From Actinomycetota bacterium (GTDB taxonomy: Bacteria > Actinomycetota > Acidimicrobiia > Acidimicrobiales > SZUA-35): a DNA stretch of 56,390 bases. The notes beneath the pieces are model-generated. The model was not told the origin of the DNA and searched no databases. It was given only the letters and a program-made list of their open reading frames with translations. Shown here in pieces: positions 1 to 56,390 of the stretch. Both the position numbers and the translations under genes were made by a program. Every line of letters begins with the position of its first letter. Within the stretch, counting starts at the first letter, position 1. The DNA is taken from positions 1 to 56,390 of the forward strand of contig JBCCGJ010000002.1 of the NCBI GenBank assembly GCA_039029335.1, read 5' to 3'.

Positions 1-636
1 CCCGGCGGTCCCCAGGTCGACCACCCCGGAGCGACCGTCCAGTGCGGCGAGGTTGACCCGGCAGGTGCCGTCGGTGGCGGGCGGGATGGTCGGCACGGTG
101 GTGTCGGCGTCATCGCCGGTGTCTGCATCCTCCGCGGTGTCGGTGTTCCCGGGACCGTCGGCGTCCCCGGTATCGGCGTTACCGGCACGATCCTGGTCGC
201 CGTTGCCCCCGTTCTGGGTGCCGCCTGCGTCCTGATCATTGCCGCCTCCGCCTTCATTGTTGCCGCTTGCGGCGGTGGCGCCATCATTTCCATCGTTGGG
301 GCCGGTGGTGTCGTTGCCGGACAGCGCACCCTCGGACTCGACGACGTCGGGGTCGAACTCGTCGGCTTCCACCGTGTCCGTCGTGAGGGCCACCGAGGTT
401 GTCGGACCCGCCTCCGTGCGGGCCGGCGCGCTGATCACCGCCCCGCCCGTCGAGGTGTCCGTGCTGCCCGGCTCGGCCGTGTCGGCCGAATCGTCCCCCT
501 GGTTCAGCGACACCGCCTCGATCGGATCCGCCGATGACGCCGTGGTCCGATCGTCGCCGCGGCTGATGACCAGGGCGACCATAAGCCCGGCCACCACGAC
601 GGTGGCGCCGAGCAGAACCGGAAGCCGGGGATTCAT
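1..636 (-). CDS. membrane-anchored Asp/Gly/Asn/Thr-rich low-complexity protein (N-terminal part; gene continues past the left window edge)
   Basis: Absent from the ORF track because it has no stop in the window. Hand translation of the minus strand from ATG 636-634 gives MNPRLPVLLGATVVVAGLMVALVISRGDD... (one hydrophobic anchor), then an uninterrupted frame to position 1. It starts 14 nt after the stop of the upstream beta-helix gene. Confidence 0.4.
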   Translation of the reverse strand, partial: MNPRLPVLLGATVVVAGLMVALVISRGDDRTTASSADPIEAVSLNQGDDSADTAEPGSTDTSTGGAVISAPARTEAGPTTSVALTTDTVEADEFDPDVVESEGALSGNDTTGPNDGNDGATAASGNNEGGGGNDQDAGGTQNGGNGDQDRAGNADTGDADGPGNTDTAEDADTGDDADTTVPTIPPATDGTCRVNLAALDGRSGVVDLGTAG

Positions 637-649
637 CCGCCGCAGTCCG

Positions 650-3553
650 CTAGGGGCTGCAGATCGCGTTTGTGGCCGGTCCGGCCAGCCAGTGCTCGAC
701 CCGGTAGGAGTCCGCCGGTCCGACGCTGAGGTTGGTGGTGGTGTGGCCGCCCAGGTAGGTCTCGGCACCACCTGCGGTGATCGTGGCAAACACGTAGTAC
801 TCGGCGGCACCCGCGTCGTCCCAGGTCAGGACACCACCGGCGACCGAGCAGCTGAACGCCGGCGCCGGGCCGTCACCGTTACAGGTGGCGTTTGTGGCCT
901 GGCCGGTGAGCCAGTGTTCGACCCGGTAGGAGTCGGCGGCGGGCACGGCAAGGCTCGTTCCGGTCTGACCACCGAGGTAGGACTCGGTTCCGTCCGTGGT
1001 GGCGAAGACGAAGTACTGGGCTGCGCCTGCGTCGTCCCAGGAGAGTGTCCCGTTGCTGAATGAGCAGTCGAACGGGTCGGGTTGTGCCGGGCCGTCACCA
1101 TCGCAGGTGGCGTTGGTCGCCTGGCCGGTGAGCCAGTGTTCGACCCGGTAGGAGTCGGCTCCGGCGACGGCAAGACTGGTTCCCGTGTGGCCGCCCAGAT
1201 AGGTCTCGCCGCCCCCGGCGTTGACCGTGGCGAAGACGAAGTACTGAGCTGCGCCTGCGTCATCCCAGGTGAGTGTCCCGTTGCTGTGGGAGCAGTCGAA
1301 GGGGTCGGGTTGAGCCGGTCCCGGCCCGTCACAGGTGGCGTTGGTCGCTTGGCCGGTGAGCCAGTGTTCGACCCGGTAGGAGTCGGCTCCTGCGACGGCG
1401 ACGCTGGTTCCGGTCTGACCACCCAGATAGGACTCCGCACCGCCGGTGGTGGCGAAGACGAAGTATTGACTCGCCCCCTCGTCGTCCCAGCTGAGCGTGC
1501 CGTTGGCGTGCGAACAGCTGAACGGACTCGGCGGGCCGTCACCGTCGCACAGCGCATTGGTGGCAACCCCCCGGGCCCAGTGTTCAACCCGGTAGGAGTC
1601 GGCGGATCCGACGCTGAGGCTGGTTCCGGTGTGGCCGCCGAGGTAGGACTCGGTGCCGTTCGCGGTTGCGAACACGAAGTACTGCTCGGCGCCGACGTCA
1701 TCCCAGGACAGGGTGCCACCGGCGTGGCTGCACTCGAAGGTCTCCGGCTGGTAGATCGGAGGCTCGGCGGGGATCGGCGGTGGGGTCGGGGTTGTTGGCT
1801 GGTCGGGGTTGGGGGTCAGGCCGGAACCTTGCGACGGGATCGTCTGTTGGCCGGAGAAGTTGGAGCTCTCACCGCTCGGGGTGATGCCGGCGACCCGAAC
1901 CCGTGAGCCGACGGTGAGCAGCGGCGACGCCATGGACCAGACACCGCTGTTGTCGGCAAAGACGGTGCCGATCCAGGTCAGGCCCGTAGTGCCGGTCCCG
2001 GGTGAAAGCGTGCCGTCTGCGTTGACCGAACCCGAGACGTACACCTCGACCTCGCAGTTGGCGCAGGTCTGGTTCCCGTTGATCTGGCCCGGTCCGAGCC
2101 CGGTGATGTTCGGCGTGTCCTCGTTCGGGTGGGGGCAGCAGAGCGTGCCGAACTCGATCGGTTTGCTGTCGGAGTTGCCGTAGTACGTGCCGACCCGGAT
2201 GGCGTTGTTGACCGTCTGCTCGTCCGGCTCGAACGTTGCCGCATCCCGGATGGAGGTGTTGGAGATCAGGATGTTCTGGCTGCCGTCGATGTTGGCGAAG
2301 ATGTTGCCGTAGTACTGGTCGTCGTGGCCCCGCAGGACCATGCCGTGCCCGTCGTTGCCGATGTCCGAGCCGTTGAGGCCGACGCCGATCCGGTTCTCGA
2401 CAAATACGTTGCCGGCGCTGTAGTTGTGCTTGTGCCAGATGGCGTAGTCGTTCTCGGCCCCGGCCACGACGTTCCCGCCGAAGTAGTTGCCGACCGCGTC
2501 GTCCTTGACGATGAGCCCCCGGCCGTTGCGGGTTGCGTTCGTGGCGCCGTTCCCGTCGAGGGTGGTCCCCACCAGGTTGCCGAGGATCAAGTTGCCGGTC
2601 GACTTGTGGGACAGGTCGATGCCGGACCCGCTTCCGCCGACCACGTTGCGTTCGTTCTGCCCGTAGCCGCCGATCAGGTTGCCCCAGGTCCACCACTGGA
2701 CGTCGATGCCGATGCCGCCGCCCATGTCGGTGGTGCCGTTCGGGCTGAGGCCGATGACGTTGTTCTGGATCCGGTTCTGGCTGGTCTCGCCGTGATTGAG
2801 CCGGACGCCCTGGCTGGTGTAGCCCGCGATGACGTTGCGGTCCGCCAGGGCCGGCGTGCCGACGCGGTTCTGGTCCGGGCCGAGGTTCAGCTCGATGCCG
2901 GTCCTACCGGTCCCGCTCGACTGGGCCGCTGCGTCGGTGCCGATGAAGTTGCCGACGATGAGGTTGCCGTCCGAACCTTCGCCCCGGAGCTCGATCGGGA
3001 AGTCCCCGCCGAAGACCGCAAGGCCACGAAGGGTGTTCTCGGCGGATTCGACCAGGATCATGGTCAGGTCACCGCTGCCCTGGATCTCGATGCGGATCGT
3101 TGCGTTCGAGCCGTTGGCTGCGGTGTTGGGGCTTGCCCCGTTCTGCGTGTACCCGTCGATGGTCAGACCACCGGTTGGGTCGTTGATCTGAAGCGTCGAG
3201 CCGATGTTGATCCGCTTGGTGCCGCTGCCGGAGATACCGAACTCGATCCGGTCGGTGCCCGGGTTGTAGTTGGCCTGCTGGATCGCCGCCCGCAGGGTGC
3301 AATTCCCCGAGTTGGTGGCACAGACCCCGTCCGCCCCGGATGCGTCGTTGCCGTCACCGGTGCCCGTCACCACCAGAACCGGATTGTCTGGCGGCGGATC
3401 CTGTGCCGCGGCGGGGGAGACCCCGCCCAGGGCCGTCAGGAGGGTGGCAACCAGCACCGTTGCCAGCAGGGCGCGGCCGATCCGACCGGCCTGGACGTTG
3501 AGGGAAACTGACGGTCCTGACTGCATGTAGCTCAACCTTTTACGCATCAACAA
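650..3553 (-). CDS. secreted right-handed parallel-beta-helix repeat protein with five C-terminal tandem domains
   Basis: 967-aa ORF. The N-terminus has a signal-peptide-like hydrophobic stretch ending AAAQ. A CTLRAAIQQAN motif (CSLREA-like) is followed by many G-N-x-I/V-G-G type beta-helix rungs. A Pro/Thr linker precedes five ~70-aa repeats. Confidence 0.85.
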   Translation of the reverse strand: MLMRKRLSYMQSGPSVSLNVQAGRIGRALLATVLVATLLTALGGVSPAAAQDPPPDNPVLVVTGTGDGNDASGADGVCATNSGNCTLRAAIQQANYNPGTDRIEFGISGSGTKRINIGSTLQINDPTGGLTIDGYTQNGASPNTAANGSNATIRIEIQGSGDLTMILVESAENTLRGLAVFGGDFPIELRGEGSDGNLIVGNFIGTDAAAQSSGTGRTGIELNLGPDQNRVGTPALADRNVIAGYTSQGVRLNHGETSQNRIQNNVIGLSPNGTTDMGGGIGIDVQWWTWGNLIGGYGQNERNVVGGSGSGIDLSHKSTGNLILGNLVGTTLDGNGATNATRNGRGLIVKDDAVGNYFGGNVVAGAENDYAIWHKHNYSAGNVFVENRIGVGLNGSDIGNDGHGMVLRGHDDQYYGNIFANIDGSQNILISNTSIRDAATFEPDEQTVNNAIRVGTYYGNSDSKPIEFGTLCCPHPNEDTPNITGLGPGQINGNQTCANCEVEVYVSGSVNADGTLSPGTGTTGLTWIGTVFADNSGVWSMASPLLTVGSRVRVAGITPSGESSNFSGQQTIPSQGSGLTPNPDQPTTPTPPPIPAEPPIYQPETFECSHAGGTLSWDDVGAEQYFVFATANGTESYLGGHTGTSLSVGSADSYRVEHWARGVATNALCDGDGPPSPFSCSHANGTLSWDDEGASQYFVFATTGGAESYLGGQTGTSVAVAGADSYRVEHWLTGQATNATCDGPGPAQPDPFDCSHSNGTLTWDDAGAAQYFVFATVNAGGGETYLGGHTGTSLAVAGADSYRVEHWLTGQATNATCDGDGPAQPDPFDCSFSNGTLSWDDAGAAQYFVFATTDGTESYLGGQTGTSLAVPAADSYRVEHWLTGQATNATCNGDGPAPAFSCSVAGGVLTWDDAGAAEYYVFATITAGGAETYLGGHTTTNLSVGPADSYRVEHWLAGPATNAICSP
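653..1738 (-). repeat. five in-frame tandem repeats of 216-228 nt (68-76 aa) inside the beta-helix gene
   Basis: Consensus F-x-C-S-x-x-x-G-T-L-S-W-D-D-x-G-A-x-Q-Y-F-V-F-A-T...S-Y-L-G-G-x-T-G-T-S...A-D-S-Y-R-V-E-H-W-L-T-G-Q-A-T-N-A-T-C. The exact 37-mer ggccggtgagccagtgttcgacccggtaggagtcggc occurs at 901, 1123 and 1351. Confidence 0.9.
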
Positions 3554-3625
3554 CAGTGATGATTGATGTTGGGTACAACATATCGCCGCCCGCCCGCCCG
3601 CTGAATCGAGGCGTGGCCCGTTGGG

Positions 3626-5521
3626 ATGATTCGCCTAGGCGCACCCGCCGTAGCCTGGAACCGAATGATGAGTACGCGAACGCCGTGGCCGAGGGACGCA
3701 ACCGCGGTCAAAGACGCTCGGATCGAGCGTGAATCGGCGGCCCGCGTCTGGCGATTCGCCGGCCCCTACCGGCCGCAGGTTGCCGGTTTTCTCATCACGG
3801 TGGTCGTCCAGGCGGTCCTGGGTCTTGTCCCGGCCCTGCTGTTCGGCCAAATCATCGACTCGGCCATCCCCAACGAGGACCGGGGTCTGCTTGCGGTGTT
3901 CGCCGCCGCGATAGTCGGCGCGGCCCTCCTGCAGGGGATCATCGGACTTGCAGAACGCTACTGGTCGTCCCGGATCGGTGAGGGCGTCATCTACGACCTG
4001 CGGGTCGCCCTCTTTGAGCACGTCCAGCGGCTCCCGCTGGCGTTCTTCACCAGGACCCAGACCGGCACCCTGACCAACCGGCTCAACAACGACGTCGTCG
4101 GCGCCCAGCGGGCGCTCACCGCCACCCTCGGCACCGTGGTTTCGAACGTCATCACCCTGGCCACCACACTGGTTGCGATGTTCGTCCTGGAGTGGCGACT
4201 GACCCTGCTGGCACTGGTTCTCACGCCGTTCTTTGTCTACCCGTACCGGCGGATCGGGCAGATTCAGCAGACCATCACCAGGGAGTCGATGGAACTCAAC
4301 GCGGCGATGAACGCAACGATGACGGAACGGTTCAACGTCTCCGGCGCACTGCTGGTGAAGCTGTTCGGTCGGGGCGACGACGAGCTGTCGCTCTTCTCCA
4401 GCCGGGCGGCAAGGGTCCGGGACATCGGCATCCGGTCCGCCATCTTCACCAGGGGTTTCATGACCGCACTGTCACTGCTGGGGGCCATCGGCACCGCGCT
4501 CGTCTACGGCCTCGGCGGCCTGTTCGCCATCAACGGGACGTTCACCGTTGGCGAGCTGGCGGCCATGGGCCTGCTTGTCGGCCGGATCTACCGACCGCTC
4601 ACCGGCCTGACAAATGCGAGGATCGACGTGCTGACCGCCCTGGTGTCCTTCGACCGGGTCTTCGAGGTCCTCGATTCGCCAAGCCCCCTGATCGACGCCC
4701 CGGACGCCGTCGAGCTGACCAATCCCCGGGGCGTTATCGAGTTTCGCAACGTCGACTTCCGGTATCCCCGTTCCGACGAGTTGATCGTCCCCGGCCTGGA
4801 GACGCCGTCCTCATCGGTTGACGAGCGCGACGGATCGCTGGTTCTGGAGAAGCTCGACTTTGTCATCGAGCCCGGTCAGCTCGTCGCGGTGGTCGGGCCC
4901 TCCGGCGCGGGCAAGACAACCCTGACCTCGTTGATTCCCCGACTGTACGACGTGACCGACGGGGCGATCCTGGTGGACGGGCACGACGTCGCCCAGCTGA
5001 CCCAGGCCTCGCTGCGGCGGGCGATCGGGGTGGTTGTCCAGGATCCGCACCTCTTCCACGAGTCGATCGCCGACAACCTCCGCTACGCAAAACCGGACGC
5101 CACAGACGCAGAACTGCTGGACGCCTGTCGGGCGGCCCAGATTCTCGACGTCGTCAACCGGCTTCCGGCCGGACTGGACACCATCGTCGGGGAGCGGGGG
5201 TACCGAATGTCCGGCGGGGAGAAGCAGCGGCTCTCCATCGCCAGAATGTTGCTGAAGGACCCGGCCATGGTGATCCTGGACGAGGCCACAAGTCACCTGG
5301 ACTCGGAGAACGAAGCCCTCGTCCAGGAGGCGTTGGCCACCGCCCTGTCCGGTCGGACCGCGGTGGTGATCGCCCACCGGCTGTCAACCATCACCGAAGC
5401 GGACCAGATCCTCGTCATCGACGAGGGCCGGCTGGTCGAGCACGGCACCCACGAGCAGCTGCTGGCGGTCGACGGACTCTACGCCGACTTGTACCACCTG
5501 CTGGTCCGCGACGAGAGTTGA
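3626..5521 (+). CDS. ABC transporter, fused permease/ATP-binding protein (MsbA/type-I exporter-like)
   Basis: N-terminal six-TM-like region. Walker A GPSGAGKTT, signature MSGGEKQRLSIAR, Walker B MVILDEATSHLD. The start could instead be ATG 3665/3668. Confidence 0.9.
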   Translation: MIRLGAPAVAWNRMMSTRTPWPRDATAVKDARIERESAARVWRFAGPYRPQVAGFLITVVVQAVLGLVPALLFGQIIDSAIPNEDRGLLAVFAAAIVGAALLQGIIGLAERYWSSRIGEGVIYDLRVALFEHVQRLPLAFFTRTQTGTLTNRLNNDVVGAQRALTATLGTVVSNVITLATTLVAMFVLEWRLTLLALVLTPFFVYPYRRIGQIQQTITRESMELNAAMNATMTERFNVSGALLVKLFGRGDDELSLFSSRAARVRDIGIRSAIFTRGFMTALSLLGAIGTALVYGLGGLFAINGTFTVGELAAMGLLVGRIYRPLTGLTNARIDVLTALVSFDRVFEVLDSPSPLIDAPDAVELTNPRGVIEFRNVDFRYPRSDELIVPGLETPSSSVDERDGSLVLEKLDFVIEPGQLVAVVGPSGAGKTTLTSLIPRLYDVTDGAILVDGHDVAQLTQASLRRAIGVVVQDPHLFHESIADNLRYAKPDATDAELLDACRAAQILDVVNRLPAGLDTIVGERGYRMSGGEKQRLSIARMLLKDPAMVILDEATSHLDSENEALVQEALATALSGRTAVVIAHRLSTITEADQILVIDEGRLVEHGTHEQLLAVDGLYADLYHLLVRDES

Positions 5522-5525
5522 CCCG

Positions 5526-6953
5526 ATGAACATCGCCCGGACCGATTTTCACGCGATCGGAGACGAACTCTGCGATCTCCCTGCAACCGAGCAGGTCCGG
5601 ATGATCACCGGTCGGGAGGTGTCCGCCCGGGAGCTGCTGGCGGCCCACCTGGCCAGGATCGAGGCACTGAATCCGTCCCTCAACGCGGTGGTCGGCACGG
5701 ACTTCGACGTCGCGGAGCAAAAGGCCGACGCGGTGGATGAGCTGGTGGCCAGGGGCGAACGGCCCGGCCCGCTGGCCGGCCTGGTCACCGCCCACAAGGA
5801 TCTGGTCGAGACGGCGGACTTCGTCACCAGCCACGGGTCCCCCCTGTTCGCCGGGCACCGACCGAAGACCGATGCCCTGCTGGTCTCCCGGATGGCCGCG
5901 GCCGGCGCGGTGGCCCTCGGCAAGACGAACACGCCGGAGTTCGGCGCCGGGTCCCACACCTTCAACCCCGTGTACGGGACAACTCGCAATCCGTACGACC
6001 ACAGCAGAACCTGCGGCGGCTCATCGGGCGGTGCCGCGGTGGCGGTCAGGACCGGCATGGTGACGGTCGCAGACGGCAGCGACTTCGGCGGCTCGCTCCG
6101 CAACCCGGCAGCGTGGAACAACGTGGTCGGGTTCCGCAGCTCACCGCGGGTCATTCCCCGGACCGGTGTCGGCAACCTGTGGAACCCGATGCCGATCGAC
6201 GGCCCGATGGCCAGGACCGTCGACGACCTGGCGCTGCTCTTCCGGGTCATGGCCCAACCCAGCCTGGAGGACCCGCTCAGCCACCGGCTGGAGATCCCGC
6301 CGGTGATTTCACCGGCAACCACCGGTCGGGACGGTCGGCCGATGCGGGTGGCGTGGAGTGCCACCCTCGGCGGTCTCCCCGTCGAACCCGATGTCGCTGC
6401 TGTTCTGGAACGATTCCGGGACGACCTGGCCATCCTCGGTTGGGATGTCGTGGAGGACGAGCCGGACATGTCCGGCGCGGACGAGGTCTTTGTCACCCTG
6501 CGGGCGTTCAGCTTCAGCCGCTTGGCCGAGCTGGGAGACGGGATCACTTCGCTCAAGGAAACCGTCCAGGACGAGATCCGGCGGGGCCTTGCGCTGTCCT
6601 CGGCGGAGATCACCGCGGCGTACGCCCAGCTCAACGTCCTGTGGAAGCGGGCGATCGAGTTCTTCACCCGCTACGACCTGATGGTCGCCCCGGTGACCCA
6701 GGTGTCCCCGTTCCCCATCGACCAGGAGTACCCGACCGAGGTCAACGGTACGGCCATGGGCTCGTACATCGAGTGGATGCGATCGTGTTGTCGCATCACG
6801 TCGTTCGGGGTGCCGGCGATGTCACTGCCCGCCGGCTTCACCGAGGCGGGCCTGCCGGTCGGGGCCCAGCTCATCGGTCGGCCCTTCGGGGACATCGCGC
6901 TGCTTCGTGCGGCAAAGGCGCTTGAGGCCACCTCCGGCCACGGCAGCCGATGA
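5526..6953 (+). CDS. amidase-signature family amidase
   Basis: 475 aa with a GGSSGGAAVAV Gly/Ser-rich amidase-signature motif. Starts 4 nt after the ABC exporter stop. Confidence 0.9.
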   Translation: MNIARTDFHAIGDELCDLPATEQVRMITGREVSARELLAAHLARIEALNPSLNAVVGTDFDVAEQKADAVDELVARGERPGPLAGLVTAHKDLVETADFVTSHGSPLFAGHRPKTDALLVSRMAAAGAVALGKTNTPEFGAGSHTFNPVYGTTRNPYDHSRTCGGSSGGAAVAVRTGMVTVADGSDFGGSLRNPAAWNNVVGFRSSPRVIPRTGVGNLWNPMPIDGPMARTVDDLALLFRVMAQPSLEDPLSHRLEIPPVISPATTGRDGRPMRVAWSATLGGLPVEPDVAAVLERFRDDLAILGWDVVEDEPDMSGADEVFVTLRAFSFSRLAELGDGITSLKETVQDEIRRGLALSSAEITAAYAQLNVLWKRAIEFFTRYDLMVAPVTQVSPFPIDQEYPTEVNGTAMGSYIEWMRSCCRITSFGVPAMSLPAGFTEAGLPVGAQLIGRPFGDIALLRAAKALEATSGHGSR

Positions 6954-8200
6954 GTTCGGAGGCCCTCTCCCACCTCAGGATCTGTGACTTCACCGGTCAG
7001 CTTGCCGGGGCGGGGGCCACCCGCTGGCTTGCCAGCTTCGGGGCCGAGGTGATCCGCATCGAAGATCCGGTGCGGCGGGGGACGTGGGACATCCTGCGGG
7101 GCTCCCCGCCGTTCAAGGACGACCGTCGGGGGATCGAGTTCGGTTCCGGGTTCAACAACCACAACGTGGAGAAGCTGGGTGTCACCATCGACCTGCGGCA
7201 GGACGACGGCCGGGAACTCGTCGCCGAACTGGTGGCGATCTCCGACGTCGTCGCCGAGAACTTCGCCGCCGGTGTCATGGAGCGCTGGGGGCTCGGGTAC
7301 GAACAGCTCCGAGAGATCCGGCCGGACATCGTGTACGTCTCCAACTGCGGGTTCGGTCAGACCGGCCCGTACCGGGAGTACAAGTCGTGGGGTCCGATCG
7401 CCCAGGCGGTCTCCGGGTTGACCCACAGTTCCGGGCTCGTCGATCAGCCGCCGGCCGGGTGGGGGTACTCCTACATGGACCACACCGGTGGCTACTACAT
7501 GGCGATGGGCATCATGATGGCGTTGCTCCACCGGGACAGAACCGGAGAGGGGCAGTGGGTGGACATGAGCTGTGCCGAAGCCGGCGCGAACCTGCACGGT
7601 GCCGACCTCCTTGACTGGTCGGTGAACGGCCGGCCACTGCGGGCCGAGGACCGCCCGGACAGCAACCGAAGCTCAACTCCGGAGATGGCGCCGCACGGGG
7701 TGTACCGCTGCCTCGGTGACGACAACTGGGTCGCCATCGCCTGCCGTGACGACCACGATTGGCTCAGCCTCAAGTCGGTGATCGGGGTCGACGCGTCCGA
7801 GCTCGGCCTGACCGATCCCGGTTTCGACACGATGGACTATCGCCTGGCAAACCAGGACGCGCTCGACGAGGGCCTGGCCCGCTGGTGTGGCGTACGAAGC
7901 CGCTGGACCGTCGAGGACGAGCTGCAGGCGGTTGGTGTACCGGCCGCCGCGGTCCGCAGACCGGGGGAGCGGATCGACGGGGACATCGCAACCGGCAGTC
8001 GGGGCCTGTGGCCGATGGTCGATCACCCGGATATGGGTGGCGTCCGGGTCGACGGGCAACCGGTGCGGTTCTCCAAGACCAACTGGGTGATCGAGCGGAG
8101 CGCCCCAACCCTCGGGCAGCACAACCGTCACGTCTTCGGCGAACTGCTCGGCCGGTCTCCGGCGGAGCTCGACGACCTCGAACGGCGGGGGGTGATCTGA
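6950..8200 (+). CDS. family III CoA-transferase (CaiB/BaiF-like)
   Basis: N-terminus LRICDFTGQLAGAGATRWLASFGAEVIRIEDP is typical of CaiB/BaiF. ATGA overlap with the amidase stop. Confidence 0.85.
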   Translation: MSSEALSHLRICDFTGQLAGAGATRWLASFGAEVIRIEDPVRRGTWDILRGSPPFKDDRRGIEFGSGFNNHNVEKLGVTIDLRQDDGRELVAELVAISDVVAENFAAGVMERWGLGYEQLREIRPDIVYVSNCGFGQTGPYREYKSWGPIAQAVSGLTHSSGLVDQPPAGWGYSYMDHTGGYYMAMGIMMALLHRDRTGEGQWVDMSCAEAGANLHGADLLDWSVNGRPLRAEDRPDSNRSSTPEMAPHGVYRCLGDDNWVAIACRDDHDWLSLKSVIGVDASELGLTDPGFDTMDYRLANQDALDEGLARWCGVRSRWTVEDELQAVGVPAAAVRRPGERIDGDIATGSRGLWPMVDHPDMGGVRVDGQPVRFSKTNWVIERSAPTLGQHNRHVFGELLGRSPAELDDLERRGVI

Positions 8201-9526
8201 GTGGCGCTGCCCGTCTCCCACCCCACCCCGGCCCCACCACCCGGGCCGGGCCCGATGCAGCAGCTGCGGATCGTGGAGATCGCCCACCCGTTCACCTCGT
8301 TCGCCGGGCGGCTGATGGCCGACGCCGGGGCCGACGTGATCGTCGTCGAACCACCGGGCGGGGCCGAGCAGCGGTACGACGGCCCGTTCGCCGATGATCG
8401 GCCGAGCAACGAGACAAGCCTGGCGTGGTGGTCGGAGAACGCCGGGAAGCGGAGCGCCGTCATCGACCTGGAGACCGGGCCGGGCCGTCGGCTGTTCCGG
8501 GAGCTCATCGCCACGGCTGACGTCCTGCTCGAGGCCGAGCGTCCGGGGTACCTGGCGGAGCTGGGTATCGACTACGCCGATCTGACGGGGCTGTCGATCG
8601 ACGGTGCGGTGGACGGCGGACTCGAGTCACCGACCGGCGATCCGTCCGCGGTGAACGCCGAGCTGATCCACGTGTCGATCACCCCGTTCGGTCGATCAGA
8701 AGCCGGGGGTGGTGACGACATGGTCGACCTGACGATTTTGGCCAGAGGCGGCCCGATGTGGTCCTGCGGCTACGACGACCACGACCTCCCACCGGTGCGG
8801 GGCCGGGGCAACCAGGGTCTGCGGATCGCCGCCCACTTTGCGGTGTTGTCAACGCTGACCGCGCTGCTCGCACGGCCCCGACACGGTGGGCAGTTCATCG
8901 ACCTCAGCATGATCGCCGCGGCAAATGTCACCACCGAGTTCGCCTCCTACACCTGGATGGTCGCCCAGGAAACCGTGCAGCGACAGACCGGCCGGCACGC
9001 AACCCCCCGGCCGACCGAGCCCACCCAGGTCCGATGCGCCGACGGCCGCTATCTCAACACCGGCGTCCCGCCCCGTACCCCGCGGGAGTTCTCCGCGCTG
9101 GCCGACTGGCTCACCGACCTGGAGCTGGCCGATGAGTACCCGCTGTTCGCGCTCCTGGCGATGGGCTCCGACTACGAGAAGCTGACACTGGAGATGATCC
9201 AGGAGGATCCGCTGGTCGGTGAAGTGTTCCAGGCCGGCCGGGCGGCGATGCACTTCATCGCCTCGAAGTTGCCGGCCCACGAGGCGTTTGTCGGGTTCCA
9301 GACCAGGGGGTTGGCCGCCGGGGTGATCTGGTCACCGGACGAGGTCATGACGGACCCCCACTTCGTGGAGCGGGGGTTCCCCACCGAGGTCCACCATCCA
9401 CGGCTCGGCCGTTCCGTGCTGTACCCCGGCCCGCCGATCCGTTTCACCGCATCCCCGATGGCCATCCAGGGCCCCGCACCCGGCCTCGGTGAACACACGG
9501 CGGAGATCGAAGCCCAGATCGACTGA
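8201..9526 (+). CDS. family III CoA-transferase (CaiB/BaiF-like), second paralogue
   Basis: LRIVEIAHPFTSFAGRLMADAGADVIVVEPPGG motif. GTG 8201 directly abuts the preceding TGA. An alternative start is ATG 8255 (MQQLRIVEI). Confidence 0.8.
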   Translation: MALPVSHPTPAPPPGPGPMQQLRIVEIAHPFTSFAGRLMADAGADVIVVEPPGGAEQRYDGPFADDRPSNETSLAWWSENAGKRSAVIDLETGPGRRLFRELIATADVLLEAERPGYLAELGIDYADLTGLSIDGAVDGGLESPTGDPSAVNAELIHVSITPFGRSEAGGGDDMVDLTILARGGPMWSCGYDDHDLPPVRGRGNQGLRIAAHFAVLSTLTALLARPRHGGQFIDLSMIAAANVTTEFASYTWMVAQETVQRQTGRHATPRPTEPTQVRCADGRYLNTGVPPRTPREFSALADWLTDLELADEYPLFALLAMGSDYEKLTLEMIQEDPLVGEVFQAGRAAMHFIASKLPAHEAFVGFQTRGLAAGVIWSPDEVMTDPHFVERGFPTEVHHPRLGRSVLYPGPPIRFTASPMAIQGPAPGLGEHTAEIEAQID

Positions 9527-9578
9527 GCGGATCGGTTGACACCCGGCCGGTCCGGCCGCTCCCGGCCGATCGCCGGAC

Positions 9579-10415
9579 TCAGGGCTGGAGCTTGGTGCTG
9601 ATGCGCCGCTCGGCGATGGCCAGTCCGACGGCCCCCATGGCGAACAGGTACAGGACCTGGACCACCGAGTCCCAACCGACGGTGCCGAACGTGAGGTCTC
9701 TGGCCAGGTCGACCCCCTGGTACAGCGGCGTGAGCTGCACGACGGTGGCCAGTACGCCGGGATACCGGCTGAGCGGGAAGAAGCTCGCGGAGAACAGGAA
9801 CATCGGGAACGCGACCAGGCTCATGAACTCGAAGTCGAGCCAGCTACGCAGGAACGAGGCTCCGACAAACCCGACACCGCCGAACCCGAAGGCCACAAGC
9901 ATCGCTGCAACCGGCAGAAGGACCGCCCACCAGGACACCACCAGGCCCATCAACCACATCGTGATGGCAAAGGCGGTGCTCTGGATGCCCAGGTAGCCGA
10001 CGATCCACAGCAGCTCGCCGTGGATGATGTCCCGGACACCGATGGGGGAGGCCAGCATCGAGTCGTAGCTGCCCTGCCACTCGAACTTGGAGTAGAAGTC
10101 GATGACCGTGGCGAACAGGGCGGCGTTCATCGCCGAGGCCACCAGCATCGCCGGAGCCACGAACGAGCGGTAGCTGATCGGCAGGCCGTCCGGCCCGCTG
10201 ACCTCCTCGACAAGCGCGCCGACACCAACACCGATGGAGAACAGGAACAGGAACGGTTCGAGCAGCCGCGTCACAAACACCAGCCAGTACTGCTTGCTGA
10301 TGGTGCAGTTACGTTGGATGACCCGCAGGCTTCGATACCGGACAAGCGTTTGCAGCGCTCCCGGTCCGCTGCGGGGTTGGGGGCGGGATGCCGGTGGCCG
10401 GTCGACGGTGGTCAT
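9579..10415 (-). CDS. ABC-2 type transporter permease (second permease)
   Basis: Multi-TM protein of ABC-2 type. The track ORF (to 10559) is trimmed to ATG 10415-10413 (MTTVDRPP...), which forms an ATGA overlap with the upstream permease stop. Confidence 0.8.
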   Translation of the reverse strand: MTTVDRPPASRPQPRSGPGALQTLVRYRSLRVIQRNCTISKQYWLVFVTRLLEPFLFLFSIGVGVGALVEEVSGPDGLPISYRSFVAPAMLVASAMNAALFATVIDFYSKFEWQGSYDSMLASPIGVRDIIHGELLWIVGYLGIQSTAFAITMWLMGLVVSWWAVLLPVAAMLVAFGFGGVGFVGASFLRSWLDFEFMSLVAFPMFLFSASFFPLSRYPGVLATVVQLTPLYQGVDLARDLTFGTVGWDSVVQVLYLFAMGAVGLAIAERRISTKLQP

Positions 10416-11245
10416 GAGCCGAGCCTCGTGGTGAACGTGCGACGGGCGAGGTACCACCCGCCGATGAGCCACACCAGCACAACGCCTAGATTTGCCGGCC
10501 ACGGCCAGTCGCCGGCCTGCCCGGTGGTTGCCGTCCTGGCCAGCTCGATCCCGTGCCACAGCGGGAAGAGGCGGACAAGCCAGAGCAACCCGACCGGGAG
10601 CGCCTCGGTGGGGAAGAACGCACCGGAGAACAGGTACAGCGGGCCGACGACGATCCGCATGATCGGATCAAACGCCTGGTCCGAATCGACCGATGCCGTG
10701 TAGGCCATGAGCGGTGCGGCGAACGCAGCAGAGGTCAATCCGGCGGCGACAAGGGCCAGGAACGCCCACCACGAGCCGACCGCCCCAAGCGCGGAGGCGA
10801 CAACCAGGAACACCACAGACTGGACGACTGAGCGGCCGGTGATCCACAACAACGTCCCGCTGACCACCGAGGACGGACTGATCGGGGTGGCCACCATGGC
10901 CCGATGAAACCCAAGCCATCGATGACCGGCCATGATCGGCCACAGGCCCGACCCGGCAGCCAGCTGGGCGGCTGCCGCCACCATGAGTCCCGGTGCCACA
11001 AAGTCCTGATAGGCCAGGCCGTCCAGACTGTCCGGCGCCTCGATCAGACCGCCGAGCCCGAACCCCATGGCCACCAGGTACAGGGCCGGGGCGACGAACA
11101 TGGTGAACGAGCTGGCGCGCCAGGTCGTGGCGAAGAATCGGATCTCCCGTTCGGCGACGCGAAGCGGCGGTCGGAGCCGAGTGCTGATCGTGGGCCGATC
11201 CGGGCGGTGTGGATCGTAGGCCGGGGTGGGGTGGTGGACGGTCAT
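10412..11245 (-). CDS. ABC-2 type transporter permease (first permease)
   Basis: 277-aa multi-TM protein. Its ATG shares one base (11245) with the TGA of the ATPase gene. Confidence 0.8.
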   Translation of the reverse strand: MTVHHPTPAYDPHRPDRPTISTRLRPPLRVAEREIRFFATTWRASSFTMFVAPALYLVAMGFGLGGLIEAPDSLDGLAYQDFVAPGLMVAAAAQLAAGSGLWPIMAGHRWLGFHRAMVATPISPSSVVSGTLLWITGRSVVQSVVFLVVASALGAVGSWWAFLALVAAGLTSAAFAAPLMAYTASVDSDQAFDPIMRIVVGPLYLFSGAFFPTEALPVGLLWLVRLFPLWHGIELARTATTGQAGDWPWPANLGVVLVWLIGGWYLARRTFTTRLGS

Positions 11246-12207
11246 CAGTCGTCCAGGCTCCGGCCGGTCAGGGTCAGGAACACATCCTCAAGGGTCGATC
11301 GCCGCACCAGGACGGACTGGACGGCCCCCGGTTCCACCTCCAGCTTGGGGACCAGCCCGTCACCGTCGTCGGTGTACACCACCAGCCGGTCGCGGAGGTT
11401 GTCCGCCCGCAGCCCCAACCGGGCGGCGGCCGCTTCCCCCTCCGCCTGTTGGGCCTCGGTCCGGTAGCGCAGCTCCACCGCCTCCCGGGGGCAGTGGCGT
11501 TCGATGAGCGCCGCCGGCGAGCCCTCGTCGACGATGCGGCCGTGATCCATGACGACCAGGCGGTCACACAATTGCTCCGCCTCGTCCATGTAATGGGTGG
11601 TGATGACCAGGCTGACCCCCTCGGACTTGAGGGTCCACAGCCGTTCCCACAGCAGCTGGCGAGCCTGCGGGTCGAGCCCGGTTGTCGGTTCGTCCAGGAG
11701 GATGAGATCCGGGTCGTTGATGAGGGCCCGGGAGATCGAGAGCCGTCGTCGCATACCGCCGCTCAGCGGATTGACCTTGCTGTGGCGCCGGTCGCTCAGC
11801 TGGCCGAACGCCAGCAGCTCGTCCACCTTGGCCGACAGCTCGGCCAGGCCGATCCCGAAATACCGCCCGTAGATGATCAGGTTCTGCTCAACGGTCATCT
11901 CGAGGTCGAGGTTGTCCATCTGGGAGACAACACCGAGCCTGGCCCGAATGGTCGGGCCGTCGACCTCCGGGTTGAGTCCGAACACCCGGAGGTGCCCCTC
12001 GGACACCGGCGAGGTGCAACCGAGCATCCGCATTGCAGAGGTTTTCCCCGCACCGTTCGGCCCGAGAAATCCGAACGCCTCGCCGGGCCGCACCTCGAAG
12101 TCGATGCCGTCCACCGCGGTGAAGTCGCCGAAGCGCTTCACCAGGCCTCTTGCGACGGCCAGCGGTGCGTCCGGGGATCGATCACCGGCCGATGAGCGGT
12201 CTGTCAT
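11245..12207 (-). CDS. ABC transporter ATP-binding protein (DrrA/NodI-like, partner of ABC-2 permeases)
   Basis: Walker A GPNGAGKTS, signature LSGGMRRRLSISRAL, Walker B LILLDEPTTGLD. The track ORF (569 aa) is trimmed to ATG 12207 (MTDRSSAGD...); the upstream part is Arg/Pro-rich with no ABC similarity. Confidence 0.9.
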   Translation of the reverse strand: MTDRSSAGDRSPDAPLAVARGLVKRFGDFTAVDGIDFEVRPGEAFGFLGPNGAGKTSAMRMLGCTSPVSEGHLRVFGLNPEVDGPTIRARLGVVSQMDNLDLEMTVEQNLIIYGRYFGIGLAELSAKVDELLAFGQLSDRRHSKVNPLSGGMRRRLSISRALINDPDLILLDEPTTGLDPQARQLLWERLWTLKSEGVSLVITTHYMDEAEQLCDRLVVMDHGRIVDEGSPAALIERHCPREAVELRYRTEAQQAEGEAAAARLGLRADNLRDRLVVYTDDGDGLVPKLEVEPGAVQSVLVRRSTLEDVFLTLTGRSLDD

Positions 12208-12313
12208 GGCGCCGATTGTCCCACGGGTCGCGCCGCCGGTGGAAGCGATTTCGAGTGGGGCGGCGTGCGGTGACCCGTCAATTAGGTTCTCGCCAAAGGG
12301 GGCGTGAACTCGA

Positions 12314-12379
12314 GTGTCACGTCTCACCAGTTTCGGCCGCCAGGCCGAAACTGCAAGCGAGACGCCCCGCGTCGAAGCC
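12314..12379 (-). promoter_or_regulatory. conserved 66-nt hairpin element, copy 1 (leader RNA or operator; function unknown)
   Basis: The reverse complement matches 17069-17134 at 60 of 66 positions. It lies between the acyltransferase stop (12381) and the ABC ATPase start (12207). Confidence 0.6.
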
Positions 12380-12380
12380 G

Positions 12381-13475
12381 CTAGGGGAGGCTCGCCGGGG
12401 CCGAGGTCTCCGCCCTCTCTGGTAGGGCCGCATACCGTTTTCTGGCCCTGGTGGACGGCTTTTCGATCACCACGTGGAACGCATAGGCGATGGCCAACGA
12501 AATGGCTCCGGCCAGGACCATCATCTCCGGCACCCCGAGTGTCGGCCGCTGGTTGATCAGTGCAAGGATCACGATCTGGTGGACCAGATAGAGCGAGTAG
12601 CTGAGCACCCCGACGAACATCACCGGCCGAAGGTTCAGCACCCGGAACGGGAGAGCGTTCGGCCGCTGGATCGCCGCGTAGAACAGCGGTGCCAGGGCGA
12701 TCGACTGGACGGAGTAGCGGATCGTCTCGCGGTAGAAATCGTCCCGGATGACCATCGAGACGCCGATCACCACCACGGAGACCCCGGCAACGCCGATGGC
12801 CTGCCGGTCGGTCAGCTGGGGGCCGCGGTCCAGCATCGGGTTGAAGTGGAGGGCCAGGGCGCAGCCGAAGAGAATGGCATCGATCCTGGTGTCGGTGGAG
12901 ATGAACGTTCGGTTGACCGATGCGTCGAACACCTCGACCAGGATCATCCGCCACACCAGCACAACGCCGCAGACGCCCAGGAGCGCCGCAGCCTGGGCCG
13001 GCCCGGACAGTCGGCGAAGCAGGAACAGCGCACAGATCGGGAAGATCAGGTAGAAGTGCTCCTCAACCGCCAGCGACCAGAAGACGTGAGTGCCGAGCGG
13101 GATCCCGTTCGTCAACTCGGTCAGGCTTGCGTAGTTGGAGAGGTGGAACGCCTGGGCGGCCACCGCCGGGACGGTCGGGGTGCCGGGGGTCAGACCGATG
13201 AGCGACACCACAACACCGAGCGCAAGCGCGGCGTACATCGGGGGGAAGATCCGCCATGCCCGCCGCCAGTAGAACTTGGGCAGGCTGATGTCACCGGTGA
13301 TGGCGAACTCCCGGCGAAGAAGCGTGGTGATGAGGTAGCCGCTGAGGAAGAAAAAGACCGTCACCCCGAAGCCGCCCGGCACGGCGGTGAGTCCGGCGTG
13401 GGACACAAAAACGATGGCGATTGACACCGCCCGCAGTCCGTCGAGCGAGGGGATGTGAAACCTGGTTTGTGTCAT
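12381..13475 (-). CDS. acyltransferase family 3 (OafA/YrhL-like O-acyltransferase)
   Basis: N-terminus IPSLDGLRAVSIAIVFVSHAG and about 10 TM segments. ATGA overlap with the upstream gene stop (13472-13475). Confidence 0.85.
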   Translation of the reverse strand: MTQTRFHIPSLDGLRAVSIAIVFVSHAGLTAVPGGFGVTVFFFLSGYLITTLLRREFAITGDISLPKFYWRRAWRIFPPMYAALALGVVVSLIGLTPGTPTVPAVAAQAFHLSNYASLTELTNGIPLGTHVFWSLAVEEHFYLIFPICALFLLRRLSGPAQAAALLGVCGVVLVWRMILVEVFDASVNRTFISTDTRIDAILFGCALALHFNPMLDRGPQLTDRQAIGVAGVSVVVIGVSMVIRDDFYRETIRYSVQSIALAPLFYAAIQRPNALPFRVLNLRPVMFVGVLSYSLYLVHQIVILALINQRPTLGVPEMMVLAGAISLAIAYAFHVVIEKPSTRARKRYAALPERAETSAPASLP

Positions 13476-15238
13476 GTCCCGCCTCCTCCCGCCTGTTCAA
13501 CCGTTTCCTGTTCGGCCGTGTGGGTCATGCTGCTGTGCCGCCCACCGGCCCGGTGGGCCGACAGTGACCAACCGATCCCGACCAGCACGGCCAACGGCAG
13601 TGCGACGCTGACCTCGTTGATCTGCCATTCGAAGGCGGCGTGTACACCGGATGCGGTCAGCCCCGCCAGGACCACCAGCCCGATGTTCTCACCTCGGCTT
13701 GCCGAACGCCAGGCACCGATCCCGCCGCCCAGCAGGAGTACCAGCAGTGGGACGGCGCCGAGCAACCCCCAGGTGGCCAGACCCTCCAGGGCCAGGTTGT
13801 GGGCGTGGCCGCCGGGGAAGCGACGATCGTCGGGTAGGTCGTCGTCGGCGAACGCGCCAAGCTGCATCGGACCGACACCGAGCAACGGCCGATCGACGAA
13901 CGCGTCGACCGCCAGCCGCCAGAGCTCCGGCCGGTTCAGGTTGACCCGGGGGGTGACCAGCGGCTCGGTCGGTCCGGGGTCGATCGGGCTGTCCACCACG
14001 GTCAGCATGCCCGCAGCCGCAGACGAGCTCCCGGCGAACTGCAGGAAATAGGCCTCCTGATCGATCAACAGATCCCACAGCGCTCGATAGCGGCCGTCCG
14101 CCACGGTCTGGGCGATCGGAACGGTCACCGTCTCGGTCACCCCGGGGGGCACGTCGTCCGGAAGCGGCCATCGTTGCTCGTCGGCGATTCGATCGTCCCC
14201 GTCGGGGAGGAGCCGCACCGAGAGTTCGACCCGATCATCACCGGTGGCTTGCCAGGTCCGGTCGCTGTGATTGGTGACGGTGACCGAGACGATCCGCCCG
14301 CCCGGTTCCAGGACCACGTCCGCCGGTGGCACAACCGTCGCCGCGAAGTCGTCCCCGGTCCTGATGAACACGCCGCGTTCCCAGCCGGGTGCCGCGGCCA
14401 TCACCAGGGCCATCACGCCGATCAGAAACGCTCCCTCCCGGACCGTCGGACCGGGTCCCGTATCGGTCCGGAACCACAGAACGGCGGCCCCGACGGCAAC
14501 GGCGATCAGGATCGCCGCAACCCCGGCCCGGCTGTAGGTCAACACGGCGGACACCACGAGCACGACCAGCACGCCACGATCAACCAACCGGTGCCACAGC
14601 GTCCGGCCCGACATGATCAGGACGGACAGCATCGCCGCCGCCGGCCCGAGGGCCATGGCCGCCACGTTGGCATGGCTCCACGGTCTGGTGAGCCGAGGGG
14701 TCAGGTCGATGCGGGTCACCCTGCCGACAAACGGTTCGGTGAACCACGGCTCCCCGCCGTTGATCAGGACCGCAAGCCCGATCGACGCGCCGGCGGCCGC
14801 CCCGCCAACCAGCCACCGGATGACGTGTTCGATGTCGGGTTCAGAACGGAGCAGCAGAACCGTTGCCACAACGGTGGTCACCAGCGCAACGGCGGTGACA
14901 AAACCACCAAGACCGATCAACCGCTGGTCGCTCAGCGCTGTGGAGAGGCCCACCATGACCACCAGGAGACCACCGACCAGGAGGGGTGTCCGTGCCCCAC
15001 CGAGCGGTCCGCCGCGCCGAGCGACGGCGGCCACCACCGCACCACAGATCACCAGCTGCAGGAGCATCAGCGGCCGGAGCGCGATCTGCAGGCGCTGGTC
15101 CGTGGCGGGTGGCGCCACGTTGAACGGCGCCAGGGCCACCAACACCGCCAGCGCCGGAAGGGCGAACCGGGTTTGGCCAGCCTCGGTCCCGGAGCTCGAC
15201 GTCGTGGATCTCCCGTTGCCGATGGTTACTTTTACCAC
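13472..15238 (-). CDS. O-antigen ligase/polymerase-like (Wzy_C-type) membrane protein with an inserted soluble domain
   Basis: Many TM segments, with GGHAHNLALEGLATWG resembling the O-antigen ligase motif. The start is uncertain. GTG 15238 was chosen because the longer track ORF (to 15514) overlaps the divergent sulfotransferase; GTG/TTG at 15145-15139 is also possible. Confidence 0.65.
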   Translation of the reverse strand: MVKVTIGNGRSTTSSSGTEAGQTRFALPALAVLVALAPFNVAPPATDQRLQIALRPLMLLQLVICGAVVAAVARRGGPLGGARTPLLVGGLLVVMVGLSTALSDQRLIGLGGFVTAVALVTTVVATVLLLRSEPDIEHVIRWLVGGAAAGASIGLAVLINGGEPWFTEPFVGRVTRIDLTPRLTRPWSHANVAAMALGPAAAMLSVLIMSGRTLWHRLVDRGVLVVLVVSAVLTYSRAGVAAILIAVAVGAAVLWFRTDTGPGPTVREGAFLIGVMALVMAAAPGWERGVFIRTGDDFAATVVPPADVVLEPGGRIVSVTVTNHSDRTWQATGDDRVELSVRLLPDGDDRIADEQRWPLPDDVPPGVTETVTVPIAQTVADGRYRALWDLLIDQEAYFLQFAGSSSAAAGMLTVVDSPIDPGPTEPLVTPRVNLNRPELWRLAVDAFVDRPLLGVGPMQLGAFADDDLPDDRRFPGGHAHNLALEGLATWGLLGAVPLLVLLLGGGIGAWRSASRGENIGLVVLAGLTASGVHAAFEWQINEVSVALPLAVLVGIGWSLSAHRAGGRHSSMTHTAEQETVEQAGGGGT

Positions 15239-15854
15239 GGTGACCGCCGGACAGGTAGACGATCGGAAGGTCTTCGGACTCGGCCTGGCCAGAACCGGGA
15301 CAACTGCGATGCACCGGGCGATGGACATCCTCGACATCCCGTCCGCCCCTTCCTCCGCCCGGCTGATCGACGGGTTGGACGACCGGTTCCTCGCCGCCCA
15401 CCAGGCGTTCTTCGACAACCCGATTCCGTTCCTCCGGACCGAGCTGGCCGAGCGGTTCCCCGACGCCCGGTTTGTCGTGACCTGGCGGCCGGTCGAGTCC
15501 TGGCTGGTCTCCATGGAGTGGCTGTTCGGCCCCGGACTGGACCGGCTGGACCGGGAAACGCGGGTGCTGGGAGACCGGGTCCACCGGGCGGTGTACGGCT
15601 TCGACCGGTTCGAACCCGACCGGCTCCGGGAGATCCACCGCCGTCACTACACCGAGCTGCGGGAGTGGTCGGCCGGGCGGGACGAGGCGCTGTGGCTCAA
15701 CCAGGAGGACGGGTTCAGCTGGGGGCCGCTCTGTCGGTTCCTCGAGGTTGCCGAGCCGACCGTTCCGTTCCCGGTGGTGAATCGTTCGACGGATGCGACC
15801 CCTCGCCCCGGTCGCCCGCTCGGCTGGCGATGGCGGCCAGGGCGGCGGCGCTGA
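15222..15854 (+). CDS. sulfotransferase family protein (P-loop PAPS-binding type)
   Basis: This is the C-terminal part of track ORF 14613-15854. From ATG 15222 it reads KVFGLGLARTGTTAMHRAM (5'-PSB-like loop) ... WGPLCRFLEVAEPTVPFPVVN, typical of bacterial/fungal sulfotransferase-4-like proteins. Confidence 0.65.
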   Translation: MVTFTTVTAGQVDDRKVFGLGLARTGTTAMHRAMDILDIPSAPSSARLIDGLDDRFLAAHQAFFDNPIPFLRTELAERFPDARFVVTWRPVESWLVSMEWLFGPGLDRLDRETRVLGDRVHRAVYGFDRFEPDRLREIHRRHYTELREWSAGRDEALWLNQEDGFSWGPLCRFLEVAEPTVPFPVVNRSTDATPRPGRPLGWRWRPGRRR

Positions 15855-17022
15855 GGGCGGCCGTGGCCACCTGGACAACGGCCACCAGCACCAACCGGTC
15901 GGCGGTCGCTCCGATCACCGCACCAACCAGGGCGACGGCCGCGCCGGTAACCGCGACGGCCAGCACCAGCCGTTCCCGGCCGACCGCGATCAGCTCGAAT
16001 GAGTACCGCAGTCGGACCACCGTGGCCACCAGCCCGAGACCGAGGATCCGAATGATCACCACACCGTTTGGCGGGTCGTCGAAGAGTTGCTCGCTGAGAA
16101 CCGGGGCCAGCGCGGCGATCGCCGCCGCGGCGACAACGGCGTAGCCCAGCATCGCGGCGTACAACCGCCGGTAGTCCGCGGAGCGGTGCACACCGTCGAA
16201 CATGGCGGGGAACAGCGCGGCGAAGGCCGACGCCGGAACCAGCCGGGCGGTCTCGGTCAGCCGCATCCCGGCCGCAAGGCCGCCGGCATCCCCGTCGCCC
16301 ATCGCCTCGTAGACGATCAGCGCGCCCTGGACCATCACCGCCGTTGCCACCGTTGCCGCGGCGAACACCCAGGACTCGGCCACCAGCCGACCGAGCCGCC
16401 AGGACCCGCCGGCATCGACTGCCGCGTCGGCTCCGGAGGCGACTGCTCGCCTACCCGATCGCACAATCGTGGTTGCCGGGATCGCCAGGGCGACGGCGCC
16501 CACCGCGTGACCCGCCGCAACGGCGGCAACCGCCATCCCGACCCGGTCGTCGACCAGCGCGACGGCCAGGACAAGCGACACCACCGAGGTCAGCAGTGCG
16601 GCCAACGGGATCGTGGCCATTCGTTGAGCGCCCCGCAACACGGCCCCGGCCACCGTTGTCACCCCCAACGGGACAAGCGTCGCAGCGGGGATGAGGATCA
16701 CCGACGGCCAGCCGAGCAGGGTCACCAGCGCCCCGGCAGCGGCCAGGACAACACCGGCACCCAGGAGCTGCAGGACCAGCGCCCGCCGGATCGTGGCCGC
16801 CGCGTCCGGCCGCCGGTCCGCCACCGCCCGAACCACCACCACGTCGACCCCGAACGTGATGGCCAGGTTGGCCACCGCCCCGCCGGCCACGAGCGCGGCG
16901 AACGTACCGAACCCCGCGCTGCCGAGGCGGGCGGCGACCAGCGCCGCCAGCAAAAGGTTGCCGAGCGCACCGATGACCCTGGCCGCCAGCAGCGCCCCGG
17001 CGTTCCGGCCGACACCGGTCAA
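15715..17022 (-). CDS. polysaccharide biosynthesis protein / Wzx-like flippase (MOP superfamily)
   Basis: About 12-14 TM segments with N-terminus GRNAGALLAARVIGALGNLLL. Start assigned to TTG 17022 because the first ~38 codons of the track ORF cover the conserved intergenic element; the start remains uncertain. Confidence 0.7.
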   Translation of the reverse strand: MTGVGRNAGALLAARVIGALGNLLLAALVAARLGSAGFGTFAALVAGGAVANLAITFGVDVVVVRAVADRRPDAAATIRRALVLQLLGAGVVLAAAGALVTLLGWPSVILIPAATLVPLGVTTVAGAVLRGAQRMATIPLAALLTSVVSLVLAVALVDDRVGMAVAAVAAGHAVGAVALAIPATTIVRSGRRAVASGADAAVDAGGSWRLGRLVAESWVFAAATVATAVMVQGALIVYEAMGDGDAGGLAAGMRLTETARLVPASAFAALFPAMFDGVHRSADYRRLYAAMLGYAVVAAAAIAALAPVLSEQLFDDPPNGVVIIRILGLGLVATVVRLRYSFELIAVGRERLVLAVAVTGAAVALVGAVIGATADRLVLVAVVQVATAALSAAALAAIASRAGDRGEGSHPSNDSPPGTERSARQPRGTDRAAPS

Positions 17023-17068
17023 CGGTTCTCCGGGCCACGGGGAGGTGCGCCGGCGCCTGCCCGCCAGT

Positions 17069-17134
17069 GGCTTCGACGCGGAGCGTCTCGCGTGCTGTTT
17101 CGGCCTGGAGGCCGAAACCGGTGAGACGTGGCAC
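17069..17134 (+). promoter_or_regulatory. conserved 66-nt hairpin element, copy 2
   Basis: ggcttcgacgcggagcgtctcgcgtgctgtttcggcctggaggccgaaaccggtgagacgtggcac. It lies in the divergent intergenic region, 90 nt upstream of ATG 17225. Confidence 0.6.
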
Positions 17135-17224
17135 AAGCTGCTGAGTCACGTCCCCAAGAACTTAGACCCCTCAGCGCCGACCGGATCAACGCTCTATCAT
17201 GACAGCCCCGACCACCGGAGGCGC

Positions 17225-18412
17225 ATGACCGAACCGTCACAGGCCGAGCCGAATCCACCGGCGATCGTGGTCATGGCCTACGACCGACCGTCGTCGCTCG
17301 ACCGGCTGCTCCGCTCGCTGGACAGAGCGGAGATCGAGGGAACGGTCGATCTGGTGATCTCCGTCGACGGGGGTGGTGCGAACAATCGGGCGGTGACGGC
17401 ACTGGCCGAGGGGTTCCGTTGGGATCACGGCATCAAGGAGGTCGCCCACCACGACCACCTCGGTCTTGTTGGCCATTTCCACCGCTGCGGGGACCTGTCC
17501 GAACGGTTCGGGTCGGTCGTGCTGCTGGAGGATGACCTGATCGTCGGTCCGACGTTCCACCGCGGGGCGGCCGCCGCGGTGGCCGCCGTGGCGGCGGATG
17601 ACCGGGTGGCGGGGGTGTGCCTGGCGGCTCCCTGGTTCGACGGGTACCGCCACCTGCCGTTCTCCCCGATCCTGGACGGCTCCGCCGGGTGGTACCTGCA
17701 GGTGCCGTGGTTCCACGGGATGGCCTGGACTGCCGACCAGTGGGGTCATTACCGGCGGTGGCTGTCGGCCGAGACTCCGGACCGGCGATCGGCGATCGTC
17801 ATCCACGCCGCCTTCGACCGGCTCGACCAGGACGAGTGGTTCCCGGACGCCGTTCGGTATCTAGTGGCGAACGAACGCTTCTACCTGCTGCCCCGTGAGG
17901 CCAGGGCCACCAACACCGGAGCCGCCGGGCAGCACTTCGATCACGACAGCGACTTCTTCCAGGTGCCGGTGCAGCTGGCCGCGGGCCCGGCCGAACACAT
18001 CGTTCCGCTCGATGATGCGTTGGCCGTCTACGACGATCACCTTGAACCGCTGCCCGACGTGGCGAAACGGCTCTGCCCCGACCTTGCCGATCTGGATCTG
18101 ACCGTCGACCTGCTGGCGGTGCGGGACCCCGCAACGATCACCACCGAGTGGGTGTTGACCACCCGGCCGGTCACCGGCGCGGCGCGGACCTGGGGTCTCC
18201 ACATGCGGCCGCCGATGGCGAACCTGGCGGCCGACACCCCGGGCTCGGGTATCGCCCTGGCGAAACGGGCGGCACTGCGAACCGGCCGCCTGGCCGACGC
18301 GGCCACCGCGGCCAAGCTCGGGGCGTATGCGGCGAACGGGCGGCCACCCGGCATCCGGTCCGCCATTCGTGGCGCCGTTGGGCGTTCGGTCGGAGCGTGG
18401 TTCGATGGCTGA
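17225..18412 (+). CDS. GT-A fold glycosyltransferase, GNT-I (GT13)-like
   Basis: AIVVMAYDRPSSLDRLLRSL ... LVISVDGG ... SVVLLEDDLIVGPTFH follows the GNT-I pattern (acnRP...SqDg...EDDLe.apDF). GGAGG lies 3 nt before ATG 17225. The track ORF start (16691) lies inside the flippase gene. Confidence 0.7.
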   Translation: MTEPSQAEPNPPAIVVMAYDRPSSLDRLLRSLDRAEIEGTVDLVISVDGGGANNRAVTALAEGFRWDHGIKEVAHHDHLGLVGHFHRCGDLSERFGSVVLLEDDLIVGPTFHRGAAAAVAAVAADDRVAGVCLAAPWFDGYRHLPFSPILDGSAGWYLQVPWFHGMAWTADQWGHYRRWLSAETPDRRSAIVIHAAFDRLDQDEWFPDAVRYLVANERFYLLPREARATNTGAAGQHFDHDSDFFQVPVQLAAGPAEHIVPLDDALAVYDDHLEPLPDVAKRLCPDLADLDLTVDLLAVRDPATITTEWVLTTRPVTGAARTWGLHMRPPMANLAADTPGSGIALAKRAALRTGRLADAATAAKLGAYAANGRPPGIRSAIRGAVGRSVGAWFDG

Positions 18413-19154
18413 GCCCGCAGACCGGCCGGTGCTCAGCGCAGCAGCCATGCTGGGCGACCGGGTCCTCCCGCTCCCGGCCCGGGCGGTTGTGGTGTTCGAC
18501 GAGTCCCACGTGCCGAAACGGCGACGGCGCCGGGATCCCGCCCCGTTTCGCCGGATCGCCCTGGCCGGATCGGACGGCGACGTTGCGGTGGTGGCCACGG
18601 TCGGACCCGGCGGACCGACCGCCGCGGTCACCATCGAGTTCCTGGCCCATCTCGGCGTGTCCGTCGTCATTGCGGTCGGCGTCGCCGGTGATCTGCACGG
18701 TGTGGGGAACACCGACCGGCGGGGCGCCGGACCGCTCCCGGTTTCCGCGGCGGTCGCCGAGGACGGGACGTCGGTCCGGTACGGGTCCCACCAGCCGGGA
18801 GCGACCCTGGACGCCGACGCCCGGCTGGTTGCCGCCCTGGTGGAAGCCACCGGCGAGGCGCCGGTGGTCGCCGTCTCCACCGACACCCCGCTGCGTCACG
18901 GCAAGGCCGACATCACTCGCTTCCGACAATCGGCAAGACTGGTGGAGATGGAGACGGCCGCGCTTTTGGCTGCCGGGGATCGCTGCGCCGTCCGAGTCGG
19001 TGCGCTGCTGGTCCCCAGCGACGGCTACCACACCACAGACGACGGCCCCGTCTGGTCCGCCGCCGACCAGAAACTGGTCAAGCCGAGCGTCACGGTGGCG
19101 GTGCACACGGCGATCGCCGTCCTTGCCGCAGAACCACCGGTGGCACCCTCATGA
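18405..19154 (+). CDS. nucleoside phosphorylase / nucleosidase fold protein (PNP_UDP_1-like)
   Basis: VVIAVGVAGDL and LVEMETAALLAAG motifs. ATG 18405 overlaps the upstream stop (ATGGCTGA). Confidence 0.65.
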   Translation: MAEPADRPVLSAAAMLGDRVLPLPARAVVVFDESHVPKRRRRRDPAPFRRIALAGSDGDVAVVATVGPGGPTAAVTIEFLAHLGVSVVIAVGVAGDLHGVGNTDRRGAGPLPVSAAVAEDGTSVRYGSHQPGATLDADARLVAALVEATGEAPVVAVSTDTPLRHGKADITRFRQSARLVEMETAALLAAGDRCAVRVGALLVPSDGYHTTDDGPVWSAADQKLVKPSVTVAVHTAIAVLAAEPPVAPS

Positions 19155-20221
19155 GCGCGCCGTCCGTCGCCATCGTCCACGATTTCCTGACCATCAAGGG
19201 CGGGAGCGAACGGGTGGCGCTTGCCCTGACCAGCGCGTTCCCCGATGCTCCGCTGTACACGTCGCTCTACAAACCGGATGGGACGTTCGCCGAGTTCGCC
19301 GACGTCGACGTCCGCACCGGACCACTGAACCGCGTCCCCCGTTTCCGCAACGATCACCGGCTTGCGCTCCCATTCCTGTCGCCGTCGTTTCGGGCGACCC
19401 GGATCGACGCCGATGTTGTGATCTGCAGCTCCGCCGGGTTCTCCCACCACGTGCGGACCACCGGGGCCAAGGTGGTGTACTGCCACACCCCGGCCCGATG
19501 GTTGTACGACGCCGACCGATACGTCAACGGCTGGAGCGGGCTGGTCGGCGTCGGGGCGGCGGTCATGCGGCCGGCACTCGCCCCGCTCGACCGGGTGGCC
19601 ATGGCCGAGGCGTCTCTGATCATCGCCAACTCCCCGGACATCGCCGCCGAGGTGGAACGGATCTACGACCGGGAACCGATCGTCATCTCGCCGTGCTCGT
19701 CGCTGTCGCTCGACGGGCCGGTCGAACCGATCGCGAACCTCGAACCGGGCTTCATCCTCTGCCCCAGCCGGACGCTCGGGTACAAGCGGCTGGACGTGCT
19801 GGTCGACGCGGCCAGAATGCTGCCGGAGCTGCAGTTCCTCCACATCGGTGACGGCCCGCACCGGTCGTCGCTCGCCGACGCGCCTCGGAACGTCCGCTCC
19901 GTCGGGTCGGTGGACGACGCCCGCCTTCGCTGGGCCTACCGCAACGCCAGGGCGGTCGCCATCACCTGCGCCGAGGACTTTGGCCTTGTGCCGATGGAGG
20001 CTCACGCCCACGGCCTCACCTCGGTTGTCCCCCGGGCCAGGGGCCTGATCGGTCAGCGGGCCCTGGCCGAGAGCGGGATCTTCTACGACTACGGCCGGGC
20101 GGAAGCCCTGGCCAAGGCGCTGGTCGAGACCGAAGCGCCCCGGTCACGGGCCCTGCATCCCGATCGGCTCGGTGTGGACGAATTCATCTCCGCCATTGCG
20201 ACCCATGCGGCGGCACTGTGA
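19151..20221 (+). CDS. glycosyltransferase family 4 (GT-B)
   Basis: N-terminus VAIVHDFLTIKGGSERVALAL and C-terminal EDFGLVPMEAHAHG (E-x7-E-type GT4 motif). ATGA overlap upstream. Confidence 0.85.
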   Translation: MSAPSVAIVHDFLTIKGGSERVALALTSAFPDAPLYTSLYKPDGTFAEFADVDVRTGPLNRVPRFRNDHRLALPFLSPSFRATRIDADVVICSSAGFSHHVRTTGAKVVYCHTPARWLYDADRYVNGWSGLVGVGAAVMRPALAPLDRVAMAEASLIIANSPDIAAEVERIYDREPIVISPCSSLSLDGPVEPIANLEPGFILCPSRTLGYKRLDVLVDAARMLPELQFLHIGDGPHRSSLADAPRNVRSVGSVDDARLRWAYRNARAVAITCAEDFGLVPMEAHAHGLTSVVPRARGLIGQRALAESGIFYDYGRAEALAKALVETEAPRSRALHPDRLGVDEFISAIATHAAAL

Positions 20222-21411
20222 CGGTCCGCTACCTCAACGGCCGAGCCGCGGTGAACGGGCCTGGCGGGTTCGCCCGCTTCCACGACGAGGTCACCGCCCA
20301 CCTCCGGTCCAATGGACCGATCACCGTTCTGGCGCCCCCACGATCCGACCCGTTGTCGTCCCGATGGTGGGAACAGCGGACGCTGGTGGGCCGTAGCGGT
20401 GACGGGGTGTTGCTCAGTACGGCAAACAACGGCCCGGTCGGCCACCCGAACCATGCGGTGGTCATCCATGACATCCTCCCGCTGACCCACCCGGAGACCG
20501 TGTCCCCGGTGTTCGCCGCCCTGCAGCGGGTCCTGCTGCCCCGCCTGTGCCGGAACGCCGCTGCGGTGCTGACCGTCTCCAACCATGTTGCCGGGCAACT
20601 GGAGACCGTGCTGGGGGTCGACCCGGAAAGGATCACCGTTGTCCCGCCCGGTGTCAGCGACGTCTTCCGGCCGGCCGCCGACGGCGGTGCCCGAAACGGC
20701 GATGCCCGAAGCAGCGATGCCCGAAGCAGCGATGCCCGAAACGGCTATGACGGCGATGACCGGGACGGTGGGAACACCGCCGCGTCCTTCGGGCTCGATC
20801 CTGACCGACCCGTCGTGACCGCTCTTGTCAGTTCGATCCCCCGCAAGAATTCCACCGAGGTCCTGGGAACCCTGGCTGCGGTGGCGGCGACCCGGCCGGA
20901 CGTGCAGGTGGTGGTTGCGGGCCACGACGGCCCGGCCCGGGTGTTCGGCCGTCGAGCGGTCAGACCGACCCATCCGGCCGTGCGGGACCTTGGACCGCTG
21001 CCGGACGAGCGGTTGGCCGACCTGTTCCGGCGGGCCGACGTCTTTGTGTCTCTCACGGAAGCCGAGGGGTTCGGTCTTCCACCCTTGGAGGCGCTGGCCG
21101 CCGGCGCGGCGGTGGTCACCACCCCGATGCCGTCGCTGGCGGAGCACCTCCCGGGGCTGACGGCGACGGTCACCGACCGGCGGGCGGCGGCGACCGCGGT
21201 GATCGATCTTCTGGGTGACTCGGCGGCCCGGGCTGCCCAGGTGATGGCGGCGGCCGACGTTGTGGAGGACCTTACGTGGGCCGGGACGGCGGCGGCGGTT
21301 GGACAGGTACTTCGGCGGTTGGAATCCCGGGGTCGATTGGAACCACCGGGTGGACTGGAACCACTGGGTGGACTGGAACCACCGGGTCGATTGGAACGAT
21401 ATGGAAACTGA
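20218..21411 (+). CDS. glycosyltransferase family 4 (GT-B) with internal and C-terminal short tandem repeats
   Basis: EAEGFGLPPLEALAAGAAVV motif. GTGA overlap upstream. Repeats encode GARNG-DARSS-DARSS-DARNG and GRLEPPGGLEPLGGLEPPGRLE. Confidence 0.8.
   Translation: MTVRYLNGRAAVNGPGGFARFHDEVTAHLRSNGPITVLAPPRSDPLSSRWWEQRTLVGRSGDGVLLSTANNGPVGHPNHAVVIHDILPLTHPETVSPVFAALQRVLLPRLCRNAAAVLTVSNHVAGQLETVLGVDPERITVVPPGVSDVFRPAADGGARNGDARSSDARSSDARNGYDGDDRDGGNTAASFGLDPDRPVVTALVSSIPRKNSTEVLGTLAAVAATRPDVQVVVAGHDGPARVFGRRAVRPTHPAVRDLGPLPDERLADLFRRADVFVSLTEAEGFGLPPLEALAAGAAVVTTPMPSLAEHLPGLTATVTDRRAAATAVIDLLGDSAARAAQVMAAADVVEDLTWAGTAAAVGQVLRRLESRGRLEPPGGLEPLGGLEPPGRLERYGN
20686..20745 (+). repeat. 4 x 15-nt in-frame tandem repeat (gatgcccgaagcagc type)
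   Basis: Units at 20686, 20701, 20716 and 20731; the two central units are identical. Confidence 0.85.
21331..21402 (+). repeat. about 4 x 18-nt tandem repeat spanning the GT4 3' end up to the next start codon
   Basis: Units ggtcgattggaaccaccg / ggtggactggaaccactg / ggtggactggaaccaccg / ggtcgattggaac.., in an A-B-B-A order. Confidence 0.85.
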
Positions 21412-22327
21412 GTCCGTGCCGGTTGACGGCACAACGGAGAAGCCGACCCTGGAGGACGCGGTGGTGGCCACCGTGGCCTACTCCGACGTCTTCGACATGC
21501 CGATCGGTATGGGTGATCTGCACCGGTTCCTCATCGGTCGCGCCGCCACACCGGAGGAGCTGACTGCCGCAGCGGATGCGCTGGTGGCCGCCGGACGGCT
21601 GGGCCGGGACGACGGACTGCTGTTCCTACCCGGTCGGGACGAGGTGCTGGCGGTCCACGCCGACCGGGTGGCGCGGGCGGCGACGATGTGGCCGAAGGCC
21701 GTGCGCTGGGGGGTACGGATCGGTCGTCTTCCGAACGTCGTCGCCGTTGCGGTGACCGGAGGGCTTGCGGTGGACTCGGTCGCCCCCCATGACGACGCCG
21801 ACTACTTCATCATCACGAGGCCCGGTCGGCTGTGGCTGACCCGGCTGCTTGTGCTGGTGCTGGTGCGACTGGCCGAGCGGGACGACATAGAACTCTGCCC
21901 CAACTACATCGTCAGCGAGTCGGCGCTGGTCATGGACGAGCGGACCATCTACGTCGCACGAGAGTTGGCCCAGATGGTTCCGGTGACCGGCGTCGACCGT
22001 TGCCGGGAGGTGCGGACCCGCAACCGGTGGATGTTCGATCAGCTCCCGAACGCCACCGTCGACGGGGATCTGAGCCGGGTGGTCGACATCGGCCGATCGG
22101 GGTTCGTCAAGCGGGCGGCCGAAGCCGTCCTGGCGTTGCCGATGTTCGGTCCGCTGGAGCGGTGGGAGATGACCCGCAAGACAAAAAAGCTGGCCACCGT
22201 CCGGTCCCGGCGCCCGGAGGTCGGCGCACCGGATGAGTCGTCGTTCTCGCCGGACGTGTGCAAGGGCCACATGGTCGGCAACGCCGGCGGCATCGAGGTC
22301 GCATGGCGGGAACGGATCGACCGGTGA
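21401..22327 (+). CDS. hypothetical protein with Pol-beta-type nucleotidyltransferase-like motif
   Basis: From ATG 21401 (METESVP...). VAVAVTGGLAVDSVAPHDDADYFII fits hG[GS]-x(9-13)-D-x-D of minimal NTases. 11-nt overlap with the upstream stop. Confidence 0.5.
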   Translation: METESVPVDGTTEKPTLEDAVVATVAYSDVFDMPIGMGDLHRFLIGRAATPEELTAAADALVAAGRLGRDDGLLFLPGRDEVLAVHADRVARAATMWPKAVRWGVRIGRLPNVVAVAVTGGLAVDSVAPHDDADYFIITRPGRLWLTRLLVLVLVRLAERDDIELCPNYIVSESALVMDERTIYVARELAQMVPVTGVDRCREVRTRNRWMFDQLPNATVDGDLSRVVDIGRSGFVKRAAEAVLALPMFGPLERWEMTRKTKKLATVRSRRPEVGAPDESSFSPDVCKGHMVGNAGGIEVAWRERIDR

Positions 22328-23253
22328 CCTCGCCCTTCCGGCCCGGCGTGTTCGACCCGCTGGCGGCGGGTTACGACGACGTGGCCCAGTCGACCCTCGG
22401 GGTCCACTACCGGAACCGGGTGGCGGCGGTCATCGACCGGCACGTGGGGCCCGGGGCCCGTGTCCTGGACATCGGCTGCGGAACCGGCATCGACGCCGCT
22501 CGGCTGAGCGCGGCCGGTCACCGGGTGGTTGCCATCGACGCCTCCGGGGAGATGGTGGTCAGGACCAGGTCCCGAGGTGTGGCCGACGTGTACCAGCGTG
22601 ACCTCGACACGCTGCCCGCAGCGGACCCTCGCCCGCACGGTTCGGAGGGTCCGGAGGGTTTGGACGGTGCGGGAGAGGGGACCGATGCGGTTGTCGACCA
22701 GGTCGGGGATGCGGCGCTGGCCGGTCCGTTCGATCTGGTGCTCGCCAACTTCGGGGTGGTGAACTGCAGCCGGGACCTGCCCCGATTCGGTCGGTGGCTT
22801 GTGGCCAACCTGGACCCGGACGGGGTAGCGGTCCTGGTCACGATGGCACCGGTCTGTCCGCCGGAACTGCTCCAGGGCGTGGTGACCGGCAACGGTGCGC
22901 TGCTCCGTCGACGCCGCCGGTCCCGGCAGGCGGCTGACGGGACGGCGACGGCATTCGGTGATCCGTACGCCGGGATGCCGGTTCGGTACCACTCCGCAGG
23001 CCGGCTGGTCGCCGCCCTCGGTGGCGGGCTCGAGCTGGTCGATGCCAGAGCCATCGGGGTTGCGCTGCCGACGTTCGAGCAGCGCCGCGTTGTCCAGAAT
23101 CGACCTCGCCTGCTCCGAGCGCTTGGGTTGGTCGACCGGCTGCTGGGCAGCCCGGCGGTCGGACTGGCGATGGGAGACCACCACATCGCCGTCGTCGGCA
23201 GAAGGCGGGTTGTTCCGACGGCTGCCACCGCCGGTGACGGGAGCGGCTCATGA
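22303..23253 (+). CDS. class I SAM-dependent methyltransferase
   Basis: Motif [16 protein letters not shown]. The start is ATG 22303, or GTG 22324 (GTGA overlap with the upstream stop). Confidence 0.8.
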
Positions 23254-24233
23254 CCGCCGACCGGGCGGCCCCCACCTCGGCCGCCGTCGCCACCGGCGCC
23301 GGGTTCCGGGTCACCGCTCCCGGTACCGACCGCCCGTTGCAGCTGCGGGACGGGGCGTTCCATGACACCGGCGCCCACCACCCCTGTGTGGACGGGGTCT
23401 GGGACTTGGTCGACGCCACCCGGCGGGAGGCGGTCGACACGTTCGCCCGGGACTACGCCGCGGTCAGAGCCGCCGAGGCCAGAACGCCGCCGTCGCCGGA
23501 AGCCGTTCGGGCGCTGCCGTACGCCGACCTGACCGGCGAGCTCGAGGGGATGTGGGCCGAGCGGGCCGCATCGTTCGACCGGTTCCTGGCCGCGCTGGAC
23601 CCGACCGACGGCACGGTCGTCGACCTCGGCGCCGGTTGCGGATGGTTGGCGGCCCGGCTGGCCGGGGCCGGCTGGACCGCAGCCGCGGTGGACGTCACCG
23701 TCGACGGGGGCGACGGTCTCGGCACCGCCCGTTGGCACGACCGGGACCTGTTCCTGGTCCGGGCGGAGATGGACCGACTACCCCTGGCCACCGGTTCGGT
23801 CGATCTTGCGGTGTTCAACGCCTCGCTCCACTACGCGCCGGATGTGTCGTCGGCCCTGGACGAGGCACAGCGGGTGGTCCGGCCCGGAGGGCTGATCGCC
23901 GTCCTCGATTCGCCGGTGTTCACCGACCCGGCCGCCGGTGCGGCGATGGTGGCGGAGTTCGCCGCGGCGACCGTGGCCGCTCACGGGGTGGCTCCAGCAG
24001 CCCATTTCGGCCCCGGCTACGTCGCCGAGGCCGACCTGCAACGGTTCGTCCGGACCCACCGACCGGCCGCGGTCACCCGGGTCGACGATCGGCGGGGCCC
24101 CGTCGGCGCCCTCCGATCGCTGGTCGGTGCTCGACGGGCCGGGCGGGAGATCGCCAAGCGGCCGCTGCTACTGTTTGAGACCCGGGCGAACCACCGACAC
24201 GGGAAGGACCACCAGTGGGAGGACGGCCGATGA
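23250..24233 (+). CDS. class I SAM-dependent methyltransferase (second)
   Basis: Motif I VVDLGAGCGWLAARL and post-I/II VDLAVFNASLHY...RVVRPGGLIAV. ATGA overlap upstream. Confidence 0.75.
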   Translation: MTADRAAPTSAAVATGAGFRVTAPGTDRPLQLRDGAFHDTGAHHPCVDGVWDLVDATRREAVDTFARDYAAVRAAEARTPPSPEAVRALPYADLTGELEGMWAERAASFDRFLAALDPTDGTVVDLGAGCGWLAARLAGAGWTAAAVDVTVDGGDGLGTARWHDRDLFLVRAEMDRLPLATGSVDLAVFNASLHYAPDVSSALDEAQRVVRPGGLIAVLDSPVFTDPAAGAAMVAEFAAATVAAHGVAPAAHFGPGYVAEADLQRFVRTHRPAAVTRVDDRRGPVGALRSLVGARRAGREIAKRPLLLFETRANHRHGKDHQWEDGR

Positions 24234-25792
24234 AGGTGCTGCTCGGTCACTCCTACTTCCAGCACTTCGATCCGAAGCTGGACGAGGCGAACCGACCGTA
24301 TCCGCCCCTCGGTACCTTGGTGGCAGCCGCGCTCCTGCAGGAGCACGGTCACGAGGTTGTGGTCTTCGACGCCATGCTGGCCCGCTCGACGGACGGCTGG
24401 CGAGAGCTGCTGGAGCGCGAGACTCCCGACGCCGCCGTCCTGTTCGAGGACAACTTCAACTACCTGTCGAAGATGTGCCTGTCCCGGATGCGGGAGGCGG
24501 CCCTGGAGATGCTCGGTGATGCGGCGGCCCGGTCGGTGTTCGCCGTTGCCGCCGGGTCAGACGCGTCCGACAACGCGGCGATCTACCTGGAGGCCGGGGC
24601 CGCGGCGGTCATCGCCGGCGAGGGGGACGAGGCGCTGGTCGACCTGCTGGCCGCCCGGGCCGACGGAACGGACCCGGCTGGTCTTGCCGGGGTGTCGGTC
24701 CCCGGTCCGAACGGTGCGGTGGTCGCCGGACCGGACCGGCCCAACCTGAAGCAGCTGGACGAGATCCCGTTCGCCGCCCGTGACCTTGTCGACGTGGACG
24801 CCTACCGGTCGATCTGGCTGGACCACCACGGTCGGTTCTCACTGAACGCGGTGACCACCCGTGGCTGCCCGTACCACTGCAACTGGTGTTCAAAACCGAT
24901 CTGGGGTCAGCGTTACAACGCCCGCTCGGCGGACAACGTGGTGGCCGAACTGGTCCACCTCAGGGACACGTTCGGCCCGGACCACGTCTGGTTCGCCGAC
25001 GACATCTTCGGGTTGAAGCCGGGATGGATCCAGCGCTTCGCCGAGCTGGTGGATGCCGAGGATGTCCGGCTCCCGTTCAAGTGTCTCAGCAGACCGGATC
25101 TGCTCGTCCGTCGAGATACCGCGGAGGCCTTGGGTGCCGCCGGATGTGAAGAGGTCTGGATCGGCGCGGAGTCCGGCAGCCAAAAGATTCTGGACGCCAT
25201 GGAGAAGGGCACAACGGTCGAGCAGATCGTCGAAGCCGCGGACCGGGTGCACGCCTCGGGGTACCGGATCGCCTTTTTCATCCAGTTCGGGTATCCGGGC
25301 GAAACGGAGTCCGACATCGACAAGACGCTGGAGCTGATCCGGCGGGCAAAACCGGACGACATCGGCATTTCGGTGGCCTACCCACTCCCCGGCACCACGT
25401 TCTACGACCGGGTCGAGGCGGAGCTCGGCCAGGTCCGGCACTGGGTCGACTCGAGCGATCTGGCGATGCTGTTCGACGGTCCGTTCCCCACCGAGTTCTA
25501 CCGGGCCCTCCACGAGCGGGTCCATGTGGAGTATCGGCTGCACAAGGCCCGGTGGGCCGCAGCCGACGGACGGTATCCGGGACCGGGCCAGGTGCTCCGT
25601 CTTGTTCGGGACGCGGTCACGCTCCCGATGCACAAACGGCGGGTGGCCAAACTGGCAACCCCGAGCGACCGGGCGCTACCGGAACTGTCGGTGGCGCTCG
25701 ATCGAGCCGCCGCCGCGTCCCCGACCGAGCAGCCGGTGACGATCGGCAAGGCACCGGCCCGGGCCGCAGAGCGCGGCAGCGACGCCGGCTGA
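24230..25792 (+). CDS. cobalamin-binding-domain radical SAM enzyme (class B type)
   Basis: N-terminus MKVLLGHSYF...PPLGTLVAAALLQEHGHEVVVFDA (B12-binding-domain-like). TTRGCPYHCNWCSKP is the CxxxCxxC cluster motif. ATGA overlap upstream. Confidence 0.9.
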   Translation: MKVLLGHSYFQHFDPKLDEANRPYPPLGTLVAAALLQEHGHEVVVFDAMLARSTDGWRELLERETPDAAVLFEDNFNYLSKMCLSRMREAALEMLGDAAARSVFAVAAGSDASDNAAIYLEAGAAAVIAGEGDEALVDLLAARADGTDPAGLAGVSVPGPNGAVVAGPDRPNLKQLDEIPFAARDLVDVDAYRSIWLDHHGRFSLNAVTTRGCPYHCNWCSKPIWGQRYNARSADNVVAELVHLRDTFGPDHVWFADDIFGLKPGWIQRFAELVDAEDVRLPFKCLSRPDLLVRRDTAEALGAAGCEEVWIGAESGSQKILDAMEKGTTVEQIVEAADRVHASGYRIAFFIQFGYPGETESDIDKTLELIRRAKPDDIGISVAYPLPGTTFYDRVEAELGQVRHWVDSSDLAMLFDGPFPTEFYRALHERVHVEYRLHKARWAAADGRYPGPGQVLRLVRDAVTLPMHKRRVAKLATPSDRALPELSVALDRAAAASPTEQPVTIGKAPARAAERGSDAG

Positions 25793-25847
25793 CCCGGCGT
25801 GAACCCGACGGGCTGCCTGTACGTCTGCGCCTCCGCCGGGCCGCGAG

Positions 25848-25899
25848 TTTCCCGGGGCCGGTTGGCAGGTTCAGCGTCGTGCGGGTGCGCCCCGGGAAA
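25848..25899. terminator. 10-bp inverted repeat (tttcccgggg ... ccccgggaaa) between convergent genes
   Basis: Arms at 25848-25857 and 25890-25899. The loop is long (32 nt), so this is weak as an intrinsic terminator. Confidence 0.3.
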
Positions 25900-25925
25900 T
25901 GTGTCGCAGCCCGAAGGGTTGCCGC

Positions 25926-26570
25926 TTAGCGGATCGGGTTCTTGTAGGTGTCCAGGTAGGTGATGCGCTCGACCGGGTCCCGGGTGGCGGCCTTGAAGTC
26001 GGTGCCTTTTGTGTAGGCCACCGGCAGCAGCCCGGCCTGGCTCATGTGCTCCGGGATACCCAGCAGCTCGGCCGCTTCGGCTTCGAGCCCGAGGTGAAGC
26101 GTCGTGTAACAGCTACCGAGACCGCGGCTTCGCAGTGCCAGCTGAAAGCTCCACATCGCAGGGATGATCGAGCCGAACAGGCCCGCCGCGGAGTTGGTGC
26201 TGCCGTCTTCCAACCGGCCGATGATCATCGGGATGACCATGACCGGCACCTTCTCCAGGTTCTGGGCCAGGAAGTTCGCCGAGTCCATGACCCGCCCGGT
26301 CTGTGAGCCCGCCTCGGTTGTCTTGGCCGCCTCCGCCAGGTAGTCGCCTCCTGCCCGACGGTAGATGTCGGCCAGCCCGGCCTTCTTCTCCTCGTCGCGA
26401 ACCACCATCCACCGCCAACCCTGCCGGTTCGACCCGGTCGGGGCCTGGACCGCCAGCTGCAGGCACTCCAGAAGGACGTCGTCCGGAACCTCCCGGTCCA
26501 GGTCTAGCCGTTTTCTGACGGCGCGGGTGGTGGAAAGAAGGGCATCGGTCTGCTCAAGGTCGAACTGCAT
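25926..26570 (-). CDS. nitroreductase family protein
   Basis: Trimmed to ATG 26570 (MQFDLEQTDALLSTTRAVRKRLDLDREVPDDVLLECLQLAVQAPTGSNRQGWRW), a typical nitroreductase N-terminus. Confidence 0.8.
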   Translation of the reverse strand: MQFDLEQTDALLSTTRAVRKRLDLDREVPDDVLLECLQLAVQAPTGSNRQGWRWMVVRDEEKKAGLADIYRRAGGDYLAEAAKTTEAGSQTGRVMDSANFLAQNLEKVPVMVIPMIIGRLEDGSTNSAAGLFGSIIPAMWSFQLALRSRGLGSCYTTLHLGLEAEAAELLGIPEHMSQAGLLPVAYTKGTDFKAATRDPVERITYLDTYKNPIR

Positions 26571-26781
26571 GGCAACAACCATGCACGAATCGACCGGTGG
26601 GCGCCAGATTCCCCGGCGGTCAGCCGCCCTACCCCGGGACTGGTACGGGAACTTTTGACATCGGGGCGGCGTTGGACCAGTACACCTTCGGCACGGACCG
26701 CGTTTGGAAAGCTCGGCGATTTGGTGGAGGTGGTTGCCGCCGGATGGCATGCTGGCCACCCGGCAGAAAAGGACAAAACCG

Positions 26782-27420
26782 ATGATTTTCCTGATTGTTT
26801 TGATCGTTCTTGTGGTGCTGATCGGGTTCTTCCTGGTCAACGTCTACAACAAGCTGGTGCGGCTGCGGGAGCGGGTGCGTAATGCATTCGCCCAGATCGA
26901 TGTGCAGCTGGAGCGGCGCCATGACCTCATCCCCAACCTGGTCGAGACGGCCAAGGGGTATATGAGCCATGAGAAGGAGACCCTTGAGGGAGTGGTGGCC
27001 GCCCGAGCCGCCGCAACCCAGGCCAGGATCGAGGTGTCCGGCGATCCGGAGAACCTCGAAGCCATGCAGAAGCTGGCCCAATCCGAGGGTGCACTCGGCG
27101 GAGCGCTCGGTCGGCTGCTTGCCGTGTCCGAGGCCTACCCGGACCTCAAGGCGAACGAGAACATGATGCAGCTCTCCGAAGAGCTGACCACGACCGAGAA
27201 CAAGATCGCCTACGCACGGCAGAACTACAACGACCAGGTCAACAACTACCAGACCTACAAGACCACGTTCCCCCCGGTGATGCTGGCCAACAACTTCGGG
27301 TTCAAGGACAGCGCCTACCTCGACCTCGACGAGAAAGCCCACAAGCGGGAGAACATCAACGTCAACTTCGACGACACGTCCAACCCGTTCCCACCGCAGC
27401 AGGGTGGTCTTCGGGACTAG
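26782..27420 (+). CDS. lemA: LemA family protein
   Basis: From ATG 26782 (aaaagga upstream): one N-terminal TM, then YNKLVRLRERVRNAFAQIDVQLERRHDLIPNLVETAKGY, the LemA signature. Confidence 0.9.
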   Translation: MIFLIVLIVLVVLIGFFLVNVYNKLVRLRERVRNAFAQIDVQLERRHDLIPNLVETAKGYMSHEKETLEGVVAARAAATQARIEVSGDPENLEAMQKLAQSEGALGGALGRLLAVSEAYPDLKANENMMQLSEELTTTENKIAYARQNYNDQVNNYQTYKTTFPPVMLANNFGFKDSAYLDLDEKAHKRENINVNFDDTSNPFPPQQGGLRD

Positions 27421-27481
27421 GTGCTGGTCCGGGGTCGGCGGTCGGCTGACCCCGGGGCTCCACTGAATCGCCCACGCATCC

Positions 27482-29545
27482 ATGGACTTCCAAACCCATC
27501 AGCAACAGGCCGAGCAGAACACGTTCCGGCTGTTCCTGCTTCTGGCGGCCGGCGTGACGGCCATCATCGCGGTGGTGTCGGTCCTGTTCATCGCGCTGTT
27601 CTACTACGGCTCCGGTGAGTTTCAGCCGCTCAGCGCCATCGCCGTCGCCGCACCCGTTACGACCGCAGTCGTGGTTGGAACCTCGCTGGTCAAGTCCAGC
27701 CAGATCAGAGGCGGCGGTGGGTCCTATGTCGCGGAGTCCATGGGCGGACGTCCGGTGGACTTCAACACACTGGACCCGGGGGAGAAACAGCTGAGCAACG
27801 TGGTGGAGGAGATTGCCATCGCCTCCGGTATGCCGGTGCCGGCCGTCTACGTCCTGGATCAGGAACCGGGGATCAACGCCTTCGCTGCCGGCTGGACCGC
27901 GGACAACGCAGCAATCGGCGTGACCCGGGGAGCACTGCAGCAGCTGAATCGGCGGGAGCTGCAAGGTGTCATCGCCCATGAGTTCGCCCATATCCGCAAC
28001 GGCGACATGCGGGTCAAGACCAGGATCATCGGTTGGGTCTACGGCATTGCCATCATCACCGTGCTTGGCCGGATTCTGCTCCACCAACTGTGGTGGGCGC
28101 CTCGCAGACGGGACAACGAGAACAACGCGGCCATGGTCATGCTGGCCGTCGGGATCGGGTTGGTGGCCATCGGCGCCGTCGGCACGCTGTTCGCCCGCAT
28201 GGTGCAGGCGGCGGTGTCCCGGCAGCGCGAGTATCTCGCCGACGCCTCGGCCGTGCAGTACACCCGGGACCCGTCCGGCATCGGCGATGCCCTGATCAAG
28301 ATCGGGGCCATGGGCCGGGACAACCGGGTCAGGGCGGCTCATGCCACCGAGGCCGGCCACCTGCTTTTCAGCACCGCCGAGGGTCGGAGCATGGCCACCC
28401 ATCCGCCGCTGAACGATCGGATCAAGCGGCTCCTTCCCGACTGGGACGGCAGCTTTCCCGACCCGGTCGCGCTGGAGGCCGAGCGCGAAGCTCGGATCGG
28501 GCGAAGTCGGCAGGGACGGGCGTCTTCGCCGGGCAGCGGGCAGTCGGCCCGGCCGCAGGGCGGGGTGCTCCCCGGTCAGGTGGCCATTCCCGGAATGCCC
28601 AACCTGGGCCTCCCCGTGGATCCCGTCATCATCGCCGGGTTGGACGGCCAAGCTCGCCAGCCCGGCCAGCCCCGACCGACAGCACATCCCAAATCGACCG
28701 GTCAGACGCAGCCACCGCCACCCCAACCGGCCGGTCGCCCTGCCAACGGGTTCTCGGCCCCATCGTTCACCGGGCCGTCCGACGCCCACATCGAACACGC
28801 CAGAGAGCTGCTGGCCATGATCCCGGAGCCAACCCAGAACTTCCTCCACACCCGGCAGGGGGCGGTGGCGGCCGTGATCGGGCTGCTGGTGTCTTCGGAC
28901 GAGGCCAGCCGCCCTGCGCAGTTGGCGCGGGCCGGCGCCGAGCTCAACCTGGACCCGGACTACCTGGATGCTGCAGGCAAGGTCATCTCCGACCTCCACC
29001 GGTCGCTCCAGCTGCCGGCCGTCGACATCGCCCTGCACTCGATTCACGAGCTGCCCTATGAGTTCAAGCTCACGCTGGCCGCCACCATCGAAGACATCGA
29101 GAGCAACCGACCGGATCAGGATCTGTTCCGCTGGATGCTGCGCCGGGTCATGCTCCGCCACTTGGAGGATCAGCACGACGACGGCTCCGCTGTTCACAAC
29201 CGATCGTTGAACGAACTGCGGCAGGAGGCGGCGACCGTGCTGGCCATCGTTGCGTGGTTCAACAGCTCCGGCGGCGACCAGGCGCAGTCGGCGTACGACG
29301 CCGCGCTGGCCGCCATCGGGTCTCCGGCCGCTGGTATTCCGCCGGTGCAGCAGCTGACCTTCGATCGGTTGGACCAAGCCCTCGACCGGCTGTCCGACCT
29401 GGACCAGCCGGGGCGAGAGGCGTTTGTCAACGGGGCAACCGCCGCGGTCCTCCACGACGGCAAGACCACGGTTGAGGAGGCCGAGCTGATCCGGGTGGTC
29501 GCCGACGCCGTCCGGCTGCCGGTCCCTCCGCTGCTCCCCGTCTGA
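27482..29545 (+). CDS. M48-family zinc metallopeptidase (HtpX-like) with a long C-terminal extension
   Basis: HEFAHIRNGD (HExxH) between TM segments. A Pro/Gln-rich linker is followed by about 290 aa of helical region ending TTVEEAELIRVVADAVRLP (TerB-like flavour; tentative). Confidence 0.85.
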   Translation: MDFQTHQQQAEQNTFRLFLLLAAGVTAIIAVVSVLFIALFYYGSGEFQPLSAIAVAAPVTTAVVVGTSLVKSSQIRGGGGSYVAESMGGRPVDFNTLDPGEKQLSNVVEEIAIASGMPVPAVYVLDQEPGINAFAAGWTADNAAIGVTRGALQQLNRRELQGVIAHEFAHIRNGDMRVKTRIIGWVYGIAIITVLGRILLHQLWWAPRRRDNENNAAMVMLAVGIGLVAIGAVGTLFARMVQAAVSRQREYLADASAVQYTRDPSGIGDALIKIGAMGRDNRVRAAHATEAGHLLFSTAEGRSMATHPPLNDRIKRLLPDWDGSFPDPVALEAEREARIGRSRQGRASSPGSGQSARPQGGVLPGQVAIPGMPNLGLPVDPVIIAGLDGQARQPGQPRPTAHPKSTGQTQPPPPQPAGRPANGFSAPSFTGPSDAHIEHARELLAMIPEPTQNFLHTRQGAVAAVIGLLVSSDEASRPAQLARAGAELNLDPDYLDAAGKVISDLHRSLQLPAVDIALHSIHELPYEFKLTLAATIEDIESNRPDQDLFRWMLRRVMLRHLEDQHDDGSAVHNRSLNELRQEAATVLAIVAWFNSSGGDQAQSAYDAALAAIGSPAAGIPPVQQLTFDRLDQALDRLSDLDQPGREAFVNGATAAVLHDGKTTVEEAELIRVVADAVRLPVPPLLPV

Positions 29546-29560
29546 TCCAACCACCCCAAC

Positions 29561-29611
29561 GAAATTTGGGCCGCCCACCCACAAGAATTGTGGGCTGTGT
29601 GCCCAGATTTC
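29561..29611. terminator. nested hairpin between convergent genes (putative bidirectional terminator)
   Basis: Outer arms gaaatttgggc / gcccagatttc (1 mismatch). Inner perfect stem cccacaa-gaa-ttgtggg (29578-29594). The region is unusually AT-rich for this window. Confidence 0.5.
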
Positions 29612-29644
29612 GGAGATGAGCGGGAGGGGGAGGGTGCGGGCCGT

Positions 29645-30769
29645 TTAGGTGAAGCTGTCCAGCGCGGCTTCCAGCGAGGCCACCGTTCGATCGATGTGGC
29701 CGATCTTGTCCAGACCGAACAGCCCGATCCGGAACGTCGAGAAGTCGTCCGGCTCGTCGACCATCAGCGGCACGCCGCCCGCAACCTGCAACCCTGCGTC
29801 GGCAAAGCGCTTCCCGGTCTTGATGTCGGCGGCGTCGGTGTAGGACACCACAACGCCCGGCGCCTGGAAGCCGGCGGCGGCAACGCTGGTGAACCCCCGG
29901 CTCTCCAGCAGGGCCCGTACCCGGGCACCCAGGTCGGCCTGGGCCGCGGCGACCGCATCAAAGCCGAACGCCTCGGTCTCCTGCATCACGTTGCGGAAGA
30001 CCGTCAGCGCGTCGGTTGGCATGGTGGCGTGGTAGGCGTGGCCGCCCGTCTCGTAGGCCGCCATGATCTCCCGCCACTTCCGTAGGTCGCAGGAAAAGCT
30101 GGAGCTGGTGGTGGCCTCCAACCGTTCAACCCCGGCGGCCGACAGCATCACCAGCCCGGCGCACGGCGGACCGCTCCAACCTTTCTGCGGGGCGGAAACC
30201 AACACGTCGACACCGGTGGCCGCCATGTCGACCCAGATCGTGCCGGACGCAATGCAGTCCAGCACAAAGATCCCGCCGACCGCATGGGTGGCCTCCGCAA
30301 CCGCCGACAGATAGTCGGTGGGCAGCATCATGCCGGCGGACGTCTCCACGTGGGGAGCGAACACCACGGACGGCTTCTCCGCCTCGATCGCCGCCACAAC
30401 CTCGTCGATGGGTGCTGGCGAGAACGGGGCCTGAGACGCGCCGGATGACCGGGCCTTCAACACCGTGTGGGAGGCGGGGATCGACCCGGCCTCGAAGATC
30501 TGGGTCCACCGGTAGCTGAACCAGCCGTTGCGGATCACCAGCACGTGCTGGTCGGTCGCGAACTGTCGGGCGACGGCCTCCATGCCGTAGGTGCCGCTGC
30601 CGGGCACGATCGTCACCGCCTCGGCGTTGTAGACCTGGCCGAGCGTCCGGGATATGTCGGTCATCACCGTCTGGAACGAGACGGACATGTGGTTGACCGC
30701 CCGGTCGGTGTACACCACCGAGTACTCGAGCAGACCGTCGGGATCGACGTTTGGCAGCAGACCGGGCAT
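29645..30769 (-). CDS. class V aminotransferase (alanine-glyoxylate / serine-pyruvate / AEP-type)
   Basis: 374 aa with overall class-V layout, including SAPQKGWSGPPCAGLVM around the PLP-lysine region. Confidence 0.8.
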   Translation of the reverse strand: MPGLLPNVDPDGLLEYSVVYTDRAVNHMSVSFQTVMTDISRTLGQVYNAEAVTIVPGSGTYGMEAVARQFATDQHVLVIRNGWFSYRWTQIFEAGSIPASHTVLKARSSGASQAPFSPAPIDEVVAAIEAEKPSVVFAPHVETSAGMMLPTDYLSAVAEATHAVGGIFVLDCIASGTIWVDMAATGVDVLVSAPQKGWSGPPCAGLVMLSAAGVERLEATTSSSFSCDLRKWREIMAAYETGGHAYHATMPTDALTVFRNVMQETEAFGFDAVAAAQADLGARVRALLESRGFTSVAAAGFQAPGVVVSYTDAADIKTGKRFADAGLQVAGGVPLMVDEPDDFSTFRIGLFGLDKIGHIDRTVASLEAALDSFT

Positions 30770-30921
30770 GAATTCCTCCGAACAGAGTTTGTTTCGGCCA
30801 CCGCAGGCCGACCCGGCCCATGGTAACGGTGGCGGCCGGATCCTTCCCGTTCCGTTTCGGCTCCGCCCGGTAGGTCCTGCGGTTCGTTGCCGATCCAGGT
30901 TGTGTCTGAAACACTGGCCCG

Positions 30922-32631
30922 ATGTCAGACGCAGACGTCTTCATCCAGGCTCGAGACTCCCTCCAGGGGCTTCGAACCGACTACGACAGTGCGATGGACG
31001 GGTTCGAGTGGCCGGAACTCGGCGAGTTCAACTGGGCCATCGACTACTTCGACCGGATCGCCGAAGGGAACGACGCTCCTGCGCTGCACATCATCGACGA
31101 GGGCCCGGACGGGCTCCCCGGGCCGGAATCGAAGCTCAGCTACGCCGAGCTGTCCGTCCGCTCGAACCGAGTGGCCAACTTCCTCGTCGGCAACGGCGCG
31201 AAGCGGGGCGACCGGATCCTGCTGATGCTCGGCAACGAGGTGGCGCTGTGGGAAACGATGCTCGCCGCCATCAAGATCGGGTCGGTCGTCATCCCGGCAA
31301 CCACGCTCCTGGCTGGGGCCGATCTGGCGGACCGGATGGCCCGGGGCAACGCAACGATGGTGGTGACCAACCAGACCGGTGTTGCGTCATTCGGTGAACT
31401 GGACCAGTCCCTCCTGGACGGCGTGACCCGCATTGCGGTCGGCGGTGGTCCGGTGGGCTGGATCGACTACGCCGACAGCGACGGATCGGGAACCAAGTTC
31501 CTACAACCGGAGCCGACAACGCCCGCCGATCCGCTGCTGGAGTACTTCACGTCCGGTACGACCGCAAAACCAAAGCTGGTACAGCACACCCAGATCAGCT
31601 ACCCGGTTGGTCACCTGTCCACCATGTACTGGCTCGGCCTGCAGAAGGGTGACGTCCACTGGACGATCAGCTCACCCGGCTGGGCCAAGCACGCGTGGAG
31701 CTGTTTCTTTGCACCATTCAACGCCCAGGCCTGCATCTTCATGTTCAACTACACCCGGTTCGACGGCCCGACCGTATTGAACGTCCTGGTCGACAACGGG
31801 GTCAACACCCTCTGCGCCCCTCCGACCGTGTGGCGGTTCCTCATCCAGGAGGACATGACCGCCTACCAGGTGAAGCTCCGGGAGCTGATCTCCGCCGGCG
31901 AGCCGCTCAACCCCGAGGTCATCGAACAGGTCGAGGCCGCATGGGAGCTCACCATCCGCGACGGGTACGGCCAGACCGAAACCACCGCCCAGATCGGCAA
32001 CACGCCGGGCGCCACGCTCAAGCCGGGATCGATGGGTCGGCCACTCCCCGGCTATCGCATCGAACTGCTCGACCCGGACGGCAACCCGGCCGACGAGGGG
32101 GAGATCTGTGTTGCCCTCGGCGACGACCGACCGGTCGGTCTGATGACCAGCTACATCGACGACCCCGCGAAGACCGCCGAGGTCACCGCTGATGGCTACT
32201 ACCACACCGGTGACGTCGCCAGCCGGGACGAGGACGGGTACATCACCTACGTCGGGCGGGCTGACGACGTCTTCAAGGCGTCCGGCTACCGGATCAGCCC
32301 GTTCGAGTTGGAAAGTGTCCTGATCGAGCATCCGGCGGTCGCCGAGGCCGCAGTTGTTCCGTCTCCCGATCCACTGCGGGGGTACGTGCCGAAGGCCTAC
32401 GTCATCCTCGCCGCCGATATCAAACCGGACGGCGACACCGCCGGTTCGATCTTCGGGTTCATGCGGGAGCGGGTCTCCGGGTACAAGTTGGTGAGGCGGT
32501 TGGAGTTCAGCGATCTGCCGAAGACCATCTCCGGCAAAATCCGCCGGGTCGAGTTGCGGGGCAACGAGAACGACCGGCCGGAGGAAGGCCCGCGCAACGA
32601 CCGGGAGTTCCTCGAATCGGACTTCAAGTAG
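30922..32631 (+). CDS. AMP-forming acyl-CoA synthetase / ligase
   Basis: YFTSGTTAKPKLV (AMP-binding motif), GYGQTET, YHTGD, LPKTISGKIRR. Confidence 0.9.
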   Translation: MSDADVFIQARDSLQGLRTDYDSAMDGFEWPELGEFNWAIDYFDRIAEGNDAPALHIIDEGPDGLPGPESKLSYAELSVRSNRVANFLVGNGAKRGDRILLMLGNEVALWETMLAAIKIGSVVIPATTLLAGADLADRMARGNATMVVTNQTGVASFGELDQSLLDGVTRIAVGGGPVGWIDYADSDGSGTKFLQPEPTTPADPLLEYFTSGTTAKPKLVQHTQISYPVGHLSTMYWLGLQKGDVHWTISSPGWAKHAWSCFFAPFNAQACIFMFNYTRFDGPTVLNVLVDNGVNTLCAPPTVWRFLIQEDMTAYQVKLRELISAGEPLNPEVIEQVEAAWELTIRDGYGQTETTAQIGNTPGATLKPGSMGRPLPGYRIELLDPDGNPADEGEICVALGDDRPVGLMTSYIDDPAKTAEVTADGYYHTGDVASRDEDGYITYVGRADDVFKASGYRISPFELESVLIEHPAVAEAAVVPSPDPLRGYVPKAYVILAADIKPDGDTAGSIFGFMRERVSGYKLVRRLEFSDLPKTISGKIRRVELRGNENDRPEEGPRNDREFLESDFK

Positions 32632-32689
32632 GGCGTCGATTTCGAGAGCCCAATTTCTGGTGTGGCAGCAGCCGTGACAAGCTTCTGTC

Positions 32690-34471
32690 ATGGCTGAGGA
32701 CTCCACAACCGACGACGCGCCAACCGAAAAACCCGAACAGCGCAAGCGTCGTCCGCAGCGGCCGCAGGCCTACTACGACGAGATCAAAGACCGGTTTGCC
32801 GCCGAGCGGGACCTTCGGCTCGACTACCGCCCGCCTGGCACCGACCAGTGGGTGCCCGCCGAAGGTGAGCTGGCGACCTACGAGCAGGACCCCCACGCCA
32901 CCGAGAGCATCGATCGGGATCCAATCACCGACACCGTCGAGGTGCTCTTCATTGGTGGTGGGTTCTCGGCACTGCTGACTTCGGCCCGTCTTCGTCAGCG
33001 CGGCGTCGAGAGCATCCGCATCGTCGAGCGTGGGGCGGACGTCGGCGGCACCTGGTACTGGAATCGCTACCCGGGTGTTGCCTGTGATGTCGTCGCCTAC
33101 GACTACCTGCCGCTTCTGGACGAGATGGGCTACGTCCCCAGCAGGCACTACGCAGGCGGACCGGAGATCCTCCGCCATTGCCAGGCCATCGCCGACCGGT
33201 ACGACCTCTACGACCTGGCGGTCTTCCAGACCACGGTTACCTCCACCACGTGGAACGGTGACGAGGAGCTGTGGCACGTCGAGACCGACCGGGGCGATCG
33301 GATGAAGGCCCAGTTCGTCGTCTGCGCAAACGGCACGCTGGCCAAGCCGAAGCTGGCCAGGATCGACGGGATGACGTCCTTTGCCGGCACGTCGTTCCAC
33401 ACCTCCCGGTGGGACTACGACTACACCGGTGCCGACCTGTCGAACCTGGCGGACAAGCGGGTGGCCATCATCGGGACCGGAGCCTCCGCCGTCCAGATCA
33501 TCCCCGAGGTCGCCAAGGTGGCGAAGGAGTTGTACGTCTTCCAGCGGACACCTTCGTCCATCGACATCCGGGACGATTGGGAGACCGATCAGGACTGGGC
33601 GAAATCCCTCAAGCCAGGGTGGCAGGCGAAGCGGCGGGCCAAGGCGTTGGCCAGGATGGGTCGGGGCGGCTTCGTCTACGGCGGCGGCAAGTTCGAGGAC
33701 CTGTCGCGGGAAGAGAAGATCCGCCGCCAGGAGAACGCCAACATCGACGCCATGATGCGGATCCATCGCCGTATCGACGAGGTGGTCGAGGATCCCGAAA
33801 CGGCCGAGGCCCTCAAGCCGTGGTACATGCTGATGTGCAAGCGGCCGTGTTTCCACAACGAGTATCTGCCGACCTTCAACCTGCCGAACGTCCACCTGAT
33901 CGACACCAAGGGAAAGGGTGTCACGCTCATCGACGAGAGCGGGCCGACGTTCGACGGCACCGTGTACGAGGTTGACCTGCTTATCTACGCAACCGGGTTC
34001 GAGGTCCAGCAGACCGGCATCTACAACCGCATCGTCGGCGAGCATGGTCTCGACCTGAACGAGAAGTACGCCGACGGGATCCGGACCGTGTTCGGCATCC
34101 ACTCCAGCGGCTTCCCGAACCTGTTCATCATGGGTGGGTACCAGGCGCCGTTCCAGTTCAACCTGACCGACATGCTCCAGACCCAGGGTGATCACATCGC
34201 CGCCTGCATCGACCACGTCCGGTCCAACGGGTTGCACTCCATCGACCCGACACCGGAGATGGAGGAGTGGTGGGTCCAGCAGGTGATCGACCATCGGGGC
34301 AAGACCAACCGGAACAAGGAATGCACGCCGGGCTACTACAACTTTGAAGGTCAGTTCAATCGTCGGCAGGACGGCAACTACAACGCAGGCATCCTCACCT
34401 ACGTGGAGCACATGACCGACGTCCGGGAGAACCGGATGGACGAAGCGTTTCGGTTCACCGCCCGCCGGTAG
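32690..34471 (+). CDS. Baeyer-Villiger type flavin monooxygenase (cyclohexanone monooxygenase-like)
   Basis: GGGFSAL FAD motif, BVMO fingerprint FAGTSFHTSRWD (FxGxxxHxxxW), IIGTGASAVQ NADPH motif. Confidence 0.9.
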   Translation: MAEDSTTDDAPTEKPEQRKRRPQRPQAYYDEIKDRFAAERDLRLDYRPPGTDQWVPAEGELATYEQDPHATESIDRDPITDTVEVLFIGGGFSALLTSARLRQRGVESIRIVERGADVGGTWYWNRYPGVACDVVAYDYLPLLDEMGYVPSRHYAGGPEILRHCQAIADRYDLYDLAVFQTTVTSTTWNGDEELWHVETDRGDRMKAQFVVCANGTLAKPKLARIDGMTSFAGTSFHTSRWDYDYTGADLSNLADKRVAIIGTGASAVQIIPEVAKVAKELYVFQRTPSSIDIRDDWETDQDWAKSLKPGWQAKRRAKALARMGRGGFVYGGGKFEDLSREEKIRRQENANIDAMMRIHRRIDEVVEDPETAEALKPWYMLMCKRPCFHNEYLPTFNLPNVHLIDTKGKGVTLIDESGPTFDGTVYEVDLLIYATGFEVQQTGIYNRIVGEHGLDLNEKYADGIRTVFGIHSSGFPNLFIMGGYQAPFQFNLTDMLQTQGDHIAACIDHVRSNGLHSIDPTPEMEEWWVQQVIDHRGKTNRNKECTPGYYNFEGQFNRRQDGNYNAGILTYVEHMTDVRENRMDEAFRFTARR

Positions 34472-34641
34472 GACGGGCCGGAAGGCCGATCGCTGAGCGA
34501 TCTCACCCAATCTCGGATCGACATTGGGCTAGTTGGCCGATACGGAACGGCCGATGGCTGCGGTTAGCGTGGAGGTACGGGATTGTCGGGCGTTTTCCCG
34601 CTGTTTCCCCCGGTTTTACCGAACGTCAAGGGTGTCCCTGG

Positions 34642-35760
34642 ATGCACGTCTCTCACGCTGATCAGCCCGACTCGGCTGCCTCCGGCGCAGCCGGTGCTTT
34701 TGGCGCGTCCGGAGACCTGTTCGCCGAGCTCGGCACCCTGCATGTCCTGGGCGGAAAGCAGCGAAACCCCGCAGGCATGCGTGAGCTGGACACCCAGTGG
34801 TACGGCTACGGAAACGGCGTTGCCATCGAGTTGACCGACGGTTCGCCCGCCCCCGCCCACGAATGGCACTCCCGGCCGGGTACGTACGGACCGGACGATC
34901 CCATCCTGTTCAAGTCGGCCCAACTGGTCGGCGATCTCCTGTACGCCTGCAGCCAGACCGAGGCGATGATCTTCCGGTATCCGGACTTCGAGCTGCTGCA
35001 CCACATCAGCCACCCGCTGTTCAATGACGTGCACCATGCGGTGCCGGGGCCGATGCTGGACGCCGCGTCCTCGACCGGTCAGGCCGGCTCGGTACCGGAC
35101 ACGGTGTGTGTTGCGGTGTCGGGGCAGGACGCGGTGATGGAGGTCAGCCTGGACGGGGAGCTTGTCGGCCTGTGGCGGGTCGACGGTCGGGATCACACCG
35201 GGTTGATCGATCAGACAAGGGACTACCGGATCAACACCAAACTCAAGCCGCACGCCTCCCACCCCAACTACCTCTTCCGCATGCCGGACGGCAAATTGTG
35301 GGTCAACCGGTTCGAGACGAGGGATGCGGTGCAGGTCGGGGACGTCTCCCGCCGTATCGGTATCGAGCGGGAGCGTTGCCACGACGGCGTGGTCCTTGAC
35401 GGGCTCGTCCACTTCACCACCGTCGACGGCCATGTCGTCGCCGCCGACACCGAGACACTGGAGGTCGTGCGTGAGCAGCCGTTGTCGGGCAAGCGGGACG
35501 ACGGCCTGCTCGGCTGGTGTCGAGGCCTGACGTTCATCGGCGATCACGCCGTCGTCGGGTTCTCCCGGATCCGCCATACAAAGGTCCGTGGCGCCCTCAG
35601 CTGGGTCAGGACCGGCTTCACCCATGCCGAGCCGACCCGCATCGCCGTCTACGACCGCAGGACCTGGGCGTTGGTCGACGAGGTCGACCTCGAGCCCGCC
35701 GGTTGCAACGCCGTGTTCTCCATCATCTCCGAGCAGCAGTCCGGCGGTCACGGTGGCTGA
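34642..35760 (+). CDS. hypothetical protein (possibly TIGR03032/DUF4915-like; unverified)
   Basis: 372-aa ORF with no motif I can assign firmly. GWCRGLTFIGDHAVVGFSRIR resembles the RGLaf.g.yafVGLSk.R block that I recall for that family. Its stop overlaps the GTG start of the next GT4. Confidence 0.55.
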   Translation: MHVSHADQPDSAASGAAGAFGASGDLFAELGTLHVLGGKQRNPAGMRELDTQWYGYGNGVAIELTDGSPAPAHEWHSRPGTYGPDDPILFKSAQLVGDLLYACSQTEAMIFRYPDFELLHHISHPLFNDVHHAVPGPMLDAASSTGQAGSVPDTVCVAVSGQDAVMEVSLDGELVGLWRVDGRDHTGLIDQTRDYRINTKLKPHASHPNYLFRMPDGKLWVNRFETRDAVQVGDVSRRIGIERERCHDGVVLDGLVHFTTVDGHVVAADTETLEVVREQPLSGKRDDGLLGWCRGLTFIGDHAVVGFSRIRHTKVRGALSWVRTGFTHAEPTRIAVYDRRTWALVDEVDLEPAGCNAVFSIISEQQSGGHGG

Positions 35761-37090
35761 GATTCCGGAGTCCGACGACAAGACCACGAGGGCCGAAGAA
35801 GCCCTGCGCATCCTGATGGTCAGCGCCCGGTTCTCCCCGTTCGTCGGTGGGACCGAGATCCACACCGGTCGGGTCGCGTCCGAACTGGCCTCTCGCGGTC
35901 ACCGGGTCACCGTGCTCACCACGGACCTCAACGGTTCGCTGCCCAGGACCGAGGAGATCGACGGCGTCGAAGTGGTCCGGATCCGGGCCTACCCCCGATC
36001 GAGTGATCTCTACTTCGCCCCCAGGATGCGGCAGTGGATTCCGACCAGGCCGTGGGATCTGGTCCACGTCCAGGGCTACCACACGGCCATCGCCCCGCTC
36101 GCCCTGCGGGTCGCCCAGGCCGAAGGCATTCCCACCATGCTCACCTTCCACAGCGGGGGTCACAGCTCACGGCTTCGGAATCTGCTGCGGCCGCTGCAGG
36201 TCGCTCTCCTTCGCCGCTACCTGGTGCGAACCGACGCACTGATCGGCGTCTCGAAGTTCGAGGCGGACCTGTTCAGCAAGCGCATGGGGATCGGGCCGGA
36301 CCGCATCCAGATCATCCCGAACGGCACCGACCGCCCGGTACCGCAGGCCGACGGCTCAGCTGCTGATGCAACAGCAGCGGATGGGCCGACCGCCTCCACC
36401 CTGGCCGACAACCCGCTCACCAGCGGGTTCCACCCGGACGACCGGGTGATCCTCTCGGCCGGTCGCCTGGTTCGATACAAGGGTCATCACCGGATCATCA
36501 AGGCGATGCCGAAGATCCTTGCTGGCGAGCCGCGGGCCAGGCTGCTGATCCTGGGCGAGGGGCCGTACGAAAAGACGCTCCGCCGTCTGGTCGATCGGCT
36601 CGGGATCGAGGATCGGGTGACGTTCGACAGCGTGCCGTCAGCTCACCGGGATCGGCTGGACGACCTGTTTGCGTCCGCATCGGTGGCGGTTGTCCTCAGC
36701 GACTATGAGTCCCACGGCATGGTTGCCCATGAGGCGCTGGATGCCGGGCTGCCGCTGGTGGTCGTCGACCGCAGCGCGCTTGCGGAGATCGCCGCGTCCG
36801 GTTCGGCCAGGGCGGTACCGCCCCGGGCAACCAAGCATGAGGTTGCGGAGATCGTCCTGCGGTGCCTGACCGAGACCGCGGACGCATCATCGACCGTCAC
36901 CCCCATCGGATCGGGCGGTCGTGGTGAGACGTGGTCCCGGATCACCGACCGCATCGAGGCCCTGTATCGCGACACGTTGGCACCCGACCGGGACCGGACG
37001 CGGCGCGGCAAGCAGGACACCGCTCCGGCGTCCGATCAGAATCCGGCCGACGGTCCGGCGACGAACACACCGAACCGCAGCGCGGTCTAA
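35753..37090 (+). CDS. glycosyltransferase family 4
   Basis: LRILMVSARFSPFVGGTEIHTGRVASELASRGHRVTVLT and ESHGMVAHEALDAGLPLVV. Start taken as GTG 35753 (GTGGCTGA overlap); ATG 35815 is also possible. The track start 35588 lies inside the upstream gene. Confidence 0.8.
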   Translation: MAEIPESDDKTTRAEEALRILMVSARFSPFVGGTEIHTGRVASELASRGHRVTVLTTDLNGSLPRTEEIDGVEVVRIRAYPRSSDLYFAPRMRQWIPTRPWDLVHVQGYHTAIAPLALRVAQAEGIPTMLTFHSGGHSSRLRNLLRPLQVALLRRYLVRTDALIGVSKFEADLFSKRMGIGPDRIQIIPNGTDRPVPQADGSAADATAADGPTASTLADNPLTSGFHPDDRVILSAGRLVRYKGHHRIIKAMPKILAGEPRARLLILGEGPYEKTLRRLVDRLGIEDRVTFDSVPSAHRDRLDDLFASASVAVVLSDYESHGMVAHEALDAGLPLVVVDRSALAEIAASGSARAVPPRATKHEVAEIVLRCLTETADASSTVTPIGSGGRGETWSRITDRIEALYRDTLAPDRDRTRRGKQDTAPASDQNPADGPATNTPNRSAV

Positions 37091-37124
37091 GCTGCGAGTC
37101 GGCCAGACCAATCCAGCAGGCAGC

Positions 37125-38349
37125 CATGCGGATCCTGTTCGTAACCGACTTCTATCATCCCTACATCGGCGGGGTGGAGATCCACGTCCGAACGTTGGCT
37201 CATGCGCTGGCCGATCGTGGCCACGACGTGGCGGTAGCCACCCTGCCGACCGCCGGTGACGTGCCCGAACGCACCGAGGACGGCCCGGTGACCGTCTACA
37301 CGGTCGGTCATCTGGCCCAGCAGATCAACGCCCGTTTCTCCCATGCCGACCGACAGTGGGCCCCACCGTTCCCGGACCCGATCGCCATGACCGGCCTGCG
37401 CTCCGTGGTGCGGACTTTTGGCCCCGATGTCATCCACGGCCACGACTGGCTCGGCCGGTCCGTCCAACCGGCGTTGGTCGGTGGCGACGTTCCGCTGGTC
37501 ACCACACTCCACTACTACACCAGGGGCTGCGCAAAGAAGACGATGTGGCGGAACGGTGCGGTGTGCGACGGGCCGGCACTTCGACGGTGCCTCAGCTGCG
37601 CAACCGATCACTACGGGGCTGTCCGGGGTGCTGCGGTGGCGCTCGGGGTTCGGGCCGGAGCCCGACTCGAGGACAGGCGGACCGACCGGTGGATCTCGGT
37701 GTCGGCTGCGACCGAGCGGCTCAGCGGTCTGGCAGACGAGCCGTCGTCCGCGGTGATCTACAACCCGATCCCGTCCGTTCAGGGCCGGCCGGCCACCGAG
37801 ACCCCGCTGCCGGAGGAGTTGTCGGACAGGCCGTTCATGCTCTTTGTCGGCGACATCCGTCCCGAAAAAGGGGTCGCCGTCCTCGCCGACGCCGTCTCCC
37901 TGATGCGGGACCGGGGCGAACAGACGCCGCTGGTCACCGTCGGCGAGCGGATGAGCGCCGAGCTCGCCCTGCCGGACGGCACGTACGAGCTTGGCCCGGT
38001 GCCGAATCCGGTCGTCAAGGCGCTGTGGGCCAGGGCAACGATCGGCATCGTCCCGTCGCTGTGGCCGGAACCGTTCGGACTTGTGGCCATCGAGGCGATG
38101 GAGGCGGGGTGCCCGCTGATCGCCTCGGACGTCGGTGGACTGTCGGAGATCCTCGCCGAAGACCGGGGCACACTCGTCCCCCCGGGTGACCCCGATGCGC
38201 TGGCCAAAGCGATGATCGCGCTCCTGGCCGATGAGGATCGCCGCCGTGACCACGCCGAGCGAGCCCTCCGGTCGATGGACCGATTCTCGGTCGACCGGAT
38301 CGTCGACCAGATCGAGGACACGTACCGCCGGATGGTGGCGGACCGATGA
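37125..38349 (+). CDS. glycosyltransferase family 4
   Basis: From ATG 37125: MRILFVTDFYHPYIGGVEIHVRTLAHALADRGHDV and EPFGLVAIEAMEAGCPLIASDVGG. Confidence 0.85.
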
Positions 38350-39422
38350 CGGACGGAGCTGCGGTGCCCCCGCCCGCCGAGCGGGCGGAACGGACGCCGC
38401 CGGTGGCCTCGATCGTGGTGACCAACTACAACTACGAACGGTTCCTGGCCGATGCGGTCACGTCCGCGGTCGAACAGACGATTCCCTGCCAGGTCGTGGT
38501 GGTCGACGACGGTTCGACGGACGGTTCCGCCGCGGTGCTGGACCGGCTGGCGCAGTCGTTTCCGGAGTTGGTGATCATCCGCAACCGGAACGGCGGTCAG
38601 GCAGCGGCGATGAATGCCGGGTGGTCGGTGGCCACCGGCCCGATCGTCCTGTTCCTGGATGCCGATGACCGTCTGGTCCCGACCGCAGTGGCCCGGATCG
38701 CCGATCGGTTCGACGGCGACGCCGATGTCACCCGCTGCCTGTTCCGGTTGCAGTGGATCGACGCCGACGGTCGGGAGATCGACGGGAGTTTCCCCGCTGC
38801 GGGTCAGCCGTTGCCAACCGGCGATCTCCGGCAGCGGGTGTTGCGCAACCCGGACGACATCCCGTGGCAACCGACAAGCGGCAATGCGTTCCGTCGGTCG
38901 GCGCTTGCCCGGTTCATGCCCATCCCGGAACCGCCGTACCGCATCTCGGCCGACCACTACCTCTCGAACCTGTCCGCCCTGACCGGAGTGGTGGCGGCCA
39001 TCGAGGCGCCGCTCGGCCACTATCGGGTGCACGGGGAGAACGCCGACCACCGGCAGGGGTTCGACCTGACTCGGGCGCGGTCGATCCTGGTGCGGACGGT
39101 CGAGACCCGGTTCCAGCTGATCGCCCACGGCGCCGCGCTCGGTCTGGAGACCCCGTCCGAACCCGACAGCTTCGTGTCTCTGACCAACAGTGCGATGCGC
39201 CTCGCCTCGCTCCGGGGCCGGGCGGCCCAGGGCGGGGGCGGGGGCCACCCGATCGCCGGTGACAATCGATGGTCCCTGATCCGGGCCGGTGTTCAGGCCG
39301 CCGTGAGCCGGGACGATCTGCCGCCCCACCGCCGGGTCATGGCCGCGTCCTGGATCATGGCGCTCGGGATTGCCCCGACGGCCGTTGTGCCGCGGCTGGC
39401 CGCCCTGGGTTTGACCCGCTGA
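38346..39422 (+). CDS. glycosyltransferase family 2 (GT-A)
   Basis: ASIVVTNYNYERFLADAVTSAVEQT...VVVVDDGSTDGS...LDADD. ATGA overlap upstream. Confidence 0.85.
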   Translation: MTDGAAVPPPAERAERTPPVASIVVTNYNYERFLADAVTSAVEQTIPCQVVVVDDGSTDGSAAVLDRLAQSFPELVIIRNRNGGQAAAMNAGWSVATGPIVLFLDADDRLVPTAVARIADRFDGDADVTRCLFRLQWIDADGREIDGSFPAAGQPLPTGDLRQRVLRNPDDIPWQPTSGNAFRRSALARFMPIPEPPYRISADHYLSNLSALTGVVAAIEAPLGHYRVHGENADHRQGFDLTRARSILVRTVETRFQLIAHGAALGLETPSEPDSFVSLTNSAMRLASLRGRAAQGGGGGHPIAGDNRWSLIRAGVQAAVSRDDLPPHRRVMAASWIMALGIAPTAVVPRLAALGLTR

Positions 39423-39444
39423 TGCGGGCGCTCAGGACGCCGAC

Positions 39445-41139
39445 TCAGGTCCAGAAGGTCAGGAGCTCGTCCCGGCGAGCAGCCAGCGTGGTCAGGTAGC
39501 GGGTTGCGCTGCCGGCGTCGCCGGGTGTCCCGTCGGCGGCAGACCGCCGGGCGGCGGTGTACAGGGCTTTTTCGAGCCAGACGTGGGTGGTCACCAGCGG
39601 CACGAACCGCCGATCCAGGTGGAGGCGGGTCAGCGACTCGGCCACGGCATCGGCCGCCGCGGCCTGCGGTCGTCCGGCGATGAACGGGAAGGCGGTGAGC
39701 TCGTCATCGATCGAGGTGCTCTCCATGGCGAGGTGCAGCCAGTACTTGGTGAAGTACAGCTGATCGGCCCCGGCCGGTCCGGGACGGCCCGGTGTCCGCA
39801 GCGGGGTCAGCTCCCAATCGATGATGGTCAACCGATCGCCGTCGTCGTTGACAACAACGTTCCACGGGCCGAGGTCGTAGTGGCGTTGGGCCGTTGGGAA
39901 CGGCACCCCGGCCAGATCGGCCGAACGCTCGGCGAGCGCGGCCTGTAGCGCATCGAGGTTCTCGGCCGGCCCGGTGATGGTCCGATACCGGTCGAACAGG
40001 TCGGTGACGTGTTCGGTGAACAGCTGGTCGGACCACGGCACCGGTTCCGCTGCGGTGGCCAGGGTGAAATCGTCGATGGTCGACAGCACTCGGTGCAACA
40101 TCGGGACCCGACCGTTCGGCACCCGGTTGCCCAGGTCCGACGCGGTCCACCGTCCGGCGTAGCGTTCCCGGGTACCCCGCAGTCGGCCGACCTCGACGGT
40201 CGTCTCGATCTCCGGGAGCAGCCGCTCGGCGTTGGCCGCCCGATCCCCGTGCATCCGCATCCGCAGGTCACCGATGACGTCGGCCTCCGCATCGGCGTTG
40301 CCGTTGTACCGGGGGCGCGGGGAGAGTTTGGTGACGGTCGGCGAGTCGCCAGATTGATGATCGAGGTCGACCAACACCGCCCGGCTGCCCTCGTCGTGGC
40401 CGCTGGTCATGAGGACCGGTGGCGGCTCGGCCCCATCGGAGGTGTTCGGCCGGTGCCCGCCCCGGGACGCGATGACCAGACCGTGCGTTGCGCCGCCGAC
40501 GACGGCCGCCAGCATGGGTATCGATGCCGCCACCGACACCGCGTTGGAGACGGCGGAGATCACCAGCCGATGGCCGAACCGGCGAAGCCGACCGGCGGTG
40601 CCCGCCACCGGCGGTGGGGGTGCCAACAGCCAGCCGATGGCGTCCGATCGATCGAGCGACACATACCGCTTGGCCTCAGCGAGGTTCGGGGTGACCAGAT
40701 AGTGGGCACGTGGTTCGAACCCCGCAGCCCGCAGCGCCCGGATCCGTTCGAGCCGTGATCGCCACCCCCGGTCAAGCTTGACGACGACGGTTGCCGCGTC
40801 GGCCGCAAAGGCCACCGCCGATTCCACCGCCGCACCCGGCCAAACGACCACCAGGTCCGGCGGCGGGAGTTCGGCGGGGATGGTGTTGAGGTCGACCGAG
40901 ACGTGGGCCGCCCAGCCATCGGCGACAAGGGGATGCTCCTCGTTCGATTCCGCGCCCGATTCCGCTCCTGATTCTTGGCCCGATTCCGCGTCCGGCTCCC
41001 GAGTATCGGCCGCGGTGGTGGTTTGCCGCTCGCCGACGAGCAGCACATGGGTGACCGGTTGCGACGACGCGCCGGGCAGCAGAAACCGCCAATCGGCCCG
41101 CCGGCTGAGGCCCCACTGGTCCGATGCGCCCGATGTCAT
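39445..41139 (-). CDS. APH/choline-kinase-fold phosphotransferase with a long N-terminal region of unknown function
   Basis: Catalytic loop HYDLGPWNVVVN (HxDxxxxN) and TIIDWE. Trimmed to ATG 41139 (MTSGASDQW...); the longer track ORF would run into the divergent wzm start region. Confidence 0.7.
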   Translation of the reverse strand: MTSGASDQWGLSRRADWRFLLPGASSQPVTHVLLVGERQTTTAADTREPDAESGQESGAESGAESNEEHPLVADGWAAHVSVDLNTIPAELPPPDLVVVWPGAAVESAVAFAADAATVVVKLDRGWRSRLERIRALRAAGFEPRAHYLVTPNLAEAKRYVSLDRSDAIGWLLAPPPPVAGTAGRLRRFGHRLVISAVSNAVSVAASIPMLAAVVGGATHGLVIASRGGHRPNTSDGAEPPPVLMTSGHDEGSRAVLVDLDHQSGDSPTVTKLSPRPRYNGNADAEADVIGDLRMRMHGDRAANAERLLPEIETTVEVGRLRGTRERYAGRWTASDLGNRVPNGRVPMLHRVLSTIDDFTLATAAEPVPWSDQLFTEHVTDLFDRYRTITGPAENLDALQAALAERSADLAGVPFPTAQRHYDLGPWNVVVNDDGDRLTIIDWELTPLRTPGRPGPAGADQLYFTKYWLHLAMESTSIDDELTAFPFIAGRPQAAAADAVAESLTRLHLDRRFVPLVTTHVWLEKALYTAARRSAADGTPGDAGSATRYLTTLAARRDELLTFWT

Positions 41140-41326
41140 GGTCTCCGAATCTAGCGCCAGGGGTCCGGACACCCTGGGGAATGTCCCCATCGGTCCTGGG
41201 CCCGATTCCCGACAAAGGCATGGCATCCTGGGATACGTGCTTTTGGGAGGAGACGGCGTCGAGTCTGCGGAGCAGTCCGACCCATCCGACGCAACAAACA
41301 GAGGCAACTCGGCGGGGGTCAGCACC

Positions 41327-42130
41327 GTGGTGCTCACCCCGCACCGTTCGCCCGTGCCGTGGCGGGAGCTGTGGGACCGGCGGGAGCTGCAGGGGTTCCT
41401 GGTCTGGCGTGAGCTGAAGGTCCGCTACAAGCAGACCGCCATCGGTGCACTGTGGGCGTTGTTCCAGCCGCTGGTGGCGATGGCCATCTTCTCGGTGATC
41501 TTCGGTCGGCTGGTCGGGGTGGACAGCGGCGGTGTCTCGTATCCGAGCTTCGCCCTGTGTGGCCTGGTGATGTGGATCTTCTACGCCAACGCTCTCGGCC
41601 AGGCCAGCAACAGCCTGGTCGACAACGAGGCGCTGCTCTCCAAGGTCTACTTCCCCCGCCTGATGCTGCCGGTTGCGCCGGTCCTTGCCGGCCTGGTGGA
41701 GATGGCCATCGGCACGATCCTGGTGATGTTGGTGGTCGCAACGGAGCGGAACCCGCTGTCGCTGCGGCTGCTGGCCATCCCGCTGCCGGTGGTGATGATC
41801 GTTGCGTCCGCCATCGGCTTCGGCCTTGTCCTCTCCGCGATGAACGTGCATTTCCGGGACGTGAAATACGCAGTGCCGTTCATGCTCCAGGTGTGGATGT
41901 TCGCATCGCCGATCGTGTACTCGGCGGACACCATCCCCGACGCCTGGCGGCCGGTCTACGCCCTCAACCCGGTCTCCACCGCCGTCTCGATATTCCGCTG
42001 GTCGGTGCTCGGTTCCCCGTTCCCACCGGTTGCCGCGGTGGTCACCTCGCTGATCGTGACGGCCGGTGTCCTGGCCGGTGGGGTCATGATCTTCAACCGG
42101 GCTGAGGGGACCTTCGCCGATGTCGTCTGA
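41327..42130 (+). CDS. wzm: ABC-2 type polysaccharide/teichoic-acid export permease (Wzm/TagG-like)
   Basis: ELWDRRELQGFLVWRELKVRYKQTAIGALWALFQPL is the characteristic Wzm/KpsM N-terminal block, followed by 6 TM segments. Start GTG 41327/41330 was inferred. Confidence 0.8.
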   Translation: MVLTPHRSPVPWRELWDRRELQGFLVWRELKVRYKQTAIGALWALFQPLVAMAIFSVIFGRLVGVDSGGVSYPSFALCGLVMWIFYANALGQASNSLVDNEALLSKVYFPRLMLPVAPVLAGLVEMAIGTILVMLVVATERNPLSLRLLAIPLPVVMIVASAIGFGLVLSAMNVHFRDVKYAVPFMLQVWMFASPIVYSADTIPDAWRPVYALNPVSTAVSIFRWSVLGSPFPPVAAVVTSLIVTAGVLAGGVMIFNRAEGTFADVV

Positions 42131-43514
42131 TCGACCCGGGGGGTCGTCCGCGCCGGCAATCGACGCCCGCTCGGTCTCCAAGCGGTATCTGCTGGGGGAG
42201 CGGGAGCAGTACGGCGCCCTGCGGGACGTGCTTGCGTCCGGGTTCAAGCGGAAGACCAGGGGCGGCCGGGAGGAGCTGTGGGCGCTCCGGGATCTCTCGT
42301 TCACCGTCGACGAGGGTGAGGTCCTCGGGGTCATCGGCCGCAACGGGGCCGGCAAGTCGACCCTGCTGAAGGTGCTGTCCCGCATCACCAGCCCGACCGA
42401 GGGGGAGATCCGGATCCGCGGTCGGATCGGGTCGCTGTTGGAGGTCGGTTCGGGATTCCATCCGGAGTTGACCGGCGTGGAGAACGTGTTCCTCAACGGC
42501 GCCATCCTGGGGATGAGTCGGGCCGAGATCCAACGGAAGCTGGACGAGATCCTGGCGTTCGCCGAGATGGAGCAGTTCGCGTCAACCCCCGTCAAGCACT
42601 ACTCGGTCGGGATGTTCATGCGGTTGGCGTTTGCCGTTGCCGCCCACCTGGAGTCCGAGATCCTGATCGTCGACGAGGTCCTGGCGGTCGGCGACGCCCG
42701 GTTCCAGGAGAAGTGCCTGTCGAAGATGGGCGAGGTCGCCCGGAGTGGCCGTTCCGTCCTGTTTGTCAGCCACAACCTGGAGGCAACGGTCGCCCTGTGT
42801 GACCGGGGCATCCTGCTGGAACGGGGCAAGCTGCTGTTCGACGGGCCGACCGCCGACGCGGTCGAGCAGTACCGGCGGCTGGCCGGGGTCAGCACCCGGT
42901 CCGGGGACGAGATCACGCTCGACGACGAAAAACGACAGGGAACCGGCGAGGCCCGGTTCCAGGCCATCACGATCAATCCGGCTCTACGCAATCCGGCTTC
43001 CGGCAATCCGGCTTCCGGCGATACCGGTCGTCCCGGGACGGACGCAACATCCTCGGCCATCGGCAGTGGTGCACCGCTGGTGCTGGAACTCGGGGTCGAC
43101 GCGCGGGAAGCGGTCGACATCTCGTCGGTCGGTCTGACATTCAGCACCGAGGCGGGTCTGCTACTGCTGAACCTGGACTCCGCAGACGGTGGGGCCGCCC
43201 CGCTCCGTCTGGGACCGGGGGAGACCACGCTGCGGGTCACCATCCCCAGCCTCCGGTTGGCTCCCGGTCGCTACCGGCTCGGGCTTCGGTTGGCCAACCC
43301 GGTCACCACCCGGTTGGGTTCCGGTGCCATTGATCTGCTTGACCCGGCGGTCGTGCTGCAGCTGGACGAGCAGGCCGATCGACCCTCGGGCAGCGATGCC
43401 GATTCCGATCACACCGTGCTGAAACCGTGCACCACCGGTGCCGGACCGCTGATCACCCAGGGGGCGGGCAGTGTGGTGCAGGGGGAGATGACCCTCCAGA
43501 TCCTGGACCGCTGA
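42120..43514 (+). CDS. wzt: polysaccharide ABC transporter ATP-binding protein with C-terminal extension (Wzt/TagH-like)
   Basis: Walker A GRNGAGKSTL, ILIVDEVLAVGD. About 210 extra C-terminal residues with a beta-rich pattern (LRLAPGRYRLGLRLAN), as in Wzt C-terminal glycan-binding domains. 11-nt overlap with wzm. Confidence 0.85.
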   Translation: MSSDRPGGSSAPAIDARSVSKRYLLGEREQYGALRDVLASGFKRKTRGGREELWALRDLSFTVDEGEVLGVIGRNGAGKSTLLKVLSRITSPTEGEIRIRGRIGSLLEVGSGFHPELTGVENVFLNGAILGMSRAEIQRKLDEILAFAEMEQFASTPVKHYSVGMFMRLAFAVAAHLESEILIVDEVLAVGDARFQEKCLSKMGEVARSGRSVLFVSHNLEATVALCDRGILLERGKLLFDGPTADAVEQYRRLAGVSTRSGDEITLDDEKRQGTGEARFQAITINPALRNPASGNPASGDTGRPGTDATSSAIGSGAPLVLELGVDAREAVDISSVGLTFSTEAGLLLLNLDSADGGAAPLRLGPGETTLRVTIPSLRLAPGRYRLGLRLANPVTTRLGSGAIDLLDPAVVLQLDEQADRPSGSDADSDHTVLKPCTTGAGPLITQGAGSVVQGEMTLQILDR

Positions 43515-43518
43515 GCGG

Positions 43519-43533
43519 TGCCCCGCGGGGGCA
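43519..43533. terminator. perfect GC hairpin tgcccc-gcg-ggggca between convergent wzt and lpd
   Basis: 6-bp stem and 3-nt loop, 5 nt after the wzt stop. Confidence 0.45.
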
Positions 43534-43563
43534 TGGCCGGCCGACGAGCGTCCTGCGGCGGGC

Positions 43564-44982
43564 TCAGATGTGGAGCGGGTGACCCAGCGCGCTCAGTGCG
43601 GCCTCGGCGAAGCCTTCGCCGACGGTGGGGTGGGCGTGGATGGTGTCGGCGATGTCCTCCAGCCGGGCCCCCATTTCCACCGCAAGGCCGAACGCTGCGG
43701 CCAGCTCGGCAACACCCTGCCCGACGGCCTGTATCCCGAGCACAAGATGATCCTCGGCGCGGGCCACCACGCGGACGAACCCACTGTCCGCGTTCAGGGT
43801 CATCGATCGGCCGTTTGCCGACAGCGGGAACGTGCCGACCGTGCTGTCGCCGTGGACGTCGGCGGACGCCGCGGCCTCGTCGGGGCTCAGCCCGACCGTG
43901 ACGATCTCGGGGTCGGTGAACACGATGGCCGGGATGGCCACCGGATCGAAGGCCGCCGGGCGACCGGCGATCGCCTCGGCCACCACCTCGCCCTGCTTCA
44001 TCGCCCGGTGGGCCAGCATCGGCTCACCGGTGACGTCGCCGATGGCCCACACATCGCGCATCGACGTCCGACACTGGTCGTCCACGGCCAGGAACGGCCC
44101 GTCCATCGTCAGCCCCAGGTCCTCAAGGCCGAAACCCCGGAGCACGGGCCGCCGTCCGACGGTTACCAGGATCTTGTCGGCGGCGAGCGTCCGCTCCGCG
44201 CCGTCCCGGGTGGTGACCGTCAAACCGTCCGCCGTCACGCCGGTCGCCAGGGTGGCGGTCAGCACCTCAACGTCGAGGGACCGGAGGCTGCGGCCGACCG
44301 GCCGGGTCAGCTCCCGGTCGTAGATCGACAGCACGTCGTCCTCGGCCTCAACGACGGTCACCGAGCTGCCCAGCTTGGCGAACGCCGAGCCGAGCTCCAG
44401 CCCGATGTAACCACCGCCGACCACAACCAGCCGGTCCGGGACCTCGGTCAGGGCCAGGGCCTCGGTCGAGGAAATCACGTCGACGCCGCCGTCCGTCCCG
44501 AAGGGGATATGGGGGAGTGCGGTCGGCGCCGATCCGGTGGCGATGACCAGGTGGTCAGCCCGGATGGTCACGTCCCCGTCCGCCGTGGCGACGACCACGC
44601 GCTTGCCGTCAATGACGGTGCCCGTGCCTTCGATCACCCGGGTGCCCACCTTGGCCAACAGCCCGGCGACCCCCTGGTTGAGCCTGCCGACGATGCCGTC
44701 TTTCCACGCCATCGTCTTTGCCAGGTCGACGGTGGGTTCACCGACCGAGATACCCAGTGGTGCCGCGGTGGCCTGCTGTACCGCAATCGCAAACTCGTCG
44801 GCGGCGTGGATCAGCGCCTTGGACGGGATACACCCGACGTTCAGGCAGGTGCCGCCCATCGGTTGTGGGTCCACTACGACCGCGTCAAGTCCAAGCTGCC
44901 CGGCCCGGATGCCGGCCACGTAGCCGCCGGGTCCACCGCCCAAAATCAGGACACCGGTCTGTTCGGTCCGCTCGGTGCTCAT
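43564..44982 (-). CDS. lpd: dihydrolipoyl dehydrogenase (E3)
   Basis: GGGPGGYVAG FAD motif and redox disulfide GGTCLNVGCIPSK. Trimmed to ATG 44982 (ATGA overlap with the E2 stop). Confidence 0.95.
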   Translation of the reverse strand: MSTERTEQTGVLILGGGPGGYVAGIRAGQLGLDAVVVDPQPMGGTCLNVGCIPSKALIHAADEFAIAVQQATAAPLGISVGEPTVDLAKTMAWKDGIVGRLNQGVAGLLAKVGTRVIEGTGTVIDGKRVVVATADGDVTIRADHLVIATGSAPTALPHIPFGTDGGVDVISSTEALALTEVPDRLVVVGGGYIGLELGSAFAKLGSSVTVVEAEDDVLSIYDRELTRPVGRSLRSLDVEVLTATLATGVTADGLTVTTRDGAERTLAADKILVTVGRRPVLRGFGLEDLGLTMDGPFLAVDDQCRTSMRDVWAIGDVTGEPMLAHRAMKQGEVVAEAIAGRPAAFDPVAIPAIVFTDPEIVTVGLSPDEAAASADVHGDSTVGTFPLSANGRSMTLNADSGFVRVVARAEDHLVLGIQAVGQGVAELAAAFGLAVEMGARLEDIADTIHAHPTVGEGFAEAALSALGHPLHI

Positions 44983-46406
44983 GGCTGATCCACGAACAGC
45001 AGGGCCGGTTGTTCCAGGGAGCGTTTGACGGCCTGGACGAAGTTGGCCGCGTCCCAACCATCGATGACTCGATGGTCGAAGGAGGAGGACAGGTTCATCA
45101 TCTTGCGAGGGACAAACGCCCCGTCCACCCACACCGGGGCGGTGGTCATTTTGTTCACCCCGATGATCGTGGTCTCCGGTTTGTTGATGACCGGCGTTGA
45201 GACCAGGCCGCCGAGCGATCCGAGGCTGGAGATCGTGATGGTCGACCCCGTCAGGTCCTGTGGACCTGCGGTGCCGGTCCTGGCCGCATCGGCCAGTGCA
45301 CCGATCTCCGCCGCCGCCGACCAGATGGTGTGGGTCTCGGCGTGGCGGAGTACCGGAACGACCAGCCCGGCGTCGGTCTGGGCGGCGATGCCGACGTGGA
45401 CGCCGCCGAACAGCCGAAGGGTGTCCGTCCCGCTCGGCCCAGCGGCGCCGCCGGAGTTGGAGCCGTCGCCGACCTCCTGGTCGATGACGTGGGCGTTCAT
45501 CTGGGGAAAGTCCGGCAGGCGGTTGACCAGGGCCCGAACAAGGAACGGCAGGAGCGTCAGCTTCGGTTGGCCCTCTGTCCGGTTCTCGTTGAGCGTGGCC
45601 CGCAGGTCTTCCAGGGCCGTCATGTCCACCTCTTCCACGTAGGTGATGTGGGGGATGGTGGACATCGACGAGACCATCTGTCTGGCGATGCGTCGTCGGA
45701 CACCGACGATCGGCTGGTCGTCGACCCGCTCGTCCGCCGCCCGAATGCCGGCGCCACCGCTGACGGCCCTGGCGTGGCCCGCGCCCGTCGAGCCCGAGGT
45801 GAACACCGCGTCCAGGTCTTCGTGGGTGATCCGACCGGCCGGGCCGGTTCCGGCCACGGTCCGCAGGTCGATCCCGGCGTCTCGGGCCCGACGCCGTACC
45901 GCAGGAGTGGCGGTCGGCCGCCGGCCCTCCGGCCGGGGCGCCGGCCGGGGCCCGGCGTTGATCGGTCGAGGGGTGGTCGTCGACGTTGCGGGCCCCGACG
46001 GTGCAGCGGGCTGAGCCTGGCGCTCCAGGGCCGCCTCGATGACCGCCGCATTGGCCGGTTCTGCCGTTGGTGACGCCGTCGAGCCCGGCGCCGGTCCTCC
46101 GGTTGTGGTCCCGCTGACACCGGTTCCGTCCGCCACCTCGGCGTCGACGGTCTCGTCACCGTCGCCTTCGACCTGCAGGGTGAACAGGGGCGAGCCGACC
46201 AGCAGTATCTCGCCGACCCCGCCGTTCAACGCACCGACCACGCCGTCAACCGGAGCCGGCACCTCGACGGTGGCCTTGTCGGTCATGACCTCGGCGATGA
46301 TCTGATTGCGCAACACCTCTTGACCTTCGGCGACCGACCAGGAGACCAGCTCGACCTCGGCGATGCCTTCACCGACGTCCGGGACCTTGATCGTCAACCG
46401 GCCCAT
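44979..46406 (-). CDS. dihydrolipoamide acyltransferase (E2) of a 2-oxoacid dehydrogenase complex
   Basis: Lipoyl domain EVMTDKATVEVPAP, Ala/Pro linker, PSBD (ATPAVRRRARDAGIDL), catalytic SFDHRVIDG. Confidence 0.9.
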   Translation of the reverse strand: MGRLTIKVPDVGEGIAEVELVSWSVAEGQEVLRNQIIAEVMTDKATVEVPAPVDGVVGALNGGVGEILLVGSPLFTLQVEGDGDETVDAEVADGTGVSGTTTGGPAPGSTASPTAEPANAAVIEAALERQAQPAAPSGPATSTTTPRPINAGPRPAPRPEGRRPTATPAVRRRARDAGIDLRTVAGTGPAGRITHEDLDAVFTSGSTGAGHARAVSGGAGIRAADERVDDQPIVGVRRRIARQMVSSMSTIPHITYVEEVDMTALEDLRATLNENRTEGQPKLTLLPFLVRALVNRLPDFPQMNAHVIDQEVGDGSNSGGAAGPSGTDTLRLFGGVHVGIAAQTDAGLVVPVLRHAETHTIWSAAAEIGALADAARTGTAGPQDLTGSTITISSLGSLGGLVSTPVINKPETTIIGVNKMTTAPVWVDGAFVPRKMMNLSSSFDHRVIDGWDAANFVQAVKRSLEQPALLFVDQP

Positions 46407-47428
46407 CAGTACGCCACCACCTTCCGCATGGCCTCCGCCACCCGGTCCGGCCCCGGGAAGTACACCCACTCCAAGCTGACCGGGTATGGCGTGTCGTAGC
46501 CGGTGACCCGGGTGATCGGCGCTTCCAGATGGTCGAAGCACCGTTCCTGGACCTGAGCGGACAGTTCGGCCCCGAACCCGCTGGTCCTGGTGGCCTCGTG
46601 CACGATCACACAGCGTCCGGTCTTCTCCACCGACGAGACGATCGTGTCGACGTCGAGGGGCATGAGGGTCCGCAGGTCGATGATCTCGGCATCGATGCCG
46701 GTCTCGGCGGCTGCAGCCTCCGCCACGAATCGAAGTGTGCCGTAGGACAGGATCGTCAGGTCGGATCCCGGGCGGACGATCTCCGCTTTGCCGAGCTCGG
46801 TCCGGTAGTACCCCTCGGCCACCGTGCCAAGCTCATGCCGGGACCACGGTTGGATCGGCCGGTCGTGGTGCCCGTCGAACGGTCCGTTGTACAGCCGCTT
46901 CGGCTCCAGGAAAATCACCGGGTCCGGATCCTCGATGGCGGCGATCAGCAGGCCCTTGGCGTCGACCGGGTTTGAGGGGATCACGGTCTTGATGCCCGCC
47001 ACGTGGGTGAAGAGGGCCTCGGGGCTCTGGGAGTGGGTCTGACCGCCCCGAATGCCACCACCCACCGGCATCCGGATCACCATCGGTGCGGTCAGTTCAC
47101 CGGCGGACCGCGACCGCAGCCGGGCCGCCTCGGAGACGATCTGGTCGTAGCCGGGGTACATGTAGTCGGCGAACTGGATCTCGGCCACCGGCCGCAGCCC
47201 GTAGGCCGCCATACCGACGGCGGCGCCGACGATGCCGCTCTCGCTGATCGGTGTGTCGAACGATCGGTGTTTGCCGAACTCCTGCTGGAGGCCTTCGGTG
47301 CAGCGAAACACCCCGCCGAAGAACCCGGCGTCCTCACCGAAGGACACCACCCGTTCGTCCCTGGCCATCATGACCGCCAGCGCATCCCGGATGGCCTCGA
47401 TCATCGTCATCGAACGGGTGTCGGTCAT
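46406..47428 (-). CDS. 2-oxoacid dehydrogenase E1 beta subunit
   Basis: From ATG 47428: MTMIEAIRDALAVMMARDERVVSFGEDAGFFGGVFRCTEGL, a typical transketolase-like E1b. Confidence 0.9.
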   Translation of the reverse strand: MTDTRSMTMIEAIRDALAVMMARDERVVSFGEDAGFFGGVFRCTEGLQQEFGKHRSFDTPISESGIVGAAVGMAAYGLRPVAEIQFADYMYPGYDQIVSEAARLRSRSAGELTAPMVIRMPVGGGIRGGQTHSQSPEALFTHVAGIKTVIPSNPVDAKGLLIAAIEDPDPVIFLEPKRLYNGPFDGHHDRPIQPWSRHELGTVAEGYYRTELGKAEIVRPGSDLTILSYGTLRFVAEAAAAETGIDAEIIDLRTLMPLDVDTIVSSVEKTGRCVIVHEATRTSGFGAELSAQVQERCFDHLEAPITRVTGYDTPYPVSLEWVYFPGPDRVAEAMRKVVAY

Positions 47429-48678
47429 CAGTACCCCACCTCCTGGCGCTGCTCGACCAGGTGGGGTGGCATCTCGGCGTAGACGTGGCGGAACATCTCG
47501 ACCGGGGAGAGGTCCGAGCTGCCGAGCGTGCCCAGCTTCTCCGCCTCGGCCACCGCCGTGTCCACCGTTGTGCGGCACTCGTTCCGCAGCGCTTCGACGT
47601 CGCTGAGTGTTGTGGCCCCTTCACCGATGAGGTGTTCGGTGAGCCGGTCGATCGGGTCGCCGAGCGGCCACGCCTTTGCCGCCTCGATCGGTCGATACTT
47701 GGACGGGTCGTCGGAGCTGGAGTGGGACGCGGCCCGGTAGGTGACCCACTCGATGAGGGTGGGGCCGTGCCCGGCCCGGGCCCGGTCGGTGGCCCACCGG
47801 GTTGCGGCGTATCCGGCCAGCAGGTCGTTTCCGTCGACCCGAAGGGTGGCGATGCCGTAGCCGATGCCCCGCTGGGCGAACGACGCGTTTGTCCCGCCGG
47901 CGATGCCCTGGAAGCTGGAGATGGCCCACTGGTTGTTGACCACGTTGATGATGGACGGCGGCTGGTAGACCGAGGCGAACACCAGCGCAGAGTGGAAGTC
48001 GTTCTCCGCGGTGGCCCCCTCGCCGGTCCACGCCACGCCGAGGACCCGCTTGCCCTGGATGGCTCCCGCCATGCCCCACCCGACGGCCTGGATCAGCTGG
48101 GTGGCCAGGTTGCCGGAAATCGAGAAGAACCCGTGCTCTGGCACGGAGTGCAGGACGGGGAGCTGGGAACCCTTGAGGCGATCCCCGGAGTTTGAGAGCA
48201 CCTGGCAGGTCATCTCGAACAGCGAGTGACCGTTTGCCACAAGCAGGCCACCCTGCCGGTAGGTCGGGAAGTGCATGTCCAGACCAGGCCCGTAGCCGGG
48301 GGAGTCGAGGTCGACGGCCATCGCCGCCGAAACCGCAACGGCCTCCTCGCCCATCGAGCGCATGGCAAACGCCGCTTTACCCTGCCGCTGGAGAAGCATG
48401 AACTGTTCCTCGATCAGGCGGGTGGTGATCATGTGGCGCAGTGCGGTCCGCTTCGTGTCGGTGTCCAGCCCCGGATCCCACGCCCCGCCGGGGATCCCGT
48501 CGTCGTCCAACACCCGGATCATGGTGGTTGCCAGGTCGTAGGTGTCGGGCGCGGCGGCGGACGGTCTCGGCCGTGGCGCTTCGTCGACCGGGGGAATGGC
48601 CAGGAAGGAGAAGTCCGGGTCTTCACCCGGGCGGGCTGCCGGTTCCGGCACATGGAGACGCATTTCGATCTCGGACAT
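47428..48678 (-). CDS. 2-oxoacid dehydrogenase E1 alpha subunit (ThDP-dependent; branched-chain type likely)
   Basis: GEGATAENDFHSALVFASVY ThDP-motif region. The start is ATG 48678 or 48690. Confidence 0.85.
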   Translation of the reverse strand: MSEIEMRLHVPEPAARPGEDPDFSFLAIPPVDEAPRPRPSAAAPDTYDLATTMIRVLDDDGIPGGAWDPGLDTDTKRTALRHMITTRLIEEQFMLLQRQGKAAFAMRSMGEEAVAVSAAMAVDLDSPGYGPGLDMHFPTYRQGGLLVANGHSLFEMTCQVLSNSGDRLKGSQLPVLHSVPEHGFFSISGNLATQLIQAVGWGMAGAIQGKRVLGVAWTGEGATAENDFHSALVFASVYQPPSIINVVNNQWAISSFQGIAGGTNASFAQRGIGYGIATLRVDGNDLLAGYAATRWATDRARAGHGPTLIEWVTYRAASHSSSDDPSKYRPIEAAKAWPLGDPIDRLTEHLIGEGATTLSDVEALRNECRTTVDTAVAEAEKLGTLGSSDLSPVEMFRHVYAEMPPHLVEQRQEVGY

Positions 48679-48797
48679 CGCAGTTCCCATCGCTCGGAAC
48701 GGGTCTGGCGTGAGGACCAATCCCACGTTGCTGGCTGGTGGTGTGAGACGGGGCTCTTGAGGAGTATGTCGCTGCGTTCGACAGCTGGTCAACACGG

Positions 48798-48902
48798 TCG
48801 AATATAATTCGAACAAAGGCTCTCTTATTATCTTTTAGTTCGGACCAGGTGTTCGAAATCGGTTGAATTGCGAACGGTTTGACAGGCCTGATCGATTCGA
48901 TC
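48798..48902. promoter_or_regulatory. AT-rich divergent control region with TTCGA-core palindromes (candidate Lrp/BkdR operators)
   Basis: tcgaatataattcga (48798-48812, perfect 6+3+6 palindrome); gttcgaaatcggttgaattgcgaac; gatcgattcgatc (48890-48902, perfect palindrome). Confidence 0.4.
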
Positions 48903-48927
48903 GGCGGAAGTGTTTGGAGGAGTACGG

Positions 48928-49416
48928 ATGGGAACGGAGCAAGCGCCGGCCAACGCCGGCGGGCTGGACACCAGCGACCTTGTGCTGGTGAGGGAGTTGC
49001 AACGGGACGCCCGCCAGACCAACCGGGCGCTGGCCGAGGCGGCCGGGCTGGCCCCGTCAACCTCACTCGGGCGGATCCGGGACCTCGAGGAGCGGGGTGT
49101 GTTCACCGGATTCCACGGCCATGTCGATCTGAGCTCGCTCGGCCGTGGCCTGCAGGCGTTGGTTTTTGTCCGGCTGCAGCCGAAGAGCGACGAGATCATC
49201 TCCCGGTTCAGCGAACATGTCTGGGCCCTACCGGAGACGATCGGCCTCGACCTGATCACCGGGCTGGAGGATCTGATCATCCACCTCGCCGTGGCCGATG
49301 CGGAGGCGCTGCAGCGGGTGGTCCTGAACGAGATCAGCAGCTTCCCCGGTGTCTTCGACGAGCGGACCTCCCTGCTGTTCCAGTCCCGTCGCAAGACCGT
49401 GATCGAGCCGATCTGA
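48928..49416 (+). CDS. Lrp/AsnC family transcriptional regulator
   Basis: LDTSDLVLVRELQRDARQTNRALAEAAGLAPSTSLGRIRDLEERGV (HTH) plus a RAM-like C-terminus. GGAGG 48916-48920 precedes ATG 48928. Confidence 0.85.
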   Translation: MGTEQAPANAGGLDTSDLVLVRELQRDARQTNRALAEAAGLAPSTSLGRIRDLEERGVFTGFHGHVDLSSLGRGLQALVFVRLQPKSDEIISRFSEHVWALPETIGLDLITGLEDLIIHLAVADAEALQRVVLNEISSFPGVFDERTSLLFQSRRKTVIEPI

Positions 49417-49444
49417 GCGGTCCGTCGGACCCCGGAGCGTTTCG

Positions 49445-50926
49445 CTAGTCCGGGCCGGTGCGGGCGATCGTCAACAGCCGGTCGAGGTCCAGCTCGGACT
49501 CGAGCTGGTCGGCCCATTCGTCGAGGGCGTCGTCCACCGCCTGCTCGTAGCTGCTTGCGCCGAAGCGGCCCCCGTCGACCACCGCCGAGAGGTAGGCGGC
49601 CCGGAAGCCGTCGCTGCTGAATATGCCGTGGAGATAACTGCCGGCGACCAGGCCGTCTGCCGAGGTCGCCCCGGCAGGGCCGTCCTCGAGCTGCAGCCAC
49701 GGGCGTTCGGTGTCCGGTCCGTCGGTCCGGCCGACGTGAATCTCGTATCCCGCGATCTCGGTGTCCGACCCGACGTGCCGGCCGGTGACCGGCCTGGTCA
49801 CCTTCTCGCCGGTGAGGACCGTGTGAACGTCGAGCAGGCCAAGTCCGGCCACCCTTTGCGGAGGACCCTCCACTCCGTCGGGGTCCTCGATGGTCCGGCC
49901 AAGCAGCTGATACCCGCCGCAGAGCCCCAGCACCGGCCGCCCCCGCCTGACGTGGGCCGCGATGTCGATGTCCCAACCCTGGTCGCGCAGGAACGCAAGA
50001 TCGGCGATCGTCGCCTTGCTCCCGGGCAGGATGATGAGGTCGGTCTCGCCGATCGGTTTGCCCGGCGGGACCATGGTCACCGACACGTTCGGTTCGAGGC
50101 GGAGCGGGTCGACGTCGTCGAAATTGGCGATCCGGCTCAGCATCGGCACGGCGATCCGCAGCGGCGCCGATCGGTCGCCCGCCCGTCGCGCCGGCTGCTC
50201 CAGCTCAACGGCGTCCTCGGCCGGCAAAGCGGCAAGCGCCGGACACCAGGTCACCACCCCGAGGGACGGCCAACCGGTCCGCGCCTCGATGTCGGTGATT
50301 CCCGGGCCGAACAGGCCAACGTCACCCCGGAACTTGTTGATCACAAACCCCCTGATCAGTGCCCGGTCCTCTGCGCTCAGCACCACGTTGGTGCCGACGA
50401 GGGAGGCGATGACCCCGCCGCGGTCGATGTCACCGGTGATTATCACCGGCACACGGGCGGCCGAGGCGAAGCCCATGTTGGCGATGTCACCGTGCCGCAG
50501 GTTGGTCTCGGCCGGGCTGCCCGCACCCTCGACGACAACCAGGTCGGCGTCGTTGCCGATCTTGTCGAAGCTCTCCAGGACCGGGATCATGAGCCCGTCA
50601 CGATCGACGGTGAAGCGGGATGCGTCCAACTTGCCGACAACCGACCCCTGGACCACCACCTGGGACCCGCGGTCGGATTCGGGTTTCAGCAGGACCGGAT
50701 TGTGGTGGACCGACAGGGGCACGCCGGCTGCTCTGGCCTGGAGTGCCTGGGCTCTGCCGATCTCGCCGCCGCCGGGGACCGCAGCCGCGTTGTTCGACAT
50801 GTTCTGCGGCTTGAACGGCTGGACCGAGAGTCCCCGTCTGGCATACGCCCGGCACAGGCCGGCCACCAACACCGACTTCCCGGCGTTGGAGTTCGTGCCC
50901 TGGATCATCACCGACGCCGCTGGCAT
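49445..50926 (-). CDS. cobQ: cobyric acid synthase
   Basis: From ATG 50926: VMIQGTNSNAGKSVLVAGLCRAYARRGLSVQPFKPQNMSNNAA. C-terminal GATase block ILPGSKATIADLAFLR...GLCGGYQLLG. Confidence 0.9.
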   Translation of the reverse strand: MPAASVMIQGTNSNAGKSVLVAGLCRAYARRGLSVQPFKPQNMSNNAAAVPGGGEIGRAQALQARAAGVPLSVHHNPVLLKPESDRGSQVVVQGSVVGKLDASRFTVDRDGLMIPVLESFDKIGNDADLVVVEGAGSPAETNLRHGDIANMGFASAARVPVIITGDIDRGGVIASLVGTNVVLSAEDRALIRGFVINKFRGDVGLFGPGITDIEARTGWPSLGVVTWCPALAALPAEDAVELEQPARRAGDRSAPLRIAVPMLSRIANFDDVDPLRLEPNVSVTMVPPGKPIGETDLIILPGSKATIADLAFLRDQGWDIDIAAHVRRGRPVLGLCGGYQLLGRTIEDPDGVEGPPQRVAGLGLLDVHTVLTGEKVTRPVTGRHVGSDTEIAGYEIHVGRTDGPDTERPWLQLEDGPAGATSADGLVAGSYLHGIFSSDGFRAAYLSAVVDGGRFGASSYEQAVDDALDEWADQLESELDLDRLLTIARTGPD

Positions 50927-51011
50927 TCCCGGAGTGTACGGCGGCCGAGCGGTTGCCGGTGCCGGCCTGGTTTTGCGCCCGGGGCCGCGGTTCGCCAGTA
51001 GCGTTGCCACC

Positions 51012-51806
51012 ATGAGCTTGGGGATTGCGGACCGCTGGTTCGACCGGCGGGCGCTGGACGACGGGGTGACCCTGCTGTGGGAGCCACACGTCGTCCCGCT
51101 CATGCAGTGCAACATCTGGCACGTCCGGGGATCGCGGCGGGACCTGATCATCGACACCGGCATGGGAGTGGCCAGCCTCGTCGACTCGGCCCAGGATCTG
51201 CTCGGGCGGCCCGTCACCGCGGTGGCCACCCACAGCCATGGCGACCACATCGGTTCCCATCACGAGTTCGACGGCTCCCGGGACCCGGGGGACGAGGTGG
51301 TGATCCATCCGAGCGAAGCTCGCTATCTGGCGCGACCGTCACTCGACTCGCTCGACATTTCCGAGGCGTGGGGCGATGAGGGGATCGAACTGCTCCGGCG
51401 ATCCGGGTACGAGGTGGACTTTCAGTACTTTGTCACGGCGCTGCCGGCCGGTATGGCCCTGGAGGGATTCCGCCAGAAGCCGGCCCCGGTGTCCCGCCAC
51501 ATCGACGAGGGGGATGTGTTGGATCTGGGCGACAGGCGGTTCGAGGTGCTTCACCTGCCGGGCCACTCGCCGGGTTCAATCGGGCTGTGGGAGTCGGCCA
51601 CCGGGACCCTGTTCTCCGGTGACGCCGTCTACGACGGACCACTGCTTGACGAGTTCGACGACTCCGACATCGGGCAGTACTGCGCAACGATGGAACGACT
51701 CTTGGATCTGCCGGTTCGGGTGGTCCACGGCGGCCACGACCCCAGCTTCGGTCGAGATCGTCTGCGGGAGTTGGCCTCCGACTACCTGACCCGGCGCCGG
51801 AGCTGA
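51012..51806 (+). CDS. MBL-fold metallo-hydrolase
   Basis: From ATG 51012: ATHSHGDHIGSHHEF (HxHxDH) and LHLPGHSPGS. Confidence 0.8.
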   Translation: MSLGIADRWFDRRALDDGVTLLWEPHVVPLMQCNIWHVRGSRRDLIIDTGMGVASLVDSAQDLLGRPVTAVATHSHGDHIGSHHEFDGSRDPGDEVVIHPSEARYLARPSLDSLDISEAWGDEGIELLRRSGYEVDFQYFVTALPAGMALEGFRQKPAPVSRHIDEGDVLDLGDRRFEVLHLPGHSPGSIGLWESATGTLFSGDAVYDGPLLDEFDDSDIGQYCATMERLLDLPVRVVHGGHDPSFGRDRLRELASDYLTRRRS

Positions 51807-51846
51807 CCGGGTTGCGGGCCGTCCGGCGCTTCCGGCGTCGGTTCGC

Positions 51847-52863
51847 TCAGCCCAGTCGATCCCGGGCGGTCTTCCAGAAGTCGGCCGCGACCGTCACCGG
51901 GTCGACGTCGGCCGGGAAGTCCGACAGCTTCAGGATCGCCCCGGTGAACGATGGTGCGTTCCAGGCAGGGTCCGCTGCGTCGACACCGATTCGATCGGGG
52001 TACCAGATGCTGAGGTAGAGGTACGGCTCGTCGATGCTGTGATCCCCCGGCGATGCGCCGTAGCTGCCCCGGTGGTCCTCGTCGCCGACCTCGATCGCCG
52101 GATCGAAATGGCCCGGCCACAGCTGCGGCCGACTCGGGTCGACGGATGCGTCGTCGGCCCGCACCACTTCCAGGGCGGCAAAGGCCATACCGAACCAGTC
52201 GCCGAGGAACCTGCTGGCCTCCTCGGTCACCGTCAGTGCCTCGTCCGGGTCACCAGCCTCCGGCGAGTCGTGCTCGGCGGCCGTCTCCGTGTCGATCGTC
52301 GTACCGAGGAAGTCCGCCGCCGCCTGCAACGTGGTGATGGGGCTGACCCGAACCTGTTCGGCCTGCTGGTGTACCAGGTTGGTTCCCGCAACCCGGATCT
52401 GGTTGTCCGCACCTGCGGTGTCGGCGAAGAACGGGGTACCGAAACCGCCCAAGGTGTAGCGGAGACCGAACTTGCCGTTGGCGGCATGACGGGCCGGGGC
52501 GATCACGTACACCCCGAGCCGGTGGAGGGCCAACCGGGTGGCGGTCAGGTCCGCAGGTGGCTGGGGGAGGCGTCGTTCGCCGCCAAGCCAGTTTGTCGCG
52601 GCCCACCGGGCGAGCTCCGGATCATCGGCGGTGATCGCCGACCAGTCGGTGCCGCCGTCGAGACCGGTAGGCAATACCAGGGTGTTGTCGCCGGCTCCGG
52701 CTCGGTCGACAGGATCGTCGGCGAAGAACGGTTCGGTGGTGATTGCCGGCGGGGACGGCTCAAGAACCCGGGCGAAAAACCCGGGGCCGAGTTTGGCCTG
52801 AGCCTCGGCTCTGGCGTTCCGGACCTCGGACGAGTTCGCAGGTGATTCCGCATCTGAGTTCAT
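51847..52863 (-). CDS. hypothetical protein
   Basis: 338-aa ORF with ordinary amino-acid composition and no recognisable motif. Confidence 0.5.
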   Translation of the reverse strand: MNSDAESPANSSEVRNARAEAQAKLGPGFFARVLEPSPPAITTEPFFADDPVDRAGAGDNTLVLPTGLDGGTDWSAITADDPELARWAATNWLGGERRLPQPPADLTATRLALHRLGVYVIAPARHAANGKFGLRYTLGGFGTPFFADTAGADNQIRVAGTNLVHQQAEQVRVSPITTLQAAADFLGTTIDTETAAEHDSPEAGDPDEALTVTEEASRFLGDWFGMAFAALEVVRADDASVDPSRPQLWPGHFDPAIEVGDEDHRGSYGASPGDHSIDEPYLYLSIWYPDRIGVDAADPAWNAPSFTGAILKLSDFPADVDPVTVAADFWKTARDRLG

Positions 52864-52995
52864 GTGTTGGCTAACCCCCGGTGGTGATCGGCTGTTCCGC
52901 TTCGTTGCGGCCGGCGTCGGCCTCGGCGTCGCCGAGTCCGCAGTCAGGTATAGCGTCGGCTGTCACGGTTCGTCCACGTGCCGTATTCTCGGCAG

Positions 52996-53985
52996 ATGCC
53001 AGAAATGATGAGGGCCGGTCAGGTGGTCGGCGTGAACGACATCCGCTGTGTCGAAACCGAGATTCCGCCCGTCGGCGAGGACCAGATTCTGGTGAGGACC
53101 AAGATGGCCTCGATCTGTGGCTCGGACCTGCACGTGGTGTGCCACGGCGCCGGGATGCCCGGCGAGTTGCCATGCAAGCACGGCTATCCCGGGCACGAGG
53201 GCATTGGCGAGGTGGTGCAGTCCAACCATGCCGGGGTGGCCGAGGGAACCAAGGTGCTGTGCTTCCCGTTTGCCGGCGACTCGGAGGGTTTCAGCGAGTA
53301 TCAGCGGATGGGCGGGCAGTACGTGCTGCCGCTGCCGGACGGCGATGTGCCCGAAGAGCAGCTGCTGATGGCCCAGCAGTTGGGAACCGTGATCTTCGCC
53401 GCTCGGCAACGTCCGGTCGATCTGGTCGGGAAGACGGTGCTGATCCTGGGGCAGGGGTCCGCCGGTCTGTTCTGGACCTACTGGTTGAAACGCAACGGCG
53501 CCACCCGGGTGATCGCCGCCGATCTTTCGGACGTCCGGCTCGCCGTCTCCGAACAGTACGGGGCCGACGTGACGATCAACGTCGGTGAGGCTGACCTTGG
53601 TGAGGCGGTCGCCGATCTGACCGACGGTGGGCCGGAGTACCTCGTCGAGGCCGTCGGGCGCCGGGAGACGCTGTTCCAATCAATCGAGTTGGTCCAACCC
53701 GGCGGCGAGCTGATGTGGTTCGGTCTGCCGGACACGGACGACAGCGTCCAGATCAGCTTCTCCAAGTTTTTCCGGAAGCGGTTGAGCGCCTCCAGCACCT
53801 ACGGTGCCCAGGACGAGGGTGACGCGGTGTCGTTTCGCACGGCGCTCGATCTGATCGCTGGCGGGCACATCGACGTTTCACCGCTTCTGTCCCACGTGTA
53901 CCCCATCGACGAGATCGACACAGCGTTCCGGGTGGCCAACGATCCGGTACCGGACGGTGCGCTCAAGGTGAGCGTGAGTTTCTAG
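52996..53985 (+). CDS. zinc-dependent alcohol/polyol dehydrogenase (MDR family)
   Basis: ICGSDLH, GHEGIGEV, ILGQGSAGL Rossmann motif. Start ambiguous (GTG 52978, ATG 52996, 53005 or 53008). Confidence 0.85.
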   Translation: MPEMMRAGQVVGVNDIRCVETEIPPVGEDQILVRTKMASICGSDLHVVCHGAGMPGELPCKHGYPGHEGIGEVVQSNHAGVAEGTKVLCFPFAGDSEGFSEYQRMGGQYVLPLPDGDVPEEQLLMAQQLGTVIFAARQRPVDLVGKTVLILGQGSAGLFWTYWLKRNGATRVIAADLSDVRLAVSEQYGADVTINVGEADLGEAVADLTDGGPEYLVEAVGRRETLFQSIELVQPGGELMWFGLPDTDDSVQISFSKFFRKRLSASSTYGAQDEGDAVSFRTALDLIAGGHIDVSPLLSHVYPIDEIDTAFRVANDPVPDGALKVSVSF

Positions 53986-53994
53986 ACCGGGCCG

Positions 53995-54044
53995 CTCGCT
54001 CAGACCAGGAGCGCGCGGGGCCACTCGCTCAGACCAGGAGCGCG
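53995..54044. repeat. 21-bp direct repeat ctcgctcagaccaggagcgcg x2 (period 29)
   Basis: Copies at 53995-54015 and 54024-54044. The second contains the stop codon and last codons of the Rieske::ThDP gene. Confidence 0.85.
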
Positions 54045-56092
54045 TCGGCCATCACCTCGACCAGGGCCGGGCCGGGGTGGGCCAGCGCGGTGCTGATGCT
54101 CTGGTCCAGCTCCGCCGGGTCGGTCACCCGGATTCCCCTGGCGCCGCAGAGTTCGGCGAAGGCCGCAAAGTCCGGGTTGTGCAGCGACGTCTGCCACACC
54201 TCCCACTTGGCTGCCCGCTGCTCCTTGGAGATCTTGCCGAGTTCGCCGTTGTTCAGCAGCACGTGGGTCAGGTTCATGCCGTACTTCACCGCGGTGGTCA
54301 GCTCCATGGCGTACTGGCCGAAGCCGCCGTCGCCGCTGACGCTGACCACCGGCCGGGTGTCACCGACCGCGGCCCACGCCCCCATGGCTGCGGGAAAGCT
54401 GAAACCGATGGAACCGAGGTAGCCGGACATCAACAGATCCTGGTTGCCGGACACCTCGAAGTATCGGCCGAAGGAGTAGGTGTTGTTGCCGACGTCGACG
54501 GCCAGCACCGCATTGTCGGGGACCAGTCGGGTGAGTGCGGCCATGACCGCAGCAGAACCGATGCCCTGGCCGGCGTCATCTGCGAGTCTGCGAGCCTTCT
54601 CCGCCTGCCAGATCTCCTGCCGCTCGGCGATTTCGTCACGAATCGAGGGGGCGGCAGTGACGGTGCGGCCGTCGAGGCGCTCGAGCAGTTGTACCGCCGT
54701 GACCCCGACGTGGCCTTGGATCGGTAGCTCGACGGGGTGGAAGCGGCCGAGGGACATCGGGTCGTAGTCGACCTGAATGAGTGGTTTGTAGTCGGCGATG
54801 CCGGTGTGGTTGGCGAAGCTGGCGCCGAAGACCAGGACGAGGTCGCTCTCGTTCATGAACCAGCTGGCGACCGGAGTCCCCGATCGGCCCATCACCCCAC
54901 ACCCCAGCGGGTGCCCATCGGCGATGAGGCCTTTTGCTTTGAACGTGGTGGCGACCGGTGCGTTCAGCCGGTCGGCGAGGGCGGTGACCTCCTCCATCTG
55001 ACCTCGGGCGCCGTTGCCGACGATGATCATCGGCCGGCTGGCGGCCGTCAGCATCTCGACGGCTCGGGTCAGGTCCGCATCTGATGGACTGATCAGGCGG
55101 GAGCCGACGCGGCCGCTCGGTCCTCCGGCCGGGGTGCCCTCCGCCACCGGTTGGTGCTGGACCTCGTCCGGCAGGATCAGATGAGCGACGTCGCGTTCGA
55201 CGATTGCGGTTTTCATGGCGAGGGTTGCCAGCTCAGCGTGGTTCGAGCCGGTGTTCACCGTCTCGCTGAACCGGGCGACCCCGGCGAACGCCGCCTCCAA
55301 GTCGGTGTCTTGGAATGCACCTCGACCCCGGACGTTTGATGGCACCTGGCCGGAGATGGCCAGGACCGGCGCCCGGTCCTCTTTTGCGTCGTACAGGCCG
55401 GTGAGGAGGTTGGTGGATCCGGGGCCGGCGATGCCGAAACAGCCGGCCGGCACGCCGGTGAGCTTGCCGTATGCGGTCGCGGCGAATGCCGCTGCGCCCT
55501 CGTGGCGGATGCCGATGTAGGTCAGGTCTCCTCGGGCCTCGGCTTTGCGCATGGCGTCGGCGAATCCAAGGTTGGAGTGGCCGACCATGCCGAACACGTG
55601 GGTGAGGCCCCAGTTTGTCAGCGTCTCCACCAGCACGTCGGACACGGTGCGGACCGGTTCCGGTTCCGGCGGGATGGAGGCGTAGACACCGTCGTCGCGG
55701 ACCTCGGTGGCGAAGCAGTCCGGTGCGTCGGAGAACCCGGATGGTGGTTGCCCGTTGATGGGGGAGTAGTCGTACCCGTGCCATGGGCAGCGAAGCCAGC
55801 CCTTCTCGATCGACCCTTCACCAAGCGGTCCGCCCTGGTGGGGGCATGCGTTGTCGATGCAGCCGAACTGACCGTTGTGGTGGCTGACCGCGAAGGTCCT
55901 GGTGCCGATGGCGACGGTCTTCACCCGACCCTCCTCCAGTTCACCGATGGTGAGGATCCGATGCCACCGGTTGCGCTCGTCCGGGGACGGGGCGTCGGTG
56001 GACGGGGTGGGGCTGTCGCTTCTGCCGTAGTCGGTTGCGGTGCTTTCCGCGGTTGCGGTGCTGTCGTCGGTTGCGGTGCTGTCCTCGGCCAT
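54029..56092 (-). CDS. Rieske [2Fe-2S] domain fused to a ThDP-dependent enzyme (acetolactate synthase / pyruvate oxidase superfamily)
   Basis: CPHQGGPL-x14-CPWHGYDY (CxH...CxxH). Then GMVGHSNLGFADA / GPGSTNLLTGL (Pyr domain) and SGDGGFGQY...LLNNGELG (GDG-x-NN ThDP motif). The N-terminal tail has STATDD/STATAE/STATDY repeats. Confidence 0.85.
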   Translation of the reverse strand: MAEDSTATDDSTATAESTATDYGRSDSPTPSTDAPSPDERNRWHRILTIGELEEGRVKTVAIGTRTFAVSHHNGQFGCIDNACPHQGGPLGEGSIEKGWLRCPWHGYDYSPINGQPPSGFSDAPDCFATEVRDDGVYASIPPEPEPVRTVSDVLVETLTNWGLTHVFGMVGHSNLGFADAMRKAEARGDLTYIGIRHEGAAAFAATAYGKLTGVPAGCFGIAGPGSTNLLTGLYDAKEDRAPVLAISGQVPSNVRGRGAFQDTDLEAAFAGVARFSETVNTGSNHAELATLAMKTAIVERDVAHLILPDEVQHQPVAEGTPAGGPSGRVGSRLISPSDADLTRAVEMLTAASRPMIIVGNGARGQMEEVTALADRLNAPVATTFKAKGLIADGHPLGCGVMGRSGTPVASWFMNESDLVLVFGASFANHTGIADYKPLIQVDYDPMSLGRFHPVELPIQGHVGVTAVQLLERLDGRTVTAAPSIRDEIAERQEIWQAEKARRLADDAGQGIGSAAVMAALTRLVPDNAVLAVDVGNNTYSFGRYFEVSGNQDLLMSGYLGSIGFSFPAAMGAWAAVGDTRPVVSVSGDGGFGQYAMELTTAVKYGMNLTHVLLNNGELGKISKEQRAAKWEVWQTSLHNPDFAAFAELCGARGIRVTDPAELDQSISTALAHPGPALVEVMADALLV

Positions 56093-56390
56093 GTTTCAGT
56101 CCTCTCCGAGCAGCGGGATGACGGCGGCAGGAAACCCGCCCGTGGCGATCGGTCCCCGACTGGGACGAATACCGAGCCGCCATGATCCGCCAAGGCAAGT
56201 GCCTGATCAGCATCGACATCGACCGGTGGGGACCGATCGCCACGGGCGGGTTTCCTGCCGCCGTCATCCCGCTGCTCGGAGAGGACTGAACCATGGCCGA
56301 GGACAGCACCGCAACCGACGACAGCACCGCAACCGCGGAAAGCACCGCAACCGACTACGGCAGAAGCGACAGCCCCACCCCGTCCACCGA
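55995..56390. repeat. large inverted repeat (arms 55995-56157 and 56228-56390, 70-nt spacer), truncated by the window edge
   Basis: By hand comparison the reverse complement of 56228-56390 equals 55995-56157 except at one position (56094 t versus the complement of 56291). Confidence 0.9.
56293..56390 (+). CDS. 5' end of a second, divergently oriented copy of the Rieske::ThDP gene (partial)
   Basis: ATG 56293 followed by MAEDSTATDDSTATAESTATDYGRSDSPTPSTD, identical to the N-terminus of the 54029-56092 product. Confidence 0.6.
   Translation, partial: MAEDSTATDDSTATAESTATDYGRSDSPTPST

Follow-up and report, generated by a model that had tools for sequence, protein, structure and literature searches.

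Gene organization of the operon

The window (the whole stretch analysed, 56,390 nt of contig JBCCGJ010000002.1 from an Actinomycetota bacterium) carries eight plus-strand open reading frames, g1 to g8, whose ends we confirmed between 17225 and 25792, together with three genes on the opposite strand upstream of g1. The features and their predicted products are as follows.

12381-13475, - strand: Acyltransferase-3 family membrane protein (Acyl_transf_3, 90.8 bits)
13472-15514, - strand: Wzy/O-antigen-ligase-family membrane protein, 680 aa (Wzy_C, 40.9 bits; cut-off 31.7)
15715-17136, - strand: Wzx-type (MOP family) flippase, divergent from g1 (Polysacc_synt, 35.9 bits; cut-off 28.2)
17137-17224, no strand: divergent wzx/g1 intergenic region, 88 nt; presumed promoter region
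17225-18412, + strand: g1, 395 aa; putative GT-A glycosyltransferase, distantly GNT-I/POMGNT1-like
18405-19154, + strand: g2, 249 aa; nucleoside phosphorylase/nucleosidase-fold protein (NP-I family), accessory cassette member
19151-20221, + strand: g3, 356 aa; GT4 glycosyltransferase
20218-21411, + strand: g4, 397 aa; GT4 glycosyltransferase with two in-frame tandem-repeat inserts
21401-22327, + strand: g5, 308 aa; putative winged-helix plus minimal Pol-beta-type nucleotidyltransferase-fold protein
22324-23253, + strand: g6, 309 aa; class I SAM methyltransferase
23250-24233, + strand: g7, 327 aa; class I SAM methyltransferase, extended by ~110 aa at its N terminus
24230-25792, + strand: g8, 520 aa; predicted class B (cobalamin-binding-domain) radical SAM enzyme
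25797-25925, no strand: nested inverted repeats after g8, in a convergent gap; possible terminator

Adjacent genes overlap throughout: by ATGGCTGA at g1/g2 (18405-18412), by ATGA at g2/g3 (19151-19154), g6/g7 (23250-23253) and g7/g8 (24230-24233), by GTGA at g3/g4 (20218-20221) and g5/g6 (22324-22327), and by 11 nt (ATG...TGA, 21401-21411) at g4/g5. A preliminary description of this DNA had reported eight plus-strand genes overlapping at every junction, and all seven overlaps read exactly as it gave them. Four-nucleotide overlaps are, singly, common in high-GC genomes, where A, G or T before a TGA stop provides a chance candidate start, so one overlap alone means little. Here, seven consecutive junctions are gap-free, every one with a frame change, and the recurrence of this pattern in eight related loci argues that g1 to g8 form a real, translationally coupled operon, as predicted from gene layout. 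GC at the third codon position is 0.79-0.88 in each called frame, indicating that all eight are coding. Upstream alternative starts exist for g1 (16691), g2 (18327), g5 (21260), g6 (22258 or 22303) and g8 (24215); homologue lengths (377-408 aa for g1; 234, 302 and 254 aa for g2, g5 and g6 in related locus L003) favour the starts listed above, which are those first chosen.

The only non-coding gap at the operon 5' end is 17137-17224, in which no sigma-70 consensus was found; a scan of 16900-26100 returned neither a sigma-70-like promoter nor an intrinsic terminator (shuffled sequence averages 2.9 terminator-like sites), the lack of the latter within the genes favouring one operon. The arms of the inverted repeats pair 25797-25816 with 25906-25925 (80% complementary) and 25848-25858 with 25889-25899 (100%), with a fold energy not significantly better than that of shuffled sequence (z = -1.6).

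The motifs on which products had originally been assigned are all present in the translations: LLEDDL (g1), VEMETAAL (g2), TGG-x10-DAD (g5), VLDIGCGTG (g6), VVDLGAGCG (g7) and CPYHCNWC (g8). The domain order derived from them stands for the PNP-like protein (PNP_UDP_1), both GT4 enzymes, both methyltransferases and the B12-binding plus Radical_SAM protein, which pass Pfam thresholds, while g1 and the nucleotidyltransferase-like g5 fail individually.

Predicted glycan-assembly genes

For g1, no Pfam family was matched at E <= 0.01; relaxing the limit to 0.1 gave GNT-I at 13.4 bits (cut-off 25.4). GNT-I is matched weakly by 22 of 38 g1 homologues (best E 1.3e-6), the family profile finds POMGNT1 (2.7e-5) and GnT-I (1e-3), and the motif L101-E-D-D-L105 is invariant; the predicted GT-A/GNT-I-like assignment holds only at family or fold level. 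Both GT4 enzymes are recognized directly, g3 passing the cut-offs of Glyco_trans_1_4 (43.1 bits), Glycos_transf_1 (38.2) and Glyco_transf_4 (32.2), and g4 matching Glyco_trans_1_4 (58.6 bits) and Glycos_transf_1 (56.7). The g4 repeats comprise 4.6 copies of a 15-nt unit at 20681-20749 and 4.4 copies of an 18-nt unit at 21319-21397, and related loci L007 and L012 are without g4.

The neighbouring Wzx- and Wzy-like genes, noted from the outset, proved real by their Pfam scores, and wzx adjoins the g1 homologue in four related loci (L007, L008, L010 and L011). The acyltransferase, a probable glycan O-acylation enzyme whose start and the stop of the Wzy gene share 4 nt, is placed in the system by position only. 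Together, the Wzx, Wzy_C and Acyl_transf_3 neighbours, two GT4 enzymes and the GT-A-like g1 indicate a glycan context. The window ORFs scanned included no gene for a priming phosphoglycosyl transferase, for sugar-nucleotide synthesis or for a chain-length regulator, which counts against a polysaccharide pathway.

The putative nucleotidyltransferase-fold protein and the radical SAM enzyme

The window g5 protein has no match in Pfam (E <= 0.01) or NCBIfam, and its family (about 6500 cluster representatives) has no characterised member. NTP_transf_2 is matched weakly by 19 of 50 homologues (Pfam E >= 5.8e-4), and Foldseek searches with the AF2 model (pLDDT 92.7) give weak matches (best E 8e-3) to MNT/MntA, to AadA/ANT and to IclR winged helices. 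These scores, and an invariant C-P-N where the canonical third carboxylate strand should be, count against the nucleotidyltransferase assignment, which holds only at the level of family or predicted fold. G120, D132 and D134 are kept without exception in homologues as distant as 38% identity and, with the predicted fold, make an active or nucleotide-binding protein likely; R143, W145, R148, E188 and a C287-K-G-H290 block are also invariant.

By Pfam and modelled fold, g8 is a class B radical SAM enzyme: it matches Radical_SAM (72.8 bits) and B12-binding (33.9 bits against a cut-off of 32.1), the cysteines of C213-P-Y-H-C217-N-W-C220 are invariant across 44 homologues, and the AF2 model matches MgmA/QCMT, TsrM, AprD4, OxsB, TokK and CysS. 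Of the solved structures, that of the protein glutamine C-methylase MgmA/QCMT comes closest (4e-22), at 21% identity only and at general class B fold level. AprD4, which was crystallised together with paromamine, its aminoglycoside substrate, ranks second in the PDB by sequence (3.7e-16) and is one of the strongest fold matches (1.3e-16). None of the NCBIfam equivalogs was reached, HpnJ scoring best (125 bits against a cut-off of 577.6), and the matches include the lipid-modifying ladderane-type and HpnR families and the RiPP family ApyD. Characterised class B enzymes are mostly methylases (PMC9204698), making methylation the default reading for g8; against this count the similarity to the dehydratase AprD4 and the listing of HpnJ, with BchE and OxsB, as non-methylases (PMC9204698). 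In a sequence network HpnJ co-clusters with Fom3, whose substrate is cytidylylated, and with MoeK5, which methylates in moenomycin A biosynthesis (PMC9204698), offering a precedent for the type of substrate that g8 may use.

Distribution of the core and of the other genes

The order g1 to g8 is conserved in eight Acidimicrobiia-type metagenomic loci. A g5 relative occurs in 83 non-duplicate loci. In 74 of them the next gene on the same strand is of g8 type (>400 bits); eight others have a B12 radical SAM gene of lower score, and the last lies at a contig end. In eight loci g5 and g8 form one reading frame (g5::g8), as they do in P0065. Other fusions take the form GT4::g5, g5::GT4, GT2::g5 and Wzy_C::g5 (P0337), linking g5 to glycan assembly, and every one of these is followed directly by a g8-type radical SAM gene. 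Locus L089 holds what reads as a complete pathway, with GT2, Wzy, GT4, GT4, Bac_transf, Wzx::Wzy, GT4::g5 and a radical SAM gene in a single string; its g5-g8 pair occurs without methyltransferase genes, which makes g6 and g7 optional.

Co-occurrence was counted in 42 fully flanked related loci with iteratively built profiles, for which drift is possible, most of all in those for Wzy, Wzx and GT4. Glycan genes, one or more, are present in 31 of the loci; in the other 11 none was recognisable within about 8-10 kb, which counts against a glycan pathway. A Wzy-like gene occurs in 28, often immediately upstream of g5. The eight genes together are not the unit of evolution. The conserved core is g5 plus g8, which g6/g7 and a Wzy-like gene usually accompany; this core is common to Chloroflexota too, whose cassettes group several B12 radical SAM paralogues with methyltransferases, as in multi-methylation pathways. 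The pair, so far uncharacterised, is widespread among uncultured members of the Acidimicrobiia and Chloroflexota.

A g6-type methyltransferase (Methyltransf_23, 43.1 bits; Methyltransf_25, 40.7; Methyltransf_11, 34.8) is found in 35 of the 42 loci and a g7-type enzyme (Methyltransf_11, 51.6 bits; weak PDB matches including a D-glucose O-methyltransferase) in 25. g2 is present in 18, against 42 for both g5 and the radical SAM gene. It exceeds the PNP_UDP_1 cut-off (47.7 bits against 25.1) and is most similar to PNP and uridine phosphorylases, with Thermus PNP (7.5e-7) and uridine phosphorylases as best PDB matches; its best NCBIfam match is AMP nucleosidase (35.5 bits against 264). Across 22 homologues the ribose motif M-E is conserved, as is D206, and the phosphate-binding R/T of 'RVGTAG' align with A/V in g2, which suggests a hydrolase. 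The core, its sharing with Chloroflexota and the fusions of g5 to radical SAM, glycosyltransferase and Wzy partners were not part of the preliminary description.

Proposed pathway and alternatives

We give about an even chance to the reading of these genes as a Wzx/Wzy-type operon for an envelope polysaccharide, with g5-g8 modifying a sugar by a radical reaction, most probably C-methylation. Combined with the divergent wzx-wzy-acyltransferase genes, the operon would produce a cell-envelope polysaccharide, or a lipid- or protein-linked glycan, whose repeat unit would be assembled by g1 (GT-A), g3 and g4 (GT4). g5, with its intact G[GS]...DxD metal/nucleotide site, would be the obligate partner of g8, physically tying it to the glycosyltransferase/Wzy machinery. 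The probable task of g5 is to make, hold or attach a nucleotide handle on the sugar to be modified. g8 would then modify an unactivated sugar carbon; by analogy with characterised class B enzymes, methylcobalamin-dependent C-methylation is most likely. g6 and g7 would add O- or N-methyl groups, after which Wzx would flip the finished unit and the Wzy-like protein polymerise or ligate it. A methylated glycan, the product first suggested, is still the most economical, and the gene set matches no characterised pathway in NCBIfam equivalogs, the B12 radical SAM reviews consulted or the literature searched, in agreement with the initial failure to recognise one.

Within the same architecture, g8 could be a non-methylase carrying out another radical transformation of the sugar: ring contraction or carbocycle formation (HpnJ-/OxsB-like), or 1,2-diol dehydration or deoxygenation (AprD4-like), for which g5 might nucleotidylate a hydroxyl to create a leaving group. 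ANT-type nucleotidyltransferases, which g5 resembles, adenylylate sugar hydroxyls; the HpnJ, AprD4 and OxsB matches and the methyltransferase-free L089 pair point the same way. We consider this rather unlikely, since the similarities fall far under family cut-offs and are no better than those to the methylases MgmA/QCMT, TsrM, TokK and CysS, most class B enzymes methylate, and the frequent SAM methyltransferases and extra B12 radical SAM paralogues fit multi-methylation. It is improbable that g5-g8 acts on a protein or peptide (by QCMT/MgmA-like side-chain methylation), a lipid carrier or a membrane lipid, the glycan-gene neighbourhood then reflecting a common envelope target and not a common substrate. 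MgmA/QCMT as best structural match, the ladderane-type, HpnR and ApyD hits, the 11 loci without recognisable glycan genes nearby and the unrelated metabolic genes flanking L027 and L031 favour such a target; yet the QCMT likeness is one of general fold, the operon shows no precursor-peptide, RRE or lipid-synthesis genes, and g5 forms covalent fusions with GT4, GT2 and Wzy_C proteins. Even among cassettes lacking nearby Wzx/Wzy genes, L091 carries g5::GT4 and L040 a Wzy_C gene directly upstream.

A slightly smaller chance still attaches to g5 being a catalytically silent adaptor or regulator that scaffolds g8 onto membrane glycan machinery with no nucleotide handle. Fusion to four partner types suits a docking domain, and the C-P-N strand and the failure to reach Pfam nucleotidyltransferase models also favour this reading, but invariance at G120, the DxD, R143, W145, R148, E188 and C287-K-G-H290 is typical of an active or ligand site, and a transcription-factor role is hard to square with fusion to enzymes. 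Least probable is the adenosyl or nucleoside intermediate of the preliminary description, on or from which a glycan or glycolipid would be built or processed, the radical SAM enzyme attaching a 5'-deoxyadenosyl or nucleoside group and g2 removing the base, as with HpnH/HpnG and MqnE/MqnB. The M-E motif, conserved Asp and hydrolase-like phosphate site of g2, its AMP nucleosidase match, the g1-g2 adjacency kept in both phyla and the hopanoid side-chain pathway of HpnJ all suit this proposal. It fared poorly because the operon holds no HpnH- or MqnE-like adenosylating enzyme (neither is known as a class B enzyme), all g8 scores against curated families are far under cut-off, none of g2's four NCBIfam matches (E <= 0.01) is an HpnG-, MqnB- or MTAN-type model, and g2, with its patchy occurrence, is not central to the core chemistry. 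In the methylated-glycan pathway, this NP-I-fold nucleosidase may trim the nucleoside handle or clear nucleoside by-products.

Architecture of the operon

The operon comprises eight plus-strand genes (g1–g8) and lies beside a divergent block of polysaccharide assembly genes:

Operon genes and their 5′ neighbours (coordinates, strand, assignment)
12381–13475, −, acyltransferase-3, divergent from g1
13472–15514, −, Wzy_C protein, 680 aa (Wzy_C 40.9 bits, cut-off 31.7)
15715–17136, −, Wzx-type flippase, divergent from g1 (Polysacc_synt 35.9 bits, cut-off 28.2)
17225–18412, +, g1, ORF, GT-A enzyme, distantly GNT-I-like
18405–19154, +, g2, ORF, PNP fold
19151–20221, +, g3, ORF, GT4
20218–21411, +, g4, ORF, GT4
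21401–22327, +, g5, ORF, putative NTase fold
22324–23253, +, g6, ORF, methyltransferase
23250–24233, +, g7, ORF, methyltransferase
24230–25792, +, g8, ORF, B12 radical SAM enzyme

The overlaps of stop and start codons claimed for every junction in the preliminary description are exact (ATGGCTGA, ATGA, GTGA, an 11-nt overlap, GTGA, ATGA and ATGA, in gene order), and the peptide motifs quoted there are all found in the translations. A lone 4-nt overlap is weak evidence in genomes this high in GC; seven gap-free junctions, all with a frame change, carry more weight, and the recurrence of this pattern in eight related loci establishes a coupled operon at the level of sequence. Third-position GC is 0.79–0.88 in every called frame, and each operon gene is single-copy within the window. 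We rejected a horizontal-transfer island, as the GC content of the operon (0.70–0.72, against ~0.68 for the whole window) gives no signal of foreign DNA. A consensus scan of 16900–26100 (9.2 kb) returned no sigma-70-like promoter, and a scan of the same interval gave no terminator-like site (shuffled sequences average 2.9); for the inverted repeats 3′ of g8, folding gives no advantage over shuffled sequence (z = −1.6), and we do not claim a terminator there. Neither a cobalamin riboswitch nor any other Rfam family was detected anywhere in the window at gathering thresholds.

The start of g1 can be placed in two ways. A 13.9-kb contig of the public Logan assembly encodes P0241 (455 aa), which matches g1 along its full length at 100% identity and whose extra length implies a start ~180 nt further upstream (window 17045–17224), overlapping the divergent wzx gene. 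The lengths of the homologues (377–408 aa) favour 17225.

Distribution and the g5–g8 pair

A profile search with g5 recovers 6508 cluster representatives (defined at 50% identity) at E ≤ 1e-3, and 2201 at E ≤ 1e-30; in species-representative genomes at least 533 places encode a g5 relative. The best 80 of these places are all in metagenome-assembled genomes, with no cultured Chloroflexota or Acidimicrobiia carrier seen among them: six are Acidimicrobiales/Actinomycetota (56–68% identity), one is from Elusimicrobia and the remainder are nearly all Chloroflexota (Anaerolineae, Ardenticatenaceae, Caldilineaceae, Roseiflexaceae, Thermomicrobiales and Promineifilaceae).

The eight-gene order, whose conservation the preliminary description had left as a question, is conserved in the Acidimicrobiia-type loci, intact in L001, L003, L008, L009, L010 and L011 and without g4 in L007 and L012, and is adjoined there by Wzx and Wzy. 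Chloroflexota carry the same families in rearranged order, in one recurrent form as Wzy–GT–g5–g8–g6–g7–Wzx–g2–g1 (L030, L038, L060, L070 and L074) and in a second as g5–g8 ahead of methyltransferases and between one and three additional B12 radical SAM paralogues. In 74 of the 83 non-duplicate loci, g5 is adjoined on the same strand by a g8-type gene (>400 bits); eight of the remaining nine have a lower-scoring B12 radical SAM gene and one meets a contig end. In eight loci the two proteins form a single fused reading frame, g5::g8, and P0065 is a natural fusion of this kind.

Gene families in the 42 loci whose sequence extends ≥7 kb upstream and ≥8 kb downstream of g5 (iterated profiles; those for membrane proteins could have drifted, and two Wzy calls were confirmed by Pfam)
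g8-type radical SAM, 42/42
g6-type methyltransferase, 35/42
Wzy-like, 28/42
g7-type methyltransferase, 25/42
GT4, 24/42
Wzx, 21/42
g2, 18/42
g1, 15/42
any glycan gene, 31/42

Fusions extend the association to glycan assembly. The g5 domain is fused to a GT4 in proteins P0329, P0361 and P0401, to a cellulose-synthase-like GT2 in P0333 and to Wzy_C in P0337, and each of these fusions is followed directly by a gene for a radical SAM enzyme of the g8 type. In L087 to L091 the overlap between called genes is 4 nt. Locus L089 reads GT2, Wzy, GT4, GT4, Bac_transf, Wzx::Wzy, GT4::g5 and a radical SAM gene, with no methyltransferase. In L091, g5::GT4 precedes a set of four B12 radical SAM genes, two methyltransferase genes and one gene for a SPASM radical SAM enzyme.

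The pairing of g5 with g8 is thus obligate, and the fusions physically link g5 to glycosyltransferases, to Wzy and to the radical SAM enzyme, so that g5 connects the radical SAM enzyme with the proteins of glycan assembly. Because the g5–g8 pairing is constant, g5 forms these fusions and the other genes vary, the evolutionary unit is g5 plus g8. In most related loci g2 is dispensable. We would describe the operon g1–g8 as a single example of a widespread but uncharacterised cassette of g5 and a B12 radical SAM enzyme, with glycan tailoring as its putative function.

Some related loci show further peculiarities. Directly upstream of GT4::g5, L089 (4993–8004) and L090 (242–3247) have a called protein of ~1000 aa that combines Polysacc_synt (Wzx) and Wzy_C. 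The Chloroflexota cassettes L091 (8001–18118), L031, L035 and L027 have three or four B12 radical SAM paralogues after g5, which in some cases is fused to GT4, together with two methyltransferases (one class I, one of MTS/PrmA type) and an enzyme of the SPASM radical SAM group. Radical SAM genes are unusually densely clustered in these cassettes. We considered a RiPP cluster as the main reading of such multi-radical-SAM cassettes and rejected it on the g5–GT4 fusion of L091 and on seeing neither precursor peptide nor RRE genes. The ORF directly upstream of g5 in L035 (8743–9717; Chloroflexia) has weak, sub-threshold matches to the GP7 phage major capsid and SrpI-like encapsulin shell families.

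g5 is a putative NTase-fold partner

For the two products that the preliminary description had read as GNT-I-like (g1) and Pol-beta NTase-like (g5), the motifs are present and Pfam and NCBIfam return no match at E ≤ 0.01; the other six (g2, g3, g4, g6, g7 and g8) pass Pfam cut-offs for their assigned domains. Relatives of g5 are all annotated as hypothetical. A single-sequence PDB search with g5 gave chance-level matches only, and the sole PDB match to its profile is MNT, at E 0.73. More distant signals come from the family: 19 of 50 homologues weakly match NTP_transf_2 (best E 5.8e-4) and five of 50 match Polbeta, curated models that the g5 of the window does not itself reach.

A confident AlphaFold model built from 50 homologues (pLDDT 92.7, pTM 0.90) starts with a winged helix, continues through a long helix into a small alpha/beta core and closes with a C-terminal region. 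In Foldseek searches, the model consistently pairs the core with MNT/MntA, AadA/ANT and GlnE, all weakly (best E 8e-3, TM 0.2–0.5), and the N-terminus, also weakly, with IclR-type winged helices. The Pol-beta signature hG[GS]...[DE]h[DE]h is satisfied by T119-G120-G121, ten residues and D132-A-D134; G120, D132 and D134 are invariant in 50 sequences, with G, S or A at position 121. Further invariant residues are R143, W145, R148, C166-P-N168, E188, Q191, E256, R259, E279 and C287-K-G-H290. The third catalytic carboxylate is missing, strand 165–172 reading L-C-P-N-Y with C166, P167 and N168 invariant, and E164 is retained in just 25 of the 50 sequences. Taken together, motif, profile and model make an NTase fold a reasonable, not proven, assignment for g5, and the invariant residues indicate a conserved site of nucleotide/metal type.

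The best fold matches, MNT/MntA, AadA, ANT(4′) and ANT(9), share with g5 the hG[GS] and DxD motifs of what is probably a Pol-beta-type core, and ANT enzymes nucleotidylate hydroxyls of sugars. What sets g5 apart is the predicted winged helix at its N-terminus, a conserved C-terminal region that includes C-K-G-H, and constant coupling to a radical SAM enzyme; the usual third carboxylate and a HEPN partner are missing. Two other identities were considered and rejected. The winged helix might denote a transcription factor, but g5 is fused to enzymes and membrane proteins; for a LicD/fukutin-type phosphotransferase, the weak Pfam matches of the 50 homologues include NTP_transf_2 and Polbeta and no LicD. 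We retain LicD/fukutin for g5 as a possible functional analogy only.

g8 is a class B radical SAM enzyme outside the curated families

The g8 product matches Radical_SAM at 72.8 bits (cut-off 29.5) and passes B12-binding marginally (33.9 bits, cut-off 32.1), a domain (PF02310) carried by most of its homologues. The CxxxCxxC motif, C213-PYH-C217-NW-C220, has cysteines invariant across 44 homologues, in a family with mean column identity of 60% (44 sequences), and identity to Chloroflexota proteins is 53–60%. The family is large, with 7981 proteins at E ≤ 1e-20 among 8000 candidates scored. An AF2 model (pLDDT 85.5) has whole-length matches to MgmA/QCMT (the glutamine C-methylase that a literature search linked to PDB entry 9CCB), TsrM, OxsB, TokK and CysS, and also matches AprD4, so that all solved class B enzymes are covered. 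Motifs and predicted structure agree on a class B architecture; the model confirms the class but not the reaction. AprD4 has the same B12-like domain and is not known to use B12, so that cobalamin use by g8 is putative.

Our placement of g8 among characterised families uses NCBIfam model scores. No curated equivalog is reached. The top match, HpnJ (TIGR03471), scores 125.2 against a cut-off of 577.6 and aligns with residues 143–398 only, followed by a ladderane-type model (114/360), MJ_0865 (MgmA; 102.7/360), the P-methylases PhpK (98.7/600) and Sden_1168 (80.7/575), BchE (88.7/481), HpnR (80/650), BzaD (76.7/450) and AprD4 (75.5/500). By these curated thresholds g8 belongs to none of the families modelled.

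The remaining enzymes of the operon

The g1 protein scores 13.4 bits against Pfam GNT-I, below the 25.4 gathering threshold, and its single-sequence PDB search gave chance-level matches only. GNT-I is weakly matched by 22 of 38 g1 homologues (best E 1.3e-6), others matching MGAT2 or GT2, and the g1 family profile aligns over positions 4–136 with POMGNT1 (2.7e-5) and GnT-I (1e-3), placing EDDL on LEEDL. The segment L-E102-D103-D104-L, a DxD motif in the N-terminal Rossmann-like half, is invariant. Because of these homologue matches, the profile alignment and the invariant segment, we assign g1 as a GT-A enzyme, distantly of the GNT-I type.

The g2 protein passes PNP_UDP_1 (47.7 bits, cut-off 25.1), is nearest to Thermus PNP and uridine phosphorylases, and keeps M182 and E183 of the ribose motif, and D206, in at least 90% of 22 homologues. 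Its segment AVGVAG aligns with RVGTAG of Thermus PNP, the R and T, which we take from E. coli PNP to be phosphate ligands, being replaced by A and V; given these replacements, g2 may be a hydrolase. Its NCBIfam matches at E ≤ 0.01 are AMP nucleosidase (35.5/264 and 25.4/307) and uridine phosphorylase, all far under cut-off, with no MTAN, HpnG or MqnB model among them.

Both GT4 products pass the thresholds of Glyco_trans_1_4, Glycos_transf_1 and Glyco_transf_4 (43.1, 38.2 and 32.2 bits for g3; 58.6, 56.7 and 43.2 bits for g4). The g4 gene contains two in-frame tandem repeats, one at 20681–20749 (15 nt × 4.6) encoding DARSS-like pentapeptides in an inter-domain insert and one at 21319–21397 (18 nt × 4.4) encoding GRLEPP/GGLEPL hexapeptides at the C-terminus; its product has 397 aa, against 340 aa (L003) and 346 aa (L001) in shorter homologues. 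The methyltransferases pass several class I families, g6 with Methyltransf_23 at 43.1 bits (motif I VLDIGCGTG) and g7 with Methyltransf_11 at 51.6 bits (VVDLGAGCG). At 309 aa, g6 is ~50 aa longer than its homologues (254–259 aa in L003 and L001), and matches to it (22324–23253) split around a Gly/Asp/Pro-rich insert after motif I.

Glycan context

A flippase and a Wzy-family polymerase/ligase stand beside g1 by Pfam, as the Wzx/Wzy pathway requires, and the operon has a Wzx/Wzy glycan context. Past the acyltransferase-3 gene lie an ABC ATPase ORF, identified from its translation, and two ABC-2 permeases. The convergent genes 3′ of the operon (nitroreductase, then LemA and an M48 peptidase) show no conservation with it at other loci.

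The locus resembles Wzx/Wzy O-antigen, capsule and exopolysaccharide loci in having a MOP-family flippase and Wzy_C beside GT-A, GT4 and acyltransferase-3 genes. It differs in two respects. The window ORFs scanned include no priming polyprenyl-phosphate glycosyl-1-phosphate transferase, no chain-length regulator and no gene for sugar-nucleotide synthesis, and the locus contains a class B radical SAM enzyme and a putative NTase-fold partner, which two reviews (PMC9204698, PMC12931638) and our searches of open-access literature do not describe for loci of this type. The priming transferase may be encoded elsewhere in the source genome; the priming enzyme Bac_transf does occur in related loci L003 and L089, in L089 within the same gene string. 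The locus appears to work as Wzx/Wzy polysaccharide loci do, carrying in addition a two-protein module, not described before, for radical tailoring.

Precedents and proposed function

The nearest logical precedent for this module is the Fom1 cytidylyltransferase with Fom3, in which an NTase tags the substrate with a nucleotide before a radical SAM C-methylase dependent on cobalamin acts on it, as proposed for g5–g8. The cytidylyltransferase domain of Fom1 has a MobA/GT-A-like and not a Pol-beta fold, and we know of no gene fusions or glycan-assembly partners for Fom1/Fom3. The Fom3 substrate is a phosphonate, not a glycan, and is recognized in cytidylylated form, as cytidylyl-2-hydroxyethylphosphonate (PMC9204698).

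The nearest chemical precedents are AprD4 and the aminoglycoside and moenomycin C-methylases GenK, GenD1 and MoeK5. In the gentamicin, fortimicin and moenomycin pathways, unactivated carbons are methylated by the class B enzymes GenK, GenD1/GntE, Fms7 and MoeK5 (PMC9204698, PMC12931638), MoeK5 acting in moenomycin A biosynthesis (PMC9204698). They differ from g8 in serving antibiotics and not, as proposed for g8, envelope polysaccharides, and in having no NTase-fold partner. The carbons methylated by GenK, GenD1, Fms7 and MoeK5 sit on sugar units, for MoeK5 those of a lipid-linked oligosaccharide. AprD4, a 1,2-diol dehydratase of paromamine, shares with g8 a B12-like N-terminal domain and a radical SAM core (structure match 1.3e-16, sequence match 3.7e-16), and its substrate is an aminoglycoside. 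Its partner, which we take to be the reductase AprD3, is absent from the operon.

The substrate of g8 would be a sugar, either a nucleotide-sugar that g5 holds or makes, or one residue in the lipid-linked repeat unit, nucleotidylated or presented by g5. We infer methylcobalamin-dependent C-methylation as its reaction because methylases predominate in class B, because SAM methyltransferases and extra B12 radical SAM paralogues frequently adjoin, and because HpnJ, the top NCBIfam match, co-clusters with Fom3 and MoeK5 in the sequence network of a review (PMC9204698). O- or N-methylation would fall to g6 and g7, and g2 would trim a nucleoside handle or clear nucleoside by-products. A methylated glycan product, as the preliminary description expected, continues to be the probable outcome.

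A non-methylating reaction, by HpnJ- or OxsB-type rearrangement or AprD4-type dehydration, is a serious rival to C-methylation, although we consider it the less likely of the two: OxsB and AprD4 are among the structural matches of g8, and HpnJ itself is a non-methylase (PMC9204698), set against the predominance of methylases in the class. Far less probable is the adenosyl-derived route that the preliminary description had raised with its nucleoside/adenosyl intermediate. The hopanoid pathway (HpnH/HpnG/HpnJ) does resemble the operon in joining a PNP-fold nucleosidase and a B12-domain radical SAM enzyme, and the proposed substrate of HpnJ is a lipid-bound amino sugar. The operon, however, lacks an HpnH homologue, hopanoid genes and any other adenosylating enzyme, and g2 is both accessory and unlike HpnG, MqnB and MTAN; the intermediate was not borne out.

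For the pair itself, we tentatively propose a two-component glycan-modifying enzyme of a kind not known before, a reading less likely than not: g5, docked on or fused to glycosyltransferases and Wzy, would nucleotidylate a sugar of the nascent envelope glycan or hold the nucleotide-sugar donor, and g8 would C-alkylate or rearrange that sugar, the nucleotide serving as handle or leaving group. If so, C-branched or carbocyclic sugars would occur in Acidimicrobiia and Chloroflexota envelopes, and multiply alkylated sugars would come from those cassettes in which B12 radical SAM paralogues number three or four.

The cobalamin-dependent radical SAM enzymes that reviews of 2022 and 2026 list as characterised have antibiotics, cofactors, pigments, hopanoids, phosphonates or peptides as their targets, and no polysaccharide-assembly enzyme is among them (PMC9204698, PMC12931638). 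The preliminary description recognised no characterised counterpart, which agrees with g8 falling below all curated thresholds and with our finding no description of the g5–g8 cassette in open-access papers and bioRxiv. The cassette is very large and conserved without any studied member, ties a radical SAM enzyme to glycosyltransferases and Wzy through an obligate, putative NTase-fold partner, and is carried by abundant, mostly uncultured Chloroflexota and Acidimicrobiia. Should the proposed chemistry be correct, unusual envelope sugars (C-methylated or rearranged, and heavily methylated) are predicted, radical SAM enzymology would gain a class of substrates and a logic of partner proteins that are both new to it, and g5 plus g8 would be a clear gene marker for such glycans. 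The natural fusions point directly to proteins for co-expression, making the system directly testable.

Other loci in the window

A second, separate glycan locus occupies 34642–43514; among its ORFs are a weak DUF4915-like one and an APH-like one on the minus strand. It represents an ABC-transporter-dependent polysaccharide pathway besides the Wzx/Wzy one.

Further features of the window
35588–37090 and 36931–38349, two GT4 genes of the second glycan locus
38346–39422, GT2 of the second glycan locus
40778–43514, ABC-2 permease and Wzt-like ATPase with Wzt_C domain
49445–51250, −, CobQ-type cobyric acid synthase (GATase_3 and CbiA), ~24 kb from g8

The CobQ gene shows that corrinoid biosynthesis is present at least in part, and no more than that. 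A 967-aa ORF at 650–3553 (−) is of coding type by its GC3 (0.86) and matches no Pfam family at E ≤ 1e-3. A complete 2-oxoacid dehydrogenase set (E3, E2, E1 beta and E1 alpha, the last with a 2-oxoisovalerate-type N-terminus) lies at 43564–48816 (−) and is adjoined by a divergent Lrp/AsnC regulator (48910–49416, +); plus-strand ORFs across the set are antisense shadows.
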